Below are positions 1 to 64,000 of a DNA stretch of 64,000 bases, piece after piece. The stretch spans positions 30,396 through 94,395 of the forward strand of contig JAOZGP010000004.1 of the NCBI GenBank assembly GCA_027491735.1, in the 5' to 3' direction. Positions within the stretch are counted from its first letter, which is position 1. Every line of letters starts with the position of its first letter. The DNA is from Thermoproteota archaeon (GTDB lineage Archaea; Korarchaeota; Korarchaeia; Korarchaeales; Korarchaeaceae). The notes under the pieces were generated by a model, which did not search any database, was not told the origin of the DNA, and saw only the letters and a list, made by a program, of their open reading frames with translations. The translations under genes and the position numbers were made by a program.

Positions 1-1287
1 TATCACGAGGTGAACGACCCAGTTTTGTCTCCCGAGATCGTCCAAGTAGGAGACTGCCCTAGCCTTTATGTACCACCTGTTCCTCTGAGAGCTGTAGTAG
101 AGGCAGAGGCTCACTTCTATCGATTTCCTGTTTCTTTTGCCGTTCTTCACAGTGAAAATTGCTGATGCCGATTTGTTGTTGTCGGATGTATCGAAGACCT
201 TCAGGAGGAGCTTGTACGTACCTGTTTTGTCGGCCCTTATTGAGAGCTCATCATTATACTGCTCTCCTTCGATCTTCTTACTCAATAGAAAGGATGTAGC
301 ACTGCCATTCACCAAAATGAGCTCAACTCTGCTCAGATTAACTGTCGAGCTGGCGCTGATTCGAACCAAGAAGTTTGTTCCCGGCGCACCGGATTCAGGA
401 GTCACCTGGACATCGGCTCTCATGAGGCTCGGAAGAACCTGGAGCTCGGCTGTTCTAGTGAAGGTTTTGCCGTAGGAATCAATCACCTCGAGCTTGAGAA
501 CGTAGTTTCCCACGTCCGGAGGGCTGAGAGCTTCAGAGAAAGAGAACTCCCTTGTGTGAAGATCTTCAAAGAGCGTCCGATTCAAAGGACTCATGCTCAG
601 CCTGACGGAGAGAAACTTATCGTTTGCGGCCAATCCTCTGACGCTCAACACCGAGATCTCGCCCAGATGTATCACTTCGGGATTGAGAGAGAGCTCGAGG
701 CTCACTGAAGTCGCAGCCACGATATCGTCCCTGCATGTAGTTGAGTTCACGCTGGAAAGACAGCTTCTGACCGTATAGTTCCCGACTCGATGGACGTTCA
801 TGTATTTGGACGTCGAGGCGTTTATGAAACCCTCCCCGAGCCAAAACCCTATGGCTGTTTGTTTGGGACCACCTGTAAGAAAGCTTCTGAGCTTCAGTTT
901 CGATCCACTACAGAGATCGAGTCCTATCGCCCTGTATCTCACCTCAAACCCCGACAAGCTCCTTAGATAGACGACTCTCGGAGAGACGTTCGTCTTCAGG
1001 ATCAGGCATGCGGATCTTCGAACGGAATCCTCCCTGATCACCAAGAAGGAGTCCCCACTTCTGAGCGTTATGGTGTGGCCTCTATAGAGCGCTAAGATTC
1101 CCGATCTGTTCACATCGCTCAGCACCAGATCCAAGTGTTGCGGGGAGTACTTCAGCGTCTTGACAACCCTAACGAACTCCGACTGGAGATCTTCGTACCC
1201 GCTTGGGTGAAAACGCCGAGCTTCGCTAATCCACAGCGTGGAGAAAATTAGAACGAGGGCGATCACCAACACATACAGAGCTCTCAT
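1..1287 (-). CDS. Secreted/surface protein with beta-rich (Ig/PKD-like) segments, truncated at window edge
   Basis: Not in ORF track. Manual translation from ATG at 1287: MRALYVLVIALVLIFSTLWISEARRFHP... (signal-peptide-like), open to position 1; segments such as GNYVLKLEVIDSYGKT and GTYKLLLKVFDTSDNK; many NxS/T sequons. Confidence 0.75.
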   Translation of the reverse strand, partial: MRALYVLVIALVLIFSTLWISEARRFHPSGYEDLQSEFVRVVKTLKYSPQHLDLVLSDVNRSGILALYRGHTITLRSGDSFLVIREDSVRRSACLILKTNVSPRVVYLRSLSGFEVRYRAIGLDLCSGSKLKLRSFLTGGPKQTAIGFWLGEGFINASTSKYMNVHRVGNYTVRSCLSSVNSTTCRDDIVAATSVSLELSLNPEVIHLGEISVLSVRGLAANDKFLSVRLSMSPLNRTLFEDLHTREFSFSEALSPPDVGNYVLKLEVIDSYGKTFTRTAELQVLPSLMRADVQVTPESGAPGTNFLVRISASSTVNLSRVELILVNGSATSFLLSKKIEGEQYNDELSIRADKTGTYKLLLKVFDTSDNNKSASAIFTVKNGKRNRKSIEVSLCLYYSSQRNRWYIKARAVSYLDDLGRQNWVVHLVI

Positions 1288-1333
1288 CAGAAGGATCAAG
1301 CTGGAAAAGATATTTCAAGGCCTGATATCCAAC

Positions 1334-1369
1334 AAGTTTTCAGAGAACTTTCGGTTCTCGGGAAAACTT
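1334..1369. promoter_or_regulatory. Interrupted inverted repeat in divergent promoter region
   Basis: AAGTTTTC-a-GAGAAC-tttcg-GTTCTC-gg-GAAAACTT, abutting TATA-like TTTTATT upstream of hisS. Confidence 0.35.
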
Positions 1370-1405
1370 TTATTTCTGACCCATCAGGGAAGAGAAGGTG
1401 ATTGT

Positions 1406-2701
1406 TTGGACGAAGCAAGGCTTCCAAGAGGTTTCAGGGACTTCCCTCCGGAGATCATGATACTCAGAAAGGAGGTCATGAACAGGATAGAGAACCTCTT
1501 TCAGAGGTATGGGTTTGACCCGATGGAAACCACATCAATAGAGCTCTGGGAGACTGTTAAGGGAAAACTGGGCCATGAAGCTGAGAACAAGCTCATGTTC
1601 GTCTTCCCGGACTTCTTCAGCAAGGAGTGGTTGGCCCTCAGGTACGATCTCACGATGTCGCTGGCCAGGTATGTCGCCACCCACCAGGACATCCCCCTTC
1701 CGTTCAAGAGGTATCAGATAGGAAGGGTGTGGAGGCATGAGGAGCCGCAGAGAGGGAGATACAGAGAGTTCTGGCAATGCGATGCTGACACAGTCGGATC
1801 AGGTCATCCAGAGGCTGATGCCGAGCTTATACTGTTGATAGCCGATGTCATGGACATGTTCGGTTTGCGGAGGTTCACTGTCAAGCTTAACGACAGAGGC
1901 CTGCTGGCAGCGATATTCGAGAGAGAGCTTGATGTGAGGAATCCCCTCCCTGTGTATCGGGCAATAGACAAGCTCGATAAGATAGGTTGGCAGGAAGTTA
2001 GAAGAGAGCTCGAGGCCCTAGGAATGAGCGAGAGCATGGTTGACAGGATAGGTGAGCTCATATCCTCCTCAGGAAGTGAGGATGTTCTGGACATCTTGCG
2101 GAGGAGGTTCGGCTCTGAGCAGATCGAGGAGGCTGCTGCGAGGCTTGAGGAGATATTATCCATCGTGAACGATGATAGGGTCAGAATAGACCTGAGCCTG
2201 GTCAGGGGCCTCGATTACTACACGGGTCCGATCTTCGAGCTTGCCATAGAGAGACCGAGGATCGGAAGCCTGGCGGGTGGGGGGAGGTACGACAAGCTCG
2301 TAGGTAAGTATGGTGGCAGGGACGTGCCTGCTACTGGTGTGAGCATAGGGGTTGAGAGGCTCATAGACGCCTGTCTTGAGCTGGGAATCCTTGAGCTAAG
2401 CAAGAGATCTCTGAGCGACGTCTACGTCGTATCTGTAGGAGAGAGCTCAAGACCTTATGCCTGGAGGGTGGCCTCTGTCCTGAGGAAAGGTGGTCTGAAC
2501 GTCTCCGTAGATCTCATGAGGAGAAGTCACTTGATGCAGAGGAAGCATGCCAAAAAGCTTGGTGTGAGGATTCTGGCATTCGTTGGGATCAAGGAAATGT
2601 CCTCAGAGAGCGTGTCGCTCTACGATACTGAGACCTCGGAGAGGATTGTGTGCTCCTTCAGTGAGGTTGTGGATGAGGTGAGGAAGATGGTGAGGAGGTG
2701 A
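1406..2701 (+). CDS. hisS: Histidyl-tRNA synthetase
   Basis: PRGFRDF, LRYDLT, WRHEEPQRGRYREFWQCD, RGLDYYTG, GGGRYD motifs; start moved to TTG 1406 after GGTGA SD. Confidence 0.97.
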   Translation: MDEARLPRGFRDFPPEIMILRKEVMNRIENLFQRYGFDPMETTSIELWETVKGKLGHEAENKLMFVFPDFFSKEWLALRYDLTMSLARYVATHQDIPLPFKRYQIGRVWRHEEPQRGRYREFWQCDADTVGSGHPEADAELILLIADVMDMFGLRRFTVKLNDRGLLAAIFERELDVRNPLPVYRAIDKLDKIGWQEVRRELEALGMSESMVDRIGELISSSGSEDVLDILRRRFGSEQIEEAAARLEEILSIVNDDRVRIDLSLVRGLDYYTGPIFELAIERPRIGSLAGGGRYDKLVGKYGGRDVPATGVSIGVERLIDACLELGILELSKRSLSDVYVVSVGESSRPYAWRVASVLRKGGLNVSVDLMRRSHLMQRKHAKKLGVRILAFVGIKEMSSESVSLYDTETSERIVCSFSEVVDEVRKMVRR

Positions 2702-3381
2702 TCGCCCTGAGAATAAAGATATCCGAGGATGTGAGACCTCTCGAAGTTTTTCTAGCATATGCCACGGCGTCCGGGGTCGTCGTTGATGGGAGAGGAGAGG
2801 ATATGGAGAGCTACATCAAGAAAACTGTCTTGAGCCTACAGGAGAGGTTCTCGCCTCTGAGGAGGGTAGGAGAGGATCCAACTGCGAGGGCCTTGAGAAA
2901 GTTCTACTGGAGGATCGGGATAGATCCCACCAAGATTAGGCCCAGCAGTGAGGCTCTGGTTAGGAGGATCGTTGGAAAGGGTGCCTTTCCTAGGATAAAC
3001 AACGTGGTCGATGCCATAAACCTTGCAAGCGCTGAAACACTGGTTCCCATAGGTCTCTACGACATCGACAAGGTCGAGGGCGATGTACAGATGAGAAGGG
3101 CTAGGGAGGGGGAGGTCTTCATTCCGATAGGAGGAAAGGAGATTTCTCTCGCTGGAGGAGAGCCTGTACTCGCTGATTCCCAGAAGATTATGTTCCTGTA
3201 TCCGTACAGGGACTCAGAGCTGACCAAGGTTGATGAGAGCACCAAAGAGGTGCTCATAGTTGGAGCAGGGGTTCCAGGCATTGAGAGACCTCTTGTTAGG
3301 AGGGCTGTTAACCTGTCCATTGAGCTCTTGGAGAGGTTTTGCTCTGGAAGACGAAACTCCGAGACTATAGAGGTTGGGTGA
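2698..3381 (+). CDS. Stand-alone B3/4 domain protein (PheRS beta-like tRNA editing domain)
   Basis: IGIDPTKIRPSSEALVRR, INNVVDAINLAS, PIGLYDIDK; GTGA overlap with hisS stop. Confidence 0.9.
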   Translation: MIALRIKISEDVRPLEVFLAYATASGVVVDGRGEDMESYIKKTVLSLQERFSPLRRVGEDPTARALRKFYWRIGIDPTKIRPSSEALVRRIVGKGAFPRINNVVDAINLASAETLVPIGLYDIDKVEGDVQMRRAREGEVFIPIGGKEISLAGGEPVLADSQKIMFLYPYRDSELTKVDESTKEVLIVGAGVPGIERPLVRRAVNLSIELLERFCSGRRNSETIEVG

Positions 3382-3628
3382 TCCTCTTCAGGGCCTCAAC
3401 TATATCCTCCAGACTCACTCCCACCAGGACACACCTCCTCAGCGAGCTCTTGACGATCTCCTCCACATCGGTCACCTTCTTCCCGATGAGCTCCCTCTCC
3501 AGCTTGTCTATAGATCCCTCAGGGAATGCAAAGAAGTCTCCAGAGATCTTAACTTTCTTTATCACTCCCCTCTCAGTCGAGCATGAGATAATGAGGGTCT
3601 TCTCCCTGCGGATGATGAGCTCCCTCAA
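3365..3628 (-). CDS. Lipoate-protein ligase C-terminal subunit (LplB-type)
   Basis: IKKVKISGDFFAFPE..IDKLERELIG motif; directly downstream of lplA N-terminal gene. Confidence 0.85.
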   Translation of the reverse strand: MRELIIRREKTLIISCSTERGVIKKVKISGDFFAFPEGSIDKLERELIGKKVTDVEEIVKSSLRRCVLVGVSLEDIVEALKRITQPL

Positions 3629-3636
3629 GGCCCCAT

Positions 3637-3676
3637 CTCACCTCACCTCATCTCACCTCACCTCATCTCATCTCAT
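3637..3676. repeat. Pentamer tandem repeat CTCA(C/T) x8
   Basis: ctcac ctcac ctcat ctcac ctcac ctcat ctcat ctcat; spans lplA stop and lplB SD. Confidence 0.85.
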
Positions 3677-4406
3677 TCCACTTCTCCGAGCCGTATTTCC
3701 TCTCGAGCTCTGAGGTAAGGTTTAGCTCGTCTTCTGTGGGATTTGATGGAACCAGCTCTTCACCTAGAGCCCTGGAGAATCCTTTTATAGCAGCGCTCAA
3801 TACCTCATCGAAGGACACCTCCCTTCCGAGCTGCTCGCTCACGGTCGTCACTCTCCCCCTCACCGAGCTCACACCTTTTTCCAATAACTTCTCTGTCGGA
3901 GGTGTTAGCAGCTCCTGCATGAGCTCAAGATCTGTGTTGTAGAGGATGGTTCCGTGCTGAAGTATGAACCCACGCCTCCTCGTCTGAGCACTTCCTGAGA
4001 TCTTTCTGCCGGAGACAATCACGTCATTTATGGGTACAAAGGAGGCCTCCAGACCAAGCTCCTCGAGAGTCAATACGACCCCAAGGCATATCCTCCTGAA
4101 GCTTTTCTCCACCTCCTCACCTGGGATTTCGGGAACAACGATTGAGTAGGTAAGCTCGCCCTTCTCGTCGTGTAGAACTGCTCCTCCTCCCGTTGGCCTT
4201 CTAACCACATCTATTCCTAAGGAGAGGGCTTTTCGCAGATTAACAGCTTTTTCAATGCTTTGAAAATATCCTATGGTGATGGCTGTCGGAGAGAACCTAT
4301 AGAACCTGATCGCTGGCTCCGATCTTCCCAATGAAATCAGCTCGAGAAGAGCCTCATCCAAAGCCATGTTGAACTTAGCATCTCCGCTGACAAGAAGCAA
4401 CCTCAT
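3663..4406 (-). CDS. lplA: Lipoate-protein ligase A, catalytic N-terminal subunit
   Basis: NMALDEALL, VRRPTGGGAVLHD, GRKISGSAQ, LQHGT. Confidence 0.93.
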   Translation of the reverse strand: MRLLLVSGDAKFNMALDEALLELISLGRSEPAIRFYRFSPTAITIGYFQSIEKAVNLRKALSLGIDVVRRPTGGGAVLHDEKGELTYSIVVPEIPGEEVEKSFRRICLGVVLTLEELGLEASFVPINDVIVSGRKISGSAQTRRRGFILQHGTILYNTDLELMQELLTPPTEKLLEKGVSSVRGRVTTVSEQLGREVSFDEVLSAAIKGFSRALGEELVPSNPTEDELNLTSELERKYGSEKWNEMR

Positions 4407-4457
4407 CAGCGAGACCTCTCCTGAAACCGTTTAAAGTTGTTGGGACCTCTTTTGTCG

Positions 4458-5609
4458 ATGGAGTTGAGCAGAGCGTATAAGGCGATAATCCTGCTCGGAA
4501 CCGTGAGCCTCTTCGCTGACATGACGTATGAGGGGGGCAGAAGCATAATACCTGGATTTTTGAGGTCTTTGGGCGCTTCCTACACGGATGTAGGACTCAT
4601 CGTGGGATCATCCGAGTTCCTTGGATATGCCACCAGGTTGCCCGCTGGATTGCTCGCGGATCTGACCGGAAGCTACTGGACGGCCACCCTGGTGGGATAT
4701 GTAATCAACATGCTTTCAGTACCTTTGCTAGCTGTAGTTCCCTCTCTCAGTTGGGCTGCAATCCTCATAATATCTGAGAGACTGGGAAAAGCCCTGAGAT
4801 CTCCGGCTAGAGACGTCATTCTCAGTGCAGCTACGGAGGAGATTGGAACAGGAAGGGCCTTTGGATTGCATGAGTTGATGGATCAGATAGGCGCTCTCTT
4901 AGGACCTGTCGTGGTGGCTTTAGCACTCCTCATTGGAAGATCGATCAGATGGGCCTTCTCGTTTCTACTCCTTCCAGCAACAGTTGCGATTCTCATGGTC
5001 TTGATGGCTTACCTTCTGCTGAAGGATCACGTGATGAAGCTGCCTCGAGGAAGAAGCTCCCTGGAGGGAATCAGGTCACTTCCCACAAAGTTTTGGATCT
5101 ACGTGGCCGCCGTTGCAGTAAGCACAGCAGGCTTTCTGCACTACGCCCTGATAGCCTACAGGATGCAGGAACTTGTTGATGAGTGGACGGTGGCCCTCAG
5201 CTTCGGGGCAGCCATGGGGATCGATGCCGTTGCGGCAGTCTCCCTCGGACTCATGTACGACAGATGTGGATTGTCGATCTTTCCCCTGGTGTTTGTGTTG
5301 AACACCGCTCCTGCTCTGCTGGCGATAACCAAAAGCCCCTACACGCTCGTGGCAGCTGTGTTGTGGTTTGGAGTTGGTATGGGAGCTCAGGAATCGATAT
5401 ATAGATCGGTGATAGCTGATCTATCGCCTTTAGAGCTGAGAGGAACTGCTTATGGCGTATTCAACCTGGCCTACGGTGTTGCTTGGGTTATCGGAGGTGG
5501 TTTAATGGGTCTTCTTTATGATATGGGAATGCCCGAGCTTGTCGCGGTCATGTCGGGAGCTCTGCAGACGATCGCCATTCTCCTCCTCAAACGGTCGACA
5601 GTAGAATGA
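4458..5609 (+). CDS. MFS transporter
   Basis: About 12 hydrophobic segments; ERLGKALRSPARD and GRAFGLHELMDQIGA motifs. Confidence 0.9.
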   Translation: MELSRAYKAIILLGTVSLFADMTYEGGRSIIPGFLRSLGASYTDVGLIVGSSEFLGYATRLPAGLLADLTGSYWTATLVGYVINMLSVPLLAVVPSLSWAAILIISERLGKALRSPARDVILSAATEEIGTGRAFGLHELMDQIGALLGPVVVALALLIGRSIRWAFSFLLLPATVAILMVLMAYLLLKDHVMKLPRGRSSLEGIRSLPTKFWIYVAAVAVSTAGFLHYALIAYRMQELVDEWTVALSFGAAMGIDAVAAVSLGLMYDRCGLSIFPLVFVLNTAPALLAITKSPYTLVAAVLWFGVGMGAQESIYRSVIADLSPLELRGTAYGVFNLAYGVAWVIGGGLMGLLYDMGMPELVAVMSGALQTIAILLLKRSTVE

Positions 5610-7253
5610 TACTGGACAGAGCTCGTTGCAGCTCCCACAGGAGGAGCATCTGGAGGGGTCTATTTTGGGAGGTCTTGATGGTATTATCGCATCACAGTAA
5701 TCTGAACAGAGTCCACATCCAGCGCAGAAGTTTGATCTGGCTATCAAGCCGAAGAGACCGGGAGGAACATTTCCGTCGAAGGAGACTCCATCCTCCTCCA
5801 CGATCAGAACTCCTGCATCATGAAGTATCCTGTTGCCCTCCACCCTTCCAATCGAAGGAGCTAGTCTGAGGACCTTGTCCTTGAGGAAAGGATCAGCTCT
5901 CACCTTCCCATCCCCGATCTCGACTCTCTGCCGATACCTCTCATAGGTAGAGGCTCCAAACAGATGTCTATATCTCCTCGGCGTGTTGACCCACCTCCAG
6001 AGTCCGTACTTCACCCATCCATCTCCGTACCCCATCTTATCCGCGTAGCTCCTGAGCCATGACTCCCACTTTCCCCAGAGATCGGGATGTAGCTCCTTTA
6101 TCCTCTCGTAATCGGCCAGCCTGGAAGCAGGGCAGAGGTAGCATCCGGTCCTCTCAAATCCATGGATGTAGAGTTCGTTTACTTTGAGCCTTCTCATCAT
6201 CACGTAAAGCCAGATGGCGAAAGCAGACCAGTCGTTTATCGGGGAAGCCGATGTGATCCCTGGCATCCACCTGTTCCTCCAGATCCATCCTCTTCTTCCC
6301 CTGCTAAAGGACTCATACCGTCTCTGACCGACGAGGGTCATCAAGGTGATTCCCTTGAGGACCTTGTAGGACGGTCCTAGCTTGATCACCTTGCAACACC
6401 ACCTGTAGTCCCTGGCCGGAGGACCGAAGTCCTCCAAGCACCTCCAGAACGAGTTCCCTGCATCGGCTACTACATCAGCGCCAATCTCGTCGACCAATCT
6501 CAGAGTCTCAGGCATCTCTATCCCGGTGTCGTTGAAGAAGACCAGGAAATCACGCTCGCTTCTCCTCGCTAGGTCCAGCAATGTGGTGCTGTCCTTTCCT
6601 CCTGAAAAGGAGACCACGATTTTTCCATATTTCCTGCCGAGCTTGTTTATCAGAAGGGCAGCTCTGGACGCCTTTATGATCATCTCCTCCTCGTTTGCTC
6701 TCAGCATCTTCGAGGTGCTGTGTCTGACGTCGATCGACCTGAACCCTTCCCTTCTGAACACACGTGTGATCACGTATCTGCCACCTACCTCCGCAGCCAT
6801 AGCCTCCAGATCATTCACTAGAACGTATTTTGAGGAGGGCTCGATGTCGAGCTCGACCCCCTTCTCGACGCAATCGCATCTCACCACGTCCATGCGGTGT
6901 TGAAGCCTCAGTGCTCCGACCTCCCTTGGTTTGAAGATCCATCTCAGGGAGAATATGTCGTAGAAGAGATAGCCGAGGATCGCTCCGTCGGCTATCACCT
7001 CATGGCATAGATCCATGTAGGGGGCCTTCCCAAAGAGGACGACCTCATCCCCATTTGGAAGAAGGTCCTCGTAGGATCCAATGCCGTAATCTCTTTCCAA
7101 GACCTCTCTGAGTAGTTTCAGGTCAGCCTCGAATGTTATCCTCGGATCGCTGGTCCTGGCCAGTGGTATCTTCAAGGGCTGACTCCCACAGATCCCGCAG
7201 GTCCTCCCCACAAGTGGGACGTTGCAGTTCGGACACCATCTGAGCAAGTTCAT
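5502..7253 (-). CDS. PAPS reductase-family (PP-loop) protein with N-terminal Zn ribbon and C-terminal 2x[4Fe-4S] domain
   Basis: CPNC..CGIC; SFSGGKDS; RWCCKVIK; RTGCYLCP; CAGCGLCSDYC and CSSCGSCNELC. Confidence 0.88.
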   Translation of the reverse strand: MNLLRWCPNCNVPLVGRTCGICGSQPLKIPLARTSDPRITFEADLKLLREVLERDYGIGSYEDLLPNGDEVVLFGKAPYMDLCHEVIADGAILGYLFYDIFSLRWIFKPREVGALRLQHRMDVVRCDCVEKGVELDIEPSSKYVLVNDLEAMAAEVGGRYVITRVFRREGFRSIDVRHSTSKMLRANEEEMIIKASRAALLINKLGRKYGKIVVSFSGGKDSTTLLDLARRSERDFLVFFNDTGIEMPETLRLVDEIGADVVADAGNSFWRCLEDFGPPARDYRWCCKVIKLGPSYKVLKGITLMTLVGQRRYESFSRGRRGWIWRNRWMPGITSASPINDWSAFAIWLYVMMRRLKVNELYIHGFERTGCYLCPASRLADYERIKELHPDLWGKWESWLRSYADKMGYGDGWVKYGLWRWVNTPRRYRHLFGASTYERYRQRVEIGDGKVRADPFLKDKVLRLAPSIGRVEGNRILHDAGVLIVEEDGVSFDGNVPPGLFGLIARSNFCAGCGLCSDYCDAIIPSRPPKIDPSRCSSCGSCNELCPVSFYCRPFEEENGDRLQSSRHDRDKLGHSHIIKKTH

Positions 7254-8950
7254 CAGCCCGTTGAGATCACAGGATCGATCACTTTGAGGCCGGTAACGTC
7301 TATAAGTCCTCTGCAGGTTACCCTGAGCTTCGGTATGACAGGTAGTGTTATGAAGGATAACACGGAGAAGGGATCCTCGAAGTTGGACTTTATGAATCTA
7401 GCTGCCCTCCTAAGCTCGGAGCTCCTTTCAGCAACAATTTCAGCTTTTTCAACGGACATTATTCCAAGCAAAGGGAGCTGAAGTTCTGCAAGCACTCTCC
7501 CACAGGAAACGACCGCCTGTCCTCCATGCAACTTCCTCACAACCTCGATGGCCTTCTCCATGTCCTGAAAGTTGTCTCCCACCACCACCAGGTTGTGGCT
7601 GTCGTGCGAGACTGTCGATGCCAGAGCACCGTTCCTTATTCCGAAACCTCTCACAAAGGCCTTTCCAACAGATCCCACGCCGCTGTGTCTCTCGATCACA
7701 CACACCTGAAGCACGTCCTTCTCTGGATCTGGGAGCACGATTCCTTTCCTCACCTTAAGTTCCTCCTCTCCGGATCCTGTGAGAAGAGATCCCTCATCTG
7801 CCTCTATAACTCTGACCCTGACCCTATCAGCGTCCGTTCTCACCCTCAGATCGAGCTTCTTGGGGATCCTCACGGTGTTCAACAGACTCTGCTCGTATTT
7901 CCTCCTAGGGATCTCTAGCACCCTGCCGCCTCTGACAACTAATCGACCACCTACGATCGTGTGAACCACCTTCACCTTCTCCAAGTTTTTGAGGACGACC
8001 ACGTCCGCCTTCTTGCCGGGAGCAAGACTTCCAAGATCATGGAGCCTGAACCTCTCAGCCACGTTTATAGTCGCCATCTGAATGGCCTGTATTGGATCGG
8101 CTCCCATCTCGATGGCCAGACGTATGTTGTGGTCCACGTGACCTTTCTCGAGAAGATCCTCAGCTGACCTGTCGTCACAGCAAAGAAGGCACCTCCTCGT
8201 GTCCATTCCTCTGCTAAGGACCACTGGAAGGATTTTTCTCATGTCCTGGGAGGCCGATCCCTCCCGAAGCATCACATACATTCCTAGCCTGAGTTTCTCC
8301 AAGACCTCATCAGGGCAGGTCGATTCATGATCCGACTGAGGACCCTTCAGCATGTACTTACAGAGGTCCTTTCCTGAGAGAAGAGGGGCGTGACCGTCAA
8401 CCACCCCCCAGATTCTCATGGCCATGTGGACCTTGCTCAGAAGCCTCCCATCTCCCCCTATCAGGCCATGATAGTTCATCACCTCAGCAAGTCCAACGAC
8501 CATCTCCTCGTCTCGGTAGCTCAGAATGTCCTCCTCATCAATTCTCGCACCAGATACGTCCAGTTCTTCGACAGCCGGAACGCAACTTGGGATCAGAACA
8601 AATATCCTCAGAGGAGAGGGAGTCCTGAGGAACAAATCCACACCTCTCTTTCCCGCCACGTTTGCTGACTCATGAGGATCTATGAAGACCGAGGTCGTTC
8701 CTCTTAGGAGGACAACCCTCGAGAACTCCTCAGGTGATAGCTTGCTGCTCTCTATGTGGATGTGAGCGTCCATGAAGCCAGGAGATATATACATCTCCGT
8801 TACATTGATCTCCTCGCCGGAAAGATCTTTGAGATCCCCTATACACACAATCCGCCCATCTTTTATGGCTACATCCGCTGTGAAGATGTCTCTGGCGTGG
8901 ACATCTATTACAAACCCATCCCTGAGTATCAGATCAACCCTGTCGGGCAC
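7253..8950 (-). CDS. ade: Adenine deaminase
   Basis: DAHIHIESS, DPHE, LAEVMN, DGHAP, SDHES, REGSA, HDSHN. Confidence 0.93.
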   Translation of the reverse strand: MPDRVDLILRDGFVIDVHARDIFTADVAIKDGRIVCIGDLKDLSGEEINVTEMYISPGFMDAHIHIESSKLSPEEFSRVVLLRGTTSVFIDPHESANVAGKRGVDLFLRTPSPLRIFVLIPSCVPAVEELDVSGARIDEEDILSYRDEEMVVGLAEVMNYHGLIGGDGRLLSKVHMAMRIWGVVDGHAPLLSGKDLCKYMLKGPQSDHESTCPDEVLEKLRLGMYVMLREGSASQDMRKILPVVLSRGMDTRRCLLCCDDRSAEDLLEKGHVDHNIRLAIEMGADPIQAIQMATINVAERFRLHDLGSLAPGKKADVVVLKNLEKVKVVHTIVGGRLVVRGGRVLEIPRRKYEQSLLNTVRIPKKLDLRVRTDADRVRVRVIEADEGSLLTGSGEEELKVRKGIVLPDPEKDVLQVCVIERHSGVGSVGKAFVRGFGIRNGALASTVSHDSHNLVVVGDNFQDMEKAIEVVRKLHGGQAVVSCGRVLAELQLPLLGIMSVEKAEIVAERSSELRRAARFIKSNFEDPFSVLSFITLPVIPKLRVTCRGLIDVTGLKVIDPVISTG

Positions 8951-8980
8951 GTGGAGAATGTCGATATCAAAAATAAAAAC

Positions 8981-10165
8981 TCAGTCCGAGGCCACCGTTT
9001 CTCTCCACATGCGCCTAGCCAGATTGCCGTCGTACTTGAATGTGTTTATCAGCTCCTTGGCCTCGTCCCTCCTGGATTGATGCTCCTCTAAGAACTTCTC
9101 CACCTTCTCTATCAGCATGTCCTTCAGCTCTCCTGTGAGGAGGGAGCCCGATCTGTAGGCCTCTCTTATCTCCTCTATCCTGGCATCATCAGGTTCAAAG
9201 AACATGTAAAGCCACTGAAAAGACACGTCTATGTCTGGATTACCGCCCAGTTTCCTGTGGAGCTCCACCGTGGGTTGACCGCCGGAGAAGGCATACTTGT
9301 AGATCTTCTCCTTGATGGTCTTGGGGGGATCATTCAGATATATCGCTGTCTCCGGTCTGGAGGAGCTCATCTTCCCTTGAAATCCAGTGAGGGGCGGAAT
9401 GAACTTGCTGTGTATGGCTGCAGCCTTGTAGAACCCAAGACCCTCAGCAATGTCCCTCTGAACTCTCCAGTAGGGATCCTGGTCTATAGCTGCAGGTATG
9501 AGGCATCTCCTTCTCTCGAAGAGGGTTGGAACTATCTGCACAGCAGGGAAGAAGATCATCCCTATGTTGGTCGAGGTGTTGAAGCCGAACACTGCCCTCA
9601 CGGTGCTGAAGTTCACCTTCTTCGCTACCTTTATGGCCGCCTCGTACATGTGTCCCATGTACTCCGTGTCCTGAAATATGAAGGTCCTGTCGGGATCGAA
9701 ACCAACAGCTATTATGTCCAGAGCATTCTCGTATGACCACTTCTTTGTCTCCATAAGAGACAGCCTCCTCTTCTTCTCTAAGAACTTCTCATCATCTGTT
9801 AGTTGAATGTAAACGTTTACCTTGAACCTTTCCTGAAGCCACTTGGTGAAGTAAAAGGGAATTATATGTCCTATGTGCATCGGGCCGCTTGGCCCCCTAC
9901 CGGTGTAGAGGAAAAATCCTCCACCCTTCTCATAGTCCTCCAAGACCTTATCCAGATCCCTGTGGGAGAAGAATATCCCCCTCCTCAGCATGTAGTGGCT
10001 TTCCCCCGCTAGTCTCTCTAGGCGCTCTATCAGGGAGCGATCAAACTTCTGTGTTCCAAACTCTTCTATCAACCTGTCATAATCTACTCTCCCCTCGACT
10101 TCCCAGGGAGTCACGCTTCCTTCAGCAGCTCTCTCGCCACCAAAGTAGATCCCCCATGAGATCAC
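8981..10165 (-). CDS. trpS: Tryptophanyl-tRNA synthetase (archaeal/eukaryal type)
   Basis: VTPWEV, YTGRGPS, HIGH, AIDQDPY, KMSSS. Confidence 0.97.
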   Translation of the reverse strand: MISWGIYFGGERAAEGSVTPWEVEGRVDYDRLIEEFGTQKFDRSLIERLERLAGESHYMLRRGIFFSHRDLDKVLEDYEKGGGFFLYTGRGPSGPMHIGHIIPFYFTKWLQERFKVNVYIQLTDDEKFLEKKRRLSLMETKKWSYENALDIIAVGFDPDRTFIFQDTEYMGHMYEAAIKVAKKVNFSTVRAVFGFNTSTNIGMIFFPAVQIVPTLFERRRCLIPAAIDQDPYWRVQRDIAEGLGFYKAAAIHSKFIPPLTGFQGKMSSSRPETAIYLNDPPKTIKEKIYKYAFSGGQPTVELHRKLGGNPDIDVSFQWLYMFFEPDDARIEEIREAYRSGSLLTGELKDMLIEKVEKFLEEHQSRRDEAKELINTFKYDGNLARRMWRETVASD

Positions 10166-10295
10166 CTTCCCTCGACTTCCCAGCTTTCTTAAAAAATTGA
10201 TGATCTTTCCCGCTCTCGAGAACCTGGACTCCGAATCGATGTTTCACTCATTCAGACGAAGGTTCTTATATCTATAAACCGATCTCGTCAGCGTC

Positions 10296-11468
10296 ATGAA
10301 CTCGCTTCTGATCCTCTCGATTCTGATAGTGGTTATGCTTCTCCTCATGATGAGAAGAGCGAATATAGGAGCATCGATTATTGTTGTTGCCCTGACCCTG
10401 GGGGTCATGACCTTACCTCCTGGAGATCTAGCGAGGTCCGCTGAAAACACACTTACGTCCTGGGATCTGTACAGACTGATCATCCTCGTCTCCTTGGCCA
10501 TAGCCTTGAGTCGAGCGATGAAGCTCAACGGAATGCTTGAGATCATAACCGATGCATTCAGCTCACTGAATCCGCAGATATCCATGTACGCCATACCCAT
10601 GCTCATAGGACTGGTTCCGATGCCTGGAGGAGCTATGGTATCAGCATTGATGACCAAAGAAGTCTTCTCTAAGGAGAGGATCAGTTGGGATCTGGCCACT
10701 TTCATAAACTACTGGTTCAGGCATGTGTGGATACCCATCTGGCCCCTTTATCAGGGCCTTATCTTCTCCATGATCATATTTGAGGTCGGAGCTCCTGAGC
10801 TGGTCTCAGTTGGTTGGAGCATAACCCTGGGAGCCGTGATGGCTGGGCTGCTGGTCTCGGCTTGGAAGGTCGGGCGCCTCAGGTTTGGAGAGATCAGGCT
10901 GAGGGAATTCCTGTTTCTGTGGCCTATAATTCTCTTAGCTGCGATGATACTCATCCTACACCTGAAACTGGAGCTGGCCCTTGCCTTGACTCTGATAGCG
11001 GTTGTGATCGCCAGAAGGCCTGAGAACTGGAGAAAAATTCTAAGGGACTCGCTCGACCCGACAGTTGTGCTCCTTATGGTGGGAGTCATGCTTTTCAAGG
11101 GATTCTCCTGCGCTTCCAACTTTCCCAGGCTATTCTACTCTCAGATGACGTCCATGGGAGTCGATATGAGGTTAGTCTCCTTCATCCTCCCGTTAACGAT
11201 AGGCCTTCTCACAGGAGCTGAGATTAACTTCGCCTCCATAGCTTTCCCCATGCTCGTGAGCTATGTGGGGGTAGGGAGCTCCTTCGTTGGTAGCAGGTAC
11301 TTGATCGCCATGGCTGGAGGTATGTTGGGTGTCCTCCTCTCCCCGATGCACCTCTGCCTGATTCTGACGTCCAAGGTCTACGGAGTTCACGTTACGGATG
11401 CCTACAGGTATTTAATACCGTCCTCCGTGATCATGGCATCTATCGTTCTGCTGTTTTATCTTCTGTAG
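10296..11468 (+). CDS. DUF401-like membrane protein
   Basis: IGLVPMPGGA, NYWFRH.W..WPLY, LLSPMHLCL. Confidence 0.8.
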   Translation: MNSLLILSILIVVMLLLMMRRANIGASIIVVALTLGVMTLPPGDLARSAENTLTSWDLYRLIILVSLAIALSRAMKLNGMLEIITDAFSSLNPQISMYAIPMLIGLVPMPGGAMVSALMTKEVFSKERISWDLATFINYWFRHVWIPIWPLYQGLIFSMIIFEVGAPELVSVGWSITLGAVMAGLLVSAWKVGRLRFGEIRLREFLFLWPIILLAAMILILHLKLELALALTLIAVVIARRPENWRKILRDSLDPTVVLLMVGVMLFKGFSCASNFPRLFYSQMTSMGVDMRLVSFILPLTIGLLTGAEINFASIAFPMLVSYVGVGSSFVGSRYLIAMAGGMLGVLLSPMHLCLILTSKVYGVHVTDAYRYLIPSSVIMASIVLLFYLL

Positions 11469-11469
11469 G

Positions 11470-11870
11470 ATCGTCTCGATATCTCCCTGGCCAGCTCAAG
11501 CACCCTTCTAGCCATCGACTTGTCGGCACCGATATAGCTCACTTGAACAGTACACACTACCAAACGAGCGAACGACCTCCGAATATTGCTCTCTGTGATT
11601 TTTCTCAGCTCGCCAGTTAGTTCGGTATCAGTTCTATGTACACCGTACTGCGATGATGCTCACCCTACACCTGAAATGTAGATCCCCTTCCCTCACCACA
11701 ACAGGCACAGGCTGAGCTCTTCTAGCTCATCGCCCAGTTCAAGCTTGATCTCTATGATACTTCGCCCATCCAAGGGCCTGGATCTCCCTTCACCACAATC
11801 AAGACGCTAGCTCCAAGTATAGGTACCTTCTAGAATGTCCAGAGCAGCCACATCCCTGATAGGAACTCCC
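11470..11870 (-). pseudogene. Possible decayed nucleotidyltransferase/HEPN-like remnant
   Basis: Broken frames give VLIVVKG, IIEIKLELGDELEEL and DKSMARRVLELAREIS; many stops. Confidence 0.25.
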
Positions 11871-11945
11871 CTCCAGTCCTTTCAATAAATTTGTCCACTA
11901 CTTTTTACTCTGGGTTTATGTTAAATGGATGTAAAACGCTGAAGA

Positions 11946-13067
11946 TCAGTCCCCAAACACCATCACGGGCTTCAACATCTCATCATCCAGTCTGAGGTTG
12001 CCCAGTCCGGGTCCTTCTGGAGGTCTCCTGCGTCCGTTCATGCAGGGAGATCCGCCCTCGACAACTACATCTCTCACAAGGGACAGATCGGAGTCCAAAT
12101 CAGTGGTCACTATGTTCTTCACACCCGCAGCCAGGTGGACAGCCGCTGCTATTGACACTCCTCCCTCCATCATACATCCCACCATGTTGGGAACTCCAGC
12201 GGCTTCGCAGATTGAGGCTATCTTCATGGCCTTTAGCAGGCCGCCTGACTTGACAAGTTTTATGTTTACGTAGTCAGCTGCCCTCATCTCCACGACCCTG
12301 AGGGCGTTCCTCGGCGAGCGGACGCTTTCATCAGCCATCACAGGTATCGGGGAGGCAGCTCTGACCTCGGCCAATCCCTCCAGATCGAACCACTTAACCG
12401 GCTGCTCCGCCAGTTCTACATCGTACCTGTACATCTCGTTGAGGCACCTCACGGCCTGCTTGACGGACCATCCCTGGTTGGCATCCACCCTTATCCTGAT
12501 GTCCGATCCCACAGCGTCCCTCACCGAGCTGACCCTCTCGATGTCCTCAACTGAATCGACTCCCACCTTGAGCTTCAGGATTTTAAAGCCGTTCTCCACA
12601 TACCTGACAGCATCCTTAGCAATTTCATCTGGCTTTTTTATTCCTATGGTTATGTCCGTCTCTACCTCATCCCTGTATCCTCCGAGCATCCTCCACAAAG
12701 GCAATCCACTTTTCCTGCACATCAGATCGAGAATCGCCATCTCCAGAGCAAGCTTCGCGCCTGAGTTGCCCAAGGTGATGCGATCCATCGTCTCCTCCAC
12801 GATCCCAATCCTCGAGACCTCAAGTCCTATGAGCGAAGGGGCCAGCTCTGCTACAGCAGCTTCCATAGTTTTGGTGCTTTCACCGACTATCCTCATCGCC
12901 GGAGAGGTCTCTCCCAGTCCAAAGTTTTCCTCCTCATCGAATACCTTAACGATCAAATCCGTGCTGGAAACAGATGTCCCAAGGGATATCGTGAATGGTT
13001 CCTTGTACTCCAGATATGCTTCATAGACCTCTATCCTCCTTACCACCATGAGGATCACAAGGAACAC
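11946..13067 (-). CDS. Dipeptide (L-Ala-D/L-Glu) epimerase, enolase superfamily
   Basis: KLKVG, RVDANQGW, EQP, ADES, NIKLVKSGG, MVGCMME, DLD. Confidence 0.9.
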   Translation of the reverse strand: MFLVILMVVRRIEVYEAYLEYKEPFTISLGTSVSSTDLIVKVFDEEENFGLGETSPAMRIVGESTKTMEAAVAELAPSLIGLEVSRIGIVEETMDRITLGNSGAKLALEMAILDLMCRKSGLPLWRMLGGYRDEVETDITIGIKKPDEIAKDAVRYVENGFKILKLKVGVDSVEDIERVSSVRDAVGSDIRIRVDANQGWSVKQAVRCLNEMYRYDVELAEQPVKWFDLEGLAEVRAASPIPVMADESVRSPRNALRVVEMRAADYVNIKLVKSGGLLKAMKIASICEAAGVPNMVGCMMEGGVSIAAAVHLAAGVKNIVTTDLDSDLSLVRDVVVEGGSPCMNGRRRPPEGPGLGNLRLDDEMLKPVMVFGD

Positions 13068-13184
13068 CCGTCGGGTTGCTTAGGAGCTTTTCTAATCCAT
13101 CTATACGCTATATGTATCTAGCTATATAGTTGGAAGGAGAAATCACTTTATATGAGGTTCTGGGAATAAATATCTGGGGATCAC

Positions 13185-14624
13185 ATGGACAACGATGGAA
13201 TTGAGGTCCCCAAGCTGATTTCATCTATAAGAAAAGTTGTAGGTAATGGTATCGTTAGGTCAACTATAAGAAAGCTTGGTCAGAAGAACCTTGAAAGGTT
13301 GCTGGGGATCTATGCTGGAGTTGATGAACCTGAGAGCATAAAGGAAAGAGTGCTCTCCTTTTTATTGTCTGAGGTTCTTCAGAAGGCAGCCTCCCGCTTC
13401 GGTGCTAGAGAGGAAGATCTCAAGCGCAGCCTTAAGGATCCCTACATGAGAAAGGGCATAGCCAACATACTTACGGGGATAGCTGAGTACGGGATAACAA
13501 GGCCTCAGAGGCTTCATGCTCCCTTCATGATAGTATGGGACTTCACCAAGCAATGCAATCTCAGGTGCAAGCACTGCTATGCCAACGCCACGAGATCGCC
13601 AGCTCCAGATGAACTCATCCTTGAAGAGAAATTCGAGGTCCTCAGGCAGCTTGATGAGGCTGGCGTTGCGGCTCTATCGTTCTCTGGAGGAGAACCACTC
13701 ATAAATAGGGATTTCTGGCCTGTAGCTAAGAAGGCAGCTGATCTCGGGATGTACGTCAGCATTGCCACCAATGGAACTCTGATAACTGAGGACGTCGCTA
13801 GGAGGCTCAGGGAGATAGGAGTCAGATATGTGGAGGTCAGCCTGGACTCTCCGATACCTGAAGAACACGACGAGTTCCGGGGGATAAGGGGGGCCTGGAA
13901 CATGGCTGTAAGGGGGATAAAGAACGCCAAGGCTGTTGGGCTGGAGGTCGGAATAGCTACCACAGTCACGAAGATGAACTACGACAGGATGCCGGAGATG
14001 GTATCTCTGGCCAGGAAACTTGGGGTTGACAGGTTCATAGCCTTCAATTTCATCCCGACCGGCAGAGGAAGGGAGATCATCGATCTGGATCTCTCGCCTA
14101 AGGAGAGGACAGAGCTTCTTGAGTATTTTTACCAAGAGCTAGTTAAGGGAGGTTTACAGGTTTTCTCCACCGCTCCGTTCTATGCAGTGGTCTCAATGAA
14201 GCACCTCGATGATGGAGGTAAGCTCGCTCCAACACACTTCGCCGAGCTTCAAGTCCCTGAGAAGTACATGTCTGCAGGCTTTGCTCTAGCTGAGTTTCTC
14301 GGAGGATGTGGTGCTGGGAGGATATACTGCTCGATAGAGCACAATGGAGACATACAGCCCTGCGTCTTCCTGCCGATAAAAGTGGGCAATGTTCTTGAAG
14401 ATGGATTCCTCAATGTATGGCAAAACAACGAGGTTCTCCTCAAGCTGAGGGATAGAGACAACTACGCCGGGAGCTTCTGCCCCTATCGATATATATGCGG
14501 CGGGTGTAGAGCCAGAGCATACGCATATTTTGGAGATATAACTGCTCTGGATCCGAGTTGTGAGTTCAACGAGGATTTGTGGGAGGAGATCATCCGAGAA
14601 GTCCAAAGAGTTGAGGCTCGATGA
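13185..14624 (+). CDS. Radical SAM/SPASM protein with N-terminal extension (candidate GMGT synthase, Gms-like)
   Basis: CNLRCKHCY, SGGEP, GCGAGR..C, PCVF, C..ICGGCRARAY; Gms assignment is inference from architecture and neighbour. Confidence 0.85.
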   Translation: MDNDGIEVPKLISSIRKVVGNGIVRSTIRKLGQKNLERLLGIYAGVDEPESIKERVLSFLLSEVLQKAASRFGAREEDLKRSLKDPYMRKGIANILTGIAEYGITRPQRLHAPFMIVWDFTKQCNLRCKHCYANATRSPAPDELILEEKFEVLRQLDEAGVAALSFSGGEPLINRDFWPVAKKAADLGMYVSIATNGTLITEDVARRLREIGVRYVEVSLDSPIPEEHDEFRGIRGAWNMAVRGIKNAKAVGLEVGIATTVTKMNYDRMPEMVSLARKLGVDRFIAFNFIPTGRGREIIDLDLSPKERTELLEYFYQELVKGGLQVFSTAPFYAVVSMKHLDDGGKLAPTHFAELQVPEKYMSAGFALAEFLGGCGAGRIYCSIEHNGDIQPCVFLPIKVGNVLEDGFLNVWQNNEVLLKLRDRDNYAGSFCPYRYICGGCRARAYAYFGDITALDPSCEFNEDLWEEIIREVQRVEAR

Positions 14625-16009
14625 GGACTCTCCGGATCCTTCTCATATCCCCCCCAACGGATTCCGCTATAAAGAGGACGTTAGGTGTTTCAGGCCCTCC
14701 TTTAGGATTAGCTTACCTGGCCTCCGTCGTGAGGGAGGAGGGCCACGAGGTCCGCATAGCCGACTCCTTAACTGAGGATTACACGTTTGACGACCTGAGG
14801 AAGGTCATAAAAAGCTACTACCCAGACGTTGTGGGGATCACGGCCACGACCTCAATGATACCAGATGCCTACACTGCGGCCGCCATCACCAAGGAGATCG
14901 ATCCGGAGATCACCGTGATCATGGGGGGTCCACATGTGACGTTTGTCCCTGACCTCACATTCCAGGAATGTCCTCACGTAGACGTGATAGTTCGAGGGGA
15001 GGGGGAGGAGGTTCTTAGGCATCTGCTCATGGTGCTTCAGGGCAGAAAGGATCTCAAGGAGGTCAGGGGAATAAGTTACCTGAAGGATGGTGTCGTCAGA
15101 CATAATCCTCCCATGCCCCTGATAGATGACCTGGACAGCATACCGATACCTGCCTACGATCTGCTGCCCATGGATAAGTACAGGGTTGGAAGACTCAGGT
15201 TCGGAGTTATAATGACGTCGAGAGGGTGTCCCTTTCAGTGCATATTTTGCTCATCCTCCCTCCTTTTCGGAAAGACATGGAGAGGACACAGCCCGAGGAG
15301 AGTTCTTCAGGAGATAAGGATCCTATATGACGACTTCAAGGCCAGAGAGATAGAGTTCCTGGACGACACTTTCACCCTCAACAGGAGGAGAGCCAGAGAG
15401 ATAACTGATAAGATCGCTGAGGAAGGGTTGGACATCTCCTGGTCCGCCTCCTCCAGGGTGAACACATTCGACGCGGAGACAGGAAGGTGCATGAGAAGAG
15501 CGGGATGTCATACGGTGTACTTCGGAATAGAATCCGGATCTCAGAGAACCCTGGATTTCATAGGCAAGGGAATAACTCTGCAGCAGGCAATTGATGCGGT
15601 CAGGACAGCTAAAAAAGTAAAGCTCAGCCCTCTGGGATCTTTCATAATAGGGTTTCCCCACGAGACCAAGGAGGACGTGAAGAGAACGATTTCCTTCTCT
15701 AAAAGGGTTGGAGTTGATATGGCCCAGTTCACAGTGGCCACTCCCTATCCAGGAACAAAGCTCTGGGACTTGGCTCTGAGGAAGAACCTCCTCCTCACGA
15801 GGAACTGGAGAAAGTTCACCACACTGAATGTGGTGATGAGGAGCTTCCACCTCACTGCCAGACAGATACAGAGGTTTCTGGGATGGGCTTACATCTCATT
15901 TTACCTGAGGCCAAAGATAGTGTTGACGGACATCGTGAAAAACAAGGGATTCATACTGAAGAAGGCCTTGCCAGCGGCCATATCCTACCTTCTCCGAAGA
16001 AGCGACTAG
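14621..16009 (+). CDS. B12-binding radical SAM protein, class B methylase-like (candidate Gmm)
   Basis: PPLGLAYLAS, GGPHVT, SRGCPFQCIFC, FGIESGS, TPYPGT; ATGA overlap with upstream gene. Confidence 0.85.
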   Translation: MRTLRILLISPPTDSAIKRTLGVSGPPLGLAYLASVVREEGHEVRIADSLTEDYTFDDLRKVIKSYYPDVVGITATTSMIPDAYTAAAITKEIDPEITVIMGGPHVTFVPDLTFQECPHVDVIVRGEGEEVLRHLLMVLQGRKDLKEVRGISYLKDGVVRHNPPMPLIDDLDSIPIPAYDLLPMDKYRVGRLRFGVIMTSRGCPFQCIFCSSSLLFGKTWRGHSPRRVLQEIRILYDDFKAREIEFLDDTFTLNRRRAREITDKIAEEGLDISWSASSRVNTFDAETGRCMRRAGCHTVYFGIESGSQRTLDFIGKGITLQQAIDAVRTAKKVKLSPLGSFIIGFPHETKEDVKRTISFSKRVGVDMAQFTVATPYPGTKLWDLALRKNLLLTRNWRKFTTLNVVMRSFHLTARQIQRFLGWAYISFYLRPKIVLTDIVKNKGFILKKALPAAISYLLRRSD

Positions 16010-16962
16010 AGCACATACCTGGCCGAGTACATCAGGTGCATGTTGATCGTTGCTTCGTGGAGAGCTAACCAGTCTGAATAGCTCATCCTCCACTCAACGG
16101 CCCCGACGAGATCCTCCACCTGCTTCGATGTCTTGGCTCCCGGGATCGGAACCACTGCAGGGCTGCTCATGAGGAGCCAGTTCAGGGCCACCTGAACAGG
16201 CTTTTTGTTGTACTTCTCGCCAACTTCCTTGAGAACTTTGACCACATCCCACACCTTTTTGTAGTTCTCCGGATGAAAAACAGGGTCGTTTGACCTCACG
16301 TCCTCGAAGAGGTGATGTCCTGGAGGATATTTTCCAGTGAGTGCCCCTTTAGCAATCGGGCTCCAAGCCTGCACGGTCATGCAATGTTTCTCAGCGTAAG
16401 GTACGAGCTCAGCCTCTGCCCACCTCTCGACCAGATTGTACCTCACCTGCAGGACCTCGACATCCGCTTTAGAGAGATAGCTCCTGAAGCTCTCGACGAG
16501 CTCGACAGGATGATCGCTCAACCCCAAGCACCTAACCTTACCCATGTTCACCAGGCTCTCCATGGCCCTCGCGTATTCCTTGAGCGGAAAGTTGTGCCAG
16601 CAAGGAGGCCAGTGAGCGAGAAGTACGTCTACGCAGTCCAATCCAAGGTTTCTTAAGGACTTCTCCACAGATGCAGGAACATCAAGCTTGTTCAGAAACT
16701 CGCCAGGTACCTTGGTGGATATCACCACATCATCTCCGTCGACTCCCGCCTCTCTGAGCGCTTCCCCGAGCAACCTCTCACTGGTCCCCATTCCATAGAC
16801 CATGGCTGTGTCAAAGAAGTTTATCCCAAGATCTAGAGCCCGTGATACCACTTTCGAGGCCATCTCCTTGGAGGGCGTTCCCCAAGCATCACTGAACTGC
16901 CACGTTCCCAGCCCTATTCTCGATATCCTGAGATTAGTTCTCCCGAGCCTCAGGTACTCCAA
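16006..16962 (-). CDS. Aldo/keto reductase
   Basis: IGLGTW, FDTAMVYG, STK, QVRYNL, WSPIAKG, PIPGA. Confidence 0.93.
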   Translation of the reverse strand: MEYLRLGRTNLRISRIGLGTWQFSDAWGTPSKEMASKVVSRALDLGINFFDTAMVYGMGTSERLLGEALREAGVDGDDVVISTKVPGEFLNKLDVPASVEKSLRNLGLDCVDVLLAHWPPCWHNFPLKEYARAMESLVNMGKVRCLGLSDHPVELVESFRSYLSKADVEVLQVRYNLVERWAEAELVPYAEKHCMTVQAWSPIAKGALTGKYPPGHHLFEDVRSNDPVFHPENYKKVWDVVKVLKEVGEKYNKKPVQVALNWLLMSSPAVVPIPGAKTSKQVEDLVGAVEWRMSYSDWLALHEATINMHLMYSARYVL

Positions 16963-17003
16963 TCTCTGTCCCCGCCAAGTGGACAGGCCGCTTCCTTAAA
17001 TTC

Positions 17004-17288
17004 CTATATTACATTGAATCCAAAGGCCTCGAGGATCCTCCTCATCCTGTCGAACTCCCTGAGAAACCTCCTGCCCTTCTCTGTTACTTGATAGACCTTT
17101 GAGTCTCCCTTGGAGATCTCCTCTATGAGATCCCTCTCCTTGAGATCGCTTAGATATCTGTTCAGGCGATCCCACGATAAGTTTGCTCTTTGAAGGACCC
17201 TAGTTGGGCAGGCATTACCCTCCTCCGCTATCGCCCGTAGCATGTCCGCGTATATCGCCAGCCTAGATCTGTAGGGCAGCGAGATCAC
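17004..17288 (-). CDS. Winged-helix transcriptional regulator
   Basis: RSRLAIYADML...TRVLQRANLSW...YQVTEKG. Confidence 0.85.
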   Translation of the reverse strand: MISLPYRSRLAIYADMLRAIAEEGNACPTRVLQRANLSWDRLNRYLSDLKERDLIEEISKGDSKVYQVTEKGRRFLREFDRMRRILEAFGFNVI

Positions 17289-17878
17289 CTCACAGACAGA
17301 AGTATCAGGACTAAGCCAGAGGTTCTGAGAAGCTCACCGAGGAGTTGAAGCTGGAAAGCCGGTATCATGGGAAAAGCATGTCCTAGGGACATCAGAGCAA
17401 ATCCCAGAAGTGCTGTCAACGTCCTTCTGCTCTTCCCCTTGGAGTAGGCAATGAACAGGTTCATCACTATGTATATCAACAGGAAGAGACATATCAGGTT
17501 GGACGTGATCATCATGCATGCGATAAGGAGGAGGGGTGAAGCAAGCACTTCCCGGCGCATGTATCCAAGAGCAAGAGATGTGTAAGCAAGCACCTCAGAG
17601 ACCGCCAGGACCAAGCTGGCCCCCTCCAGGAGGGAGACTACAAATCCGGATTCAAGAACTTTGGGATATCTCGTCAGCAGGAGAGCCATAGATGAACCCA
17701 GAAAGTACGTCAGGGACCCTGCGCCAAGCAGCAGAAAGGCTATGTTCAGGTGTAAAAATACCTTCTCCTTACTGAGGTTATAGAACCTCACAGCCCTGTA
17801 ACCTATGAAGAAGGCCACGATCGTCTGGATCGGATACAGCGGGAGCTCTGATCTTATGAGATGAAGGAGAAGCACCAC
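17285..17878 (-). CDS. Multi-pass membrane protein of unknown function
   Basis: 6-7 hydrophobic segments; overlaps wHTH start by 4 nt. Confidence 0.75.
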   Translation of the reverse strand: MVLLLHLIRSELPLYPIQTIVAFFIGYRAVRFYNLSKEKVFLHLNIAFLLLGAGSLTYFLGSSMALLLTRYPKVLESGFVVSLLEGASLVLAVSEVLAYTSLALGYMRREVLASPLLLIACMMITSNLICLFLLIYIVMNLFIAYSKGKSRRTLTALLGFALMSLGHAFPMIPAFQLQLLGELLRTSGLVLILLSVR

Positions 17879-17892
17879 ACCACCCCATCTTA

Positions 17893-17926
17893 TTCATAAA
17901 CCCTAGAGATTATTTAGCTTTATGAA
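17893..17926. promoter_or_regulatory. Inverted repeat, candidate operator
   Basis: TTCATAAA-N18-TTTATGAA just upstream of the membrane protein/wHTH operon. Confidence 0.45.
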
Positions 17927-17959
17927 CGATTCGTATTTGAGTTCAGCCTACATACTTAA

Positions 17960-18430
17960 AATTGCGTCTCTTGTCCTCCAGCTCTCGTGAGAACGCTATA
18001 ACAGGTCGCCATACTCTTCAAATATCTCTGAGGCAAGTTCCTATACAATTATACTGTCCGAGGATCCCTCTACAGATGGACTCAGATAGTCTTCTAACTT
18101 GAGGGTTTGTTCGGACATGGTCGCTGGATCTCAAGGACGACATAACGGTCCTTGATCTATCTCAGTCAGCAAATCCTATATCTCTATTGCATTAGTTTGC
18201 CGAGAGAAGCAAGAGCAGATTGGCATATAGGACGAAAATTTGAGAAGAACGAGAAGGCTCTCTAAATTCCCTTTATTAGCCTCTCTAACTACTATACAAA
18301 CCCTCTTGTGATAGTCGCTAGGCCTACCAGCAATCATCTCTATCTCTCTTTGCTCCCCATCATCAGTAACAGATAGTAGCTCAACTAAGGTCTCTAGAAG
18401 AGCTCTCTTCAGCCCCCTCTCATGATTCTT
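17960..18430 (-). pseudogene. Possible decayed toxin-antitoxin remnants
   Basis: Fragments LKRALLETLVELLSVTDDGEQREIEMIAGRPSDY (antitoxin-like) and ELASEIFEEYG; multiple stops. Confidence 0.3.
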
Positions 18431-18548
18431 CTAAGCTGCTCGATGCTAAACTGTCAATAAAGACGCCCGTCATCGGTTGCGACTTCTGACGCGCGATTTG
18501 CTCAGGAGGAGAACTTTTTAGGGAGTGTGGCCTTTTCTGAAAGGAGCC

Positions 18549-19706
18549 ATGTTGCCCGAAGAATTTATGCTACCTGACTACACTAGAAGCATAGCTTGTG
18601 TAGCCCCCACGATCTCGTGGCTTCTTGGATCGAAGGCGCTGGAGGATAGACCCATTCTCGAGGAGCTCAACTACGACGTGGACAGGGTTGTCTTGTTTCT
18701 CCTTGATGCTGCTGGCGATCTGATCGAGCCTTTACCGTTCATGCGCAGGTATGTGGATTTGACCTCGACTTTTCCCTCAACGACTGCCACAGCCCTTACG
18801 ACCCTCTCCACCGGACTCCATCCGGGCGAGCATGGATGTCTGGGCTTCTCCATGTACTTCAAGGAGTTCGGAGTCGTTGGTAACATGATAAAGCTTCACC
18901 CAGCCTATGTAAGCGGCTCTGATGGATTGATAAGCATGGGTCTTAGGCCTGAAAGCTTTGGAAAAACAATATTTGAGTTGATAGATGGAAAAGCTATCTA
19001 CCTTGCTGACAGAAAGATACAGGGAAGTGGTTTGTCCAAGCTAACACTCAGGGGGTCTGAGGGAAGATCATGCATAAGCCTGATCGATCTGCTGGTGTCC
19101 CTCCGAAGGGAGGTGGAGGAAGGGGATGCTCAGCTCATCTATGTCTACTGGGGATCTCTGGATACCGTGGGTCACATGAGGGGGCCCTACTCCGAGAACT
19201 TCAGGGAGGAGTTTAGACAGGTGGTGAAGCTCTTCCAGGAAGTTTTTCTTGATAGAATGAGGGGCTCTAGAAGGACTCTCATCTTGTTCCTGGGCGATCA
19301 CGGGATGTGTGACGTGAGGAACCGGATCGTGACAAACGAGAGAAAGGACATCCTGGAATCTCTGAGAATGCCCCCCACCGGAGATCTAAGGGCATCCTAC
19401 CTGTACACCGATGAAGTGGATAGGGTGAGGTCCTTGATGAGGGAGCTTGGAATGTATGTTCTCGAGAGAGGAGAAGCGATCAGATCAGGTCTCTTCGGTC
19501 GGTTTACCGAGCAACACGAGAGCAGGGTCGGAGACCTTGTGGTAGTCCCACCGAACGGACTGGGGATGTGGCACGACTTCAGAAGAGACGGAAGGAGGGG
19601 GGAGTATCCAGTCGGAGGACATGGAGGTCTTCACAGGAGAGAGATCAGAATAAGGTTGTGTTACGGGACCGTGGATGAGATGAGGGGTGGGGATCATTCC
19701 ACCTGA
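18549..19706 (+). CDS. Alkaline phosphatase superfamily (nucleotide pyrophosphatase/phosphodiesterase)
   Basis: LLDA, TFPSTTATA, D.VGH..GP, GDHG, GGHGG; ATG 18549 after AAGGAG. Confidence 0.88.
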   Translation: MLPEEFMLPDYTRSIACVAPTISWLLGSKALEDRPILEELNYDVDRVVLFLLDAAGDLIEPLPFMRRYVDLTSTFPSTTATALTTLSTGLHPGEHGCLGFSMYFKEFGVVGNMIKLHPAYVSGSDGLISMGLRPESFGKTIFELIDGKAIYLADRKIQGSGLSKLTLRGSEGRSCISLIDLLVSLRREVEEGDAQLIYVYWGSLDTVGHMRGPYSENFREEFRQVVKLFQEVFLDRMRGSRRTLILFLGDHGMCDVRNRIVTNERKDILESLRMPPTGDLRASYLYTDEVDRVRSLMRELGMYVLERGEAIRSGLFGRFTEQHESRVGDLVVVPPNGLGMWHDFRRDGRRGEYPVGGHGGLHRREIRIRLCYGTVDEMRGGDHST

Positions 19707-20338
19707 ACCACGTCGGCGTTTACCAGAAGCTTCTTCACGATATCAATGCTGAGGATATTGAGAAGCCACCAACGGTGAGGATGGGATGTGATGAGAAGTA
19801 CATTGTTATCTATTTCACTGAAAGATCCTCTGAGGCAGTTGAAAGCCTCCACGACAGTCAGTACGAGAGAAGTCATCCCCTCCTGGCTGATCCTGTCGGC
19901 TTCATTCATTGCAGCGACTGATGTGTAGCAAACATCAGTGATGGCCTTCATCCACAGGCTTGTGGATTTGGGTGCTCTTCTCTTAGACCAGACGCCCTTC
20001 CTATATCTCTCCATCAGATGGAGCACCTCCACCACAGTGGGAATGTTCATCGCCCCCGTAGGTCTTACTGACGGATCGCCGTACGACCCTCTGAGACCAC
20101 CTCTCGAGTAGATTATTAAGGTCCTCCAATCACCAAGCTTCGTGTTTAGAGAAGCTCTTCCAAATATCCTCAGGACATAACACCACTCCTGAGACATCTG
20201 CTCATAGCTGAGGATTGCAGGGACCTCTCCCATCACCAGGAGTATGTAAAAGCCTCTCTCTCCAGCTGTCCAGCCAGATATCTCACATCCTTCCGGCAGT
20301 GCCCTTTCCAAGAAGTGTGTGACGGATCTGTACTTCAA
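19694..20338 (-). CDS. Hypothetical protein, paralog of 37948..38601
   Basis: 214-aa ORF with SD; shares motifs with 37948..38601. Confidence 0.7.
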   Translation of the reverse strand: MKYRSVTHFLERALPEGCEISGWTAGERGFYILLVMGEVPAILSYEQMSQEWCYVLRIFGRASLNTKLGDWRTLIIYSRGGLRGSYGDPSVRPTGAMNIPTVVEVLHLMERYRKGVWSKRRAPKSTSLWMKAITDVCYTSVAAMNEADRISQEGMTSLVLTVVEAFNCLRGSFSEIDNNVLLITSHPHRWWLLNILSIDIVKKLLVNADVVQVE

Positions 20339-20421
20339 TCAGCACCACCTCTTCAATGGATCGTTCCTCCAGCTCAAAGAGAGCGCCTTTTTAAAAATCC
20401 TTTTTTGGACCGGAGCTGTTG

Positions 20422-21162
20422 TCAGAACTTAATCCCTCGGATCACGTACACCCTATCCAGAGGGGTCGGGCGAGAGTCGCTCACCTCAGGATCAAGGCCG
20501 CACCTCCTCATGATCGACGCCGTGAAATCCACTCCCGTTAAAGAGGACGTCGTCGTCAAGAGTTCTCCTCCATACCTCAGCAGCTTGGAGGCGTGCTTGA
20601 GCATCTTCCTCAGGATCCTCAAATCTGAGCCCCCACACCAGTTCAGGTCGAGATCATCGAGGGGCTCCACCGGAAGATAAGGAGGATTAACAATTATGTA
20701 ATCCGCTTTTATGCGAGGACTTCCGAGCCTAAAGTTGGCATTAGCGTTGTTCATCTTGGCGTTTAACCTCGAGGCAGCCACGGCCACCGGATTTATGTCG
20801 TAGCCGAGGACCATCTCTGGATTGAAGTTCAAAGCAGCGTATATCGAGATCACACCAGATCCGGATCCCGCCTCCACCACCACACCTCTGGGATCAAGGT
20901 TTTTTATCAGGAGTCCCGTGGAGCAAGTAAAGACCGGGTTAAAAACAGAGTATGGGATGTACAGGCTCATGTCACAGAACTTAAAGCATGTCCTCACTCT
21001 TGGAACCACCTTATGTGTGATCCTCAGAAGCCATCGTGCGATCTCTGCTCTCTTCACCACCGATCCGATGAACTTGCTGGGATCCCTAAAAACCTTCACA
21101 TAGTGATTGGATCCCCTCAAACACACGGGCAAATCAATTTTTAACTTCGTACACAACAACAC
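20422..21162 (-). CDS. SAM-dependent methyltransferase, HemK/N6AMT1-like
   Basis: EAGSGSG, DINP, NPPY, GGSD. Confidence 0.85.
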   Translation of the reverse strand: MLLCTKLKIDLPVCLRGSNHYVKVFRDPSKFIGSVVKRAEIARWLLRITHKVVPRVRTCFKFCDMSLYIPYSVFNPVFTCSTGLLIKNLDPRGVVVEAGSGSGVISIYAALNFNPEMVLGYDINPVAVAASRLNAKMNNANANFRLGSPRIKADYIIVNPPYLPVEPLDDLDLNWCGGSDLRILRKMLKHASKLLRYGGELLTTTSSLTGVDFTASIMRRCGLDPEVSDSRPTPLDRVYVIRGIKF

Positions 21163-21500
21163 CCCCCTCTTAAGCCTTCCTCAGCCACTCGCACCCATCC
21201 AGCCTCATAACTTCAACGATAAACGACTCATAAACATTCCACTCGTACCCCATCTTCGTCAACAAATTGGCGAGATTCTCAGCTCCTCTCTCACCTCACT
21301 TCATCCACTTGTTCTTCATTCTCTTCAGCTATATTCACTCTGGCTTGAGATCTTGTACATTCAGGACCTCAGCACCGATAAAAACAAACTAGAGGTTCCG
21401 GGAACAAGGTAGTGGATGTCACGCTTTTCACTGCCCATGAATCAGTCCACCCCAGTGAGGATTTCAGTAGTGACGTACTCGTGTCAGAACGATGGTTCGG

Positions 21501-23024
21501 TCAGATGGGCTCCCTATTGTTTGTGAGAAAAACCACCACTGCCGAGAACACTAACAGCTCCACAAGGAGCAGGTCCCCAGATCTCAGCGGAAGGCTAATG
21601 CCAAGAGACCATCTGATGAAGAGAGGTATCAGGGATACTGCCGTCATGACTCCCGCCACTACCATATCCACGAGCAGCATTATCAAGGTCCATCCCTGTC
21701 CCAAGGTCTGTCTAGACCAGGAGGCCATCTCTCTGGGAAGCCTCATCATGATGAGATAGGAATCCAAGAAAAGGAACCCTATTGACGATAAGAGGAAAGC
21801 TAGAGCGACTTTAGCACCGATCAGAGGGACGTCCATCATCAGGAGAAAGTACATCAGAGATATAGGGATCGCCAATACGGCCAGGGCCAGGGCCTTGGAG
21901 CGGACGATGCTACCCTTAGTTATTGGAAGCAGGTATAAGAACCTGGAGTCGCTTCCCTCCGTTAAGTAGAGGTTTCCTACAGCAGACCCCACGGCAGTGC
22001 CCATCCAAGGCATGAGGATCAAGATCAAGGAGTACAGCTTGTGCACCGATCCGAAGAAGAAAGGTGACGCGGCAAACAGAGGGATGAAGAACACATATAT
22101 GGTCGATGCCAGCATTCTAGAGTTTCTGATGAGAAGCTTGAGGTCTTTGAAGACTGGAGAGGGTAGAGGTCCGCTCCAAAGCTTCCACTGAAGCTTCACA
22201 TCTGATCCCGGCTTTACTATCAGCATCTCAGCTGAGAGAGCCCTCCAGAATCTATCCGCTCCTGTTTTGAACAGAAGCATTGAGAAAAGGAGAAACGCCA
22301 GAGAGGAGGTTACACTCAGAGGGCTTCCAGCGGAGGCAGATCCAAAGGAGAAAGGGGGAATCGCCTCAAGAAGGTCCTTGGAGGTTTTAAGGCTGGATTG
22401 TGGTGAATGAGAGAAGGAGAAGTTGTTCACTGCCATGAATACAAAGCCGAAGCTCATAACCGCCAACCAAGCCAAGGTGCTCAGGATCCTGGAGAGAGGC
22501 CTTCCTGATAGCTTAGGACTCACGGACCCCGCAATATATCCAATTCCAACCGATAGTAGGAGAAGAGAGACTGCTTCAAGGGATCCCCACAGGATGAGAT
22601 AGAGATTGTGTGTTAAGAGGGCTCCGGCCACGGCAGCAGGTAGCACGATGAAGAGGAGTCCAATGCCTCCCCAATAGAGAACTATGTAGAGCAGGGACTT
22701 CCTTATCTCTCTCTCATTGAGGGGGAGATAGGTCAGAGGATCCAGAAGCTTGTCGGACACCATGTTCTGAAGGGCAGGGGCCGTGGTTATGATGCCGAAG
22801 AAGAGCTCCATGAGACCGGCGAATCCCAGACCCAGAGCCGGACTTGACGTCACCATAAAGCCGAACGTAGTGGAAAACATTGAGAAGAACGCCACCGTCA
22901 CTAGGTTCGACTTCAAGAGGCTCCCAGTTCCGAACGAGAGCCTTCTCATGCTCCCGGTTCTCCTCCCAGCCCTGTACTGAGCTTCTTTAGCTAGAATTTC
23001 AGATATTCTAAACCAGTTTACCAT
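21501..23024 (-). CDS. ABC-2 type permease
   Basis: Duplicated architecture with YLPL/LLPI and KDLKLLIRN motifs; follows ABC ATPase. Confidence 0.8.
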   Translation of the reverse strand: MVNWFRISEILAKEAQYRAGRRTGSMRRLSFGTGSLLKSNLVTVAFFSMFSTTFGFMVTSSPALGLGFAGLMELFFGIITTAPALQNMVSDKLLDPLTYLPLNEREIRKSLLYIVLYWGGIGLLFIVLPAAVAGALLTHNLYLILWGSLEAVSLLLLSVGIGYIAGSVSPKLSGRPLSRILSTLAWLAVMSFGFVFMAVNNFSFSHSPQSSLKTSKDLLEAIPPFSFGSASAGSPLSVTSSLAFLLFSMLLFKTGADRFWRALSAEMLIVKPGSDVKLQWKLWSGPLPSPVFKDLKLLIRNSRMLASTIYVFFIPLFAASPFFFGSVHKLYSLILILMPWMGTAVGSAVGNLYLTEGSDSRFLYLLPITKGSIVRSKALALAVLAIPISLMYFLLMMDVPLIGAKVALAFLLSSIGFLFLDSYLIMMRLPREMASWSRQTLGQGWTLIMLLVDMVVAGVMTAVSLIPLFIRWSLGISLPLRSGDLLLVELLVFSAVVVFLTNNREPI

Positions 23025-23783
23025 TTAGGCACCCCATAGGGTATCCAGAAGTTCCTTCAGATCGCTCTCAAGTCCCGTGACCTTCATGAAGATGGACTCG
23101 AGATCGGCAGCCCTCACCTTGTTTCTGAGCTCATCTGTGGATCCTTTGGCCACCAGCTTGCCCTTGTACACTATGGTCACCTCATCCGCCACCGCTTCGG
23201 CTATCTCAAGAACATGAGTGGAGAAGATCACCGTATTTCCTTCGTTCGCGTACTTTCTCATCATCTCCTTCAACACACGACCCACTTCGGGATCTAGACC
23301 TGAGAAGGGCTCGTCCAGTATCAGAACCTTGGGATTGTGGAATAAAGCTGAGGCCACAAGAATTTTTCTCTTGTTTCCATGGCTCAGCTCACCTATCAGC
23401 TTGTTCATGTTCTCCTCCATCTTGAAGAGCTTTGCTAGAAATCTAATTCTTTGCTCCGCCTCCTCTCTCGGAATACCGTAGACCTCGCGTAGAAAGGAGA
23501 AGAGCTCGGTCAGTGTGAGGCTCTCGTACAATATTATCTCCTCAGGAGCGTAGCCAACAACCCTTCTGACCTTCAAGGCATCACTGATGGGGTTCATTCC
23601 GTCGACCAAGACCTCACCGGAGTCAGGCCTCACGACGCCCAAGGCCATCTTCATCATCGTGCTTTTTCCGGACCCGTTCGGACCTAGGAGTGCGTTTATC
23701 CTACCTGCGTCGAACTTAACGGAGATTCCGTCAACGGCCACCACGCCGCCATATCTCTTGACGACGTTTCTGTACTCAAGCAT
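23025..23783 (-). CDS. ABC transporter ATP-binding protein
   Basis: GPNGSGKS, LSHG, LILDEP, STH. Confidence 0.95.
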   Translation of the reverse strand: MLEYRNVVKRYGGVVAVDGISVKFDAGRINALLGPNGSGKSTMMKMALGVVRPDSGEVLVDGMNPISDALKVRRVVGYAPEEIILYESLTLTELFSFLREVYGIPREEAEQRIRFLAKLFKMEENMNKLIGELSHGNKRKILVASALFHNPKVLILDEPFSGLDPEVGRVLKEMMRKYANEGNTVIFSTHVLEIAEAVADEVTIVYKGKLVAKGSTDELRNKVRAADLESIFMKVTGLESDLKELLDTLWGA

Positions 23784-23884
23784 TACTACCTGCTGAACGA
23801 TCCGGAAGAGTTTTATAAATTTTTTACAAATGATCTGGAAATCCGACTCAGGTCATTGCCTCCCCGGTTGGGATGTGGCCGGCA

Positions 23885-24481
23885 TCAGATCTCTGAGAAC
23901 TTAGCGGTCCAGCTATCGAAGTCCACAACAGCACATCTTCCCTGAAAGGCAGGTCCAGGGTTGACTACCACGGTTTCCCAGAGAGTGAAAATTGCTGGGC
24001 TCTCATGCACGTGTCCACACAGACATAATCTCGGCTTGAGCTCTCTGATGACCCTCCTGACTCTTTTGCTCCCCACATGTCGACCGATGAATGCCAGATC
24101 CGCCTCCGTGTTTAAGGGTGGAATGTGGGACACCAATACCCACTCATCATCCGGGCTCACGAGGCTGAACAATCTTTCCTCGTCCTTCTTCTCAGTATAG
24201 GGACCCATACCAGCGAATTTAACACCATGAAGCTCGATCGTCTTTCCATCAAGCAGGATCCCGAGCTCCTCTGCTACATCCACAACCGAGTAAGGGTCCA
24301 TGTTCCCCGATGAGTATAAGGTGTTGAAGCTCGATGTCAGCTCTCTCAGGACTGAGGTGCTCTCCACGTCACCGCTCATAACTATTAGCTCTGCTCCGAT
24401 CCTTTTAGCTGCCTCAACAATCCTACTAGCAGCGACTCTGGCGTGCACATCGGAAATGTGCAGGGCCCTCATGTAGATCAC
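23885..24481 (-). CDS. Metallophosphoesterase (calcineurin-like)
   Basis: SDVH, GD, GNMD, SHIPP, GHVHE, NPG. Confidence 0.92.
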   Translation of the reverse strand: MIYMRALHISDVHARVAASRIVEAAKRIGAELIVMSGDVESTSVLRELTSSFNTLYSSGNMDPYSVVDVAEELGILLDGKTIELHGVKFAGMGPYTEKKDEERLFSLVSPDDEWVLVSHIPPLNTEADLAFIGRHVGSKRVRRVIRELKPRLCLCGHVHESPAIFTLWETVVVNPGPAFQGRCAVVDFDSWTAKFSEI

Positions 24482-24482
24482 C

Positions 24483-25235
24483 TCATGTAAGATCTCCGCA
24501 GGAGCACCAGACCTCCTTGAGAAGATCCATCAGATTATTAAAGCCTGCGGACTTCAGAGCGGATATCCCTACCACCCTCACAGGCCTGAAGAAGGAGGAG
24601 ATTGCCTTGATGAGTTCTCTGAGAACCTCTCCTATTACCCCTTCAACAGTGAGATCTCCAGACATAACGGCGGACCAGATCCTTCTAGCATCTATATCTC
24701 CCCAGAGATCACTCTTATTGACTGTGGGGATAACTGGCACCGCTAACTTGAGCTCAACAAGCCTGGACATCATCGCTGCAAAGGCTGCATCCTCGGCTTC
24801 TCTCCCCAGCTCATGGTCACCGAGAAATACCCCGACCAAGGGACATGTCCTAGATATCGTCTCAGCTATTCTCCTGCCGGTGGGCCTCAAGGCGAAGAGG
24901 TCCATCTGACCAGGCGTGTCCACTATCACGTAGTCACAGTCCATGGATCCTATCCTTTCGACCAGCTCTTCGGAGATCTCGAGGATGAGATCCATGCACC
25001 TCAGCAGCGCACCGTTCGGTCCAAGCCCCTCCTCTCTCATCAACTTCCTCAAGCTGACGTAGTTCCTGATGTCTATATCCGGGGAGTATGGGAGCACCTC
25101 AGCTCCAGGATCCATGTTCATAGTTCTGACAGTCACTTCGTACTCCTTTGAGAGCCACCTGCTCAGAGAACCTGTTAACGTACTCTTTCCCGATCCAGCA
25201 ACTCCTAAAATTAGAATCCCTTCCATACTCCTCAC
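24483..25235 (-). CDS. GPN-loop GTPase
   Basis: GVAGSGKS, NMDPG, GLGPNG, DTPGQ, NKSD, C-terminal CSCGDL. Confidence 0.93.
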   Translation of the reverse strand: MRSMEGILILGVAGSGKSTLTGSLSRWLSKEYEVTVRTMNMDPGAEVLPYSPDIDIRNYVSLRKLMREEGLGPNGALLRCMDLILEISEELVERIGSMDCDYVIVDTPGQMDLFALRPTGRRIAETISRTCPLVGVFLGDHELGREAEDAAFAAMMSRLVELKLAVPVIPTVNKSDLWGDIDARRIWSAVMSGDLTVEGVIGEVLRELIKAISSFFRPVRVVGISALKSAGFNNLMDLLKEVWCSCGDLT

Positions 25236-25316
25236 TCCGCGACCATCTCGATATGCTCCGAATCCAGGCGAAAAGGTTATCTGTAGTACTATCTGTGAAA
25301 GGTTTGGGTGGAAGGA

Positions 25317-25505
25317 TTGTGTGAGGGCATCGCATACCTGCTCAGAGAGGATAACAAAGAAAGGCTGATGGATGAGGTCGCCTATCTTGAGGTTAAGGAA
25401 GACGAACTTATTCTTATAAACGAGGATGGTATCAGGAGAGTTTTAGACAGGTTCAAGGAGATCAGGGTCGACATGATCAAGCATGAGATCATCGTAGTTC
25501 CCTGA
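25317..25505 (+). CDS. cooT: CooT-family nickel chaperone
   Basis: MCEGIAYL...LMDEV...VDMIKHEII with Cys2 and late His; start moved to TTG 25317. Confidence 0.75.
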   Translation: MCEGIAYLLREDNKERLMDEVAYLEVKEDELILINEDGIRRVLDRFKEIRVDMIKHEIIVVP

Positions 25506-25875
25506 GGGGGTAACGAACTAGTTTCCATGAGCCGACTGGGTGGTTGTGGGAGCTGTCTGAGGTTATTGTCATGCCAGATAGCGTGAGCTGGCACTTGTAA
25601 TTGTTCAGAGGTCGTAAGGCATGATTAAAGCTGCTGGAAGGCTTGGCAATTCTAGTTAACGAAAAAACGGACTGGAAGTAGGTCAACAAAGCCCATCGCG
25701 AGTTCGTTGGGAGAGTTTCCTGTGAACACCCTGAAACTCATCAGATAGATCCATCTAGGACGCACTCTCTCAAGGAAGGCGCCGAACTACATTCAAGTCC
25801 CGGTCTCGATCTGATGTGGAGCTTACTTCTCGTTATGAGAACTTGAAGTTGACGAGCCTCCTTCCGTGATGTCGC

Positions 25876-25901
25876 AAACTAGTATATTTATATACTGGTT
25901 T
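25876..25901. promoter_or_regulatory. 26-bp palindromic operator overlapping TATA box
   Basis: AAACTAGTATAT-TT-ATATACTGGTTT (11/12 arm match) containing TTTATATA; extra ACTGGTT at 25910. Confidence 0.7.
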
Positions 25902-25914
25902 ATCTATTAACTGG

Positions 25915-26319
25915 TTGATGCCGTTCCGTCCGGTCCACGGGAAGATACTCGATGTCCTGGCAGCCCACCCACAGGGGCTGTGCTTCAACAGCCTCAGCCA
26001 GAAACTTAAGGGGGTAATCTCAAGAGTTGTCCTGCTCAAGGAGGTCAAGAGACTTGAGGACGCTGGTGTCATCGTTGTGGAGAGGGATCCAGGTCATAAG
26101 CAGAGGAAGATATTCAAGCTTGCATCATCGGTGAGAGATCTACTGTTATTTTTGGGTGAGGAGATCAGGTCTGGCGAGAGAAAAGCCTGTGATATAGCTG
26201 TTGATCTGATAAACAGGTACGCCAGCATCAAGAGCGGTTTGAGGAACGAGTTCCTCAAGGAATATCTAAAGTACTCTGTCCTGACGAGAATTGAGGTTCT
26301 GATGGAGGAGGTGGCTTAG
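25915..26319 (+). CDS. Winged-helix transcriptional regulator (HxlR/ArsR-like)
   Basis: FNSLSQKL..ISRVVLLKEVKRLEDAGVI...KIFKL. Confidence 0.78.
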   Translation: MMPFRPVHGKILDVLAAHPQGLCFNSLSQKLKGVISRVVLLKEVKRLEDAGVIVVERDPGHKQRKIFKLASSVRDLLLFLGEEIRSGERKACDIAVDLINRYASIKSGLRNEFLKEYLKYSVLTRIEVLMEEVA

Positions 26320-26580
26320 ATGTCGTCGGAGGTCTCCGTCGTGGTGGAGAGGGTAGACGATCAGGTGTTGGAGAAGCTCATTGGGTTAGCCATGTCCAGC
26401 CGGAGAATCAACATATACCTCAATGGAATTCCCTCTGAGATCATCAAGGCCCTCAGATCGGTGATAACCTCCAATACATCAAGATCAATCAGGTTATACT
26501 GCTCAATCCCAGAGGATCCTCCTGGAGAGGTGATAAGGTTTCCTCCAGTGAGCCGGCAGGGAGAACGTTGCGAAGCATGA
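26320..26580 (+). CDS. Small hypothetical protein
   Basis: GGAGGAGG SD; abuts upstream stop; operon position. Confidence 0.65.
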   Translation: MSSEVSVVVERVDDQVLEKLIGLAMSSRRINIYLNGIPSEIIKALRSVITSNTSRSIRLYCSIPEDPPGEVIRFPPVSRQGERCEA

Positions 26581-26592
26581 GGAGGTGATGTC

Positions 26593-28095
26593 ATGCATGA
26601 CGTGGTTCTCTCAGCAGACAGGACGATGATGTCGAACCATCATGGGAAGGAGTTCCTCGGCTTCGTCGCAACAGGCCCCCCAGTGGGGATTCCGGAGTTC
26701 CTTTGGATGTGGGTAGCCGCTCCGAAGATGAAGGTCGATGATGAGGGAAGGGTTTGGCAGGCTCCTTACGGGATCAGGAAAATAGAGGCCGCCCTGTCGG
26801 ACGCCGGTTTCGACGTCGCCACAATAGATCCGGATCATCTCCACAAGCACATACCAGGGGCGAAGGTTCTGGCGATAGGGCATCATGACTACTTCTCCCT
26901 CGGTCCCCCAAGCAGTGAGTGGTGGGTGTTGACCAGGAAGGAACCGGTGAACAGGAAGAGCTTCATCAAGTTCATGGAGAAGCCCGAGATAAGGAAGGGG
27001 AAGGAAAAAGGAATGAAGATAATAGTTGGAGGACCTGCAGCTTGGCAGTGGATCTGGGCTCCTGAGTACATAGACAGGTGGGGGATCGACTGTATAGTGG
27101 ATGGGGAGGCCGATAAGGTTATAGTTGATCTCGTTGAGAAGGCCATGAACGACAAAGATCTCCCCCTTTACGTTCAGGTCGGTGTTGATGAGGTCCCCTC
27201 ACTTGAGGAGATTCCTCTGATAAAGCACGCATCCGTAAATGGGCTTGTGGAGATAATGAGGGGATGCCCAAGGGGGTGTAAGTTCTGCTCGGTGACGCTC
27301 AGGCCTCTCAGATGCTACACGCTCGACATGATTGAGGAGGAGTTAAAGGTTAACGCCAGAGAGGGAGTCAAGGGATGCATCCTGCACTCAGAGGACGTCC
27401 TGCTCTATGGAGCAGATGGTGTGAAGCCGAGACCTGGACCCCTCCTTAAGCTCCACAGACTCGCCAAGAAGTACTCAAATCAGGTGGGGTGGAGTCACTT
27501 CAGCCTCGCGGCAGTCAAGTACGCTGAGGACAACTACGGACTGGTGAGCAGGCTTTCTGAGATGCTCAGGGAGGATCAGGATGACTTCATAGGGGTCGAG
27601 GTTGGAGTGGAAACTGGATCTCCAAGGCTCGCCAGGAGGATAATGCCTGCGAAGTCCCTTCCGTATCCAGCGGACCTATGGCCGGAGGTTGTCGTTGACG
27701 CCTTCGCCATAATGCACGATGCTCACGTGATACCGGCGGCAACCCTGATAATAGGCCTCCCGGAGGAGACTCCTGATGATATAATAAAGACCATAGAACT
27801 CGTTGAGGACCTTAAGGAATTTAGAAGTCTTATAGTTCCCATGTACTTCGTTCCTATGGGTGCTCTTAGGGGTAGGGACTGGTACAAGGTCCAACCGACA
27901 GATGAGCAGATGGATCTCATGAAGATCTGTCTCAGCCACGACCTATATTGGGTGGAGGGCATGATCGAGTGGTACTTCAGAAACTCAAATCCGCTCCTTA
28001 GGAAGGCGGTTAGGATGTTCATATCGTTCGTGAAGAAGGTTGCTAGATCGCATGGAATAGCTTTTGAGGAGGATATCAGAGTTGCTGTCAAGTGA
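26593..28095 (+). CDS. grsA: B12-binding-type radical SAM protein, GDGT ring synthase GrsA-like
   Basis: ADRTMMSNHHGKEFLGF, APYGIRKIEAAL, HHDYF..GPPSS, MRGCPRGCKFC resemble Sulfolobales GrsA as I recall it. Confidence 0.7.
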   Translation: MHDVVLSADRTMMSNHHGKEFLGFVATGPPVGIPEFLWMWVAAPKMKVDDEGRVWQAPYGIRKIEAALSDAGFDVATIDPDHLHKHIPGAKVLAIGHHDYFSLGPPSSEWWVLTRKEPVNRKSFIKFMEKPEIRKGKEKGMKIIVGGPAAWQWIWAPEYIDRWGIDCIVDGEADKVIVDLVEKAMNDKDLPLYVQVGVDEVPSLEEIPLIKHASVNGLVEIMRGCPRGCKFCSVTLRPLRCYTLDMIEEELKVNAREGVKGCILHSEDVLLYGADGVKPRPGPLLKLHRLAKKYSNQVGWSHFSLAAVKYAEDNYGLVSRLSEMLREDQDDFIGVEVGVETGSPRLARRIMPAKSLPYPADLWPEVVVDAFAIMHDAHVIPAATLIIGLPEETPDDIIKTIELVEDLKEFRSLIVPMYFVPMGALRGRDWYKVQPTDEQMDLMKICLSHDLYWVEGMIEWYFRNSNPLLRKAVRMFISFVKKVARSHGIAFEEDIRVAVK

Positions 28096-28131
28096 GTCTT
28101 GGGATGAACGCTGGAATAAGGAGAGTTGCTC

Positions 28132-28370
28132 ATGCTGTTAGTTATTTGACACCAGTGAGGAATCTTGCTGGAGAAATTCCTAGCAACCGGTAGCATCTAG
28201 AGACTATTCTTACCAAAAAGTCACTAAGAAATCTCATGAATTCATGAGGTGAGTTAGGGAAGGTGTGAAAGCTAAGTTCAAGAGCGCATCGATGAGACTG
28301 CAGAAAAAACGCGCGATGCCATGACCTTAGCCCTGCCCTGATCCATCCTCTCACAGGAGGTTTTCTTAGC
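28132..28370 (+). pseudogene. Possible decayed PIN (VapC) remnant; includes perfect palindrome CTCATGAATTCATGAG at 28233-28248
   Basis: LVI/DTS at 5' end across a frameshift and RDAMTLAL fragment; many stops. Confidence 0.25.
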
Positions 28371-28386
28371 AATATTCCGTAAAAAT

Positions 28387-29148
28387 TTAGAGAAGGTTTC
28401 TGGGTACTGGTGTGAAGTGCTCTTCGAGGCCGAGATCTTTAAATGGAGATCCCATGGCCCTAGCGATGAGTTGGGTGAAGTGGAGGATTGGAAGAGATCC
28501 TCCTCCATAGAAGTCGAGCATAAAGTGGCATAGATTACACATCGTGACGATGGCATCAGCTCCTGCCTCCTTAGCTGATTCCACCACGGATCTGGCCATC
28601 TCAACAGCAACATTGGGTTTCCTGAGGGTTAGAGGTCCCCCGCAGCACTTGAGCCTCATAGAAAAATCTACAGGTTTGGCTCCTATAGCTTCCATCAGAT
28701 CCTCAAGCATGTGCGGATCTTCTGGATCATCTATGGCGAGATCTCTCGGCCTGAGGGCTTGACATCCGTAATAGGTGGCTACCTTCAAGTCAAGGCTCCT
28801 CACTACCCTCTTCCTCAGCTCCTCAACGCCCACTTCATCGTGCAGGAACTTGACGAGGTGATCTATTGAGCCCCCTCCTCTGTTTATGTTGCTGTAACAT
28901 CCACTACACCCAGTTATCAGTCTCTTCTGACCGGCTTCCCTCATTATTATGTCCGTGAGTCCTCTCACTATGTTCACATCTACGAGTTCGGCTTCAAGGG
29001 TGCCGCAGCAGGGGGCCCTGTCCAGGATCACAGGTTCAAAACCCAGCTTCCTAAGGACAGAGATCGCCGTCCTGAGGTAAGCCTTCTCGGTTGTCTTAGC
29101 GGAGCAGCCAGGATAATAGGCCACAACCCCAGTGGTCTCATCTGACAA
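28387..29148 (-). CDS. hdrB: Heterodisulfide reductase subunit B-like
   Basis: Two CCG domains: YYPGC..CCG..CSGC and YYGC..CCGG..CNLC. Confidence 0.88.
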   Translation of the reverse strand: MSDETTGVVAYYPGCSAKTTEKAYLRTAISVLRKLGFEPVILDRAPCCGTLEAELVDVNIVRGLTDIIMREAGQKRLITGCSGCYSNINRGGGSIDHLVKFLHDEVGVEELRKRVVRSLDLKVATYYGCQALRPRDLAIDDPEDPHMLEDLMEAIGAKPVDFSMRLKCCGGPLTLRKPNVAVEMARSVVESAKEAGADAIVTMCNLCHFMLDFYGGGSLPILHFTQLIARAMGSPFKDLGLEEHFTPVPRNLL

Positions 29149-29620
29149 TCCTCCTCACCTCCCTCCTGATCTCTTCGGGAACTCCTCCTCCCTCCTTCAG
29201 TATCCCGGCCAACTTTACTCCCTTGAACCCAGCCATCTTAAGCGATCCGAGAACCCCGATCGAAGAGATTGCGACCTTAGCTGGGTTTATGAACGCTCTC
29301 CTTCTAAGCTCGTCCATGAAGGCCTTCTCGATTCTCCCAACCCCATACTTCCTGACTCTCATGTTCGACAGGGCCGTAGCTATGTCCGGGAAGCTGAGGC
29401 CCTGAGGACACCTCACCGTACAGAGGTAGCAGTGGAGGCAGGGCTCGTAAAGCCTCTTGTCCACCACCTCGTCCATTCCCATCTGTACCATGTGCACCAG
29501 CTTGTTTGGCCTGAAATCGTCTACTCCGACGACTTGGCATGATGAAGCGCACTCGCCGCACTGGAAACACTTGTAGACATCCTGGCCGGATATCTTGAGA
29601 ACTTCATTGGCAAGGATCAT
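29138..29620 (-). CDS. hdrC: Heterodisulfide reductase subunit C-like
   Basis: CFQCGECASSC and CLHCYLCTVRCP. Confidence 0.88.
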   Translation of the reverse strand: MILANEVLKISGQDVYKCFQCGECASSCQVVGVDDFRPNKLVHMVQMGMDEVVDKRLYEPCLHCYLCTVRCPQGLSFPDIATALSNMRVRKYGVGRIEKAFMDELRRRAFINPAKVAISSIGVLGSLKMAGFKGVKLAGILKEGGGVPEEIRREVRRIVR

Positions 29621-30501
29621 CCTCTCACCCTGCCCATTGAGATCGCCCTAGCGGATAGCTTCTCCTTGCAATCTGGGCATATTTTCTGGGAGTTTGCTCT
29701 TTCTATTTCCTTTGATGTGGCAAAAGGTCTGCCGCAAAGTTCGCATCTGACCAGCTTCATCTCAGGACCCTTCGACCACTCTTCCAAGAGCTGCTTGACC
29801 GTCATTCCTCCCAGCTTCAGGGCCTCAACCTTGTTCTCCTTGCAGACATCGACACACTTCCCACAACCAACACATTTCGAGGCGCTCAGATAGATAATTC
29901 GGAGGTCCTTCGAGTCCTCGAACCTAAGAGCCCCTTCAGGACATGCCTCGGCACATGCACCACACCCAATGCACTCCTCCGAGAAGAGCGGTATCTCGAA
30001 CCCGGGCACAGGCACTAGCCTGACTTCCTTCACCATCTTAGCTATGGACCTAAGGGATTCCGCGAAGTTCTCCTTCTTCTTCGGCACCCTCAGTACAGGT
30101 TTTCTGTCAAGCGGAGGAAGCCTGTTCAACCTGGAGGACATCTCTTCTGCTGCAGCAACAAACTTATGCGGTTCGGAAGCTGCCATGAAGAACATCTCGA
30201 CCCTGTCCGGCTCGACCCCAATCGCGTCCAGAAGCTGCTTGAGGAACTCAACCCTCTCCTCTGCTTTGAGGTTTCCGTCCACATAATGACATTCTCCCTT
30301 TCTGCAACCAGCTACAAAGACAGCATCAGCTCCTTTGGCCAGCGCATAGAGGATCCACGCCGGATCAACGGTCCCCGAACAGGGAATCCTTACTATCAGG
30401 ACGTTAGCTGGATGCTTCCTATGAGTGCTGCCGGCCAGGTCGGCGGCAGCATAGGCGCACTCATTACAGCAGAAACCAACCACAAGCCTCTCATCAGCCA
30501 C
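29617..30501 (-). CDS. mvhD: MvhD/FlpD [2Fe-2S] subunit fused to 2x[4Fe-4S] ferredoxin and CxxC..CxxC domain
   Basis: FCCNECAYAAAD, RIPCSG, GCRKGECHY; CIGCGACAEAC, CVGCGKCVDVC; CELC..CPDC. Confidence 0.88.
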   Translation of the reverse strand: MADERLVVGFCCNECAYAAADLAGSTHRKHPANVLIVRIPCSGTVDPAWILYALAKGADAVFVAGCRKGECHYVDGNLKAEERVEFLKQLLDAIGVEPDRVEMFFMAASEPHKFVAAAEEMSSRLNRLPPLDRKPVLRVPKKKENFAESLRSIAKMVKEVRLVPVPGFEIPLFSEECIGCGACAEACPEGALRFEDSKDLRIIYLSASKCVGCGKCVDVCKENKVEALKLGGMTVKQLLEEWSKGPEMKLVRCELCGRPFATSKEIERANSQKICPDCKEKLSARAISMGRVRG

Positions 30502-32464
30502 TCAACACACCCCCTAGCAGACCCTCTATCTGATTGAATATCTGATCCTCCGTGTACACCTTCCTGCTTATGGCCCCAACTGGACAGACTGCCTGGCATA
30601 TACCACACCCCGCACAGGCAGCTGGCAATATCTTGGCCTTTCCGTTCTCCTCAACTATAGCATTGAAGGGACACTGATCCTTGCAGGCCATGCATCCAAT
30701 GCAGAGTTCCTCATCCACGAAGGCTTTTTCACCACTGATCTTGATCTTCCCCTTCATCAGGATTGTGGCCGCCTCGCTTGCAGCAGCCTTGGCCTGTGCA
30801 ACGGAGTCGGGTATGTCCTTAGGTCCTTGAGCAGCTCCACATATGAAGATCCCGGGGACTGACGTCTGGACTGGTTTGAGCTTCGCATGGAGCTCCTGGA
30901 GGAAGCCATAGGGGTCCTTTGGTATGTTGAACACCTCCCTTATGGTCTTAGTCCCTTCAGAGGGGGACACACCAGCAGCTAGGACCACTAGATCGGCCTT
31001 TATCTCCAGCTTCCTGCTAAGAGTCTGATCGAACACTTCGACCGCCAGGTGATCTCCCTCCCTTCTCACCTCTCCAGGCTTTCCTCTGATGAACATCACT
31101 CCCTCCTCCCTCACTCTGGAGTATAGCTCCTCAAACCCCTTCTTTGGGGTTCTCATATCTATGTAACATATGTACACCTTGGTATCGGGGTACTCGGATC
31201 TTATTATCTCCGCATGTTTTAATGATATCATGCAGCAGACATTCGAGCAGTAGGGGTTGTTGTTCACATCCCTGCTCCCTGCACACTGTATGAAAACGAC
31301 GCTTCTTGGAATTTTTCCATCGGAGGGCCTCTTTAGGTGTCCTGAAGTCGGTCCGTTGACGTTTATCAGAGATTCTAGCTGAAGCTGTGTTATAACATCA
31401 GCGTACTTCCCATATCCATAGTTCTTTAAATTTGATGCATTGTACTCGTCAATCCCCGTGGCTATCACGACCGCACCCACCCTGAGCTCAAACTCCTCCG
31501 GATTCTCGTTCAGGTTTATCGCCTCGACGGGGCATCTCCTGGCACATTCGCCACACTTCCCACTTTTTATGTATAGGCAGGATTCCGGATCTATCACATA
31601 GGCCCTCGGAGCCGCCTGAGGAAAGGGTATATAGGCAGCCTTCCTCCTACCCAATCCCATCTGCCACTCGTTGATAGTTTCCACCGGACACACCCTCTCG
31701 CAGGTGGCGCAGGATATGCACTTCTCCGGATCCACATATCTCGGTTTCTTCCTGACTTTCAATGTGAAGTTTCCTATGGACCCTGACGCCTCAACAACCT
31801 CGCTCATCGTGTGGACCTCTATCAACGGATGGTCCAGAACCTCAGCCATCAGAGGAGTTAGTATGCAGAGGGAGCAGTCCCCTGTTGGGAAGACCCTATC
31901 AAAGAGAGCCATCTTTCCCCCGAGGGTTGGGTTTTTCTCTAGAAGATGGACCTTTATCCCCTTGTTGGCCAGATCCAGGGCAGCTGTTATCCCAGCTATA
32001 CCCCCTCCGATGACCGCAGCCTCGTTCACCACTTCGGCCTCGCTCTCATATATGGGTTCGGCAGCGGCAACCTTATGAACTCCCGCTAGCACGTACCTTA
32101 TCGCCTTGTTCGTCGCCTCCTCCGGATTCTCAGTTGACCAGGAGACCTGTTCCCTCAGGTTTACCTGCTCCATATATCCCGGATTGAGCCCTGCCTCAGC
32201 TACAACCCTCCTAAAGAGGCCTTCATGGAGCTTGGGGCTACATGCAGCCACAACAACTCTGTTTATCTTTCCACTCTTTATGTCCTTCCTTATGAGCTCC
32301 TGTCCCATCTTGCTACACATGAAAAAGTAATCCCTGGATATCGCCACTAAGGGATTCTTCGCCACCTCCTTGGCGACCTTCTTGACGTCAACCTTCCCAG
32401 CTATGTTCTTGCCACAGTGGCAGACGTATACACCAACCCTTATATCATCCGACGTATAGATCAC
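30494..32464 (-). CDS. hdrA: Heterodisulfide reductase subunit A
   Basis: VYVCHCGKNI, AACSP, GGGIAG, DCSLCIL, QCAGSRD..YCSNVCC, GPKDIP, C-terminal ferredoxin. Confidence 0.96.
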   Translation of the reverse strand: MIYTSDDIRVGVYVCHCGKNIAGKVDVKKVAKEVAKNPLVAISRDYFFMCSKMGQELIRKDIKSGKINRVVVAACSPKLHEGLFRRVVAEAGLNPGYMEQVNLREQVSWSTENPEEATNKAIRYVLAGVHKVAAAEPIYESEAEVVNEAAVIGGGIAGITAALDLANKGIKVHLLEKNPTLGGKMALFDRVFPTGDCSLCILTPLMAEVLDHPLIEVHTMSEVVEASGSIGNFTLKVRKKPRYVDPEKCISCATCERVCPVETINEWQMGLGRRKAAYIPFPQAAPRAYVIDPESCLYIKSGKCGECARRCPVEAINLNENPEEFELRVGAVVIATGIDEYNASNLKNYGYGKYADVITQLQLESLINVNGPTSGHLKRPSDGKIPRSVVFIQCAGSRDVNNNPYCSNVCCMISLKHAEIIRSEYPDTKVYICYIDMRTPKKGFEELYSRVREEGVMFIRGKPGEVRREGDHLAVEVFDQTLSRKLEIKADLVVLAAGVSPSEGTKTIREVFNIPKDPYGFLQELHAKLKPVQTSVPGIFICGAAQGPKDIPDSVAQAKAAASEAATILMKGKIKISGEKAFVDEELCIGCMACKDQCPFNAIVEENGKAKILPAACAGCGICQAVCPVGAISRKVYTEDQIFNQIEGLLGGVLSG

Positions 32465-33273
32465 CTCCTCAGAAAATAGCTAAAAATCTCAGAAAAAGCT
32501 TCGTTCATGGCGATAACACCAGGGGAGTTTTCGGGGTATATATCGACTCCTCTCCCCTCCATCTCGCTCAAGAAGAAGCTATCGTCGTAGGGGATGAAGA
32601 ACGCCCCAACATCCCTCTTGCCGCACTCATCGAGCACCTTCCTTCTGATCATCCCAAGCTTATCGGGAGGAACCTTGTTCACAAGAAGATCTATCCTCTC
32701 TATGCCCAGGTTTTTCCCCATCTCTATCAGCCTAAACGAGATGTCGAGGGACTTCACTGTTGGTTCCGAGACACAGATCATGTGATCGAAGTTCTCAGCT
32801 AGACCCCTTCCAAAGACCTCTGCTCCGGCCTCCGAGTCCACCACAACGGCTTCCCTCTCATCCATCATGACGTGTTTGAGGAAGGCTCTCGCCAAAGCTA
32901 TTGCTGGACAGAGACATCCCTCTTTAGCCGCGTCTATGCTGCCAACAACGACCAGTCTTAGGTTGTCCCTCACCCTAAGGCCGAACTTCTCTATTATGTC
33001 ATCCACCTGAGGATTGAGTCTGAAGAAGATTCCCCACGCCTCTCCAGGCTTTGCTCCAGTTCGTTTAGCGATGAACTCATTGTTCTTGGTAAGAGGAATT
33101 ATCTTGAGGGCTTTATCTCTCGGCACACCAAGGGCTTGGGCCAGATTAGGGACTGAATCTGTGTCAAGAGCTAAAACCTTGAGACCTCTTAAGCTCAAGA
33201 AAAAAGAGAGGAGAGCAGATGTGGTAGTCTTCCCTGTCCCTCCCTTTCCAGCCACGAGCACCTTTAACGGCAC
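32461..33273 (-). CDS. cooC: CODH nickel-insertion ATPase
   Basis: GKGGTGKT, GCLCP, DSEAGAE. Confidence 0.92.
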   Translation of the reverse strand: MPLKVLVAGKGGTGKTTTSALLSFFLSLRGLKVLALDTDSVPNLAQALGVPRDKALKIIPLTKNNEFIAKRTGAKPGEAWGIFFRLNPQVDDIIEKFGLRVRDNLRLVVVGSIDAAKEGCLCPAIALARAFLKHVMMDEREAVVVDSEAGAEVFGRGLAENFDHMICVSEPTVKSLDISFRLIEMGKNLGIERIDLLVNKVPPDKLGMIRRKVLDECGKRDVGAFFIPYDDSFFLSEMEGRGVDIYPENSPGVIAMNEAFSEIFSYFLRR

Positions 33274-33279
33274 CTATAC

Positions 33280-35208
33280 TCACTCCGGCCATCCGAGCTT
33301 CTTCCTCTTCTCCTTTATCACTTGGATCATCGTCTGAGCCGCCTTTATCGGATCGGGTTCGACGTAGAACTTTCCTCCTACCAGGTCCTCAGCCTTATCG
33401 GTCAGGATCTCGACTACCCCCTTGCTGCCCAAGACAGGAGGCACCGTTCCTAGGTGTGTAAACACGCCAGAGGAGACGAAGTAGGTTCCTATGGAGACAG
33501 CCTTCTCGCTCATCCACTCCGGAGCAGAGCCCACAGCAGGAAGGTCTGATATATCCACGCCCAGGTGGTCCGCCAGTGCCGCCAGAGCTATCAACATTCT
33601 GGAGCAGTCAACGCAGCTTCCCATATGAAGGGCAGGCGGTATTCCCAGGGATTTACATATCTCCTTCAGTCCGGGACCCGCTAGTTCAGCTGCCTCTGGT
33701 TTGAAGAGCCCGTGCTTCGACATGGCGATGGCCCAGCATCCGGTTCCGACGACTAAGATGTCGTTCTTTATCAGCTCCTTCGTCAGGGTCACATGGCTGT
33801 AATCGTGCCTGACTTTGGGGTTCACGCAGCCCACTATCCCAGCCACTCCCTTTATCTTTCCTGACTTGAGAGCCTCAGCCAATGGATCCAAGGTTCCTCC
33901 AAGGGCCTCCAATATCGCCTCCACGCTGAAACCAGCGACAAGCTCCATTTTCTCCTTGGGTATGAAAACCCTCTCCTTGACCCTGTTGGGGAAGTTCTCC
34001 ACAGCAACCCTAACTATCTTCTTAGCTGTCTCCAACGCGTTCTCTTTGTCGAACTCTATGTGTATAGCTCCTGGCATGTGAGCCTTCGGCTCAGTGGTTA
34101 TCACCTTGGTGTGGTAGCAGGACGCCACGTTAGCTATCGCTGGCATTATGCACTGGTAGTCCACTATGACCGCCTCCACAGCACCTGTTATTATGGCGAG
34201 CTCCTGCTGTAACATGTTCCCGGCTATAGGTATTCCATACCTCATCAGGACCTCGTTGCCGGTACAGCACATCCCAACAACGTTTATCCCTCCAGAAGCT
34301 CCGGCCTTCTTCGCCAGCTCGAGAAGTTCCGGATCCCTTGCAGCTTCGACCACCTTGGAGGAGAGTATGGGGTTGTGGCCGTGGACAACTATGTTTACAG
34401 CATCCTCTCTGAGAACTCCCAGGTTCGCAATGCTCTTGACGGGTTTTGGTGTGCCGAGAAGTATATCGCTCAGCAGGGTGGCCATGAGAGATCCTCCCCA
34501 CCCATCTCCTAGGGAGGCCCTTATTCCCTGAGCTATCAGGCTCAACGGATCCGCGTCGACACCCATATGAGTTCTGTGCATTATCTCGACAACCTCCCTG
34601 TCTATAGCTCTGGGCATGACTCCTACCTTCTCCCAGATCTTTCTTCTCTTCTCCGGAGCGTACCCCTCAACCAGTTTGAGGGGTTCCTCGCCGGGCTTCC
34701 CGAACTCCATCAGAAGGACCTCAGCAACCTCCTTAGCTACATCGTTCAGCTCTTTTCCTTCAACGTCAACGCCCAGCCTCTTGGCTAGATCCATCAACTT
34801 GGCCTCATCGGTTATCTTGTAATCCTTAGCCCTTCCCTCAGGTATTGCCGCCAGAACTTCAGCTATATCCCTTGCATGATCGCTGTGAGCCGCAGCTCCA
34901 GCAGCTATCATCCTGATAAGGTTCCTGGCAACTATAGTGTCAGCGGTAGCTCCACAGACGCCCTTTTGCGGACCATATCCGAAGGGATCTATCCTGCATG
35001 GACCCATGTTGCAGTTCCTGCAGCACACCCCTAGCTGGCCGAAACCGCATTGAGGTTGTTGCGCTAAGAACCTATGCCATGCGGTCTCCACTCCGTCCTT
35101 CTCTGCCTTCTCGAGAAGCTGCTCAACTGTTGAATCCATGGACACGCTCCTATAGAACTCCTTCCGGGAGGCTTTCATAAGCCTCTCATAAATTCTCTCC
35201 TCAGGCAT
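33280..35208 (-). CDS. cooS: Anaerobic Ni,Fe carbon monoxide dehydrogenase catalytic subunit
   Basis: QPQCGFG..GVCCRNCNMGPC..GVCG; AAHSDH; HGHNP, CCTGNE, DYQC, GCVN, GCW, GSCVDC; EKA. Confidence 0.97.
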   Translation of the reverse strand: MPEERIYERLMKASRKEFYRSVSMDSTVEQLLEKAEKDGVETAWHRFLAQQPQCGFGQLGVCCRNCNMGPCRIDPFGYGPQKGVCGATADTIVARNLIRMIAAGAAAHSDHARDIAEVLAAIPEGRAKDYKITDEAKLMDLAKRLGVDVEGKELNDVAKEVAEVLLMEFGKPGEEPLKLVEGYAPEKRRKIWEKVGVMPRAIDREVVEIMHRTHMGVDADPLSLIAQGIRASLGDGWGGSLMATLLSDILLGTPKPVKSIANLGVLREDAVNIVVHGHNPILSSKVVEAARDPELLELAKKAGASGGINVVGMCCTGNEVLMRYGIPIAGNMLQQELAIITGAVEAVIVDYQCIMPAIANVASCYHTKVITTEPKAHMPGAIHIEFDKENALETAKKIVRVAVENFPNRVKERVFIPKEKMELVAGFSVEAILEALGGTLDPLAEALKSGKIKGVAGIVGCVNPKVRHDYSHVTLTKELIKNDILVVGTGCWAIAMSKHGLFKPEAAELAGPGLKEICKSLGIPPALHMGSCVDCSRMLIALAALADHLGVDISDLPAVGSAPEWMSEKAVSIGTYFVSSGVFTHLGTVPPVLGSKGVVEILTDKAEDLVGGKFYVEPDPIKAAQTMIQVIKEKRKKLGWPE

Positions 35209-35823
35209 CTACACCCACCACCCCACAGGTTTGTACATCTCCTTAACTTTAGAAATCGGGGATTCTGGAGCCTCCTTTTCAATCCTCGCATAGACCACTC
35301 CAGCCTCCTGTACTCCCAGTATCATCTCCAAGGCTTTCTTTCTCTTCTCTTCATAGAGAAGGTCCTCCGCTCTACCAAACCTAAGGGCGCCCGTTGGACA
35401 TGCCTCCACGCATGCCGGAGGAAGCCCCCTTCTCATCCTCTCAATGCAGTGATCGCACTTGATTACTTTAAGCGTGGAGTCATAGGAGGGATGGCCGAAG
35501 GGACACGCCAGGAGACATGTCCTGCATCCTATGCACTTCTCCCTGTCTGCGACAACGAAGCCTTCCTCGGTCCTATGCATGGCTCCTGTAGGACAAGCCT
35601 GCTCACATGGAGCGGGATCGCAATGCATGCACCTCATGGGAACGAGGAGTCTGTCAGCCACAACAACTCTGGTTCTTGGGCGAGGAAGAGGTTCTTCAAA
35701 GATTGCTCCAAACAGGTCACGGGAGTCGGAGTGTTCAACAGCGCAGGCTATTTCACAGCTTCTACATCCGACGCATTTAGAGGGGTCCACGTATATCAGG
35801 TACTCGGGCTGAGTTAAAGTCAC
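35209..35823 (-). CDS. cooF: CooF-type 4x[4Fe-4S] electron transfer protein
   Basis: CVGCRSCEIAC, CMHC..PCEQACP, CIGCRTCLLACP, KCDHC..PACVEACP. Confidence 0.92.
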   Translation of the reverse strand: MTLTQPEYLIYVDPSKCVGCRSCEIACAVEHSDSRDLFGAIFEEPLPRPRTRVVVADRLLVPMRCMHCDPAPCEQACPTGAMHRTEEGFVVADREKCIGCRTCLLACPFGHPSYDSTLKVIKCDHCIERMRRGLPPACVEACPTGALRFGRAEDLLYEEKRKKALEMILGVQEAGVVYARIEKEAPESPISKVKEMYKPVGWWV

Positions 35824-35861
35824 AGCTCCCAGATCTCTTCACCCCAAAAAATTCTCACCGT

Positions 35862-37040
35862 TTACGTATAATTATTTCGTTTTTCAACGAAAGAAGGAAT
35901 TGAAGTCCCGTTTTTCTTCTGGGAAATTTTTAAATTTTTACTTAAAATCGATGATTTAGCAATTTTATATCTCTTTATAAGCTCCAAACACTCAGGAGTT
36001 GGGGTGCATCCTCCCCTGTCTGAACCACCTTTCCTGGACATGAATAGGTTAATCCCCAAAATCTTTTCAATAGATCTTACTCTCTTGTATATCGAGGCTG
36101 GTGATGTGTTAAGAGCTCTAGCAAGTCTGCTAAAGCTTCCTAGATCAGCTAATGCCGATAAAATTTCCAGATCATCCTCGTATATGCGTCTGCCGTCCTT
36201 GGTCACGAGGACCAAGGAGGCTGAGAAGGAGTACTTCGTTGATCGACTTATCTTGCTGCAGTTCAGCCGCACGATGCCTGCTATCTCGAGGGGTGAGTAG
36301 AGCATGTTGAGGGTTCCCTCCACAGGGCATTTCCCTACATATCCCGCCGAGTCCAGGAACACCATGCCGCAGTTCAACTTACAGTAGGGGCCGTCCAGGA
36401 CATATATTGGAAAATCTCTTCTGAAAGTGACCCGAACCATGTAGACGTCCATGAACTTTCTGAATGGCTCAGAGACCTCAAACCCCTGTCTCTCCATGAT
36501 GGCCACAGCGCTAGTGGAGCAGACCGTTGGAGGACAGAATATGGGCGGGGAGATCCACATCTGAACCCCCTTCTCCCTGATTAGATCTATACAGGTGAGA
36601 AGTTCCCTCTCATTTGTGTTTTGAGTGATAAACAGGGCTACTTTTACGTTTGCTCCTCTGGAGAGAAGGTATCTCATCATCTTCCTTGCCCCGGAGATGT
36701 CCGAGTGTGTGTAAGAAAAGAGAAAAATCTCATCCGGTATGAGCAGGCTTCTCCATCCTTCCTCCTCGGAGCCGGTTGAGGATGGAGTGAATACCCTGAG
36801 AGGGAGTCTTCTCTCCTTAACAGACATCATAAGATCCGTAACACCTGGATGGAGGAGCGGGTCCGGACATATGAAGCAAACCTCCGGTCTGTACCCGGAG
36901 CCTATCATGGCGTCCAACACGAGCTCGAGCTTATCTTTCTTGAGGTATGTGCGCTCTCCAGACTTGGTTTCTCTCCACGGGCACTGGGAGCAGGACGCAT
37001 CGCACCCCCTCACAGGTCGAACTATGAGTACGGGCTTCAT
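35862..37040 (-). CDS. Degenerate radical SAM-like Fe-S domain fused to C-terminal LysR/ModE-type HTH (CorR-like regulator)
   Basis: CDASCSQC; ICPDPLLHP; C..NC...D..G.V.KCP; GSFSRLARALNTSPASIYKRVRSIEKILGINLF..RKGG..RGG. Confidence 0.8.
   Translation of the reverse strand: MKPVLIVRPVRGCDASCSQCPWRETKSGERTYLKKDKLELVLDAMIGSGYRPEVCFICPDPLLHPGVTDLMMSVKERRLPLRVFTPSSTGSEEEGWRSLLIPDEIFLFSYTHSDISGARKMMRYLLSRGANVKVALFITQNTNERELLTCIDLIREKGVQMWISPPIFCPPTVCSTSAVAIMERQGFEVSEPFRKFMDVYMVRVTFRRDFPIYVLDGPYCKLNCGMVFLDSAGYVGKCPVEGTLNMLYSPLEIAGIVRLNCSKISRSTKYSFSASLVLVTKDGRRIYEDDLEILSALADLGSFSRLARALNTSPASIYKRVRSIEKILGINLFMSRKGGSDRGGCTPTPECLELIKRYKIAKSSILSKNLKISQKKNGTSIPSFVEKRNNYT
35867..35924 (-). promoter_or_regulatory. 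Candidate cooF promoter/operator inside 3' end of upstream regulator ORF
   Basis: TATA-like TAATTATA; TTTCGTT-N4-AACGAAA at 35875-35892; CGTTTTTC at 35878 and 35909. Confidence 0.45.
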
Positions 37041-37591
37041 GGAATCGCCTCCATCACCTCGGCCCTGAACTCACATAGGCCATCGCCAGCTGCCTGACAG
37101 CTCACCTCCTCCATGGGTCCTATTCTCACCCTGAGTATATCCTCGACCAGTGCTGCCAAGATGCCGGCCACGAACCTGCAGACCGGCTCCTTGGACTTCC
37201 TTCTCCTGGCCTCAAAGGAGTTGGAGACGGAGATCCTAACGAAGTTGTCCTCAATTTCTATCTTCTCTATCCTGCCGAACCCCAAGGTCTCAAATATGGA
37301 TGCAGCTATCCCGAAGAGCTCGTCCTTCTCGAATCTCTCTCTCATGGGAACTATTCCCTTCTCGTTGTGGGCCTTCATGAGCCTGTAGGCTGAGTAGTAT
37401 AGGACAGGGCCTATGGCCTTACTGCCAGCCACAACCGAGATTCCAGCCATGAAGTCGGCCCACCACTTGGTGGACATGATGAACACGTCCGGCAGAATTG
37501 CCCTGCCGAAAAGGGGTATATCAACCTCGACCCTTATACTTCCCTGATCGTTCTGGATCTTCCTGATGTTCTTCATCATCGGTAAAATCAA
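37037..37591 (-). CDS. V4R domain protein (CorQ-like)
   Basis: GFGR, NSFEA..PVCRFVAGIL, EVSCQAAGDGLCEF. Confidence 0.85.
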   Translation of the reverse strand: MILPMMKNIRKIQNDQGSIRVEVDIPLFGRAILPDVFIMSTKWWADFMAGISVVAGSKAIGPVLYYSAYRLMKAHNEKGIVPMRERFEKDELFGIAASIFETLGFGRIEKIEIEDNFVRISVSNSFEARRRKSKEPVCRFVAGILAALVEDILRVRIGPMEEVSCQAAGDGLCEFRAEVMEAIP

Positions 37592-37682
37592 GCTGGAAGA
37601 ACCTTAATAATAATCGTCTTCATCTTGATCAGCGGTGAGTTTTTAACAGATCTTTGTAGTTTATGGAAATAGACTCATACTA

Positions 37683-37870
37683 ATGGGATCGCTGCTCCCT
37701 TCAGAGGACCTAAGCACCGGGAGTGTTTGGACCTCGGGCAGTGATCTACCTTTGGTTGTTCTCCTGCGGCGGATCTTACAAGTTCCAGTAATCTCGGGAG
37801 TTTCGGCCTTCATTAGGTGAGGTCCTGAATCCGAAGAGTGATCTTCTCAATTTCTGTTGTTGGAAGACAT
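37683..37870 (+). pseudogene. Possible minimal nucleotidyltransferase remnant
   Basis: GSVWTSGSDLPLVVL resembles GS..SDxDLxV; early stop. Confidence 0.25.
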
Positions 37871-37947
37871 TGCCCGATCCACATGGCTGCTTTATCCAAC
37901 TCGTTGGAGCTTCTGGTGTTGATAGAATGAGAGCATCGAACCGAGGC

Positions 37948-38601
37948 CTATTCCACGATCTCAAGCTGAATATCAGGGATAAGCTTCCTCAGATGATCTC
38001 TCTCCTCCTCTCCGAACATCCACCAGGGGGTTATCACTTCTTTAGAGACAATGGCTGCTCTTTTATCGTCAGCATTCCCGAGGACCTCAATCAGCCCATT
38101 AAAGGCTTCATATACGGTCAAAACTGTTGGAAGGAGGGTCTCTTCCCTAGCCCTCTTCGGATGCTCCAGGGCTCCTATCGAGGCATATGTGAGATCTTTG
38201 AAGGGAATAAGCTCCATGCAAAGCTCCTCTGGGGAGCTCCTCTTTGACCAGCTTCTTTCTTTGTAGTCTTTCAGGATTGAGATGAGATCGTCCTCGATCC
38301 TAGATGGCTCTCCCCTCGCCTTCACCTTGATCCTGTCCAAGCGGCCAGACAGTCCCTTGAAGCACTGCACCATCAGGCTCTCCACCATGATGATCCTACT
38401 GAAAGCACAGGATAGCCTCAGCACGAACATCCATTCAGGCCTTAGCCTATGTCTAAGGGAAACAAGCTTATAACTGAGGATCATCGCGACCTTCTCATAA
38501 CGGATCAGTAGGTGTATCCTCTCAGAATCAGTGCTATGATTGAGTATCTTGCAGGAGGGAAGTAGCTTTTCGAGGAAGGATCTCACCGAGCGCATCCACA
38601 A
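37948..38601 (-). CDS. Hypothetical protein, paralog of 19694..20338
   Basis: 217-aa ORF with shared motifs. Confidence 0.7.
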   Translation of the reverse strand: MWMRSVRSFLEKLLPSCKILNHSTDSERIHLLIRYEKVAMILSYKLVSLRHRLRPEWMFVLRLSCAFSRIIMVESLMVQCFKGLSGRLDRIKVKARGEPSRIEDDLISILKDYKERSWSKRSSPEELCMELIPFKDLTYASIGALEHPKRAREETLLPTVLTVYEAFNGLIEVLGNADDKRAAIVSKEVITPWWMFGEEERDHLRKLIPDIQLEIVE

Positions 38602-38707
38602 ACGCGCTGGTTGAAGCTTATAGCCCTAACGCATTTTTTATTTCACAAAATATAAATAATGTAGATCCCTAAAAGCGCGGTGCAGGGCAAAAACAAAAAA
38701 GAGGAGA

Positions 38708-40429
38708 TCATGTTGAGGCTCCGCTGGAGGCTTTCTTGAACTCCGAATACCTCCTCAACCCGTCCACAGCAACTATTATGCCAAGTATGAACAGGACTAG
38801 ACCGACAACGCCGAACACTCCATTGAGAGCGAGGGCTACTCCCTTGTAAGCAGGAGCGGCGAGAGGACCTTTTGCCAAGGGTTTTCCTAGGAAGATTGCC
38901 CTGAAGAACTTAGCTGATTCGAATATCAGAGCTGCCTCACATGTTATTATCATGAAGATTGCTGGCCAGAATGTGTATCCCGTCGGCTTCTTCTGCTTGG
39001 CCAAGTAGACAGTCACGAGCGTCAAGGCTAATCCGGCCAAGAGCTGATTGGATCCTCCAAAGAGGAGCCACAGATTTATCCAGGCGCCTGTGTAAGCCAA
39101 TATATCTCCTATCACAAGCCCTATTATGGCTCCTACGTACTTATTGCTTAGAAGAGGTCTTCCTCCTACCATATCGGCCCATACAAGCCAGAAGAACCTC
39201 ACCGCTAGGAAACCTATGGTGAGGGCGTAGAGCTCGAGCCACATAGCAAAGAAGGCCTTGATCCAAGGGGCTGCAGCCGCTCCTCCGGTATAAGGAGCTA
39301 CAAGCCTCACGGCCCCCTCCACAAGGCAGTTCCACTTAACTCCTCCAAGTGTTTTGATGTCTGCAGGAGAGAGAACCATGTAGGCTGCCAGAGAGGCAAG
39401 AGCGAGGAGGCCTTCCGTCAGCATGGATCCACCACCGACTGGAAGAGCGTCTGTCTCCACATCAAGCTGCGGAGCTGATCCCGAGGTGCTGACCAAGCTG
39501 TGCCATCCGGAGATTGCTCCACATGCTATCGAGACGGTTAGAATGGGCCATATCGGTCCAGGAGTCCAGAAGTCATTTTTAATGCCAAGCCACCCTCCCC
39601 ATCCTATCTGCTGTATTGGAACATTCGTGGCTGGGGACACGAGGGCCCCGACTATGAGCAGCAATATTCCGAATATGGCAGGGTAGGATGCCACGTAGAC
39701 GATCGGTTGCGTGACGTACATCAGGGAGATCGTGGCCCCTATGAACATCAGCACCGACGTGAAGACTATCCATACCATGAGGTTCGAGTTGGATATCGGG
39801 AATAGCTTTCCAAGAACTATACCAGCTATCACTATTATGAGTCCGATTACTGTTGAGGTTACCACGCCAGTCCTGGCCTTGTAGAGGAGGGCACCGCTCA
39901 CTATTCCGCCTATGTAGAGGAATATCATTGCCAGAACGGACTCGGGGTATATTTTGAAGAAGAGGCTACATAACACAGCAAAGACGGCTATTATAAGTAT
40001 TAGGTAGAAGAACAGGAAGCCTAGAAGGGATTTCCTTGCTCTAGGACTTATCAGCTCATAAGTCAGTGGCCCCATGGACTTCCCTTCATTCCTCACGGAG
40101 AGGAACAGGGAGGAGTAATCATGGATCCACCCTATGAAGAAGTTTCCGACCAAGATCCATATGAGGGCTGGAATCCATCCGTAAAACAGGGCTATGAATG
40201 GGCCGAGGATGGGACCAAGGCCTGCTATCCCCTTGAACTGGAATCCATAGAGGACGTACTTGCTCACAGGGAAGAAGGTTATCCCGTCCATGTACATGTG
40301 AGCCGGAGTTGCCCTCTTTGGATCGGGTTCCCAGACGTTCCTATCATACCATTTGGCGTAGAGGTAGTATGCTATGAGGTAGACCACTATCCCGAGCGCC
40401 ACAAACCAGATGGGATACATCCTCGACAT
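38708..40429 (-). CDS. cstA: Carbon starvation protein A family transporter
   Basis: TPAH..DG..F.P, IAGLGPILGP, GWIPA, HDY, IACGAISGWHSLV, FGGSNQLLA. Confidence 0.93.
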   Translation of the reverse strand: MSRMYPIWFVALGIVVYLIAYYLYAKWYDRNVWEPDPKRATPAHMYMDGITFFPVSKYVLYGFQFKGIAGLGPILGPFIALFYGWIPALIWILVGNFFIGWIHDYSSLFLSVRNEGKSMGPLTYELISPRARKSLLGFLFFYLILIIAVFAVLCSLFFKIYPESVLAMIFLYIGGIVSGALLYKARTGVVTSTVIGLIIVIAGIVLGKLFPISNSNLMVWIVFTSVLMFIGATISLMYVTQPIVYVASYPAIFGILLLIVGALVSPATNVPIQQIGWGGWLGIKNDFWTPGPIWPILTVSIACGAISGWHSLVSTSGSAPQLDVETDALPVGGGSMLTEGLLALASLAAYMVLSPADIKTLGGVKWNCLVEGAVRLVAPYTGGAAAAPWIKAFFAMWLELYALTIGFLAVRFFWLVWADMVGGRPLLSNKYVGAIIGLVIGDILAYTGAWINLWLLFGGSNQLLAGLALTLVTVYLAKQKKPTGYTFWPAIFMIITCEAALIFESAKFFRAIFLGKPLAKGPLAAPAYKGVALALNGVFGVVGLVLFILGIIVAVDGLRRYSEFKKASSGAST

Positions 40430-40504
40430 CCTCCTCTTTTCGAGTCGTTGGGTAACGCGACATGAACAGTTATAAACTTTTTTAAAGAGTTGACAGGAAA
40501 TTGG

Positions 40505-40538
40505 CGATAAGACGGATAAAAGTCGATAATTTCAATAA
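40505..40538. repeat. Phased direct repeats upstream of cstA TATA box
   Basis: CGATAA 40505, GGATAA 40514, CGATAA 40524, CAATAA 40533 (9/10/9 spacing); TTTATAAC on minus strand at 40476-40469. Confidence 0.65.
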
Positions 40539-40540
40539 AG

Positions 40541-41146
40541 GTGCTTATGATGGAAGCGGGTTTCGTCGTGGTTCTAGCCATCACCACCCTGATGGTGTTG
40601 TGGTTCCTGGCCGGGAGGAGGATGAACTTCAAAAGGCAGAGTCATCTCTGGAGGGAGGTTGCTCCGAAAATAAAGAGATATTCGAGGAAGGTGAACTTCA
40701 GGGGATTGGGATCCGGAGGTTTTCAGGTGAGCTTTCGAGGAGGAGGTCCCCTTTCAAGGGTGGAGCTGTTTTTCGTCCTCTTGGATAGGGAGAATCTTCC
40801 CCACCTCCTGTTTCAAAAGGCTGTGGGGAGAGGAGATGAGGTCTATCTAAGGGCCTCCTTCACAAGAAGCCCTGACTTCAGGCTGAGGATATCCGAGAGA
40901 GAGGAGAGCATGCCAAAAGTGAACTGGATAGATCTTGGAGAGGAGCTCAAGGTGTTCTCTGAGGATCCCTCTAGGGCCGCCAAGATCCTCCTCAATGACA
41001 GGTTCAGAGATCTATTCAGTAAGATCAAGATAAGGGGTTTGTCGATAGCTCCAGAGGAGCCACATCTCATCATGAGATGTGATGCTGATCCGGAGAGCCT
41101 GGAGAACATCCTTAGAATGGCGGAGTTCCTGGCATCACATGTCTAA
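40541..41146 (+). CDS. Single-pass membrane protein, CCDC47/DUF1682-like by motif spacing
   Basis: N-terminal TM then GRRMN..W; G-x15-RENL-x12-DEV; family call is inference. Confidence 0.7.
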   Translation: MLMMEAGFVVVLAITTLMVLWFLAGRRMNFKRQSHLWREVAPKIKRYSRKVNFRGLGSGGFQVSFRGGGPLSRVELFFVLLDRENLPHLLFQKAVGRGDEVYLRASFTRSPDFRLRISEREESMPKVNWIDLGEELKVFSEDPSRAAKILLNDRFRDLFSKIKIRGLSIAPEEPHLIMRCDADPESLENILRMAEFLASHV

Positions 41147-41649
41147 TGACATGAGAGCTCCTGAAGGAGATCCTTCAGGAACAGCACTTCATCTTTGTTC
41201 CTGCCTAATATTTTTATCTCAAGTTTCCTGCCTGTGACGTCACAGAAGAAACATAGAATGACTTCCCAGAGAAGGCCCCTCTTGAAGAGACCCTCCCTAA
41301 CTCTCCTCAAGACGTAACCGCAGTCATGCCCATTAACCCTCATCACTCCGTGATCCTCCGATTTCCTTGTCATCTTCTCCACCCACCTCCAAGGATCAAA
41401 ACCTCTCCTAATCACGGGCTCTGATGCGCTGACCTTTAGCAGAACCTCTCCTCCATCATCTGAGATCACTCCAACGGTTATATGACCATTAGTGGCCCAG
41501 GTTATTCCTCCTGACTCCTTGGACGTCTCTACCTCAACCATTCTAAGAGGAAAAACTCTCCAACCCTCCGGAACGCTTATCGACACAAACCTAACAGTTC
41601 CTAGGATTATGTTCTTGGCGTCTAGGTCAACGTGTGCTCTCACGGGCAT
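41143..41649 (-). CDS. Hypothetical protein
   Basis: ORF 41143..41712, likely ATG 41649; VPEGW, FFCDVTGR, terminal CH. Confidence 0.7.
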   Translation of the reverse strand: MPVRAHVDLDAKNIILGTVRFVSISVPEGWRVFPLRMVEVETSKESGGITWATNGHITVGVISDDGGEVLLKVSASEPVIRRGFDPWRWVEKMTRKSEDHGVMRVNGHDCGYVLRRVREGLFKRGLLWEVILCFFCDVTGRKLEIKILGRNKDEVLFLKDLLQELSCH

Positions 41650-41736
41650 GCAGAAGATGGCTGAAGCTAAAAACATTCCACGAGGATTATGGCTTTGATT
41701 TTTTGTACCCATATTATATTATATAATATATCTAAG

Positions 41737-41759
41737 TTTGATCATGACATGTGATCAAA
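41737..41759. promoter_or_regulatory. Inverted repeat TTTGATCA-N7-TGATCAAA
   Basis: Perfect 8-bp arms next to AT palindrome TATATTATATAATATA (41715-41730). Confidence 0.4.
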
Positions 41760-42390
41760 GACCTCTGCTGAAGAAATCCCTGACATAGTTCTCCAGATCC
41801 CTCGTGCTGTGTCCTGGGCATATCCTCCCAGCAAACTTCTTGATGATGTACACTAGGTCCTCCACGAGTTCCTCCTTTTCCCATTGAGACTTCTTACCCA
41901 AGACCGTCTCTACCTTAACACCGTATCCCTTGATGAGCTTGTTCAAGTAATTAAAGCAGAAGCGGGAGATCTCCTCGGTATCAAACAAGACCACGACATC
42001 AACGCCTCCATTGACGATCATGTCCAGAAGCTTCATGAGACCTTTTCTCTCCTCTCCCTCGAATGAGGACATTTCCTTGATCACCTTGACCACTCTGTAG
42101 TTCTTCCTATGACAGTATCTCCTCAGGATCTCTACTCTTCTCTCAAGCTCATCCCTCAATCCAAGAAATCTGGACCTCACGTATATGACCGCTCTCCTCC
42201 CTTCCTCCCTCGCCTCCAGAATCCTCTTAACCTCCTCATTAGAGATTCTGTAGTGTCCTCCTCTGGTCCTCATGGCATTCACATAGCCAGATCTTATCCA
42301 GCATCTGATTGTCGATGGATGAAGATTTAACATCTCAGCGAGCTCGCTCACCTTTAGATATTTCTTATCGATTTTATCGCTTTTGCTCAT
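41755..42390 (-). CDS. IS607-family TnpA-like serine recombinase with MerR-like HTH; catalytic motifs degenerate; no tnpB
   Basis: YLKVSELAEMLNLHPSTIRCW..RTRGGHYR; IYVRSR instead of YARVS; EEISRF instead of DRLxRF; EELVEDL. Confidence 0.85.
   Translation of the reverse strand: MSKSDKIDKKYLKVSELAEMLNLHPSTIRCWIRSGYVNAMRTRGGHYRISNEEVKRILEAREEGRRAVIYVRSRFLGLRDELERRVEILRRYCHRKNYRVVKVIKEMSSFEGEERKGLMKLLDMIVNGGVDVVVLFDTEEISRFCFNYLNKLIKGYGVKVETVLGKKSQWEKEELVEDLVYIIKKFAGRICPGHSTRDLENYVRDFFSRGL
42365..42379. repeat. TTATCG direct repeat, 9-bp spacing
   Basis: TTATCG at 42365 and 42374, same motif and relative orientation as upstream of cstA. Confidence 0.5.
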
Positions 42391-42456
42391 AAATCTCACA
42401 TCTCTAGAGAAGAATCCTTATTAATTTATATATTGTGATGTATCCGAGGTGATTCT

Positions 42457-42765
42457 GTGATATTCAGGAGGAAGAAGAAGGAAGAGAATAAGGCCGGGAA
42501 AAAAGAAGGAGCGACTAGTGAGGCTAAGGAGGCAGTTAAGGGTCTTATCTATGGAATGTCAGCCCACGCGGTGACAAGACAGATGCTGAAGACCAGGATG
42601 TACCTTGAGCACCTCTTCATGCTCATAACCCTGGGCGACATGCTTGGGATACCGATACTCCCCCCCTACTACTCGCTAAAGCTCCTTCCGTACGCTGTTC
42701 CAAACATAAAGACCTGGAAGAGGAGCCTTTTCAAGGAGAGGGACATAACTGACATGTTCTACTGA
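42457..42765 (+). CDS. Small CstA/ArsA-associated protein, copy 1
   Basis: EHLFMLITLGDMLGIPILPPYYSLKLLPY..W; GAGGTGA SD. Confidence 0.8.
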   Translation: MIFRRKKKEENKAGKKEGATSEAKEAVKGLIYGMSAHAVTRQMLKTRMYLEHLFMLITLGDMLGIPILPPYYSLKLLPYAVPNIKTWKRSLFKERDITDMFY

Positions 42766-42774
42766 GGTGCCGAT

Positions 42775-43776
42775 ATGAAGTCCCTTAAGGAGTTCCTGGA
42801 CGAGAGGCCTGACATGAAGGTGATAATCAACGCTGGGAAGGGAGGGCTTGGGAAGACCACATCGAGTGCAGCAATGTCCTACTGGTTTGCCAAACATGGG
42901 AAGAGACCTCTCTGCTTCAGCACAGATCCGCAAGCATCGCTAAGTGATATATTTGAGAGTGATCTGTTCGGAAAGGGAATTCAAGAGATAGAGAAGAACT
43001 TATTTGTCGTCGAGATAGACGCAGATAGGAGAATTCAAGAGTTCCAGGAGGAGATCAGGAATAAGATAAAGGAAATGTATGGACTTGACGAAATACCTGA
43101 AGAGATAGACGAATACATAACCACCTCTGCCTATGAGCCAGCGATGCATGAATCAGCGACCTACGACGCTATGGCTGAGCTTTTGGCTGAGGGAAAGTAC
43201 AATCCGTACATCTTCGACATGCCACCCTTCGGACATGGTGTGAGGATGATAAGCATGGCCAAGATTCTGGACGCCTGGATAGATAAGATGGAAGAGACCA
43301 GGAGAAAAGCCGCTCAATATGCTGAGGCTGCGGCCTCACTGAGAGGAGCTGCAGCGAAGACGGAAGAGGAGGTCCTGAAGGAGCTCAGGTCCATAAGGAG
43401 GAGGTTGGACTTCTTCAGTGAGATCCTATCAAATCCTGAATACTCTGCCTTCTTCATGGTGATAATACCGGAGAAGATGGCGATATTGGACACCGAGAGG
43501 GCTTTAGGAATGTTTAAAAGGCTAGGAATAGAGATGGCTGGCGTGATAGTCAATCAGGTGTATCCAAGGGAGCTCCTGAAGAGGCCTGATCTAAGTGACT
43601 TCCTGAGGAAGAGGATAGAGATGCAGCAGAAGTACCTCAAGGAGATAAAGGAGAAATTTGGTGAGTATGTGAGGGCTATAGTTCCGATGTTCGATAGGGA
43701 GCCGAAGGGGATGGAGATGCTGGCTAAGGTAGCTCATCACCTGTTCGAGGAGCCAGGTTTGGAGGTGTTAGAATGA
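42775..43776 (+). CDS. ArsA/Get3-family ATPase, copy 1
   Basis: GKGGLGKT, STDPQASLSD, DMPPFGH, PEKM, VNQ. Confidence 0.92.
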   Translation: MKSLKEFLDERPDMKVIINAGKGGLGKTTSSAAMSYWFAKHGKRPLCFSTDPQASLSDIFESDLFGKGIQEIEKNLFVVEIDADRRIQEFQEEIRNKIKEMYGLDEIPEEIDEYITTSAYEPAMHESATYDAMAELLAEGKYNPYIFDMPPFGHGVRMISMAKILDAWIDKMEETRRKAAQYAEAAASLRGAAAKTEEEVLKELRSIRRRLDFFSEILSNPEYSAFFMVIIPEKMAILDTERALGMFKRLGIEMAGVIVNQVYPRELLKRPDLSDFLRKRIEMQQKYLKEIKEKFGEYVRAIVPMFDREPKGMEMLAKVAHHLFEEPGLEVLE

Positions 43777-44822
43777 GCGAGGAGAGCATGATTCTCGTGG
43801 AGAAGCCCGTTGGATTTAGGGATTATGTGACGACCCACGAGTCCTTGAAGTTCTTCTTCACCGGCGGAAAAGGAGGGGTCGGAAAGACCGTGGCCGCTGC
43901 AGGAATAGCAGCCTACTTTGCCAAGGAGGGAAAGAAGGTTCTGTTGGCCTCCCTTAACCCAGTGCACTCCCTCTCCAGCTTGTTTAGTCAGGATCTCTCT
44001 GGAGGAGAGATAAAACTGGTGGAGGGGATAGAAAATCTGGACGCAATTGAGGTCGACATAAGCGACAAGGTGGCGAGTTACAAGAGACAGCTAGCTGATA
44101 GGCTCTCCTGGTTCCTGAAGTGGGCAGACATACCACTGAAAGCATCTGAATTTATAGATATAGCTGCTACAAACCCCGCTTTTGAGGAAAGCGCTATGTT
44201 CGATGCCACTGTGGACATATTACTCCAGCAAGGAGAGAACTATGACAAAATAGTTTTTGACTGCGCTGCTGTGGCAAATGCGGTTAGACTTCTTGGGCTC
44301 AACAAGATCTACGGGCTCTGGCTTCAGAGGATGATAAAAAGCAGAGAAGAGGCTCTTTCGCTAAGGGTAAAGCTTTCCTTCAGGAAAGATAAGGCCATGG
44401 AGGAGATAAAGAAGGATCCTTTGATGAAGGACCTGCTTGGGCTCAAGGAGAGGACCGATAGGGCAAGCGAGGTGCTCGGAGATCCTAGCAGGACGGCCTT
44501 CTTCTTCGTGACCCTGCCACTAGCTCTTCCAATATCAGTCGTTGAGAGGTTCATAAACATGGTCAAGGGCTTCAACATAGCGATAGGAGGGGTTGTTGTC
44601 AATGGGGTCATAAGAAGGGAGCTCGCTGAGAGGGGTACTGAATATCTGAGGAACAAGTACGAGGAGCAGAAGAGATACCTTGAGATGATAGAGGATAAGA
44701 TGGGCCCACTTGTCAGAGCCGTTATTCCTCTGTATGAGACCGAGATAGTTGGAACTGAGATGATCCTCAGAATAGCGGATGATCTGTCGACATGGACCCC
44801 CGAGAAAGGACTGTTCCTTTGA
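43773..44822 (+). CDS. ArsA/Get3-family ATPase, copy 2, deviant switch motifs
   Basis: GKGGVGKT, SLNPVHSLS, DCAAVAN. Confidence 0.9.
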   Translation: MSEESMILVEKPVGFRDYVTTHESLKFFFTGGKGGVGKTVAAAGIAAYFAKEGKKVLLASLNPVHSLSSLFSQDLSGGEIKLVEGIENLDAIEVDISDKVASYKRQLADRLSWFLKWADIPLKASEFIDIAATNPAFEESAMFDATVDILLQQGENYDKIVFDCAAVANAVRLLGLNKIYGLWLQRMIKSREEALSLRVKLSFRKDKAMEEIKKDPLMKDLLGLKERTDRASEVLGDPSRTAFFFVTLPLALPISVVERFINMVKGFNIAIGGVVVNGVIRRELAERGTEYLRNKYEEQKRYLEMIEDKMGPLVRAVIPLYETEIVGTEMILRIADDLSTWTPEKGLFL

Positions 44823-44832
44823 GGAGATTGCT

Positions 44833-45084
44833 TTGGGGTTAAAGGAGCATCTAAAGGATTTCTTTTTTGGTTTTGCTGTCTTACCTCATCTAAGAACTGT
44901 TGTAAAGATGCGCTTTGAGGAGGACATGTTCATGATGACCTTGACCATAGGGGACATGATCGGTCTGCCCATAATGCCCCCCGTTTACAAGCTCTCCCTG
45001 CTCCCCTACTGGTTGCCTCTTATAAGGAGATGGAAGAAAGAGCTGCTTGGTGAGAAGGGCGCTCTTGAGAAGATAGAGGAATAG
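44833..45084 (+). CDS. Small CstA/ArsA-associated protein, copy 2
   Basis: EDMFMMTLTIGDMIGLPIMPPVYKLSLLPY..W; TTG 44833 after GAGGAG. Confidence 0.8.
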   Translation: MGLKEHLKDFFFGFAVLPHLRTVVKMRFEEDMFMMTLTIGDMIGLPIMPPVYKLSLLPYWLPLIRRWKKELLGEKGALEKIEE

Positions 45085-45179
45085 CTCTCACAGGTGAACC
45101 GTGACCTGCTAAGGCAAGTAGGAAAGAGGTTTGAGTTCAAAATGTTTTAACCCAAGGGCTGGCAGTTCGCGTGCTCTCT

Positions 45180-45420
45180 GCCAGCTTATGCCGAGATCAC
45201 AAGATATTTTGAGAGCTACACAAAGCCGCGTGCATGAGCAATAGCGTCGGAGCTGCTGAAAACTGCTGAGGACATAACGATGACCAGGCCTGGAGCAGTC
45301 TAGATTTCGCAACAGAATAACTGCAAGCCCTCAGAAGCAGCTGACGACAGGTTCCTCTCTACCCGACGAAGGGTTCTTTGAAGGAGGACAATCGATCCTC
45401 ACCATGATCGGGTCGAGTTT
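45180..45420 (+). pseudogene. Possible PIN-domain remnant
   Basis: Fragments AYAEITRY, AADDRFL, SILTM across stops/frameshifts. Confidence 0.25.
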
Positions 45421-45487
45421 AAAGCAGAAATCATTTCACATTGGAGGAAAGATTTATAGAGTTTGCAGCTGGTGGTGTAGCTCTGAG

Positions 45488-46312
45488 TTGATCGGTGAGA
45501 TAGCTTCCGTGCTTACAGGACTGATCTGGGGAGCGACTCCAGTGCTTTATGAAGATTCAACTGAGAGGATCGGTCCTGTGCTGGCGAACCTGATGAAAAG
45601 CTTTGGTGCCCTTACTGTAAACCTCATCATGATCATCCCCTTCGGAGTGAAGATTCCCTGTGGATTGCCCCTGGCTCTCCTGATACTGGAGTCCTTCATA
45701 GCTGGAGGAGTGGGTGATTTCCTGTTCTTCCTTTCGATAAAGGAGCTCAAAGCCTTCAGAGCCGTGCCGATAGTGTATGTGTATCTCATGCTGGCCAACA
45801 TCTGGAACTTTCTTCTCAACGGAAGCCTTCCTCCTATCACCGCTGCGATTGGCATGCTGCTGGCCGTGACTGGGATATGGATCATGCTCTGGAGAGATGG
45901 ATCCCTCAGCCTCAAAGGAATTATCTATGCCCTGTCCTCAATGGTGCTCTTCTCCATAGCCCCTGTGATAGCTCAGATAGCTCTCAGGAGCATACAAACT
46001 GTTCAGGCTGCTTTTATCAACTCACTCTTCTTATCCATTATGTTCTCGCTGTTCGTTCCGTTCTCCAAGCGCAGATTCTCTGGAAGAGGTGTATTGAGCG
46101 GCTTTGTGGGAGGGGCACTGGGCGTCGGCCTGGGAGTATTTCTTTACTTTTCAGCTATACAGAACATTGGAATAATGTTCCCCGTGCTCTGCACTGCCCT
46201 GAGCCCCCTAACGGTCCAGGTTTTCTCATGGATTTCAGGGAGAGATCCAGATTTAAGAAGCACATGTGGCGCTATTGTGATCGTCTTCGGCTTGATGATC
46301 TCCCTCCTATGA
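45488..46312 (+). CDS. DMT/EamA family transporter
   Basis: About 10 TM in two repeats; LIWGA, GDFLFF.SI, LYFSAI..IG. Confidence 0.85.
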   Translation: MIGEIASVLTGLIWGATPVLYEDSTERIGPVLANLMKSFGALTVNLIMIIPFGVKIPCGLPLALLILESFIAGGVGDFLFFLSIKELKAFRAVPIVYVYLMLANIWNFLLNGSLPPITAAIGMLLAVTGIWIMLWRDGSLSLKGIIYALSSMVLFSIAPVIAQIALRSIQTVQAAFINSLFLSIMFSLFVPFSKRRFSGRGVLSGFVGGALGVGLGVFLYFSAIQNIGIMFPVLCTALSPLTVQVFSWISGRDPDLRSTCGAIVIVFGLMISLL

Positions 46313-46373
46313 TCCCAATCAGACTCTTTTGAGAACTAACCATCCCAACCTCAAGATCAAAGTGGAGTGTTGG

Positions 46374-46900
46374 GTGACCTTCCCCTCTAAAGACGGGGGC
46401 TTCCACCAGAAGCCTTACGGAGGTTGGGGAGTGTGCATCACAAAGCTGCACACTCCTTCTGGCTGGGTCACTACAGCCCCTGACCGCAGCGTATAGCCCA
46501 TGCTCGTTTTAGTATGTTTTTAGCTCCGTTGATATCGGTGTTGACAGCATACCCACAGTCCTTCAGATGAAAACTCCTTGTGAAGGTCTCTCTGTGTCCA
46601 TTGAGCCACATCTCGAACACTGCTTCGACGTGTTGTGTCAGGAACCTCCATCGCCTTGTATTTGATGTATTCCTTCAGGCGGTAGAAGGCATCGAGTTAA
46701 CCCTCCTGTTCACTTCCCTCCCTTGCCGTTGTCTCTGACGCCGTCTAAGTTTCCCATAGCGATTATTGCATTGTGCCTCCCAGCTTCATCAACGACTTCC
46801 TTTGCTATCCTGCTTTCTTAGCGACATTTTTGTAAAGATCAAGCGTTCGGCTTGCAGCGGAATTGTGAGCGAGTGGTTTTGTATGAAGACCTATAATCGT
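46374..46900 (-). mobile_element. Internally deleted IS200/IS605-family element: tnpB pseudogene plus right end
   Basis: Fragments IAKEVVDEA..IIAMGNL, YRLKEYIKYKA, NTSKQCSRCG, CGYAVNTDINGAKNIL; end GAAGCCCCCGTCTTTAGAGGGGAAGGTCAC; left boundary approximate. Confidence 0.85.
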
Positions 46901-46926
46901 GAAAGTTTATAATCGATTTCCTCAAG

Positions 46927-47301
46927 TCAACAGGTCACGTGAAAGATGGCTGCAACTTTCTTTCCCTCATCCTTTAACCTGTTGTAGATCCCTATGGCCT
47001 CCGGCGTCCTGGCCTTGATCACTGAAATGCTGAGCTCTGAGGCCACCTCTTCGACCTCCACCGTTGGTAGGGCACCGTACTGTCCGGTGCCGATCACCAA
47101 AACCTCAGGCTTCCTCTCCCCGAAGTACTCTTTTATCTCCCTCCCGATCAAAGGAGTATGCCCGTATCTCCTCTTGAGATCCATAGATAGCTCTTTTCTC
47201 CTCCTCTCGATGTTGTCGAAGAGAACCACGTCGTGATCATACCTCACACCATCTATGACTATGTACCCGAAGCCCGTCTCCTCAGGTCTCATGCTGACCA
47301 C
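46927..47301 (-). CDS. Mth938-like domain protein
   Basis: [33 protein letters not shown]. Confidence 0.9.
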
Positions 47302-49223
47302 GTCTGACCGTTAGAGCCATAGACCTTAGCTCCTGCGACCTCCTCCATCAGGGGTATGTAGGAGACGCCTGGGTTGATCCCTATGGATGTGTCGTAGATG
47401 TTCAACTCTATCCTCTTTCTCCTGATGAGCTCTCCCAGCCTTGTTATCTCCTCCTTCACGCTCCTGCCAAAGAGTGGGACATTGGCCCTTCCGTCGGTTA
47501 TGAGAAAGGCTCTGACCTTCAGCGATTCGTTCTTCATCCTCTCCTTATCAGCCATAATAAGGAGATTATGAAGTCCCGAGCTCAGCGGAGTTCTTCCTCC
47601 AGTGGGCACCTTCTCTATCTCCTCAAGAACCTTCACATAGTTCCTAGTTGGTGGAACGACCACCTCAGCACTGTTCCCCCTTATGACCACCAAGGCCATC
47701 TTTGATCTCTTCACGTAACCCTTCTCTATGAGCCTCCCTGCTATTCCCTTAGCTATGCTTATCCTCCTCCTTATCGCCATGCTGCCACTCGAATCGAGGA
47801 GAAGAATCCACAGAGTGGGAGGTCTTGCCCTTCTAACTCTGATTCTCACGTCGTCTGGGCCGATTCTCAGAGGAGGTCTCTTTCCGTTGAGCACCGACCA
47901 CACAGCGGAGTTGTACAGGTCGACATCCCTTATCTCTCCCTGAGGAGGAATGTAGGCCACTGGGATTCCCCTAGGAAAATTCATCACAGTCACGCTAGCG
48001 TCTCTGGAGGAGTGGTAGCTTGGAGGTCTGTCCTCCTCCCGATTCATGTTACAGAGCTTGAGCTCATCAATTTCCTCTGGATCAAACTTCAGCATCAGAT
48101 TTCCTGTGTTCTCAGGAGGCTCATCCCTTCTGTCGTCCCCTTTCCACTCTCTACCTTGATTGTTGTTCCCCCTCCGACCGTGATCATTGGAACTGTGAGG
48201 ATGCTGTCTCAACCTTGGAGGGGATTCCAAAGGCCTCTGGAGGGGCTTCTCCCTGAGTCTATGTGGGAGAGAGAGTTCCATAGCCCTCTCAAGATCCTCC
48301 AAGCTGACCATCCTTCTGCCGTCCAGAGCTGCTATAGCTTTGGCTGTCTTGACAGTGACTATCTCGGCCCTGTTGGTTCTTACACCTAGCTCTATTATCG
48401 TGTCGGCTAACAGCTTCAGAAGATCCTCGCTCACCTCGACTTTGGAAAGCATCTCCCTCGCCTCAGCTATCTTCTCTGTGAGCATCTCCTCCTCTCTTCT
48501 ATACCTCTCATAAAAGGTTAGAGGATCCCTGTGAAATTCCTCCACCCTCTTAACTATCTCGATTCTATCATCAGGATTCATAGGGACTGATATCTCGACG
48601 CATAGCCCGAACCTGTCCGATATCTGTGGTCTAAGCTCCCCCTCCTCGGGATTCATGCTTCCCACAAGTATAAAGCGGGAGGGATGCCTAAAGGATATTC
48701 CCTCTCTTTCTATTATGTTCCATCCCATCGCGGCGGCGTCTAGAAGAGAGTCAGCTATGTAATCGTCCAGTAGATTGACCTCGTCTATATAAAGCACGCC
48801 CCTGTTGGCCTCGGCTAATATGCCGGGCTGAAGGGCCTTGATCCCCTCCTTCATGAACCTCTCCACATCTATGGTCCCAACTAGCCTGTCTATCGTGGTG
48901 CTCAGAGGCATGTCAACGAGCCTCATTCTCCTCCTGGTTGTGGGAAGCTCCTCTCCTCTGCTGTATCTTTCGTAACACTTGTCACACATCTCAACCGGAT
49001 TTCTCGGGTTGCAGTTGAAGGGACATCCATCAACGATCTCTATCTCCGGGAGCACGTTTGCCAGAGCCCTCACCAACGTGGATTTACCAGTTCCCTTGTC
49101 CCCCTTGAGGAGAACACCTCCTATCATCGGATCGATGGCTACACAGAGGAGAGCCAGCTTGGCCTTATCCTGCCCGACGACGGCTGAGAACGGGAATATC
49201 AGGTGCTTACCTCTGGAACCCAC
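47289..49223 (-). CDS. Class I chelatase AAA+/VWA subunit (ChlI/ChlD-like)
   Basis: [35 protein letters not shown]; VWA DSSGS, GGRTP, ITDG. Confidence 0.92.
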
Positions 49224-49235
49224 GAGACCACCCTC

Positions 49236-52200
49236 CTATGCCGACACCACTTGCTCTTTTCCTTCCTTCTTGAGAGACTTCCACATCATTTCGACCTCTT
49301 CAATCCGCTCTTTCCAGTGATCATCATCTTCGGATGTGTAGATCTCTATCATTCCTCCTTGGACGTCTCCTTGACCGAGTTCTTCCTCTAAGATGCCCTC
49401 CAACTCAGAGTACATCTCCCTCAACTTTTCTATGAGTTCATCGCTCGTCTTCCACAGGCCGCGCTCATAGGCCTCTATCAGCCTCCTCACAATCTCCTCC
49501 AAGGCGTAGGGATTATGCTTCTCGAACCATCTCCTCATCTCATCATTAAGTGCGTACTTCTCGGCTATCTCATCGAACACCCAGTCCTCGACAAGTTTTG
49601 TCGTTGCCTCCCACCCATAGAGGTGGAGGATTTTCTTCGAGAACTCGCTGGCCCCTCTGTAGCCATGCTTTCTCATCTCATCTATCCATCTGTCGTTAAG
49701 GAGCTTCGTCCTGACAACCCTTTCTATCTCGTCTCTCACATTCACCACCTTGGTGTCCGTTACGTCCCTAGTGTCCACCTGAACTATGTCGACGCTCTTT
49801 CCGGTAAGCGCGTCCACGGCCGCCTTGAATCCACCGTGATATGCGAAGTAACAACAACAGTTCGTTAAGTCGTGCTCATCGCTCATGTGATTCCTGTTTA
49901 TCACGTCCACCTCCCTGAGACCTAGAGTTAGAGAGTCGTGTGCCTTCACCCCGAAAGCCTCCCTGCTGTAGGCATAACCACTCCAGTGAACCCAGACCTT
50001 TCCGAGATCATCGCCGCCCCTCCATCCGGAGGACTCCACAGCTAGATTGACCCCAGAACCATAGGAACCCGGAGGAGAGCTGAAAACTCTGAATCTAGCA
50101 AACTTTCTCGCCTCATCTAAGCTTCTTCCAAGCTCAACAAGTTCTCTTATGTGTTCTATGTAGTGCTTCCTGATGTAGTTCATCTCAGGAGGCTCATCTC
50201 TTGTAACGACCTTCTCAACGGCTTCATCTATCAGATAGATGTAGTTGGGAAGGGTGTCCCTAACTATCCCACTCATCCTCACCAGAACGTCTATTCTTGG
50301 CCTTTTAAGCTCCTCGATTGGTATGATCTCCACCCCAACCACGAAATCGTCTTTCCAGACGGGCCTAACACCCAAAAGGTATAGTATCTGAGCCACCTGC
50401 TCGCCATCGGCTTTGTAGCCATCTATGCTCCAGAGAACCTGACCTACGCTCTCAGGATACTTTCCGTGCTTCTTCACATAATTCTCTAGGAGCTTCTCCG
50501 CCGTCTCAACTCCCACCTGCCAGGCTGCCTGAGTTGGTATAGTTCTGGGATCGACTGCGTAGAAGTTCCTGCCGGTCGGGAGGATGTCGAACTTGCCTCT
50601 AGTTATGGCTCCCGACTGACCGGGCTCCACGTAAGTTCCTGAGATGCCTGATAACATACCTGATGTCTCTTTTTTGCACTCCGTTATCTTTTTAGCAACT
50701 TCAGCAGCCTTATTAAGGATCTTTATGATCTTTTCCAGGTCTTTAAGCTTAGTTCCAAGCCTGTCTTCCACCCTCTCGAGAGCATCCTGGGACACGACAA
50801 AGCCCCTGCTGATGACCTCCTCTAAAGCCATGACTGCCGCCTCGTGAGCTGCACGAAGCATCTCTCTGTTCGACACATCCCCGATCATCCCCGTTGGATT
50901 CCTCCTAAGCTCATTGTAGTCCAAACCAACGGCCTCCAAGATGGCCCTCCTGATTGATGGAGATGAGTAGGAGTCGTACTCCATGACTGTGGCCACGTAC
51001 TCAGCAAGCTTGTGGGGATCCTCGGGTGGATGACCGAGGACATGGAGGCCCATGTTTATCTGGGACCCCCTTATAAGGTCCGTGAATCTGTGGATCTCCT
51101 CTACCGTCCTCTCCTCGTTCTTGGGATCTGTGATCCTGATCCTGTTCCTCTCAGCACACTTCAAGATCTGCTTGTATATCTTCCTCCTCCTAATTTCATC
51201 TCCCAGGCTCTTTGCCTTGAAGTACTGATTTAGAAGGGAATTTACGTCATCGAGCACATTGGCCATGGCCATTGGTGGATATATGTGATCTATGAGGGCC
51301 GCATACCCTCTCCTCTTGGCTATCACCCCCTCCATGGGGTTCGACACGATGTAGACGTATAGATGGGGAACATCGTCTATTGAGGCCTGAGGCACACATG
51401 AGGGAGAGAGCCCAACCCCCTTGCCGGGTCTGAACTCCAGATAACCATGAGTGCCGAAGTGGATTACCACATCGGCCTTGAACTTCCTCGTGATCCACCT
51501 GTAAACGGCCCACCACTGATGTGGAGGGACTATTGTGGGATCGTGAAGAATCCTACACACCTTTCCATCACACCTAGCCCCAGCACAACCGAACTTGGGC
51601 TGTGGTGTTATGAGCACGTTCCCGAATATCACTCCAGGCACCACGAACCTTCCGTTGTGAACCATCCCCGCCAGAACCTTGTCCACCCTTCCGGTCAACA
51701 CCTCCTCCGGACTCCCCCAGCCCTCAACAATCTTCCTCCTCAGGTCCGGTGGAAGCTCTTGGAACCAACTCATGTATTCTTCAAAACCGACGAAGTCGAC
51801 TGCACCTCCCCTGCTCACTATATCCTCGACGCTAGTCCATCTGAACTCGCTCAGTGCCTTTCTCTCTAAGATCAGCTTCACCAATTCCTCCCCAGTCTCT
51901 GGGAGATCATCCCCAAGGAAGTAGCCCTCATCTCTCAACCTATGAAGCAACCTTACGACACTTTCAGGAACGTCAAGGCCCATCCCAACAGCTACGTTGG
52001 CCTCAAGACCCTTACATGGTGGATTTATCAGTACCACCGCTATCTTGACCTCTCCCCTCGGCTTTTTCCTCAGCTCAACCCATCTCCTTATCCTTCCAGC
52101 TATGTATCTCGCCTGTCCCTCGTGGATTTGGGATGTCTGATAGCCATCCTCGTTCCTCGTCCCTGAGAAGAAAATCGGCTCCACGGCCCCGATTATCTCA

Positions 52201-53048
52201 GGGATTATGACTCCGTAGACCTGAGTCATGTAGTCGACTCCCTGCTCGCTCCTCTCCCAGTTCTCCAAGGACTGATAATAGGATCTCACTGGAGAGAAAA
52301 CAGGGACTTTTAACTCTGAAAGCCTCTTCAGATCCGCTGTCCCAAAGGAGATCAGAGAGACCAGAGCTTCTATGGTTGGTACACCGTCCTTAAGGAAGAA
52401 CTCAAGCGCTTCGTCCTTTTCCACTCCTAGACCAGTAGTGGGGTCCTTCCTGTAAGTGAAAACTGGAACTACTCCAAGTCCCTCGTCCTCCAAGGCCTTT
52501 ATGAGCCTGTTTATATGGCCGAAGTCCTTGTACAACCAAAAGCTTCTCCAGAAAAGCAACCCCACAAGTGGTTTTCTAGTGTAGACCTTGAGGTAATCAT
52601 CCAAGCTCTCGAAGAGGCCGAACTCCGGGTGGTATATCCCCTGCATTGGAAGCTCCTCCGGCTCCTCGTAGCTGACGTTCTTCCCCGCTAGATTGGCGAG
52701 ATATCTTACCAAGTTTCTAAGATTTTTTTCCCCTCCAAGGATGTAATAAGACTTGGCTTTGGTTAGGACTTCCAGAGAAACGTTGTTAAGCTCCTCCAAC
52801 CCTCCCGAGGCTACAACCTGGGACCCGCTCGATGACCTGAGCAGATCTGAAACAGCTGCCGGTATCTCGTGTGCATATAAAAAGATCACCTTAGCCCTCC
52901 CCACAGATTCCAATTCTCTTTCACAACTCTGATCCGTGAGAACAACTCCTTCTATCTCTTCCTCGCTTAAGATCTTGTCAAGGAGAGGTTTTGCCTTGGC
53001 TCCATAGCCCAAGATGAGGCATACGCCTTCCTTTTTTGATACCTCCAT
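49236..53048 (-). CDS. cobN: CobN-family chelatase large subunit
   Basis: HFGTHG.LEF.PGK, EGVIAKRR, LPTGRNFY, RPRIDV..MSG..RD, YGSGV. Confidence 0.95.
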   Translation of the reverse strand: MEVSKKEGVCLILGYGAKAKPLLDKILSEEEIEGVVLTDQSCERELESVGRAKVIFLYAHEIPAAVSDLLRSSSGSQVVASGGLEELNNVSLEVLTKAKSYYILGGEKNLRNLVRYLANLAGKNVSYEEPEELPMQGIYHPEFGLFESLDDYLKVYTRKPLVGLLFWRSFWLYKDFGHINRLIKALEDEGLGVVPVFTYRKDPTTGLGVEKDEALEFFLKDGVPTIEALVSLISFGTADLKRLSELKVPVFSPVRSYYQSLENWERSEQGVDYMTQVYGVIIPEIIGAVEPIFFSGTRNEDGYQTSQIHEGQARYIAGRIRRWVELRKKPRGEVKIAVVLINPPCKGLEANVAVGMGLDVPESVVRLLHRLRDEGYFLGDDLPETGEELVKLILERKALSEFRWTSVEDIVSRGGAVDFVGFEEYMSWFQELPPDLRRKIVEGWGSPEEVLTGRVDKVLAGMVHNGRFVVPGVIFGNVLITPQPKFGCAGARCDGKVCRILHDPTIVPPHQWWAVYRWITRKFKADVVIHFGTHGYLEFRPGKGVGLSPSCVPQASIDDVPHLYVYIVSNPMEGVIAKRRGYAALIDHIYPPMAMANVLDDVNSLLNQYFKAKSLGDEIRRRKIYKQILKCAERNRIRITDPKNEERTVEEIHRFTDLIRGSQINMGLHVLGHPPEDPHKLAEYVATVMEYDSYSSPSIRRAILEAVGLDYNELRRNPTGMIGDVSNREMLRAAHEAAVMALEEVISRGFVVSQDALERVEDRLGTKLKDLEKIIKILNKAAEVAKKITECKKETSGMLSGISGTYVEPGQSGAITRGKFDILPTGRNFYAVDPRTIPTQAAWQVGVETAEKLLENYVKKHGKYPESVGQVLWSIDGYKADGEQVAQILYLLGVRPVWKDDFVVGVEIIPIEELKRPRIDVLVRMSGIVRDTLPNYIYLIDEAVEKVVTRDEPPEMNYIRKHYIEHIRELVELGRSLDEARKFARFRVFSSPPGSYGSGVNLAVESSGWRGGDDLGKVWVHWSGYAYSREAFGVKAHDSLTLGLREVDVINRNHMSDEHDLTNCCCYFAYHGGFKAAVDALTGKSVDIVQVDTRDVTDTKVVNVRDEIERVVRTKLLNDRWIDEMRKHGYRGASEFSKKILHLYGWEATTKLVEDWVFDEIAEKYALNDEMRRWFEKHNPYALEEIVRRLIEAYERGLWKTSDELIEKLREMYSELEGILEEELGQGDVQGGMIEIYTSEDDDHWKERIEEVEMMWKSLKKEGKEQVVSA

Positions 53049-53103
53049 CAGATAGATAACACTTGGGTAATTAGATTTAAGCTTATTTTGTGATGAACGA
53101 ACA

Positions 53104-53928
53104 TCAGATGTTGTTCAGCACCCAAAAGTAGACGGGCTTGAGCGGCGGAATGTACAGTACGTCCAGCAGGAAGAGCGTCGTCAGGACTTTCATAAGTGCT
53201 AACGTTATGGAGAGGAGGAGAAACACAATGGATAACAATGTCACAGCTGAAGGTCTCGTTCTGCCTGTTCCGGATCTTGAGGTAGGACTGAACCCCCTGC
53301 TAAACAGAGTTAATGAGATCATGTAGGACCTTCTGATGACTTGGGCCACGAGAGGGACTGCAAATCTGACTGTGTCCCTGTATCTGGTCAACTTGAAGCC
53401 GGATAGTTTGAAAACAGCGTACACAGATCTTATCTCATCAGCCATGGTTCTGAAGAACCTAACACCTATAGATATGGAGATCGATAGCTTGGGATTGTCC
53501 AGGGATCTTCGCAGAGTCTTCAGCATGCTCCCCTCTCCCGTGGTCCAGGCCACGGTCAACCCAACCAGCACAACTGTCACAAGCCTCAGGGACTGCTCAG
53601 CCCCATAGATGAGCCCCTGATAGTAGAGGTAGATCCCTCCGGTCATCCATCCGAGAACTGGGATCTCCGGTGGCACCAAAGTGAGGAGCACAGTTCTAGG
53701 CCATCCCTGATAGAAGAGCGACTGAGAGATTATCACCCCCCACGCAGGAGGGAGGATCACCAGGGCTGTCGTCTTGATCCGAGAGATGTCTGGCCTGCCC
53801 GCGACGTATACAAGAACTGCCAGAAGAGTTAGGAGGATCAGGTTCTCCAGTTTATCGAAGGTGATAGCCAACAGGTTGAAGGAGATCAGAATCAGAAGCT
53901 TAGCTGCTGGGTTCAGCTGTATCTTCAT
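53104..53928 (-). CDS. ECF transporter T component
   Basis: LNPAAKL, VRFF, SRGF; follows ECF ATPase. Confidence 0.88.
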   Translation of the reverse strand: MKIQLNPAAKLLILISFNLLAITFDKLENLILLTLLAVLVYVAGRPDISRIKTTALVILPPAWGVIISQSLFYQGWPRTVLLTLVPPEIPVLGWMTGGIYLYYQGLIYGAEQSLRLVTVVLVGLTVAWTTGEGSMLKTLRRSLDNPKLSISISIGVRFFRTMADEIRSVYAVFKLSGFKLTRYRDTVRFAVPLVAQVIRRSYMISLTLFSRGFSPTSRSGTGRTRPSAVTLLSIVFLLLSITLALMKVLTTLFLLDVLYIPPLKPVYFWVLNNI

Positions 53929-55558
53929 CGGGAATCACCGATCCAAAGAGCTCCAACTCAGTGATCGGAGGAAGCCCCAGTTTCTGACAAGTGGAAAGGA
54001 CCATGGGCTTAGCCAGGTTGAGCTCAAGCACCAGATCATCCTCTGAGAGAACATCCCCTGGGGATCCCTGAGAGCGCACCTCCCCGTCCTTTATCACTAT
54101 GCAGGAATCCGCGTAGTTGAAAGCGAAGTCTGGATCGTGTGTCGTAACCACAGCTGTGCCTCCAGACGAGACAAACTCCCTGAGAACTCCGCCTAAGGCC
54201 TCTATGCACTCCTCGTCCTGACCTGTAGTGGGCTCGTCCAGCAGGAGAATCTTCGGATTTAGAGCAAGAGAGGCTGCAAGGGCGACCCTGAACCGCTGTC
54301 CTCTGGACAGGGAATGAGGATTCTTGTCCATCAGATCTGAGACGAGAAGTTTCTTCGCTAAATTGTTTACATTGTATGGACATCTGTTTCTTACAGCTCT
54401 TTCCTCAAGTTCCTTCCTTACAGTCTCAAACATTAGAACTAGGTCAGCGTTCTGAGGAACATAACCCATCAGACCAGAGGAGTCGCTGACTGAACGTATG
54501 ATCCTGCCCAGGGCGATGATCTTCCCTCTCTTAGGTCTCAGAAAACCAGAGATAACCCTTAGCAGCGTGGTCTTTCCGGAGGCGTTGGGTCCCATCACGA
54601 CGTACACTCTCCCACTGCTCAGTTCCAAGCTGATGTCCTTCAGGACGTACCTTCTTCCCACGTACGAAGCCCAAACCCTGTCGACCTTGAGGATCATGTC
54701 CCCATCTGAGATGTCAGTGCGAACCGGATCCGCTGATAGAAGGACTTTTTCGAGAGGAGATAAGTCCATGGGAGATCTCATCTCCTGCTTGAGGAGAATA
54801 GAGGCTCTGAAGTTAGCTGGAAGTCTTATACCTAGATTTGCCAACAGTAGGACCTTCTTGTGGAGCTCTCTGCCGTGGACTGTGCTGACCACCATCCCCC
54901 TGTCGAGGATGATGACCCTGTCTATCAAGCTATGAAAGGGTATCACCTCTCTGAGCCTGTGTTCTATCAGAATCACGGTCTTTCCCATGGATCTTAGCTC
55001 TGTCAGGACTTTCATGAGCTCCTTCGATGATCTCGGCTCTAGATGAGCTAAAGGCTCATCTAAGATAATCACCTCAGACCCCAAGGCGAGAGCACAGGCC
55101 ACTGCCAGCTTTTGAAGTTGGCCTCCGGAGAGCTCCTCTGATCTCCTGTTCTCCGAACCCTCGAGTCCAACCAGCTTGAGACACTTCTTTCCGATATCCA
55201 GATCCTTTACGTCGATGTTCTCCAGAACAAAGAGAACTTCGTCCAGCACCGTCTCTGAGAAAATCTGATCGTAGGGCGACTGAGCGACATACGTCACCTT
55301 CCTGGAGAGGCTGGGGGGATGCTCCTTGGCGGGATCAGCTCCAAGGACTTCGACTCTTCCCTCAACCTCAGCCCTCTCCACGTGTGGAATCACTCCGGAG
55401 ATCACTTTGCCCAAAGTGGACTTGCCGCTTCCGGATCTTCCCAGGATCAAGACGAACTCCTCATCAATTTTCAGGTGAACGCCCTTCACCGCTAAGCCTT
55501 CCTCCCTCGGGTATCTCACCCTCAGATCCTCCAGCACCACTCTACTCATGAGCCACAC
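53900..55558 (-). CDS. ECF transporter fused double ATPase
   Basis: GRSGSGKS/LSGGQ/DEP and GPNASGKT/LSRGQ/DEPTTG. Confidence 0.93.
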   Translation of the reverse strand: MWLMSRVVLEDLRVRYPREEGLAVKGVHLKIDEEFVLILGRSGSGKSTLGKVISGVIPHVERAEVEGRVEVLGADPAKEHPPSLSRKVTYVAQSPYDQIFSETVLDEVLFVLENIDVKDLDIGKKCLKLVGLEGSENRRSEELSGGQLQKLAVACALALGSEVIILDEPLAHLEPRSSKELMKVLTELRSMGKTVILIEHRLREVIPFHSLIDRVIILDRGMVVSTVHGRELHKKVLLLANLGIRLPANFRASILLKQEMRSPMDLSPLEKVLLSADPVRTDISDGDMILKVDRVWASYVGRRYVLKDISLELSSGRVYVVMGPNASGKTTLLRVISGFLRPKRGKIIALGRIIRSVSDSSGLMGYVPQNADLVLMFETVRKELEERAVRNRCPYNVNNLAKKLLVSDLMDKNPHSLSRGQRFRVALAASLALNPKILLLDEPTTGQDEECIEALGGVLREFVSSGGTAVVTTHDPDFAFNYADSCIVIKDGEVRSQGSPGDVLSEDDLVLELNLAKPMVLSTCQKLGLPPITELELFGSVIPDEDTAEPSS

Positions 55559-57038
55559 CTCTCACGTAGGTGGACAGCCAGATGCCAGCTAGAAGTCCCG
55601 GGATCGTGTAGAGGGCATTTCCCAAGCTGTACATGGCGACATACCACCCAGCGTAGTAGAGTCTGTAGAGTGCAGCATACAGAATGAGATCAACGTACTT
55701 ATCGACCACCGCGGCAGGAACAAACGAAACCAGTATCCTCGGTCTCGTGATAACACCCCTGCTGGTCACCCCAGCCAGGTACAGGAGGGGCTCGAAGAAG
55801 AGGGAGGAAGTGGCCAACCAGAATACCGATATTATGCTCAACCTCCCGAAGAAGAAGGAGTACATGATCCACTTAGAGAACATCACCATGGTGAGCGTGC
55901 CGAACCTGGGCCTTAGGGAGACAGCCACCACGTAGAGCATGTAGAGAAAGACGTCATACACCAGACCGGTTATCAACCAGTCGAAAGGTCCGAGAACTGA
56001 GGCAATCCCCCAGACGAGCTGTCCGGGAACAAACACTATGGAGAAGATCAGACATCCCATGAGGGAGCATAGGAGCACATCCCCCATGCTCCTCCTCCTC
56101 AGATAGTAAGACGTCACGATGAGAAATACGGGGAGGGCAACCCCTCCAGCGAACATCGATAGAATCAGCACACTCCCCTTGGTTGAGATTATCCTCAGAG
56201 GGAAGGTCTTCACCAGGACGGGTTTTGAGCTGCCGGCGGGATAAACGAGAACCTTCATCCTATAGCTCCCAGCCAATCTCTCAGGTGATATCGGTGTGAA
56301 TATGGGAAAGATGTTCTTCTCGCCACCAATCACGTTCTCCAAGGTTATCACACCGTGGTCGCTCTTGGCCTCCTTGGCCTCCAGAGAGGAGGTTGAGATA
56401 GGAAGAGTTTCTCCTTTTTCATCTTCGATGAGAACGATCAAGGTATATACACCTTGTCCCTCGACCTTTACGCAGGCCATCGTGAGGAGGTCTGGATGAG
56501 CGCTGCTTCTGCCCTCCCCTGTTATCATCCTGACGAATGTCGGGGTGAGGCTGGACCTCACTATGACGGTGTTCGGCTCTGTACGGGGATCCGTTCTACC
56601 AAGGGTATCTGTTGGTATCCTCAGATCCAGGTCAATGTCCCAGGAACCCTTTGGGATCAGGACCTCTCTCTTCTCCACGATGCTCCCAAAGGATTCGCAT
56701 CTAACTACTACAAGACAAGGGCTTCTGCCCACCGAGATTTTGATGGGAAAGGCTCGCAGATCCCGTCTAACCTTGAGAGTGAACCTGTAAGAGGGAGGAG
56801 AGAGAAGAGTTCCGTTTGTCACGGTCACAACAATCCTGCCGGAGATCTCATGTCTGGACAGCAACTCAACCATGATCTCTCCCGAGACCGTTGAGTTAGG
56901 AGATACCTCAGCTGTTCCTCCCTCAAAGCCCACAGGGATCTGGAGGCTCACCTTAACTTCGTTGATGTCCTGCGCTCCAACGGACATCTTGGGTAGAAAC
57001 AGAAAAAACAGGAGGAAGATCAGGAGGGATCTGTTCAT
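55542..57038 (-). CDS. Extracellular domain fused to ECF S-component-like membrane domain
   Basis: Signal peptide, about 270-aa beta-rich region, then 6-7 TM with RPRFGT motif. Confidence 0.7.
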   Translation of the reverse strand: MNRSLLIFLLFFLFLPKMSVGAQDINEVKVSLQIPVGFEGGTAEVSPNSTVSGEIMVELLSRHEISGRIVVTVTNGTLLSPPSYRFTLKVRRDLRAFPIKISVGRSPCLVVVRCESFGSIVEKREVLIPKGSWDIDLDLRIPTDTLGRTDPRTEPNTVIVRSSLTPTFVRMITGEGRSSAHPDLLTMACVKVEGQGVYTLIVLIEDEKGETLPISTSSLEAKEAKSDHGVITLENVIGGEKNIFPIFTPISPERLAGSYRMKVLVYPAGSSKPVLVKTFPLRIISTKGSVLILSMFAGGVALPVFLIVTSYYLRRRSMGDVLLCSLMGCLIFSIVFVPGQLVWGIASVLGPFDWLITGLVYDVFLYMLYVVAVSLRPRFGTLTMVMFSKWIMYSFFFGRLSIISVFWLATSSLFFEPLLYLAGVTSRGVITRPRILVSFVPAAVVDKYVDLILYAALYRLYYAGWYVAMYSLGNALYTIPGLLAGIWLSTYVRGVAHE

Positions 57039-57039
57039 C

Positions 57040-58782
57040 TCATGACCCTAGCTCCAAGGCTATCAGCCTGTACTCCCCGACTATCTTTGAGGGTCCTGCT
57101 GGGCCTGTGGCCAGGTCTACTGGACCAACGAGTACGTATATCCTCTTGCCAGATGCTGAGACGTCCAGCGGCACGCCGTACTTCTCGGGAATCAGGGTCA
57201 GAAACCTGGTCACAAGCTTCAGTCTCGAGGTGTCCCATACGTACACTCCCGACATGGATGCATCGGACGTTATCCAGTCATTGCCCACGCAACCTATCAG
57301 GAGGTTCCCGTCCCTGGCGAAGGGGACCACCTTGCCGTACATGGGCTTCCCGAAGAACTTGTCTATGTACAGGAGATCGCCTGTGTTGAGGTCAAACATG
57401 AAGAGCTTGGTCTGATTCGGATGCTGGACCATGGGTTTCCTTTCGTACTTGGGATTCCAGTAAACTGAGTACGTTGCGGAGGAGTAGGGGATGATCTTGT
57501 CACCCAGAATTCCAGCGAAGTACGTTCCGGCATATATGTAGGATTTTATTGAGGTGTAGTTGCCTCCCTTAACGGGTATCAGAAGAACCTCCGATTCTAT
57601 TGGAGACATTATGGTAGCCTTCCATGCTATCACAGGCTTTCCCTCCTTCACGGACTTTCCATTGTTTATTACGAAAATCCTACCGTCGCTAGGCTCTACT
57701 ACAACATACTTACCGTCAGAACTGATTCCGATCCCGTTCCAGATGTTAGTTCTGTTGAACATGGGAACTCTCGGAGGTATGTCCCACCTCCAGAGCGTGC
57801 TGCCATCGCTAGCTCTGAGCACAAAGATCGTTCCTCCATGCCACCTAGCGGGTTCTTCAGGGCTGTATCCCCACCAGGTGCACAGCGCCATGTATCTGTC
57901 CTTGGAGTCTGTGGCGAACATAGGTATCATCACCCCGGAGGGTCCATCCTCAGGCCACCTCCAGACGACCTTCCAGGTGTCCACGTTCACAGCAACGAGC
58001 CTTGAGGCGTACACCCCGACCCACATGCTGATCCTGTACTCCTTCAGGTTGGAGTACTTCTCTCGAATATCAGGATAGATCTTCATCAGATCAGCTGAGA
58101 CTTTTTTGTACACAGGTCTTTGGGACTTTCCACTTATTATCTTTCCATCGGCCACGAAGTAAAGCCTCTTACCTGAGCTATCGAACCTGATGAAGTTGAT
58201 CATGTTGCCATACCATGGGCTTTTAGTTATGGTCGCCTCCGTGGCATTGGATGGACCCAAGAGGTCCTTGTCAGCCTTGTAGCTCCATACAGTCTTCCAA
58301 TCGTTGGTATCGTATACCAAGACCTCACCGTACCTGGAGCTCAGTCCAACAGCGAAGTACTTACCGTCTGGGGAGAAGGCCATGCTGTAAGGAACCCTTC
58401 CAAGTCCAAACGTTAAATCCTTTATCTTCTTCCCGTTGGAGGAGAAGACGAAGATCTCACCCTTCTGGGTGGTTACAGCAACGAACCTACCGTCTGGAGA
58501 AGATACCACAGATCCCTTTAGGAAGCTGTACCAGGTCCAGGATCTGATGTAAAGACCTCTTTGGATGAGCCATTTTTTATCCACCAGAGGGTCGGTCTTC
58601 CAGACGACTTTGAGCTTCGGAAGCTGGGCGGTTGTGATGTTTGTCCGAACAGCGGAAAAGGGGGCTCTCGAAAAGGAATAAGACACAGCTGCTACGGCCA
58701 CGAGTACCGCCAAAACTGTTATGATGACAGCAACAATTGCTCCCTTAGTCACAGCAGGCCTCCGTCCCGCGACAACCATCAT
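57040..58782 (-). CDS. Membrane-anchored WD40/PQQ-like beta-propeller protein
   Basis: N-terminal TM; repeats SPDGRFVAV, FSPDGKYFAV, ISSDGKYVVV, DGSTLWRW. Confidence 0.85.
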   Translation of the reverse strand: MMVVAGRRPAVTKGAIVAVIITVLAVLVAVAAVSYSFSRAPFSAVRTNITTAQLPKLKVVWKTDPLVDKKWLIQRGLYIRSWTWYSFLKGSVVSSPDGRFVAVTTQKGEIFVFSSNGKKIKDLTFGLGRVPYSMAFSPDGKYFAVGLSSRYGEVLVYDTNDWKTVWSYKADKDLLGPSNATEATITKSPWYGNMINFIRFDSSGKRLYFVADGKIISGKSQRPVYKKVSADLMKIYPDIREKYSNLKEYRISMWVGVYASRLVAVNVDTWKVVWRWPEDGPSGVMIPMFATDSKDRYMALCTWWGYSPEEPARWHGGTIFVLRASDGSTLWRWDIPPRVPMFNRTNIWNGIGISSDGKYVVVEPSDGRIFVINNGKSVKEGKPVIAWKATIMSPIESEVLLIPVKGGNYTSIKSYIYAGTYFAGILGDKIIPYSSATYSVYWNPKYERKPMVQHPNQTKLFMFDLNTGDLLYIDKFFGKPMYGKVVPFARDGNLLIGCVGNDWITSDASMSGVYVWDTSRLKLVTRFLTLIPEKYGVPLDVSASGKRIYVLVGPVDLATGPAGPSKIVGEYRLIALELGS

Positions 58783-58798
58783 ATCACCTTATCAGTGG

Positions 58799-58820
58799 AA
58801 GTAGCACAATAGTATTACTT
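58799..58820. promoter_or_regulatory. Imperfect palindrome overlapping TATA of beta-propeller/ECF operon
   Basis: AAGTAGCAC-AATA-GTATTACTT (7/9 arm match). Confidence 0.5.
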
Positions 58821-58930
58821 AAATTATTATTCTTCTCATAAGGCGAAAGGATGGGGGTGAGGCGGTCCAGCTGCTCAACATCCTGCCTTGCCACATCAGA
58901 TCGGAGCGCCGTTGATTCATCCAAGGAGGG

Positions 58931-59854
58931 ATGATTAACTGTGCACAACCTGGACTTATTTTTTCGTCCTTATATATCTCATGACAATTCTCTGGTCTGC
59001 TTTTGGGTATGTCCTAGCTGGAGTGTTGAGTCGAACTGGAATAGCGGAGTTCTTATGGGCCAAGACAGCGTTCATGAGTAGGATAGGAGTCCCTCCCTGA
59101 CACACGTCCCCGCTCTATACCTGATAAGCCCGAGGGCTGCCCACGCCAGCATCTCCGAGCTTCTCCGAGAAGGAAGAATAAAACCCATTGACATCTACAT
59201 AGTGACTCTCGTCACGGAGCCGTTTATAAGGATCTACTATGCGTACCGCTACTACCTTCCTGTGCTGCTTCCACTGTGGGGCATCATGGTCCTCTACTTC
59301 ATCGCCCTGAAGATGCCCTGAGACCTCCTCATCATGGGAGCTGCTGTGATCTTGGGGAGAAGAAGATACCGCTCCGGACATCGTCTTTCCCTCGAGGTGA
59401 AGGTGGAGCTCTCCAAGAGAACAGTCATGGAAGGTATTCTCTGGGGACTTAGGTCCTTTGCTGACTTTGGAGTGAAGTTCACGTTGACTTTCCTTGTGGT
59501 CGCGGCTTTGATGAAGGCAGACATTGATGAAGAGATTGTCCTGATCCTCAGGCCCTTATTAGCTCAAACCGGTCAGTGCAGATGACCTACCTGATCGCAT
59601 CTATGTTGAGTCCAAGAGCAGCCCACGGTCTGGTGAAGCTTATGCTCGACATAGGATATCCCATGATGAAGGTGCTATGTTGCGTCTTCTTGGGAAATGG
59701 ACTCTACACGTCATTGATGGAGTGGTGGAGATATGGTCTTCCATTCTACACATCGCTGTACCCGAGAGATGTTGCCGTCAGATTGCTCCTCCTGAGGTAT
59801 GGTCTCTCGTCCTTCTATGCATTCCTGCTGGGGGCTTTGTTGCTAATTCTGTGA
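58931..59854 (+). pseudogene. Frameshifted membrane protein with duplicated SPRAAH motif (nucleoside-recognition/Gate-like)
   Basis: AAGGAGG SD and ATG 58931; collinear fragments YLISPRAAH...RYYLP and MLSPRAAH...RYGLP broken by stops near 59100, 59320, 59585. Confidence 0.65.
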
Positions 59855-60281
59855 GCTGGCGGCACACCTCCATCTTGGTTGTATAAAACTAGATAGCGCA
59901 CAACAATCTGTGTGAGAAAAAGTATCTACGTTGTTACAAGTACTGAAGGGATCCCCAGAGGTACCGCTGGATGAATGAAGGTGGGTTTTAGCATGGACCA
60001 GTGCATATCGATCCACCTCTGGGTTTGACACATCATTGAGGCTTTGAAGATCACTAAGTTGATCTTCTCCCCGTGAGACTTTAACTTCTTTGAAAGGCAT
60101 CCAAAAAGGATCTTTAAAAGAAGGATTACAACTCTACGTTCCGTTTCCGAAGGTCCGTCCATGAGTGGAGATGAGAGGTTCTCCGCTAGGAATGCATCGA
60201 AAGCGTAATGAGTCCTAGCGGAATATTCTACATATCCTCAGCTGAGTTCTATGTGAAAGCTACCAACCTCAGGTCTCTCCA

Positions 60282-61151
60282 CTATAGGTTCTTGAGGATC
60301 TCAGATCCTATCCGCATCAGGAGATTATTGTCCCTAAGCTCGGTGCAGTACATGGGAAGCTCCATCACCTTCAACCCGAGGTTTCTGAGCTCCCTCAGGT
60401 ACTTCCGCTGAACCTCCATCCTTTTCCTGAGGAAGGCACAGGAGGCATCTTCTATCACAAAGTTCACAATTAGGAGCTTTATCCTCAATCCTTCCTTCTC
60501 AAAATCCCTTTTTATTCTCTTCAGCTGCTCGACTCCAAGTCTCTCAGGGATTGTTACGGCCACAAACTCTATATCCTTCAGGAATGAGAAGATCTCCTCG
60601 GCCAGGAACCTCCAGCTTTCCACGATTGAGAGGACAGACCTCCTGCCCTCCTCAGTGAGGGGTTTGCGTAACTTCGCGTAGAGCTTGGCTGCTCTGTTCA
60701 AGTGATCCACAAAGAGGATCGGCATCCTCAGAAGCCTGAAAGTATGCCCTGCTGGAGCGGAATCCCAGACCACGAGATCGTAGTTGCCCGATCTGGCCTC
60801 CTTCATCACAAAATAGAGCATGAACTCCTCATCTATTCCAGGAGCCGTGCCTATGTAGTCCAGGATGCTCCTGTCCACATCGGCCACTGCCCTGGCCACC
60901 TGATATACCTCCTCGCCGAACTCGTTCTTCCACATGTCTAGAACCTTAGACAGAGAGAGCTCCATCGCCCACAATCCCTTCTCGACCTCAACCTTCTCAT
61001 CCCTGACGTCTGTGGTGAGGAGGTCGGAGAGGGAAGGAGCCTGGTCCGTAGATATCAGAAGCCTCTTACCGCTTGAGGCCAGGGCTGTGGCTGTCGACAG
61101 GGTGGTCTTCCCAACACCACCCTTTCCAACGAACATAAGAACCCGAGTCAT
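60282..61151 (-). CDS. ArsA/Get3-family ATPase, copy 3
   Basis: GKGGVGKT, STDQAPSLSD, APGIDE, DSAPAGH; start moved to ATG 61151. Confidence 0.92.
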   Translation of the reverse strand: MTRVLMFVGKGGVGKTTLSTATALASSGKRLLISTDQAPSLSDLLTTDVRDEKVEVEKGLWAMELSLSKVLDMWKNEFGEEVYQVARAVADVDRSILDYIGTAPGIDEEFMLYFVMKEARSGNYDLVVWDSAPAGHTFRLLRMPILFVDHLNRAAKLYAKLRKPLTEEGRRSVLSIVESWRFLAEEIFSFLKDIEFVAVTIPERLGVEQLKRIKRDFEKEGLRIKLLIVNFVIEDASCAFLRKRMEVQRKYLRELRNLGLKVMELPMYCTELRDNNLLMRIGSEILKNL

Positions 61152-61297
61152 CTCTTTCGATCGTTGATGAATTGTTTTAAGGATTTTCCCGTGAGAGACC
61201 GGCCAATGTTTTTGATGGGTCCGGGAATCAATATCCAAAAATTTTAAGTTTTCGCTCTTAAACCCCCTGATGGATTTCAGCTGAGAGAGGACCGAGT

Positions 61298-62830
61298 TTG
61301 GGTGAGATAAGAGTTCGATTCTCCGGTATTGCTGTCTTTCTCTCATCGGTTCTAGCGTACATAATCGGCATGGCTTTTACTGTCTACGTGGCTAGAGCTC
61401 TCACTAAGGAAGAGTATGGTATCTATGGGTTCATAGCAAGTCTTTATAGTTTAGCTCTGATGCTCAGCTCGGCGATCTCCTTCTGGGCATTCAGAGCGAG
61501 GGCCAGGGGAAGAAAGGTTATCGGAACCGCTGTCCTCGGGGAGATCATTTTGTCCGTGCCGGCATCACTTACCCTAGGCGCATACCTGCTGACCCATGCA
61601 GGACTGGACCTCCAGTGCGTGTTCGTGGTTATGGCCTACGTGGTCATCGGTTACCTCGTCTCGGGTTTAAACGTCCTTTTTAGAGCGATAGCACCCCACA
61701 AAACGTCGTATAGGAGCTTGATTGTTTCTATTGTTAAGATCTCCGTGGGTTTACTTCTGGTCTTCTACCTAAGGCTTCTTGGAGCACTGATCACGCTGAC
61801 CCTGGGTGTCCTGATCTACGGGCTCTATGTCCTCAGGTACGCTGGAGGGGAGCTCAGGGGCTCCATAGACCTGGATCTCCTCAGGCAGTGGCTGTACTGC
61901 TTCTGGATCGTGATTATACTGAACTCCGCTAATGTGATCTTCCTGAACGCTGACATGTATTACCTCGGGTTTAACGGTCTTTTCTCCGCATTAGGATCTT
62001 ATACGGCCGCCAAGAGAATAGCTAACTGGATGACTTTGGCTTCCTCTCTCAGCATTGGCCTATCTCCAGCTCTTTTATCTGGAGGGGGTAAGGAGAACGT
62101 CGACTCGGTGCTGGATCTGATGATGATGTTCACCGTGCCGATGGTTGTGGGCGCCGTTGTCATGAGTAAGGATCTCGTATGCGTGTTTGGAGCCAAGTAC
62201 ATGGAGGCCAGCAACTCCCTTGAGATCCTAGCAATATCGATGCTGTTTTTCCTCCTGTCAAATGTGCTGGACGGGGCCGTCAGATCACTGGACGATGTGG
62301 ACAGGTACGAGCTCAAGCTGAGATCTCTCCTCAAGAGTTACATCTTCAAGTTAGCGGTTCTCAGCTATGTGGGATTGGCGGTAGAGCTTCTGTCCATGCT
62401 CCTGCTAGCGCCCAGAGCTGGCCTGGATGGAATAGCTCTTTCCGTACTCTGTGGAAGCGTAACCCTCTTGATAATCAGGTACAATCTGGCAAGGAAGGTC
62501 GTCCAGCTGAGTTTGACGAGATTAGTTAAGAGAAGTTCGCTCTACCTTATGTGTAGCTTGATCATGGCTTTAGTTCTTTCAGTTCTTCCAAAGGGAAGGA
62601 TTTCCCTCGTCATACTTTCCGTGGGTGTAGGATGTGTGGTTTACTTCCTCCTGCTCTACCTAGCGGACGAAAAGTTCAGAGGAATGGTGTGCATTGGTCT
62701 CTACAGGGACATAATTCCGCTTATCAGGAGAAAGATTCACTCCTCCAGGAGGTCCAGAACTATGCTTTTGAAGTCGAGCACTGTTTTCGGTTCTCTTGGC
62801 AGGGGAACATTGCTGGACCAGAACCCGTAA
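61298..62830 (+). CDS. Oligosaccharide flippase (Wzx/MOP family)
   Basis: VARALTKEEYG, about 13-14 TM, GSYTAA, FGAKY. Confidence 0.85.
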   Translation: MGEIRVRFSGIAVFLSSVLAYIIGMAFTVYVARALTKEEYGIYGFIASLYSLALMLSSAISFWAFRARARGRKVIGTAVLGEIILSVPASLTLGAYLLTHAGLDLQCVFVVMAYVVIGYLVSGLNVLFRAIAPHKTSYRSLIVSIVKISVGLLLVFYLRLLGALITLTLGVLIYGLYVLRYAGGELRGSIDLDLLRQWLYCFWIVIILNSANVIFLNADMYYLGFNGLFSALGSYTAAKRIANWMTLASSLSIGLSPALLSGGGKENVDSVLDLMMMFTVPMVVGAVVMSKDLVCVFGAKYMEASNSLEILAISMLFFLLSNVLDGAVRSLDDVDRYELKLRSLLKSYIFKLAVLSYVGLAVELLSMLLLAPRAGLDGIALSVLCGSVTLLIIRYNLARKVVQLSLTRLVKRSSLYLMCSLIMALVLSVLPKGRISLVILSVGVGCVVYFLLLYLADEKFRGMVCIGLYRDIIPLIRRKIHSSRRSRTMLLKSSTVFGSLGRGTLLDQNP

Positions 62831-63591
62831 TCAGAGTGGGTGAACTTCCCGCTGTCAAACCCATGATCACTGACAATCAGCTTGGCCGCATCATCCGGGG
62901 CTGAGGACACCATCTCGTTCAAGCGTTTGTACACATCATACATCCTAAGCCTATGCTTCATCTTCTTTGTGGGGAACATATGATGGGCGAAATCAGGCAA
63001 GGGGGAGTAGAACATGACTAAATCGTGATCTGGCAGAGCTAACAAGGCCTCCCTCCAGAGCCTTTCAACATCTGAGAAGACCCTGCCCAGGGCCTCAAGC
63101 TTCTCCTCGAGAGGCCTGTTGTATACCAATCCTATGCTCATCCTGTATCTCGCTATCAGATCGTCGTTGTAGGATGGTATCTCCTTAGCCCACACCCTGT
63201 ACCCCTTGCTCTCAGCAATCTGGAGAAAGGTATCCCTCCTGGCCTCCTCAGGCATTCTCTCCATCCCACAGTCCAGGTTCTTGATTCTGAGATTTATGGC
63301 CACCCTCCTTAGATGTAGGTTCCTTATGGGGATCATCCTCCTTATCTTGTAGAGGAGGTAAAACTTACCCCAGGTTCTCCTTCCCAAGCTCTCGCTTGAA
63401 AAACCGTATCTATATGAGGGATTTCCTGTGAGAAAACTAGCCCATATCAGAGGGGTGTAAAGAGGATTGCCTTCCTTAACAGCCGGTTTCACATCGTACC
63501 TGCCGTAATAGCGCTGCATTAAATTATCTAACTTCCAGGAGAGGACGTCCTCATACTCCAAGCAATCGAGGCCTATGACGAAGACCTTCAC
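62737..63591 (-). CDS. Alkaline phosphatase/sulfatase superfamily protein
   Basis: IGLD, TPLIWASFLTG, PDFAHH, VSDHG, HS; likely GTG 63591 after GGTGA. Confidence 0.82.
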   Translation of the reverse strand: MKVFVIGLDCLEYEDVLSWKLDNLMQRYYGRYDVKPAVKEGNPLYTPLIWASFLTGNPSYRYGFSSESLGRRTWGKFYLLYKIRRMIPIRNLHLRRVAINLRIKNLDCGMERMPEEARRDTFLQIAESKGYRVWAKEIPSYNDDLIARYRMSIGLVYNRPLEEKLEALGRVFSDVERLWREALLALPDHDLVMFYSPLPDFAHHMFPTKKMKHRLRMYDVYKRLNEMVSSAPDDAAKLIVSDHGFDSGKFTHSDYGFWSSNVPLPREPKTVLDFKSIVLDLLEE

Positions 63592-64000
63592 AGGATCACC
63601 CTTGTGCAGTTCATCAGCTGGTCTATCAGTGAACCACCACGATCTAAAAAATGATGGCTTCATGAGGAGCTTGGCCGTGCAACGACCCTCATCCTCACAG
63701 GCGAGTTCACACCACCACTACCGAGTATCCGCTGGTGAGCTTTCTGTTCAGTAACCTCATTTCCGGGGGAAGAAGGACTTGTACTCGTTATTTGTCCTAG
63801 CTGGGAGGCCCTTGCTTTAACGGATGGTAGTTCATGGATGCTAGCGAGTTGAACACCACCAGATTGATGTCAGGAGGCAGGGGCGTATAACGTCTGTAGC
63901 GCGATGGCCTTCATGACACCGACCTCCGCTCGGGATTGTGAGGATGGGGTGGACTGGGGAGCTTGACCGATGACTTGAAGGTGCCCTCAGGAAGGCCATC

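Follow-up and report, generated by a model that had tools for sequence, protein, structure and literature searches.

In methanogens, MvhD is the site at which both MvhAG and FdhAB deliver their electrons to heterodisulfide reductase (Hdr), and in known Hdr structures the electrons entering through MvhD reach the flavin. The described systems closest to the locus reported here are the MvhAGD-HdrABC complex of hydrogenotrophic methanogens (5odc, 8rvu), the FdhAB-MvhD-HdrABC(-Fmd) supercomplex (7bkb; related 9sfi), in which a non-hydrogenase donor plugs into MvhD and polyferredoxins lengthen the wire, and the CODH-ECH of hydrogenogenic carboxydotrophs (Thermococcus, Rhodospirillum and a congener of the present host, genome G003), which combines cooF-cooS-cooC with a V4R and LysR-HTH pair and a HycF/CooX-type Fe-S element. 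In HdrA2B2C2 of Methanosarcina acetivorans, a single chain combines HdrA with MvhD, free ferredoxin mediates for CODH/ACS and bifurcation is fed by F420H2 (PMC5296606). Every Korarchaeia genus has also been reported to conserve a 'partial HdrABC/MvhD', a finding called "puzzling"; in most lineages no hydrogenase accompanies it, and MCR is likewise missing. These are probably the same genes as those analysed here, but the main text of that paper does not mention CooS and proposes no donor for HdrABC/MvhD (PMC10667645).

The window, i.e. the whole stretch of 64,000 nucleotides that was analysed, contains on its minus strand at 28387-35823 seven co-directional genes in the order cooF-cooS-cooC-hdrA-mvhD-hdrC-hdrB, whose neighbours abut or overlap; open reading frame coordinates and family matches bear out the single-strand, seven-gene arrangement given by the first-pass annotation. 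With the longest-ORF starts, the junctions from cooF to hdrB measure 0, +6, -4, -8, -4 and -11 bp, so that the earlier limit of 6 bp holds for the gaps but not for the overlaps, which extend up to 11 bp. Profile matches of the neighbouring genes also agree with the earlier statement that mvhA/G, fdh, Ech/Mrp and ACS genes are absent from the cluster, and none borders it either. Upstream follow the genes for a LysR-HTH protein and a V4R protein, then an unassigned ORF and CstA; the downstream neighbour of hdrB is a convergent radical-SAM gene. An A/T-rich TATA-like stretch (35867-35878, minus strand), about 45-55 nt 5' of the cooF start, is a possible operon promoter, and a T5 run beginning 2 nt past the hdrB stop (28381-28385, minus strand) is a possible archaeal terminator in a sense-strand scan. 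The short gaps and overlaps, this T5 run directly after hdrB and the convergent orientation of the next gene favour an operon. Two T5 runs (32497-32493 and 32486-32482), however, fall in the final 40 nt of cooC, just ahead of hdrA, and further ones are internal to cooC, hdrA and hdrB in the same scan; termination or attenuation between the coo and hdr halves is conceivable in archaea.

On the CO side, cooF (35209-35823, minus strand, 204 aa; PF13247 Fer4_11, 81.8 bits) encodes a four-[4Fe-4S] electron-transfer subunit, its 16 conserved cysteines being enough for four clusters. The 642-residue product of cooS (33280-35208, minus strand) is the catalytic subunit of a Ni,Fe-CO dehydrogenase (TIGR01702, 786.6 bits against a cut-off of 478), of which residues 21-641 align at 1036 bits with the closest solved structure, 6t7j, which we take to be a Thermococcus enzyme. 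All expected ligand columns (C54, C62, C63, C66, C71, C85, H278, C314/C315, C353, C461, C491 and C532) are invariant in an alignment of 11 CooS sequences, and so are H108 and K569. This agrees with the first-pass claim of a full set of C-cluster ligands, the columns presumably being distributed over the D-, B- and C-clusters as in the numbering of Carboxydothermus CODH-II. The gene cooC (32461-33273, minus strand, 270 aa; PF01656 CbiA, 56.5 bits) encodes a Ni-insertion ATPase of the CbiA/ParA P-loop type carrying Cys120-x-Cys122, and its position is kept in all eight Hdr-linked relatives.

On the Hdr side, hdrA (30494-32464, minus strand) encodes a full-length flavoprotein of 656 aa with an N-terminal cluster, an inserted ferredoxin domain and a C-terminal ferredoxin domain (Cys motifs at 249-259, 296-311, 588-598 and 617-627). 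Over its whole length it matches the HdrA of the MvhAGD-HdrABC complexes (643-648 bits) and keeps every cluster motif; the 648-bit alignment pairs residues 4-651 with 8-654 of the solved chain 8rvu_a, and chains of the formate dehydrogenase supercomplex match the proteins of this locus at 89-549 bits. Its best NCBIfam model is HdrA2 (NF040770), the M. acetivorans type, at 819.7 bits (below the cut-off of 1100), and this type is also the best NCBIfam match of the MvhD part (166.3 bits); here, unlike in M. acetivorans, HdrA and MvhD are separate, MvhD carries a HycF-like domain and cooFSC lies in the same operon. The 160-residue HdrC (29138-29620, minus strand; PF13534/PF13183; TIGR03290, 48.6 bits, below the cut-off of 160) is a 2x[4Fe-4S] subunit with two CX2CX2CX3C motifs at residues 18-28 and 61-71. 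As first noted, the catalytic subunit HdrB (28387-29148, minus strand) is short, with 253 aa, about 40-50 fewer than in MvhAGD-HdrABC, and scores 132.2 bits with TIGR03288 against a cut-off of 345. Both CCG domains are nevertheless present (PF02754 in two stretches, 91 bits), with ten cysteines in two complete motifs (Cys 15/47/48/81/84 and 129/168/169/204/207), although the alignment to solved HdrB chains covers mainly residues 90-246. That all Hdr subunits fall under the NCBIfam equivalog cut-offs is counted against our best reading, given below; no cofactor motif is damaged in CooS, CooF, HdrA, MvhD, HdrC or HdrB.

The subunit that would join the two halves is MvhD itself (29617-30501, minus strand, 294 aa). 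Its MvhD part (residues 4-131; PF02662 at 7-128, 158.6 bits; 114-116 bits against MvhD of the MvhAGD-HdrABC complexes) is followed at about 170-291 by a HycF/CooX-type 2x[4Fe-4S] ferredoxin domain (Fer4 at 174-223) with a C-terminal CxxC...CxxC tail, which is an addition with respect to MvhAGD-HdrABC. NCBIfam and PDB comparisons agree in likening this domain to HyfH/HycF, since residues 173-269 match NF006076 'hydrogenase 4 subunit H' and the PDB match is HycF, 7z0s_F (E 3.8e-10). Residues 177-291, tail included, also share 35% identity (E 2e-22) with a 165-aa Fe-S subunit of the ECH module that comes after cooFSC in the congener G003. By analogy, the adaptor would be the ECH-type subunit that faces CooF in CODH-ECH, the Hdr module here replacing the ECH module of the congener; the present locus lacks the membrane hydrogenase/Mrp part, and only the CooF-facing Fe-S subunit survives, fused to MvhD and followed by HdrABC. 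Structure prediction places CooF and the fusion in contact, with a median ipSAE of 0.75 where the best of three controls reached 0.00, at least 66% of contacts in agreement between runs and a partner pLDDT of at least 72. Of 80 solved complexes, 58 attained this ipSAE mark, as did 2 of 110 mismatched pairs, counts which are rough as our own alignments were used. The predicted interface involves residues 98-113 and others of CooF and residues 180-186, 219-224 and 261-288 of the fusion, i.e. the ferredoxin domain and tail rather than the MvhD domain. In the solved formate hydrogenlyase (7z0s_F), HycF presumably packs against a CooF-like subunit, and the predicted interface may echo likeness to that complex, not binding by this copy. 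The fused ferredoxin domain is proposed as an adaptor between CooF and HdrA.

These observations bear on whether the two halves are merely co-regulated and physically separate, with CooS/CooF reducing free ferredoxin and HdrABC-MvhD/Fd drawing through its fused domain on ferredoxin or another soluble donor. Soluble ferredoxin is a common partner of CooF-type CODHs, and the coo genes might be uncoupled from the hdr genes by the T5 runs that lie close to the cooC stop. Free ferredoxin was also enough in the M. acetivorans reconstitution (PMC5296606). However, the extra MvhD domain is specifically of the ECH type found next to cooFSC in the congener, the fusion is predicted to bind CooF, and the two halves remain joined in each of the eight relatives, where stop and start codons overlap. 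We regard such a separation as rather unlikely.

Directly upstream of cooF, two genes overlapping by 4 bp encode a protein of 392 aa that ends in a LysR-type HTH region (35862-37040, minus strand; PF00126 HTH_1 at residues 289-350) and a 184-aa V4R-domain protein (37037-37591, minus strand; PF02830, 48.1 bits), which are the putative DNA-binding and sensor halves of a CorQR-like pair. The CO regulator CorQR, which flanks the Thermococcus CODH-ECH cluster, consists of the same two domains (PMC6557876). This shared domain pair was counted in favour of a CO-inducible operon, the two proteins being a putative CO-responsive regulator on the basis of domain content. Seven of the eight Hdr-linked loci of relatives keep the V4R gene directly upstream, the contig of the remaining one being truncated, and LysR-HTH homologues lie directly 5' of cooF in these seven relatives as well as in one locus each from Asgard (L028) and Desulfurococcales (L029).

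The synteny survey suggested at first pass showed the linkage to be conserved. Of the 15 CooS loci fetched from relatives, 8 (L013-L020; genera g1, g2 and g4) share the order cooS-cooC-hdrA-mvhD/Fd-hdrC-hdrB, and seven of these also have V4R-HTH-cooF in place, the contig of L019 starting inside cooS. The resulting nine-gene block of the two regulator genes and the seven coo/hdr genes thus recurs in three genera, its proteins being 62-95% identical; among 80 metagenome loci it is whole in three and a fourth begins within it. Flanking genes are common only to the same-genus genome and differ beyond the genus, and the constant order amid unrelated flanks indicates more than chance adjacency. A neutral juxtaposition inherited in one lineage would be consistent with the CooS tree, where the Hdr-linked sequences form one clade and may therefore reflect a single origin, and related genomes are non-independent observations. 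We give this explanation very little credence, however, considering that the block stayed intact while its flanks changed and that the MvhD fusion appears specific to the coo-hdr context, although three MvhD-ferredoxin fusions captured by chance (L126, L165 and L170) have no cooS nearby on contigs that are partly short. Outside the lineage, hdrA occurs within the flanks of only 2 of 80 CooS loci, many flanks being shortened by contig ends. In a Bathyarchaeia contig (L096), cooS lies between mvhD-family genes on both sides and among hdrA genes; its CooS falls in a distant clade, and we count it, from gene content and tree position, as a putative independent recurrence of the linkage, which likewise tells against a neutral juxtaposition.

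All genome-wide absences refer to a host MAG of 87.85% completeness. Profile searches of this MAG returned no match for McrA, CdhC (ACS), ComA, molybdopterin/Fdh (PF00384) or FrhB/FdhB (PF04432) and found no MvhA/MvhG or other group-3 [NiFe] hydrogenase, the sole PF00374 match being a membrane group-1-type enzyme. The host differs from those of both methanogen complexes, and the donor here would be Ni-CODH via CooF. Without McrA or ComA matches, CoM-S-S-CoB is an unlikely substrate. The host does encode DsrAB and DsrC, so that among the host genes named for checking at first pass dsr is present while mcr and mvhAG were not found; however, the block does not track McrA (none of nine block-bearing genomes), DsrA above cut-off (two of nine) or ComA (two of nine). 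The Dsr genes, the MvhD fusion and the CorQR-like pair had all been missed by that annotation. The same inventory bears on a reverse wiring, in which CooF would sit on the low-potential branch and Hdr bifurcation would power CO2 reduction to CO, as in the Fdh-Hdr-Fmd supercomplex. Complexes are known in which polyferredoxins carry electrons from HdrA to an enzyme that reduces CO2, and complexes of the 7bkb type are among the structure matches. Nevertheless, no ACS that would use the CO was found (PF03063 matches a single gene in the MAG, cooS, and no second Prismane-family member was found), nor a donor module for the MvhD side, and in the modelled pair of CooF and fusion the contact falls on the MvhD-fused domain; this direction is highly improbable.

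The first-pass proposal of CODH as the input module stands as the best-supported reading, given the cluster conservation, the lack of any other known Hdr input module among the genes found, the adaptor homology and the predicted CooF contact, co-transcription and physical association being putative. We hold with middling confidence that this is a CO-inducible operon in which a soluble Ni-CODH would be hard-wired into HdrABC-MvhD. CO would be oxidised at CooS and the electrons would enter the four clusters of CooF, pass to the two clusters of the HycF/CooX-like domain, then to the [2Fe-2S] cluster of MvhD and the HdrA flavin, where they would split. One branch would lead through HdrC and the two non-cubane clusters of HdrB to some disulfide, and the other would use the ferredoxin domain inserted in HdrA to reach ferredoxin, which membrane complexes encoded elsewhere could re-oxidise. 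The CO-dependent disulfide reduction obtained in vitro with M. acetivorans HdrA2B2C2 (PMC5296606), the type whose model fits this HdrA best, is a biochemical precedent.

Alternatively, the same complex may be a plain CO:disulfide oxidoreductase, in which electrons from CooF would cross the fusion and then HdrA, perhaps partly bypassing the latter, to arrive at HdrBC, with ferredoxin not being reduced. The CO/CO2 couple (-558 mV) is as low as ferredoxin (-520 mV; both as quoted in PMC5296606), so that no uphill step requires drive and bifurcation has no thermodynamic need; according to the same source, CO, CODH/ACS, ferredoxin and HdrA2B2C2 reduced CoM-S-S-CoB in vitro without bifurcation, converting CO, H2O and CoMS-SCoB to thiols and CO2 (PMC5296606). 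It is the HdrA2 model that scores highest for this HdrA. The protein, however, retains the entire inserted ferredoxin domain with all eight cysteines, through which low-potential electrons leave in solved Hdr complexes, and a linear route would dissipate about 400 mV and sits uneasily with MvhD entry leading to the flavin. We consider the linear route a minor possibility, and prefer the CODH-fed, bifurcating complex.

Our literature search found no paper tying CooS to korarchaeal Hdr; new here are the MvhD-HycF/CooX-type fusion, the predicted CooF contact, the regulator pair and the recurrence of the block across three genera. This conserved archaeal operon suggests that CO could drive a heterodisulfide reductase complex in archaea that make no methane.

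The seven genes cooF-cooS-cooC-hdrA-mvhD/Fd-hdrC-hdrB, placed on one strand by the first-pass annotation, were found as head-to-tail ORFs running from 35823 to 28387 on the minus strand of the window, with Pfam and NCBIfam matches that agree on their identities. With longest-ORF starts, the spacing of at most 6 bp claimed there holds for the gaps (0 and +6) but not for all of the overlaps (-4, -8, -4 and -11 bp). No mvhA/G, fdh, Ech/Mrp or ACS genes lie in or adjoining the cluster, as had been stated, and group-4 [NiFe] hydrogenase or antiporter-like subunits, the neighbours expected of a CODH-ECH type, were not found around it in the window. The CooS protein scores 786.6 bits against TIGR01702, over the equivalog cut-off of 478, and its residues 21-641 give a gap-poor alignment with the solved CODH 6t7j (1036 bits). 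In an alignment of 11 sequences, the Cys/His columns assigned to the D-, B- and C-clusters are invariant, and so are the catalytic His/Lys columns; this agrees with the claim that the C-cluster ligands are complete. CooF is a Fer4_11 protein whose 16 conserved Cys would suffice for four clusters, and CooC is a P-loop ATPase.

The HdrA protein is full-length, with an FAD domain, a cluster at the N-terminus and two ferredoxin domains, one inserted and one C-terminal, and it aligns end to end with 8rvu_a and 5odc_A (643-648 bits) with all ferredoxin-type motifs retained. HdrC carries two [4Fe-4S] motifs, and Cys 12, 15, 41, 66 and 71 of MvhD are invariant in 29 sequences. The NCBIfam equivalog cut-offs were missed by HdrA (819.7 vs 1100 for HdrA2, 684.2 vs 1400 for HdrA), HdrC (48.6 vs 160) and HdrB (132.2 vs 345.15); HdrB is short and falls far under its cut-off, yet it keeps two CCG domains with both motifs CX31-38CCX32-35CXXC intact (ten Cys). 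Judged by these sequence features, HdrA, HdrB, HdrC and MvhD match the HdrABC-MvhD architecture of the flavin-based bifurcating type. The textbook example of an enzyme that bifurcates by flavin is HdrABC-MvhD, whose known inputs are hydrogenase, formate dehydrogenase and F420H2.

On examination of its domains, the 294-aa protein annotated as MvhD is a fusion, in which MvhD occupies residues 4-131 and is followed, at residues about 170-291, by a domain of the 2x[4Fe-4S] type that ends in a CxxC...CxxC tail. The NCBIfam matches of the 2x[4Fe-4S] domain are hydrogenase-4 subunit H and the formate-hydrogenlyase Fe-S subunit, and a PDB search with it detected HycF (7z0s_F) with an E-value of 3.8e-10. 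Further MvhD-ferredoxin fusions (P0018-P0031) are 35-45% identical to that of the window. A genome of the same genus (G003), the sole member of the family with McrA, helps to place this domain, as its cooF-cooS-cooC genes immediately precede an entire ECH/Mrp-type module (L021:6692-18980, on contig G003:C70) comprising three antiporter-like subunits, NuoH-like, NuoK-like and NuoB-like proteins, a NuoCD-type [NiFe] large subunit and a 165-aa Fe-S subunit. This is the classic hydrogenogenic arrangement, and the ECH module there occupies the place of the window's Hdr; PMC6687684 lists a CODH-ECH cluster for a Washburn korarchaeote, in keeping with G003. Against residues 177-291 of the fusion, the 165-aa subunit shows 35% identity (E 2e-22), the CxxC...CxxC tail included, so that the element which in the ECH version lies between hydrogenase and CooF appears in the window as a domain fused to MvhD. 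The tail itself (Cys 253, 256, 275 and 278), which is conserved and comes after two [4Fe-4S] motifs (window 29617-29860, residues about 213-294), resembles a zinc ribbon. It recurs in G003's ECH Fe-S subunit and contributes a large part of the interface predicted with CooF.

When CooF was modelled against the MvhD fusion, the median ipSAE was 0.75, the best of three controls reaching 0.00. Among solved complexes, 58 of 80 attain this mark of the interface score, as do 2 of 110 pairs that are mismatched; these counts hold only roughly for models made, as here, with our own alignments (35 rows for CooF, 29 for the fusion). Contact agreement between runs was at least 66% and partner pLDDT at least 72. 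Confident contacts involve residues 180-186, 219-224 and 261-288 of the fusion, that is, the ferredoxin domain and the tail, and residues 98-113 and their neighbours in CooF, near its third cluster motif. The solved formate hydrogenlyase is a comparable complex, whose HycF subunit, the one matched by the ferredoxin domain of the fusion, abuts a CooF-like subunit. Since such a like complex has already been solved, the CooF-fusion pass may show likeness rather than binding by this particular copy.

CooS was found in 18 of the 41 genomes searched, the host counted, and in 11 of 24 same-family relatives; two further members of the family (G011 and G017), with cooS fragments at contig edges, fall outside the 15 fetched loci of relatives. 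In nine genomes, hereafter block-bearing, the MvhD fusion has a full-length match that shares contig and strand with CooS and lies ~2.7-2.8 kb from it (the host G000 and the relatives G001, G004, G008, G010, G013, G014, G016 and G019). The coo-hdr linkage is conserved, the order cooS-cooC-hdrA-mvhD/Fd-hdrC-hdrB recurring in 8 of the 15 relatives' CooS loci (L013-L020), which span the genera g1, g2 and g4 at 49-95% protein identity. The other seven fetched loci are without hdr genes, among them that of G028, a class-level relative, whose contig of only 3.6 kb is uninformative. Directly upstream of cooF on the same strand are a 392-aa LysR-type HTH protein (PF00126) and a 184-aa V4R protein (PF02830), which overlap each other by 4 bp. 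The arrangement V4R-HTH-cooF is also present in seven of the eight Hdr-linked loci, the contig of the eighth (L019) beginning within cooS. As the window's flanking genes are common only to the same-genus genome G001, these nine genes behave as one discrete block. The synteny in relatives comes from searches of the relatives' genomes, and the set of 80 CooS contig loci included no close relatives. A metagenome scan keyed on MvhD motifs, which returned mostly ordinary mvhD loci with cooS in only 3 of 80, contained the whole block in three of the 80 loci, and a fourth locus begins inside it.

PMC6557876 describes the same pair of domains for CorQR, a CO-responsive regulator beside the CODH-ECH cluster of Thermococcus onnurineus. 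By domain composition and conserved position, the V4R and LysR-type HTH pair beside the present CODH cluster is a putative CorQR match. Two T5 runs were observed on the sense strand at 32482-32497 of the window, within the last 40 nt of cooC and just before the hdrA start. They may act as attenuators at the junction of the coo and hdr halves, and they leave room for these halves to be transcribed in an uncoupled manner.

A CooS tree of 32 chosen rows was built from the window, 15 relatives, 14 of 80 other-taxon contig loci (the other 66 being excluded) and two metagenome loci. The Hdr-linked CooS sequences group without exception in a single clade (support 100/100), which also includes two class-level relatives, G027 and the above G028, with a different context, and its sister branch is the ECH-linked CooS of G003 (83/72). 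In G027, whose CooS nests inside the Hdr-linked clade, a 277-aa protein with two CCG domains and a 278-aa CooF-like Fer4_11 protein are encoded divergently from cooF-cooS (L022:3161-7615, on contig G027:C4); this pair may be a minimal link from CO to a CCG reductase. Outside the lineage, hdrA lies within the fetched flanks of 2 of the 80 other-taxon CooS loci (54-71% identity), many flanks ending at contig edges. A Bipolaricaulota locus (L071) has hdrCBA ~5.6 kb downstream of cooS. On a Bathyarchaeia contig (L096:529-14619), cooS has a 260-aa MvhD protein on one side and a 337-aa ferredoxin-MvhD fusion on the other, and at least five genes of the hdrA family, full-length or short, surround it; no cooF was seen and no hdrBC occurs in the fetched stretch. 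As this CooS sits in a distant clade, its link to mvhD and hdrA is an independent association.

The host MAG (1.357 Mb, 41 contigs, 87.85% complete, archaeal 16S gene present) has the window's cooS as the sole Prismane-family gene found. Whole-genome family searches of this incomplete assembly gave no match to McrA, CdhC/ACS or ComA, nor to molybdopterin oxidoreductase (PF00384) or FrhB/FdhB (PF04432). The case of a host without CoM/CoB, raised in the first-pass annotation, probably applies here, as far as the McrA and ComA families in an incomplete MAG can mark it. The sole PF00374 hydrogenase is of the group-1 [NiFe] type, with small and large subunits (L004:14202-19065, on contig C3) and HybA-like and NrfD-like partners, and one group-4/Nuo-type large subunit is encoded on C22; the families PF00374, PF00384 and PF04432 yielded no MvhAG or FdhAB donor for Hdr in the 87.85%-complete MAG. 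Contig C23 encodes DsrA (546.9 bits), DsrB (493.9 bits) and DsrC (L006:5348-7677 and G000:C23:19077-19382); PMC10667645 confines Dsr in Korarchaeia to Ca. Methanodesulfokores. A second, short MvhD (120-154 aa) is found on C3 (L004:3891-8871), followed by a QmoA-like short HdrA of 444 aa, a full-length HdrA/QmoB-like protein of 649 aa and a QmoC-like membrane protein of 348 aa, the last scoring 201.6 bits against NF038018, under the cut-off of 300. At the level of sequence, this cluster is a module of the MvhD-Qmo type, in an archaeon that also has DsrAB. A 666-aa ORF with two CCG domains (61.3 and 51.6 bits; G000:C36:15195-15824), possibly of the HdrD/GlcD type, lies upstream of the window (G000:C36:30396-94395), whose longest ORF (1270 aa) is at 49236-53048 on the minus strand.

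The same markers were compared among the nine block-bearing genomes, where McrA is found in none, DsrA above cut-off in two (G000 and G001) and ComA in two (G004 and G008). The trisulfide of DsrC, considered in view of the host's DsrAB and DsrC, was rejected as a general HdrB substrate, seven of the nine genomes being without DsrA above cut-off; CoM-S-S-CoB was rejected in the same general role on the McrA and ComA counts. Neither of the two can be a substrate shared by all nine, and DsrC is a candidate substrate in this host.

PMC10667645 describes as puzzling a "partial HdrABC/MvhD" that is conserved in Korarchaeia, and its main text makes no mention of CooS. In Inoue 2019, the only CODH contexts with Hdr-like COGs are those of the Wood-Ljungdahl/ACS group, and the terms Korarchae, Hdr and heterodisulfide are absent from Techtmann 2012. 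A CooS-Hdr link is absent from the passages found in Carr 2019, a Geobacter CO paper, the 2024 Cell hydrogenase paper and the Buckel-Thauer review. Altogether, none of the passages found links CooS to Hdr as donor. Since block-bearing genomes are already in public collections, what is new is likely the interpretation and the adaptor rather than the sequence.

The first-pass proposal that CODH serves as the input module of Hdr is partly supported. The parts, motifs, synteny and adaptor homology are seen in the sequences and the CooF contact is predicted; the direction of electron flow, bifurcation and induction by CO are steps which we infer. In the best reading, to which we give an even chance, CooS would oxidise CO and the electrons would reach the HdrA flavin by way of CooF, the HycF-like domain and the [2Fe-2S] cluster of MvhD. 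At the flavin they would split, one branch leading via HdrC/HdrB to a disulfide and the second, across the ferredoxin domain inserted in HdrA, to ferredoxin. The main weakness of this bifurcating reading is thermodynamic: a linear CO:disulfide reductase is feasible, because PMC5296606 quotes a potential of -558 mV for CO/CO2 vs -520 mV for ferredoxin. The reconstitution described there, with CO, CODH/ACS, ferredoxin and HdrA2B2C2, ran linearly. If the linear reading holds, or one in which CODH and Hdr are uncoupled, the finding reduces to an unusual operon arrangement.

A wider proposal is put forward tentatively, our own judgement leaning slightly against it: CO would be a third natural donor for HdrABC-MvhD, after H2 and formate/F420H2, acting via the CooF-facing Fe-S subunit of an ECH grafted on MvhD, and the complex would bifurcate to ferredoxin and to a thiol/disulfide couple that non-methanogenic Korarchaeia have in common. 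If true, CODH input would constitute a new donor class for HdrABC-MvhD and an example of redox-module rewiring by fusion of a docking subunit. The finding points to a putative disulfide electron sink in these organisms, and its compact, soluble assembly for CO oxidation lends itself to expression and assay. The third-donor reading, if correct, would explain the 'puzzling' orphan Hdr of Korarchaeia, assign a specific function that can be tested to an Hdr complex which archaea without methanogenesis have conserved, and amount to a disulfide respiration driven by CO in organisms other than methanogens.

Follow-up and report, generated by a model that had tools for sequence, protein, structure and literature searches.

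CCDC47 is a subunit of the PAT complex at the eukaryotic Sec61 multipass translocon, where it sits on Sec61 and pairs with Asterix; the protein is about 480 aa long, and its Pfam family (PF07946, CCDC47) was formerly named DUF1682. Another membrane-anchored protein of concern here is the trehalose monomycolate transport factor A (TtfA; PDB 6t84, PF28092), which has an N-terminal membrane anchor and is the partner of the multipass transporter MmpL3; we know of no ATPase partner of TtfA. As for the GET pathway, Get3 bears a CXXC zinc motif, and TPR proteins such as Sgt2 take part. In the available portion of one paper, CCDC47 is described as "present in most eukaryotes" (PMC9816642), and we found no mention of prokaryotic relatives in the accessible parts of the literature retrieved for CCDC47 together with archaea or prokaryotes. 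The literature under the name DUF1682 appears to be on plants. Operons of the form cstA-cstX-(cstY)-arsA homologue were inferred in 2010 as ArsA clusters 14-18 (Castillo and Saier, PMC2963123). As far as the available text of that paper goes, CstY is about 210 aa long, crosses the membrane once, occurs in cstA-cstX-arsA operons of five archaea only, with Thermococcus kodakarensis named among its holders, and is given no fold or family; the components are reported to co-evolve with CstA, and transport energised by the ATPase is favoured (PMC2963123). Our literature search found no paper connecting CstY with CCDC47 and none on TtfA and CCDC47 together.

The window, i.e., the whole stretch of 64,000 nucleotides that was analysed, contains a gene (hereafter, the focal gene) whose product we consider, with support from the Pfam matches of its relatives and from the fold of its predicted model, to be homologous to CCDC47. 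Rfam and tRNA scans of the whole window gave no matches. The focal gene and its neighbours are as follows.

38708..40429, minus strand: CstA-family permease, 573 aa, divergent from the focal gene (PF02554, E 3.3e-96)
40541..41146, plus strand: focal gene, encoding a protein with a predicted mini-CCDC47 fold that fits 'CstY'; 201 aa from the GTG start
40553..40612, plus strand: N-terminal transmembrane helix of the focal protein, residues 5-24, predicted from sequence and model
40739..40843, plus strand: conserved core block of the focal protein, residues 67-101, with P70, E75, R83, E84 and D99 (from conservation lists)
41143..41712, minus strand: 'U189', a soluble protein convergent with the focal gene; conserved neighbour whose true start is probably internal
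41755..42399, minus strand: IS607-family serine-recombinase transposase gene (NF033518, 128 bits against a cut-off of 110)
42457..42765, plus strand: small conserved protein 1, 102 aa, which fits 'CstX' (55-67% identity to Anaerolineae copies; alignment A4)
42775..43776, plus strand: ArsA/Get3-type ATPase 1, 333 aa, with the switch-I Asp (D51) kept (PF02374, 239 bits)
43773..44822, plus strand: ArsA/Get3-type ATPase 2, 349 aa, with Asn (N62) replacing this Asp (PF02374, 190.7 bits)
44779..45084, plus strand: small conserved protein 2, 101 aa, a paralogue of protein 1 (homologues in Anaerolineae loci; alignment A4)

The ORF listing and the family evidence show that the focal ORF is a genuine gene. 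Its true start is likely to be the ATG at 40547 or 40550 rather than the GTG; an AGGTG-like stretch precedes both ATG codons, and the entry of the protein database (P0001) is the 198-aa form. Directly C-terminal to the transmembrane helix is a basic GRRMNFKR stretch (GRRMN being residues 25-29), and because of this position the positive-inside rule would place the N-terminus outside and the following domain in the cytoplasm. W37 is also present, and GGGPLSRVELFFVLLDRENLPHLLFQKAVGRGDEV corresponds to residues 67-101. Thus, the helix, the GRRMN motif, the W and GGGPLSRVELFFVLLDRENLPHLLFQKAVGRGDEV that had been described in the sequence-only reading all exist in this ORF, and the landmarks chosen there coincide with the most conserved columns of the family alignment A1 (61 sequences): the columns of D99 and P174 do not vary, and those of G25, N29, R83 and E84 reach at least 90% conservation, and therefore the landmarks are not chance features.

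The family itself was collected with phmmer from 1.84 billion representative sequences, and the 69 matches at E<=1e-3 are nearly all 195-233 aa long. A word-based protein search with the focal sequence alone returned only the self-match, and the same search with A1 returned 36 'hypothetical' proteins, one of them labelled Candidatus Rokubacteria. In a protein atlas there is a look-alike cluster with Candidatus Heimdallarchaeota as the most frequent of its known phyla; the only named families listed there near the focal protein are TtfA and CCDC47, both weakly (0.77).

We examined 49 related loci: 16 of the same phylum as the focal genome, 22 of Anaerolineae and 11 of other archaeal families. 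Within the fetched stretches, an ArsA-family gene is present nearby in 40 of the 49 loci (12/16, 19/22 and 9/11, respectively), and the majority of these loci also carry small proteins of about 90 aa and a CstA permease. CstA lies near the family gene in 11 own-phylum, 12 Anaerolineae and 9 other archaeal loci, and U189 in 14 of the 16 own-phylum and 15 of the 22 Anaerolineae loci. The co-location with Get3-like genes that the sequence-only reading had noticed in one genome is thus supported as conserved across two domains of life. Five loci of one family (f11) have a co-directional operon of CstA, a small protein, ArsA, a DUF59-like protein and the focal homologue, in which stops and starts abut or overlap and the family ORFs are 215-243 aa; in another locus (L034), the focal homologue and ATPase 2 overlap by 25 bases. 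Stand-alone copies were also found (L046, L066 and L088). When 201 genomes of the Anaerolineae class were counted by hand, the small protein was present in 46 of the 56 family-bearing genomes versus 40 of the 145 family-less ones; the family is dispensable for the module, since these 40 genomes of the 201 have the small protein without it. In 10 of 12 module loci without the family, ATPase 2 is followed by a TPR protein for which about three transmembrane segments are predicted.

Several features of the neighbouring products bear on the nature of the module. The two ATPases, whose genes overlap by 4 bases, match PF02374 and TIGR00345 above the cut-offs, and D51 of ATPase 1 and N62 of ATPase 2 are each invariant in 25 of 25 sequences. 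Their closest solved relatives are 3zq6 and 3ug6, which are named arsenical pump-driving ATPases in PDB and which we take to be archaeal Get3 homologues. In the small proteins, one conserved segment is moderately hydrophobic and lies no more than about 50 residues from the C-terminus, and protein 1 gave a weak NCBIfam match to cory-CC-star (E 8e-8, below the cut-off). An identity of the system with BagAB was also considered and was dropped because the NCBIfam scores for BagA and BagB were far below the cut-offs. No Pfam or NCBIfam family was found for U189, whose orthologues have N-termini without a hydrophobic leader and for which the protein atlas offers only weak PsbP/DUF4946 leads. The IS607-family gene is an insertion within the cluster and lies outside the module proper; among the 49 loci, the only one with a homologous ORF is L031, from the same genus, where this ORF borders an inverted ATPase block on its outer side.

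This arrangement fits the cluster of Castillo and Saier, as far as the available text of their paper describes it (PMC2963123). A CstA permease and CstX-like proteins of about 90 aa, the latter equated by size and position, adjoin the focal gene; the single-domain ArsA homologues of about 330 aa (here 333 and 349) are without ars genes, none of arsB, acr3 and arsR being present among the 12 neighbours scanned; and the single-transmembrane protein of about 210 aa has its counterpart in the focal protein of 198-201 aa with one helix. The focal protein therefore fits 'CstY' by size, topology and position, a match by description and not by sequence. The differences from the published account are that CstY was given for five archaea whereas the focal family occurs also in Anaerolineae, and that the present locus has a pair of ATPases, one of them Asn-substituted, an extra soluble protein and the IS607-like insertion (PMC2963123, available parts).

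The reading that we favour, and regard as fairly probable, is that the product of the focal gene is a prokaryotic protein with the CCDC47 fold in minimal form, which serves the CstA module as an accessory, namely as a membrane docking or assembly subunit. The module would consist of the CstA permease, one to three small 'CstX' proteins and one or two Get3/ArsA-type ATPases, with U189 added in this lineage. The focal protein, predicted to consist of a very short external N-terminus, a single transmembrane helix and a cytoplasmic alpha/beta domain of about 175 residues, may be placed against the cytoplasmic side of the multipass CstA permease, where it would keep the ATPase dimer and the small partners at the membrane; the ATPase would then either power transport or help to assemble the permease. 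This role is suggested by analogy with two precedents, CCDC47 on Sec61 with Asterix and TtfA with MmpL3. A complex of ATPase 1, ATPase 2 and residues 26-201 of the focal protein was also modelled with matched 25-row alignments and without controls, and the prediction gave no answer (scores 0.00/0.00).

The sequence-only reading had proposed that the co-location reflects an ancestral archaeal insertion or chaperone module, and in its present form this would be a GET/PAT-like machine for membrane-protein biogenesis, in which the ATPase dimer captures a hydrophobic client, i.e., CstX or segments of CstA, and the CCDC47-like protein is the receptor or chaperone. Such a machine is consistent with the Get3 relationship of the ATPases presumed from 3zq6 and 3ug6, with the moderately hydrophobic segment of the small proteins, with the filling of the accessory slot by a membrane-anchored TPR protein in the variants, and with the account of CCDC47 as a multipass-protein biogenesis factor in the available part of its paper (PMC9816642). 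The small proteins, however, are 55-67% identical between archaea and Anaerolineae and have invariant G, D and P in the 'hydrophobic' segment, and for these reasons they resemble a structured subunit more than a generic client. Furthermore, a conserved Cys pair is absent from both ATPase alignments (25 sequences each), no match to Asterix (PF03669) was found at E<=10 in the focal genome, which is 87.85% complete and may still encode a very divergent or unrelated partner, and general targeting could be served by a separate EMC3/DUF106 insertase, encoded elsewhere in this genome, and by a third, stand-alone ArsA homologue at 60297-61148. In the window, the IS607-like gene parts the focal gene from the ATPase genes, and the two belong to distinct transcription units. 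The cluster centres on the CstA permease, and its published reading is an energised transporter, not an insertion machine, with components that co-evolve with CstA (PMC2963123, available text). The insertion/chaperone module stands as a proposal, and we regard a biogenesis machine as unlikely.

The likeness to CCDC47 might also have arisen by convergence, a common membrane-anchored alpha/beta fold having been reached without shared ancestry, and the protein would then be a lineage-specific accessory of the CstA module. The following points favour this view: the focal protein and the majority of the family members have no Pfam match, profile searches against PDB sequences are not significant, and the structural alignments show 10-16% identity to CCDC47 chains. 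When the CCDC47 profile was applied, as the sequence-only reading had proposed, the focal protein itself had no match at E<=1 and did not reach the gathering score of 27.7 bits, and a PF07946 search across the focal genome also gave no match; it was the relatives that responded, 19 of the 61 aligned members matching PF07946 at E<=0.1. In single scans of the 69 relatives, one (P0021) exceeded the curated cut-off with 33.5 bits (E 3.3e-8; residues 4-196 on profile positions 5-227 of 326), and P0013 (26.8 bits) and P0011 (25.2 bits) fell just under it. All these Pfam matches are to the one family and are co-linear from the transmembrane helix onward, which argues against convergence, and membership in PF07946 holds at the family level through the relatives, without the focal sequence alone qualifying. 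In searches against PDB sequences, the A1 profile found only a fungal CCDC47 chain (9i78_4, so named in PDB) at E 0.79 over 37 transmembrane-proximal residues, aligning the G...N part with W off by one; for the second landmark block, the correspondence to CCDC47 is confined to the structure and to the ranges of the relatives' Pfam alignments. P0021 alone gave 0 matches there, and with a second profile, A8, no CCDC47 chain was recovered and the best match was stomatin (E 0.028). The stomatin/SPFH matches of A8 (E 0.028-0.18, over the RE...D block) were treated as a motif coincidence because the lists shown by the fold searches contain no SPFH chain.

The predicted structure was more informative. 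AlphaFold2 gave a confident model of the focal protein from alignment A1 (pLDDT 95.2, pTM 0.87), with a helix spanning residues 2-44; the model from the single sequence (pLDDT 41.6) was unusable. Foldseek against PDB, the structural check that the sequence-only reading had suggested, returned 7tm3_4 (E 4.3e-8, TM 0.78), 9i78_4 (E 9e-7), 6w6l_7 (E 3e-3) and TtfA (6t84; E 5.6e-3), for which VIA-align gave Z of 16.8, 14.9, 11.9 and 11.7, respectively; according to the available portion of its paper, entry 7TM3 contains CCDC47 (PMC9816642). The best unrelated fold has Z 7.1, about 10 units below the CCDC47 match, which covers 197 of the 201 residues at rmsd 2.3 A (model 4..201 versus chain 135..393) in the same order and topology and includes the transmembrane helix, aligned with that of 7tm3_4. 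The cytosolic domain of the model thus appears to have the CCDC47 fold. TtfA, a protein of other function, also matches (over 143 residues), a point in favour of convergence; no sequence match to TtfA was found in the PDB profile searches with A1 and A8, and the Pfam scans list no TtfA family for any family member. Taken together, the fold match and the matches of the relatives support the homology to CCDC47 that had been proposed from sequence, and we consider convergence improbable. The view that the ORF is no real gene, or one in decay beside an insertion sequence, for which the IS607-like gene 600 bases downstream and the GTG start could be cited, can practically be dismissed in view of stop-free full-length homologues in 21 of 43 genomes of the phylum and 56 of 201 Anaerolineae-class genomes, the same-genus copy with 52% identity, the confident model and the ATG starts with a ribosome-binding-like site.

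If the focal protein is a bona fide minimal CCDC47, it would represent the conserved core stripped of the eukaryotic additions, and it would tie a protein of the CCDC47 fold genetically, in a natural setting, to Get3-type ATPases and to one multipass client or partner, CstA; organisms tractable for tests would also become available. The 'CstY' of 2010 would gain a fold and a hypothesis, and TtfA may be a pointer to membrane-anchored adaptors of multipass membrane proteins as a wider class. More speculatively, and in our opinion doubtfully, eukaryotic CCDC47 may descend from a CstY-type protein of prokaryotes, the PAT organiser having begun as the membrane anchor of a Get3-type module for a multipass permease; in that case, a single prokaryotic machine that assembled or powered a membrane protein would at one time have included both a GET-like ATPase and a PAT-like factor.

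Compared with known systems, the locus differs from both Get3/TRC40 and ArsA-ArsB in its heterodimer-like pair of ATPases, the second of which always has Asn at the position of the switch-I Asp, and neither ATPase alignment has any conserved cysteine. In contrast to CCDC47, the focal protein is about 200 aa long instead of about 480 and has neither the signal peptide nor the acidic lumenal domain; it also lacks the coiled coil at the C-terminus with which CCDC47 reaches the ribosome (profile positions of about 230-326), since it ends at residue 201, and the relatives reach profile position 227 at most and the structural match stops at chain residue 393. CCDC47 acts at the ribosome-bound translocon, whereas the focal protein is encoded with a CstA permease and Get3-like ATPases. 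TtfA differs in being actinobacterial and in serving another transporter, and it shares with the focal protein the same globular fold, an N-terminal membrane anchor and, if the proposed role is right, a multipass transporter as partner. With CCDC47, the focal protein shares the conserved G...N just C-terminal to the helix and, according to the model, the direct passage from a single transmembrane helix into the same cytosolic alpha/beta domain.

The focal protein is encoded by an ORF of 201 aa with a GTG start; an AGGTG-like stretch precedes two ATG codons (40547 and 40550), and the form in the public protein collection is of 198 aa. A hydrophobic segment (residues 5-24) is followed by GRRMN (25-29), W at 37, and, at 67-101, the block in which the sequence-only reading had seen landmarks of CCDC47 (DUF1682, PF07946). 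When 1.84 billion representative proteins were searched in full with phmmer, relatives numbered 69 at E<=1e-3, almost all of them 195-233 aa long and aligned over their whole length. Across the 61 sequences of the family alignment (A1), D99 and P174 never vary, and conservation at G25, N29, R83, and E84 is 90% or more. The ORF and its motifs were therefore confirmed, and because the landmarks fall on the most conserved columns, we regard them as a family signature and not as chance features. In one genus of the same phylum (g4; loci L036, L039, L040, and L042), family members are only 166-169 aa, having lost the mid-domain (alignment A7), and are matched by the profile at positions 7-114 only.

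An AlphaFold2 model of the family, built on A1 with no templates, had a pLDDT of 95.2 and a pTM of 0.87, and its four best PDB fold matches by Foldseek were 7tm3_4, 9i78_4, 6w6l_7, and mycobacterial TtfA (6t84). The best VIA-align superposition reached Z 16.8 with an rmsd of 2.3 A over 197 residues (model 4-201 to chain 135-393); further ones had Z of 14.9, 11.9, and 11.7, and the next fold had 7.1. The PDB table names 9i78_4 as CCDC47, and entry 7TM3 includes CCDC47 and Asterix according to PMC9816642; on this ground and on the chain numbering, 7tm3_4 and 6w6l_7 are taken to be CCDC47 also. We consider these comparisons, made on a predicted structure, strong evidence for the relationship. In a protein-language-model atlas, the only named families near the focal protein were TtfA and CCDC47, each weak (0.77); the three nearest clusters are unnamed, with Methanobacteriota, Chloroflexota, and Candidatus Heimdallarchaeota as the most frequent phyla known in them.

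Sequence comparison gives genuine but thin signs of the same relationship. The focal protein itself matched no Pfam or NCBIfam family, and PF07946 had no match in a search across the window's genome. Profile matches came from relatives: of the 61 A1 members scanned against Pfam, 19 matched PF07946 at E<=0.1, and each of 14 further Pfam families listed was matched by one member. In single scans, the family member P0021 passed the PF07946 cut-off of 27.7 with 33.5 bits (E 3.3e-8), its residues 4-196 corresponding to profile positions 5-227 of 326, and the members P0013 and P0011 scored 26.8 and 25.2 bits. P0013 also passed the DUF3137 cut-off with its C-terminal half. Against PDB sequences, the top match of the A1 profile was fungal CCDC47 (9i78_4), not significant at E 0.79 and limited to the helix and the G...N motif; the profile of a further family alignment (A8) matched no CCDC47 chain and gave weak stomatin matches only, and P0021 alone matched nothing. 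The RE...D block of A8 weakly resembles the stomatin SPFH domain in this search (E 0.028-0.18), and SPFH is absent among the fold-search matches shown. Homology to CCDC47 is supported, mainly by structure.

The genes around the focal gene in the window are as follows.

38708-40429 (-), CstA
40541-41146 (+), focal gene
41143-41712 (-), U189, a soluble protein without known family
41755-42399 (-), IS607-family transposase gene
42457-42765 (+), small protein, 102 aa
42775-43776 (+), ArsA/Get3-type ATPase 1
43773-44822 (+), ArsA/Get3-type ATPase 2
44779-45084 (+), small protein paralogue, 101 aa
60297-61148 (-), ArsA/Get3-family gene, the third, standing alone (translated length 284 aa; PF02374, 168.6 bits)

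The stand-alone gene lies about 15 kb from the ATPase pair and may be a general-purpose homologue. The IS607-family gene separates U189 from the small-protein/ATPase block; at L031, a locus of the same genus, a homologous gene is found at the outer edge of this block, and the entire block is inverted relative to the window, an arrangement consistent with a recombinase-linked inversion. Elsewhere in the window are a 392-aa protein (35862-37040, -), whose N-terminus is weakly radical-SAM-like and whose C-terminus is an HTH of the LysR/ModE type, and a V4R-domain protein weakly similar to MsvR (37037-37591, -), whose start overlaps the end of the former gene. The genome is archaeal: it carries a full-length archaeal SSU rRNA match and an EMC3/DUF106 gene, of a family that among control genomes was matched in the three archaeal ones only.

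The family occurs in 21 of 43 species genomes of the window's own phylum, and at the 16 loci sampled there (the window and 15 others) its neighbours were U189 at 14, the small protein at 14, the ATPase pair at 12, and CstA at 11. The other main branch in the tree of the family, the second, is that of Chloroflexota/Anaerolineae with 22 named loci, at which ATPase genes were present in 19 (absent in L046, L066, and L059, the last a 3.2-kb contig), U189 in 15, and CstA in 12; a TPR protein stands in place of U189 at four. Anaerolineae copies show 55-67% identity to the window's small proteins (the paralogue that matches better), 43-49% to either ATPase, 34-39% to CstA, 20-32% to the focal protein, and 21-29% to U189. 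The small proteins, with up to 67% between archaea and Anaerolineae, are the module's best-conserved part. Those of the window match NCBIfam cory-CC-star below threshold (E 8e-8 and 3e-5) but have no terminal Cys-Cys. In a wider archaeal sample, the family was found in 46 of 401 genomes, and CstA, small protein, ATPase, and family member occur together at 9 of 11 archaeal loci outside the own phylum. The archaeal family f11 (complete genomes of about 2 Mb) has it in 18 of 20 genomes, and five of its loci (L082-L085 and L092) present a co-directional operon with abutting or overlapping genes: CstA, small protein, single ATPase, an ORF of 92-102 aa, and the family member. The 92-102-aa ORF is a DUF59/FeS_assembly_P protein in the two loci scanned, L082 and L084 (28.5 bits; cut-off 23.5). 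Overall, an ArsA-family gene lay inside the fetched stretch at 40 of 49 loci; the suggested link to Get3-like genes is supported and extends far beyond the window, through archaea and Anaerolineae.

The two ATPases differ at one switch-I place, which is invariantly Asp in ATPase 1 (D51) and Asn in ATPase 2 (N62), in 25 of 25 orthologues for either ATPase, archaeal and Anaerolineae sequences taken together; the f11 operons, which have one ATPase, retain Asp in it. The pattern suggests an obligate pair in which one site is active and the other inactive. Because the Asp-to-Asn change in yeast Get3 reportedly blocks hydrolysis, the pair is probably an asymmetric dimer.

By hand count over 201 Anaerolineae-class genomes, 56 had the family and 86 the small protein; 46 genomes had the two together, 10 had only the family, 40 only the small protein, and 105 lacked both. 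No test statistic is given because related genomes are not independent. All 12 genomes sampled from the 40 with the small protein alone carried the small protein(s) and, as a minimum, ATPase 1, and neither the focal family nor U189 was found in them at E<=0.01. At 10 of these 12 loci (L070-L079), the ATPases are followed by a TPR protein of about 200-220 aa that has about three hydrophobic segments, one case being a weak match to a 418-aa ORF; at L050, L054, L063, and L067 the TPR protein accompanies the CCDC47-fold protein, replacing U189. Three occupancies of the module's membrane-anchored accessory slot are thus seen: CCDC47-fold protein with U189, CCDC47-fold protein with TPR protein, and TPR protein alone. 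This speaks for a role in docking, or as an adaptor, at the membrane. The focal family is therefore dispensable for the module.

These analyses demonstrate the fold, the topology as inferred, and a conserved linkage to CstA, small proteins, and Get3-type ATPases. Beyond this, we moderately favor, by analogy, a docking or assembly subunit: the focal protein would be anchored in the membrane at the cytoplasmic face of CstA and would hold both the ATPase dimer and the small proteins in place there. TtfA with MmpL3 is one precedent for such docking. Another is CCDC47 on Sec61 and Asterix, as described in PMC9816642. As for the ATPase, Castillo and Saier (2010; PMC2963123) propose that it energizes transport by CstA, as ArsA does for ArsB, with CstX as a linker and CstY as a non-essential auxiliary. 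The ancestral insertion/chaperone module imagined in the sequence-only reading competes with this older proposal as a putative alternative; in its GET/PAT-like form, in which the ATPase helps CstA or CstX to be inserted or assembled, it appears rather unlikely.

As a gene cluster, the module has already been described by comparative genomics. Castillo and Saier (2010; PMC2963123) report cstA together with an arsA homologue of one domain and about 330 aa in 26 cases, of which 24 also have CstX, a protein of about 90 aa with a single transmembrane segment; in five archaea, including Thermococcus kodakarensis, they report the single-transmembrane CstY of about 210 aa, co-evolving with CstA. In literature outside subscription journals, we found no link of CstY or any prokaryotic protein to CCDC47 and no paper treating TtfA and CCDC47 together; two papers on CCDC47 bring in archaea for Oxa1/TMCO1 only, and papers on DUF1682 apparently concern plants. 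That the CstY component would be a minimal CCDC47 we have not found in print. By description, the focal protein fits the CstY of Castillo and Saier in size, topology, and position. Asterix (PF03669) had no match in the window's 87.85%-complete genome. Compared with CCDC47, the focal protein is without any N-terminal extracytoplasmic domain and without the C-terminal third of the Pfam profile, which is the coiled coil reaching the ribosome; we take it to be a CCDC47-fold protein in minimal form, and probably a true remote homologue.

What the first reader, a model, noticed from the sequence alone, without database searches (positions are those of the whole stretch)
41755..42390. IS607 serine transposase apparently domesticated as a transcription factor
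Seen: full-length, stop-free ORF with intact MerR-like HTH and dimer helix (EELVEDL), but catalytic positions are altered together: YARVS to YVRSR, GSG to SSF, DRLxR to EEISR, RLYG to RICP. No tnpB is adjacent and the gene is divergent from the arsA operon. Established: IS607 TnpA binds short phased direct repeats at element ends through this HTH. Inference: loss of catalysis with retained frame and DNA-binding domain suggests exaptation as regulator of the cstA-arsA locus. A Ser one position earlier (YVRS) leaves residual activity possible.
Basis: partly seen in the sequence, partly recalled or inferred. Interest (0 to 1): 0.8.

Follow-up and report, generated by a model that had tools for sequence, protein, structure and literature searches.

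The report
Dead IS607 transposase kept as regulator
An archaeal gene descended from a jumping-gene enzyme has lost its DNA-cutting residue but has been kept intact by selection at one fixed place in the genome, next to short DNA repeats it probably binds, so it most likely now works as a gene switch.

Summary
ORF 41755-42390(-) is a full-length IS607-family TnpA homologue (HTH plus resolvase core) with Arg in place of the nucleophile Ser and with ASG, DRLxR and YG altered. It is not a lone decayed copy. All 5 of its closest relatives (48-52% identity; Korarchaeia, including Ca. Methanodesulfokora washburnensis) also lack the Ser (Cys, Cys, Cys, Gln). They form one clade (SH-aLRT 99) beside a canonical IS607 TnpA that has a tnpB. 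In all 5 contigs that show the 5' side, the gene is divergent from the same small-protein/GET3-ArsA operon, and none has a tnpB. dN/dS is 0.065 between two orthologues, equally low in the HTH, the dead core and helix E. New here: a 17-nt element made of two 9-bp direct repeats (TYGATTTTMTCGMYTTY) lies at the gene's own 5' end. It lies again in the cstA|201-aa intergenic region in all 4 loci where that region is seen, and is not found in 3 relatives that have the locus without the gene. Best reading (about 0.6): a domesticated, dimeric DNA-binding regulator that uses fossil transposon-end motifs. Binding and regulation are untested. Residual recombinase activity is unlikely.

The parts
41755..42390 (-). 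T gene: IS607 TnpA-derived protein, 211 aa. An alternative GTG start at 42399 would add MRF; the corresponding VRFM reading is also present in G003 and L098.
42205..42360 (-). N-terminal MerR/excisionase-type winged HTH (residues 11-62). It is the most conserved part between distant orthologues (67-69% identity).
41902..42195 (-). Resolvase-type catalytic core (residues 66-163) with an inactivated site: Arg74 (codon 42169-42171) in place of the Ser nucleophile, SSF for ASG, EEISR for DRLxR. Y70, R72, R115 and R143 are kept.
41758..41901 (-). Split helix E / C-terminal region (residues 164-211) with conserved EELVEDL. It forms part of the predicted dimer interface.
42368..42384 (+). T-box 1: TCGATTTTATCGCTTTT, two 9-bp direct repeats inside codons 3-8 of T, where an IS607 left-end subterminal motif would lie. 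The same element is present in G003, L098, G011 and L096; in G011 and L096 it is no longer coding.
40519..40535 (-). T-box 2 (2 mismatches), 6 nt upstream of the 201-aa gene start in the cstA|201 divergent intergenic region. Further TTATCG-type repeats extend to about 40500.
42391..42456 (.). 66-nt divergent intergenic region between T and s1, with an A/T-rich TATA-like stretch shared by both directions.
42457..45084 (+). Divergent operon: s1 (42457-42765), GET3/ArsA-family ATPase 1 (42775-43776), ATPase 2 (43773-44822), s2 (44779-45084).
40541..41712 (.). 201-aa gene (40541-41146, +) and 189-aa gene (41143-41712, -), of unknown function and conserved with the locus.
38708..40429 (-). cstA (carbon starvation protein A family), a member of the conserved neighbourhood.

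Best explanation
T is a domesticated IS607 serine transposase. An IS607 element inserted next to the s1-arsA1 promoter in an ancestor of two Korarchaeia genera. tnpB was then lost, and TnpA lost its nucleophile. TnpA kept its winged-helix DNA-binding domain and its dimer-forming core and helix E. As a dimer it most likely places its two HTH domains on adjacent 9-bp direct repeats (the T-box). These are the former left-end subterminal motifs at its own 5' end, and a second copy lies in the cstA|201 promoter region. From those sites it would repress or tune its own promoter and neighbouring promoters of the cstA/201/189/s1-ArsA module. Shown here: homology, loss of catalytic residues, a confidently modelled TnpA-like fold and a dimer model that passes its controls, clade structure, synteny, purifying selection, and the co-occurring motif. 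Inferred: DNA binding to the T-box, the sign of regulation, and which genes are controlled.
For: (1) Family and fold. NF033518 scores 128 bits. The AF2 model has pLDDT 88.1, and its best PDB match is 6dgc_A with target-normalised TM 0.83 and rmsd 2.4 A.
(2) The nucleophile is missing in all 5 clade proteins: R in this copy, C in three, Q in one. Of 148 family representatives, 131 have Ser in that column.
(3) The clade is monophyletic (SH-aLRT 99). Its sister is the canonical TnpA of G008 (SH-aLRT 86), which has YARVSS and an adjacent 360-aa tnpB.
(4) Purifying selection. G003 vs L095 gives dS 1.12, dN 0.073, omega 0.065 (HTH 0.063, core 0.073, helix E 0.040). G011 vs L096 has about 10 synonymous and 0 nonsynonymous differences in 86 codons. 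In a neutral simulation to 50% identity, 3 of 2000 runs keep the frame open.
(5) T is divergent from s1-arsA1 in G000, G003, L098, L096 and G011, which are all 5 contigs that show the 5' side. This holds despite an inversion of the [T..s2] block and a different position of a small gene.
(6) T divergence tracks the host. PolD DP2 identity to the L095 organism is 88/65/60% for G003/G000/G011, against 85/51/56% for T.
(7) T-box. The pattern was built from the 5' sites of T. It recurs in the cstA|201 intergenic region of 4 of 4 T-bearing loci with 0-2 mismatches; 6, 0, 0 and 0 of 5000 shuffles do as well. In the six corresponding intergenic regions of 3 T-less g4 genomes the best match has 4-6 mismatches, at chance level. 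In G003 the only two perfect matches in about 2.9 Mb are these two sites. In G011 the 5' element is non-coding yet 17/17 identical to the G003 element.
(8) IS1535 TnpA dimers nucleate on 9-bp directly repeated motifs near the left end (PMC6188088, passages read).
(9) The homodimer model scores ipSAE 0.71 against a best control of 0.00. That mark was reached by 20 of 30 solved homomers and by 1 of 23 proteins solved as single chains. The runs agree in at least 72% of contacts and the partner pLDDT is at least 76. The interface (residues 114-156 and 171-210) fits the published B/D-helix plus helix-E interface, so the pass may reflect likeness to 6DGC and 3LHK.
Against: There is no experimental or expression evidence. 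The T-box pattern was found post hoc. With up to 2 mismatches it is not enriched genome-wide over the reversed-pattern control (G000: 7 hits vs 14 for the control), so only the best matches carry weight. Conservation of the cstA|201 site among the four loci is partly shared ancestry.
Adjacency of T and s1 across a 66-120-nt spacer would rarely be broken by chance, so synteny alone is weak evidence of a functional link. The locus works without T in genus g4, and the whole module plus T is not found in G001 and G002. The role of T is therefore accessory.
The G000 copy is the most degenerate. It alone lost Asp-Arg of DRLxR, and it has a long terminal branch (0.71). No close relative is available to measure selection on this copy itself. 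I found no shared operator in the T|s1 spacer across genera.
Confidence: 0.6

Rival explanations
1. T is a conserved dead transposase whose role is to restrain IS607 elements. It would act as a dominant-negative subunit or end-binding competitor against incoming or resident active IS607 copies, not as a regulator of host genes.
For: It keeps the dimer interface and the HTH. Active or decayed IS607 copies exist in the same family of genomes (G008 has an intact element; G000 contig C8 has a decayed one). Truncated or inactive transposases that inhibit transposition are known in other families (recalled, not checked here).
Against: The gene is single-copy at a fixed locus. A second T-box sits in a host promoter region. 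By eye I saw no T-box in the 170 nt upstream of the G008 tnpA. T-bearing genomes show few IS607 copies to restrain.
Confidence: 0.12
2. T has a structural DNA role other than classical repression. Like the TnpA paired-end complex, it could bridge the two T-boxes and loop the DNA between them. Alternatively it serves the GET3/ArsA-type module in an unknown way.
For: TnpA of IS1535 synapses two ends into a paired-end complex without catalysis (PMC6188088). There are two T-boxes per locus, an inverted pair 1.85 kb apart in G000. The active-site arginines R72, R115 and R143 are invariant even in the dead clade.
Against: After the inversion in G003 the sites are direct and 3.8 kb apart, so there is no fixed geometry. 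There is no evidence of higher-order assembly.
Confidence: 0.13
3. T is a non-functional relic of an old IS607 insertion that has merely not yet been broken.
For: Catalytic residues are lost and tnpB is gone. The G000 copy is especially degenerate. Of 143 other family representatives, 12 also lack the Ser, so decay is common.
Against: Omega is 0.065 in all domains. The frames are open in G000, G003, G011 and L095 (full length or to the contig end) despite saturated dS. Only 3 of 2000 neutral simulations keep the frame. The truly decayed IS607 in the same genome shows the opposite pattern, with the motif kept and the frame broken.
Confidence: 0.05
4. T is still a recombinase that uses a neighbouring Ser or the Cys. 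For example, it could invert or excise the [T..s2] module.
For: The [T..s2] block is inverted between G000 and G003. A natural deletion variant has one junction inside T. Ser73 is present in G000, Cys74 in the G003 group, and Ser75 in G011.
Against: No position offers a conserved nucleophile. G000 has also lost Asp-Arg of DRLxR. There are no inverted repeats at the inversion borders. The deletion junction shows a 9-nt overlap, unlike the 2-bp crossover typical of serine recombinases (the 2-bp stagger is stated in PMC6188088).
Confidence: 0.05

Closest known systems
ISC1926 TnpA (PDB 6DGC) and other IS607-family serine transposases (IS1535, IS607, MJ0014/3LHK)
   Same: The domain order is the same: N-terminal winged HTH, resolvase core, split helix E. 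Identity to the ISC1926 core is 37% (Foldseek), with target-normalised TM 0.83. The predicted dimer uses the same surfaces. 9-bp direct repeats lie at the tnpA-proximal end.
   Different: There is no Ser nucleophile (Arg74) and, in this copy, no Asp-Arg of DRLxR. There is no tnpB. The gene is single-copy at a fixed chromosomal locus. It evolves under purifying selection as a host gene.
Canonical IS607 element of relative G008 (L023 9650-11414), the sister of the clade in the tree
   Same: It is 42% identical, comes from the same archaeal family, and has a similar HTH recognition region.
   Different: G008 has YARVSS, ASGL, DRLTRFGF and a 360-aa tnpB 74 nt downstream. It has no ArsA neighbours.
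BldC (Streptomyces; PDB 6AMK/6AMA), a small MerR-like regulator
   Same: The HTH domain aligns (phmmer E 2.3e-5; Foldseek target-normalised TM 0.87 over 49 columns). BldC is reported to bind direct repeats head-to-tail (recalled, not read here).
   Different: BldC is the HTH alone. T scores 37.5 bits against a cut-off of 77 for NF033787, so it is not a member. T also carries a dead recombinase domain.
TldR, nuclease-dead TnpB-derived repressors (bioRxiv 10.1101/2023.11.30.569447; abstract seen in the search listing)
   Same: It follows the same evolutionary logic: a protein of an IS200/IS605- or IS607-type element loses catalysis and becomes a transcription factor.
   Different: TldR derives from the accessory RNA-guided TnpB. 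T derives from the serine transposase itself and would recognise DNA through protein, using former transposon-end motifs.
IS607-like sequences proposed as domesticated in eukaryotes (Gilbert and Cordaux 2013, PMC3673617; passages read)
   Same: Domestication of IS607-derived ORFs is inferred from low dN/dS (0.06 in that paper, 0.065 here).
   Different: Those are eukaryotic genes acquired by horizontal transfer, with no function or binding site proposed in the passages I read. This is a prokaryotic case with fixed synteny and a candidate operator.

Membership tests
IS607-family serine transposase TnpA (NCBIfam NF033518) | Sequence matches the family model above its curated cut-off | tested here: met
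   128 bits against a cut-off of 110, residues 16-190
IS607-family serine transposase TnpA (NCBIfam NF033518) | N-terminal winged HTH followed by a resolvase-type core and a split helix E | tested here: met
   Pfam HTH_17 plus Resolvase; AF2 pLDDT 88.1; 6dgc_A target-normalised TM 0.83
IS607-family serine transposase TnpA (NCBIfam NF033518) | Active-site serine nucleophile (Ser74 of ISC1926 TnpA, Ser59 of IS1535 TnpA) | tested here: not met
   Arg74 aligns with the serine. All 5 clade members lack it. 131 of 148 family representatives have it.
IS607-family serine transposase TnpA (NCBIfam NF033518) | Conserved Asp-Arg...Arg of the DRLxR motif | tested here: not met
   EEISR in this copy, with only the last Arg (R143) kept. 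The orthologues keep DRLxR.
IS607-family serine transposase TnpA (NCBIfam NF033518) | Part of a mobile element: tnpB downstream, more than one copy or variable loci | tested here: not met
   No tnpB next to T in the window, L022, L095, L004 or L098. The genome holds one full copy plus one decayed unrelated copy. T has the same neighbour in 5 of 5 contigs.
IS607-family serine transposase TnpA (NCBIfam NF033518) | Short directly repeated subterminal motifs near the tnpA-proximal end | tested here: met
   Two 9-bp direct repeats at 42368-42384. Binding was not tested. Element termini (GG) cannot be defined.
MerR-family transcription regulators | MerR HTH followed by a long dimerisation coiled coil and an effector-binding C-terminus | tested here: not met
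   Only the HTH matches (PF00376 residues 14-48). The MerR equivalog TIGR02051 scores 19 bits against a cut-off of 151. The C-terminus is a resolvase fold.
BldC / excisionase-type DNA-binding proteins | Stand-alone HTH_17-type domain matching the family model above its cut-off | tested here: not met
   NF033787 scores 37.5 bits against a cut-off of 77. The TIGR01764 'excise' domain model is met (42.1 bits against 28.8), but that names only the domain.

The most novel reading that the evidence does not exclude
T and its two T-boxes are a fossil IS607 paired-end complex put to host use. The dead transposase would still synapse two 'ends' without cutting them. It would loop the DNA between the T|s1 promoter and the cstA|201 promoter (1.85 kb in this genome) and so switch the whole cstA/201/189/GET3-ArsA module as one unit. 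That would be a transposase-derived architectural regulator in Archaea, and one of several independent nucleophile-less IS607 TnpA lineages (12 of 143 other representatives also lack the Ser).
Probability: 0.15. Interest if true: 0.8.

Novelty: new variant of a known kind. Interest (0 to 1): 0.62.

Why it matters
Transposase domestication into regulators is well documented in eukaryotes. It was recently shown for the accessory TnpB (TldR) in bacteria. Five full-text searches found no paper describing a prokaryotic serine transposase (IS607 TnpA) that lost catalysis and was retained as a host gene.

This case offers a compact, testable system: a 211-aa protein, two candidate 17-bp sites, and natural variants that have the locus with or without the gene. 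It shows how a transposon end plus its binding protein can become an operator-repressor pair in one step. It also bears on annotation. Automatic pipelines name these proteins 'IS607 family transposase' (source name seen), which overstates the mobile-element load in Korarchaeia genomes.

The scope is narrow. The clade was found in 3 of 36 species genomes of one family, plus a few metagenome contigs.

Tried and rejected
- Operator in the T|s1 spacer: aligning the spacers of 5 loci gave no element shared across genera. Within the G003/L098 pair a run of 37 identical nt next to the T start stands out against 65-68% third-position identity, but it overlaps the promoter.
- Repeats around the gene and at the borders of the inverted block: nothing beyond chance-like matches.
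- Defining the ends of the sister IS607 in G008 from a second copy: the element is single-copy, so no end motifs could be derived. I compared its upstream DNA by eye only.
- Genome-wide T-box regulon: with up to 2 mismatches there is no enrichment over the reversed control. The only 1-mismatch extra hit in G000 lies inside a 275-aa ORF and was set aside as chance.
- Rfam scan of the window: 0 matches at gathering score.
- Sequencing runs for expression: none was listed, and no RNA holder was listed.
The contexts of P0002, P0003 and the 12 other Ser-less representatives could therefore not be examined.
- The careful maximum-likelihood tree did not finish in 300 s, so the quick IQ-TREE result is reported.
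- 201-aa and 189-aa genes as tnpB remnants: rejected. Weak homologues of both lie at the T-less g4 loci, and the G008 TnpB finds no significant match there (best hit 13 residues, E 2.7).

Full report
**What is there**

The ORF at 41755-42390 on the minus strand encodes 211 aa. A GTG at 42399 would add three residues; the corresponding VRFM reading is also present in two orthologues. Pfam finds an HTH_17/MerR-type helix-turn-helix at residues 11-61 and a Resolvase domain at residues 68-187. The NCBIfam equivalog for IS607-family transposases is passed, at 128 bits against a cut-off of 110.

The best solved relative is the catalytic domain of ISC1926 TnpA (6dgc_A, E 2.1e-25). Chen et al. 2018 (PMC6188088, section 7 read) name Ser74 as the ISC1926 active-site serine. 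In one search it aligns with Arg74 here.

An AlphaFold2 model built on a 50-row alignment is confident (pLDDT 88.1, pTM 0.68). It superposes on 6DGC with target-normalised TM 0.83 and rmsd 2.4 A. So the fold is modelled as intact while the chemistry is gone.

**It is a clade, not a lone casualty**

The word-indexed search found four relatives at 48-52% identity (P0002-P0005). The next hits are 41% or lower. The exhaustive profile-free search of 1.84 billion cluster representatives found 2245 homologues at E <= 1e-3. Only the query itself scored at E <= 1e-30, and the next best is 37% identical.

All five clade proteins lack the serine: Arg in this copy, Cys in P0002, P0003 and P0005, and Gln in P0004. 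The serines next to that column (Ser73 here, Ser75 in P0004) are not shared within the clade. Across 148 family representatives of 170-260 aa, 131 have Ser in that column. Of the 17 that do not, 5 are this clade. Among the other 12, one (P0077) is plainly misaligned, and four have Ser one position later, so they may be alignment shifts.

In a quick IQ-TREE of 58 rows the five form one branch (SH-aLRT 99). Their sister is the TnpA of relative G008 (SH-aLRT 86) (the careful search did not finish). That G008 protein has YARVSS, ASGL and DRLTRFGF, and a 360-aa tnpB lies 74 nt downstream. It is a normal IS607.

**Where the clade sits**

The window belongs to a 1.36-Mb, 41-contig archaeal genome (G000). 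G003, placed in the same genus, is Ca. Methanodesulfokora washburnensis MDKW (Korarchaeia).

Among all 36 species genomes of the family, the clade was found in G000, G003 and G011, which is in another genus. Metagenome contigs add L095+L098, two overlapping halves of one gene from one assembly, and L096.

In all 5 contigs that show the 5' side of the gene (G000, G003, L098, L096, G011), it is divergent from the same small protein s1 followed by a GET3/ArsA-family ATPase. tblastn with the G008 TnpB finds nothing next to T in the window, L022, L095, L004 or L098. Downstream of T in the G003 lineage lie a metallophosphoesterase and the PolD large subunit.

The surrounding genes (cstA, a 201-aa gene, a 189-aa gene, small proteins, two ATPases) form a neighbourhood that also exists in genus g4. 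There T is absent, and a small gene or cstA lies just upstream of s1 instead. T is therefore a later insertion beside the s1 promoter.

The T-s1 pairing survived an inversion of the whole [T..s2] block (G003/L098 versus G000/G011) and a different placement of a small gene in G011. I give this limited weight, because a 66-120-nt spacer is a small target for breakpoints.

In G001 and G002 (same genus; 82% and 72% complete), T, s1 and cstA were all not found. One natural variant of the G003 species (L097, 99-100% identical) lacks 5.5 kb running from codon ~24 of T to the 3' end of cstA, with a 9-nt overlap at the junction. So T comes and goes with the module.

**Selection**

Between G003 and L095 (85% amino-acid identity), Nei-Gojobori estimates give dS 1.12, dN 0.073 and omega 0.065. 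By domain, omega is 0.063 for the HTH, 0.073 for the dead core and 0.040 for helix E. G011 and L096 differ by about 10 synonymous and 0 nonsynonymous changes in 86 codons.

Deeper pairs are saturated at synonymous sites. There the HTH keeps 67-69% identity, the core 47-55% and the C-terminal part 29-39%.

Starting from the G003 gene, 3 of 2000 neutral substitution runs to 50% identity stayed free of stops, with a mean of 6.9 stops.

T diverges roughly in step with PolD DP2: 88/65/60% for DP2 against 85/51/56% for T. That fits vertical descent, somewhat accelerated in G000.

The genome carries its own control. On contig C8 a canonical IS607 copy keeps YARVSS but is frameshifted, has a TAG, and is followed by a tnpB fragment. 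This is the opposite pattern to T.

**A candidate binding site**

The first codons of T carry TCGATTTTATCGCTTTT (42368-42384), which is two 9-bp direct repeats. G003 and L098 have TTGATTTTCTCGATTTC at the same place.

G011 and L096 carry the element too: G011's copy is identical to G003's (17/17) and L096's differs at one position. In those two loci the stretch is no longer coding, because there is an in-frame stop and the protein starts 12 codons later. This argues that the DNA, not the peptide, is what is conserved.

A pattern built only from these 5' sites (TYGATTTTMTCGMYTTY) recurs in the cstA|201 divergent intergenic region of all 4 loci where that region is seen:
- G003: 0 mismatches.
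- L098: 1 mismatch.
- G011: 1 mismatch.
- G000: 2 mismatches, at 40519-40535 on the minus strand, 6 nt from the 201-aa start.

Equally good matches arose in 0, 0, 0 and 6 of 5000 shuffles of each region. The six corresponding regions of three T-less g4 genomes reach only 4-6 mismatches, at chance level. In about 2.9 Mb of G003, the only two perfect matches are these two sites. G019 and G024, which lack T, have no perfect match.

Caveats apply. The motif was noticed post hoc. At up to 2 mismatches it is not enriched genome-wide over a reversed control. The four cstA|201 sites share ancestry.

[quoted passage not shown] IS607 coding sequences fill nearly the whole element (PMC6188088, passages read). 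The left-end motifs are therefore expected just where T-box 1 lies.

A homodimer model passes its controls (ipSAE 0.71 against a best control of 0.00; that mark was reached by 20 of 30 solved homomers and 1 of 23 single chains; contact agreement at least 72%; pLDDT at least 76). Its interface, residues 114-156 and 171-210, matches the published helix B/D and helix E surfaces. Similar dimers are solved, so this shows likeness and is not independent proof.

**Most likely mechanism**

An IS607 inserted next to s1. tnpB and the nucleophile were lost. The TnpA dimer went on binding its former left-end repeats, which lie at +4 to +22 of its own coding sequence (upstream of the shifted start in G011), and a second copy of the repeats at the 201/cstA promoter region.

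Binding at or just downstream of an archaeal start site would block transcription. I therefore expect autorepression, plus control of the 201-aa gene and possibly of cstA and the divergent s1-ATPase operon. I put this at about 0.6.

The rivals are:
- an anti-IS607 inhibitor (0.12);
- an architectural or looping role derived from paired-end complex formation (0.13);
- an inert relic (0.05);
- a still-active recombinase (0.05).

**Comparison and novelty**

T is a descendant of IS607 TnpA but fails the family's functional definition: it has no nucleophile, no tnpB and no mobility. It works most like a small direct-repeat-binding HTH regulator such as BldC, without being a member of that family.

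Domestication of IS607-derived ORFs has been suggested for eukaryotes on dN/dS grounds (PMC3673617, passages read). TnpB-derived TldR repressors are known (abstract seen in the listing). Five full-text searches returned no description of a catalytically dead IS607 TnpA retained in a prokaryote. Subscription journals and supplements were not searchable.

I rate it a new variant of a known kind. It is of moderate to good interest but narrow taxonomic reach.

Noticed in passing
window 42457-45084: The 'arsA operon' is two GET3/ArsA-family ATPases (TIGR00345, 231 and 200 bits) bracketed by two paralogous ~100-aa proteins. These small proteins weakly resemble the 'cory-CC-star' small protein (NF041419, 32 and 24 bits, below the cut-off of 80). 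The ATPases give weak BagA/BagB hits. I saw no arsenic-specific genes. This may be a conserved ATPase-pair plus small-partner module of unknown role.
   Followed up: partly
window 46471-46620 (-): A 49-aa ORF looks like the C-terminal end of a TnpB (PF07282, 23.9 bits, below the cut-off of 26.3; tblastn E 0.052 to a relative's TnpB). It is probably a remnant of another element and is not positioned as the tnpB of T.
   Followed up: partly
L002 1624-2047 (G000 contig C8): A decayed canonical IS607: the tnpA keeps YARVSS but is frameshifted and carries a TAG, and a 114-aa tnpB fragment lies downstream. It is a useful contrast to T.
   Followed up: yes
L097 7900-8168 versus G003 contig C87 27733 and 33267: A natural 5.5-kb deletion variant of the G003 species removes the first ~24 codons of T, both T-boxes, s1, both ATPases, s2, the 189-aa and 201-aa genes and most of cstA. 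The junction has a 9-nt overlap, and the contig ends 127 nt beyond it.
   Followed up: partly
window 41755-45084 versus L022 9688-12975: The block [T, s1, ATPase 1, ATPase 2, s2] is inverted relative to cstA/201/189 in G003 and L098 compared with G000 and G011. I found no inverted repeats at its borders.
   Followed up: partly
proteins P0022, P0038, P0045, P0046, P0096, P0103, P0107, P0113, P0137, P0160, P0163 (and P0077, misaligned): Of 143 other IS607 TnpA representatives, 12 also lack Ser in the nucleophile column, and some have lost DRLxR as well. Dead TnpAs may have arisen several times. Their genomic contexts could not be fetched.
   Followed up: no
L095, L096, L097, L098 and G011 contig C214: Several metagenome contigs break inside or right beside the T gene. 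The deletion variant suggests structural polymorphism at this locus as one cause.
   Followed up: no
window 37041-38707: About 1.7 kb between a 392-aa protein with a LysR-type HTH (35862-37040) and cstA has only a 217-aa TTG-start ORF without Pfam hits, and no Rfam match. Two 3-mismatch T-box-like hits lie here (37575 and 37838).
   Followed up: no
window 30494-35208: A CO dehydrogenase (Prismane/CooS family, 642 aa) lies beside a CooC-like P-loop ATPase (270 aa) and an HdrA-like flavoprotein with Fe-S domains (656 aa).
   Followed up: no
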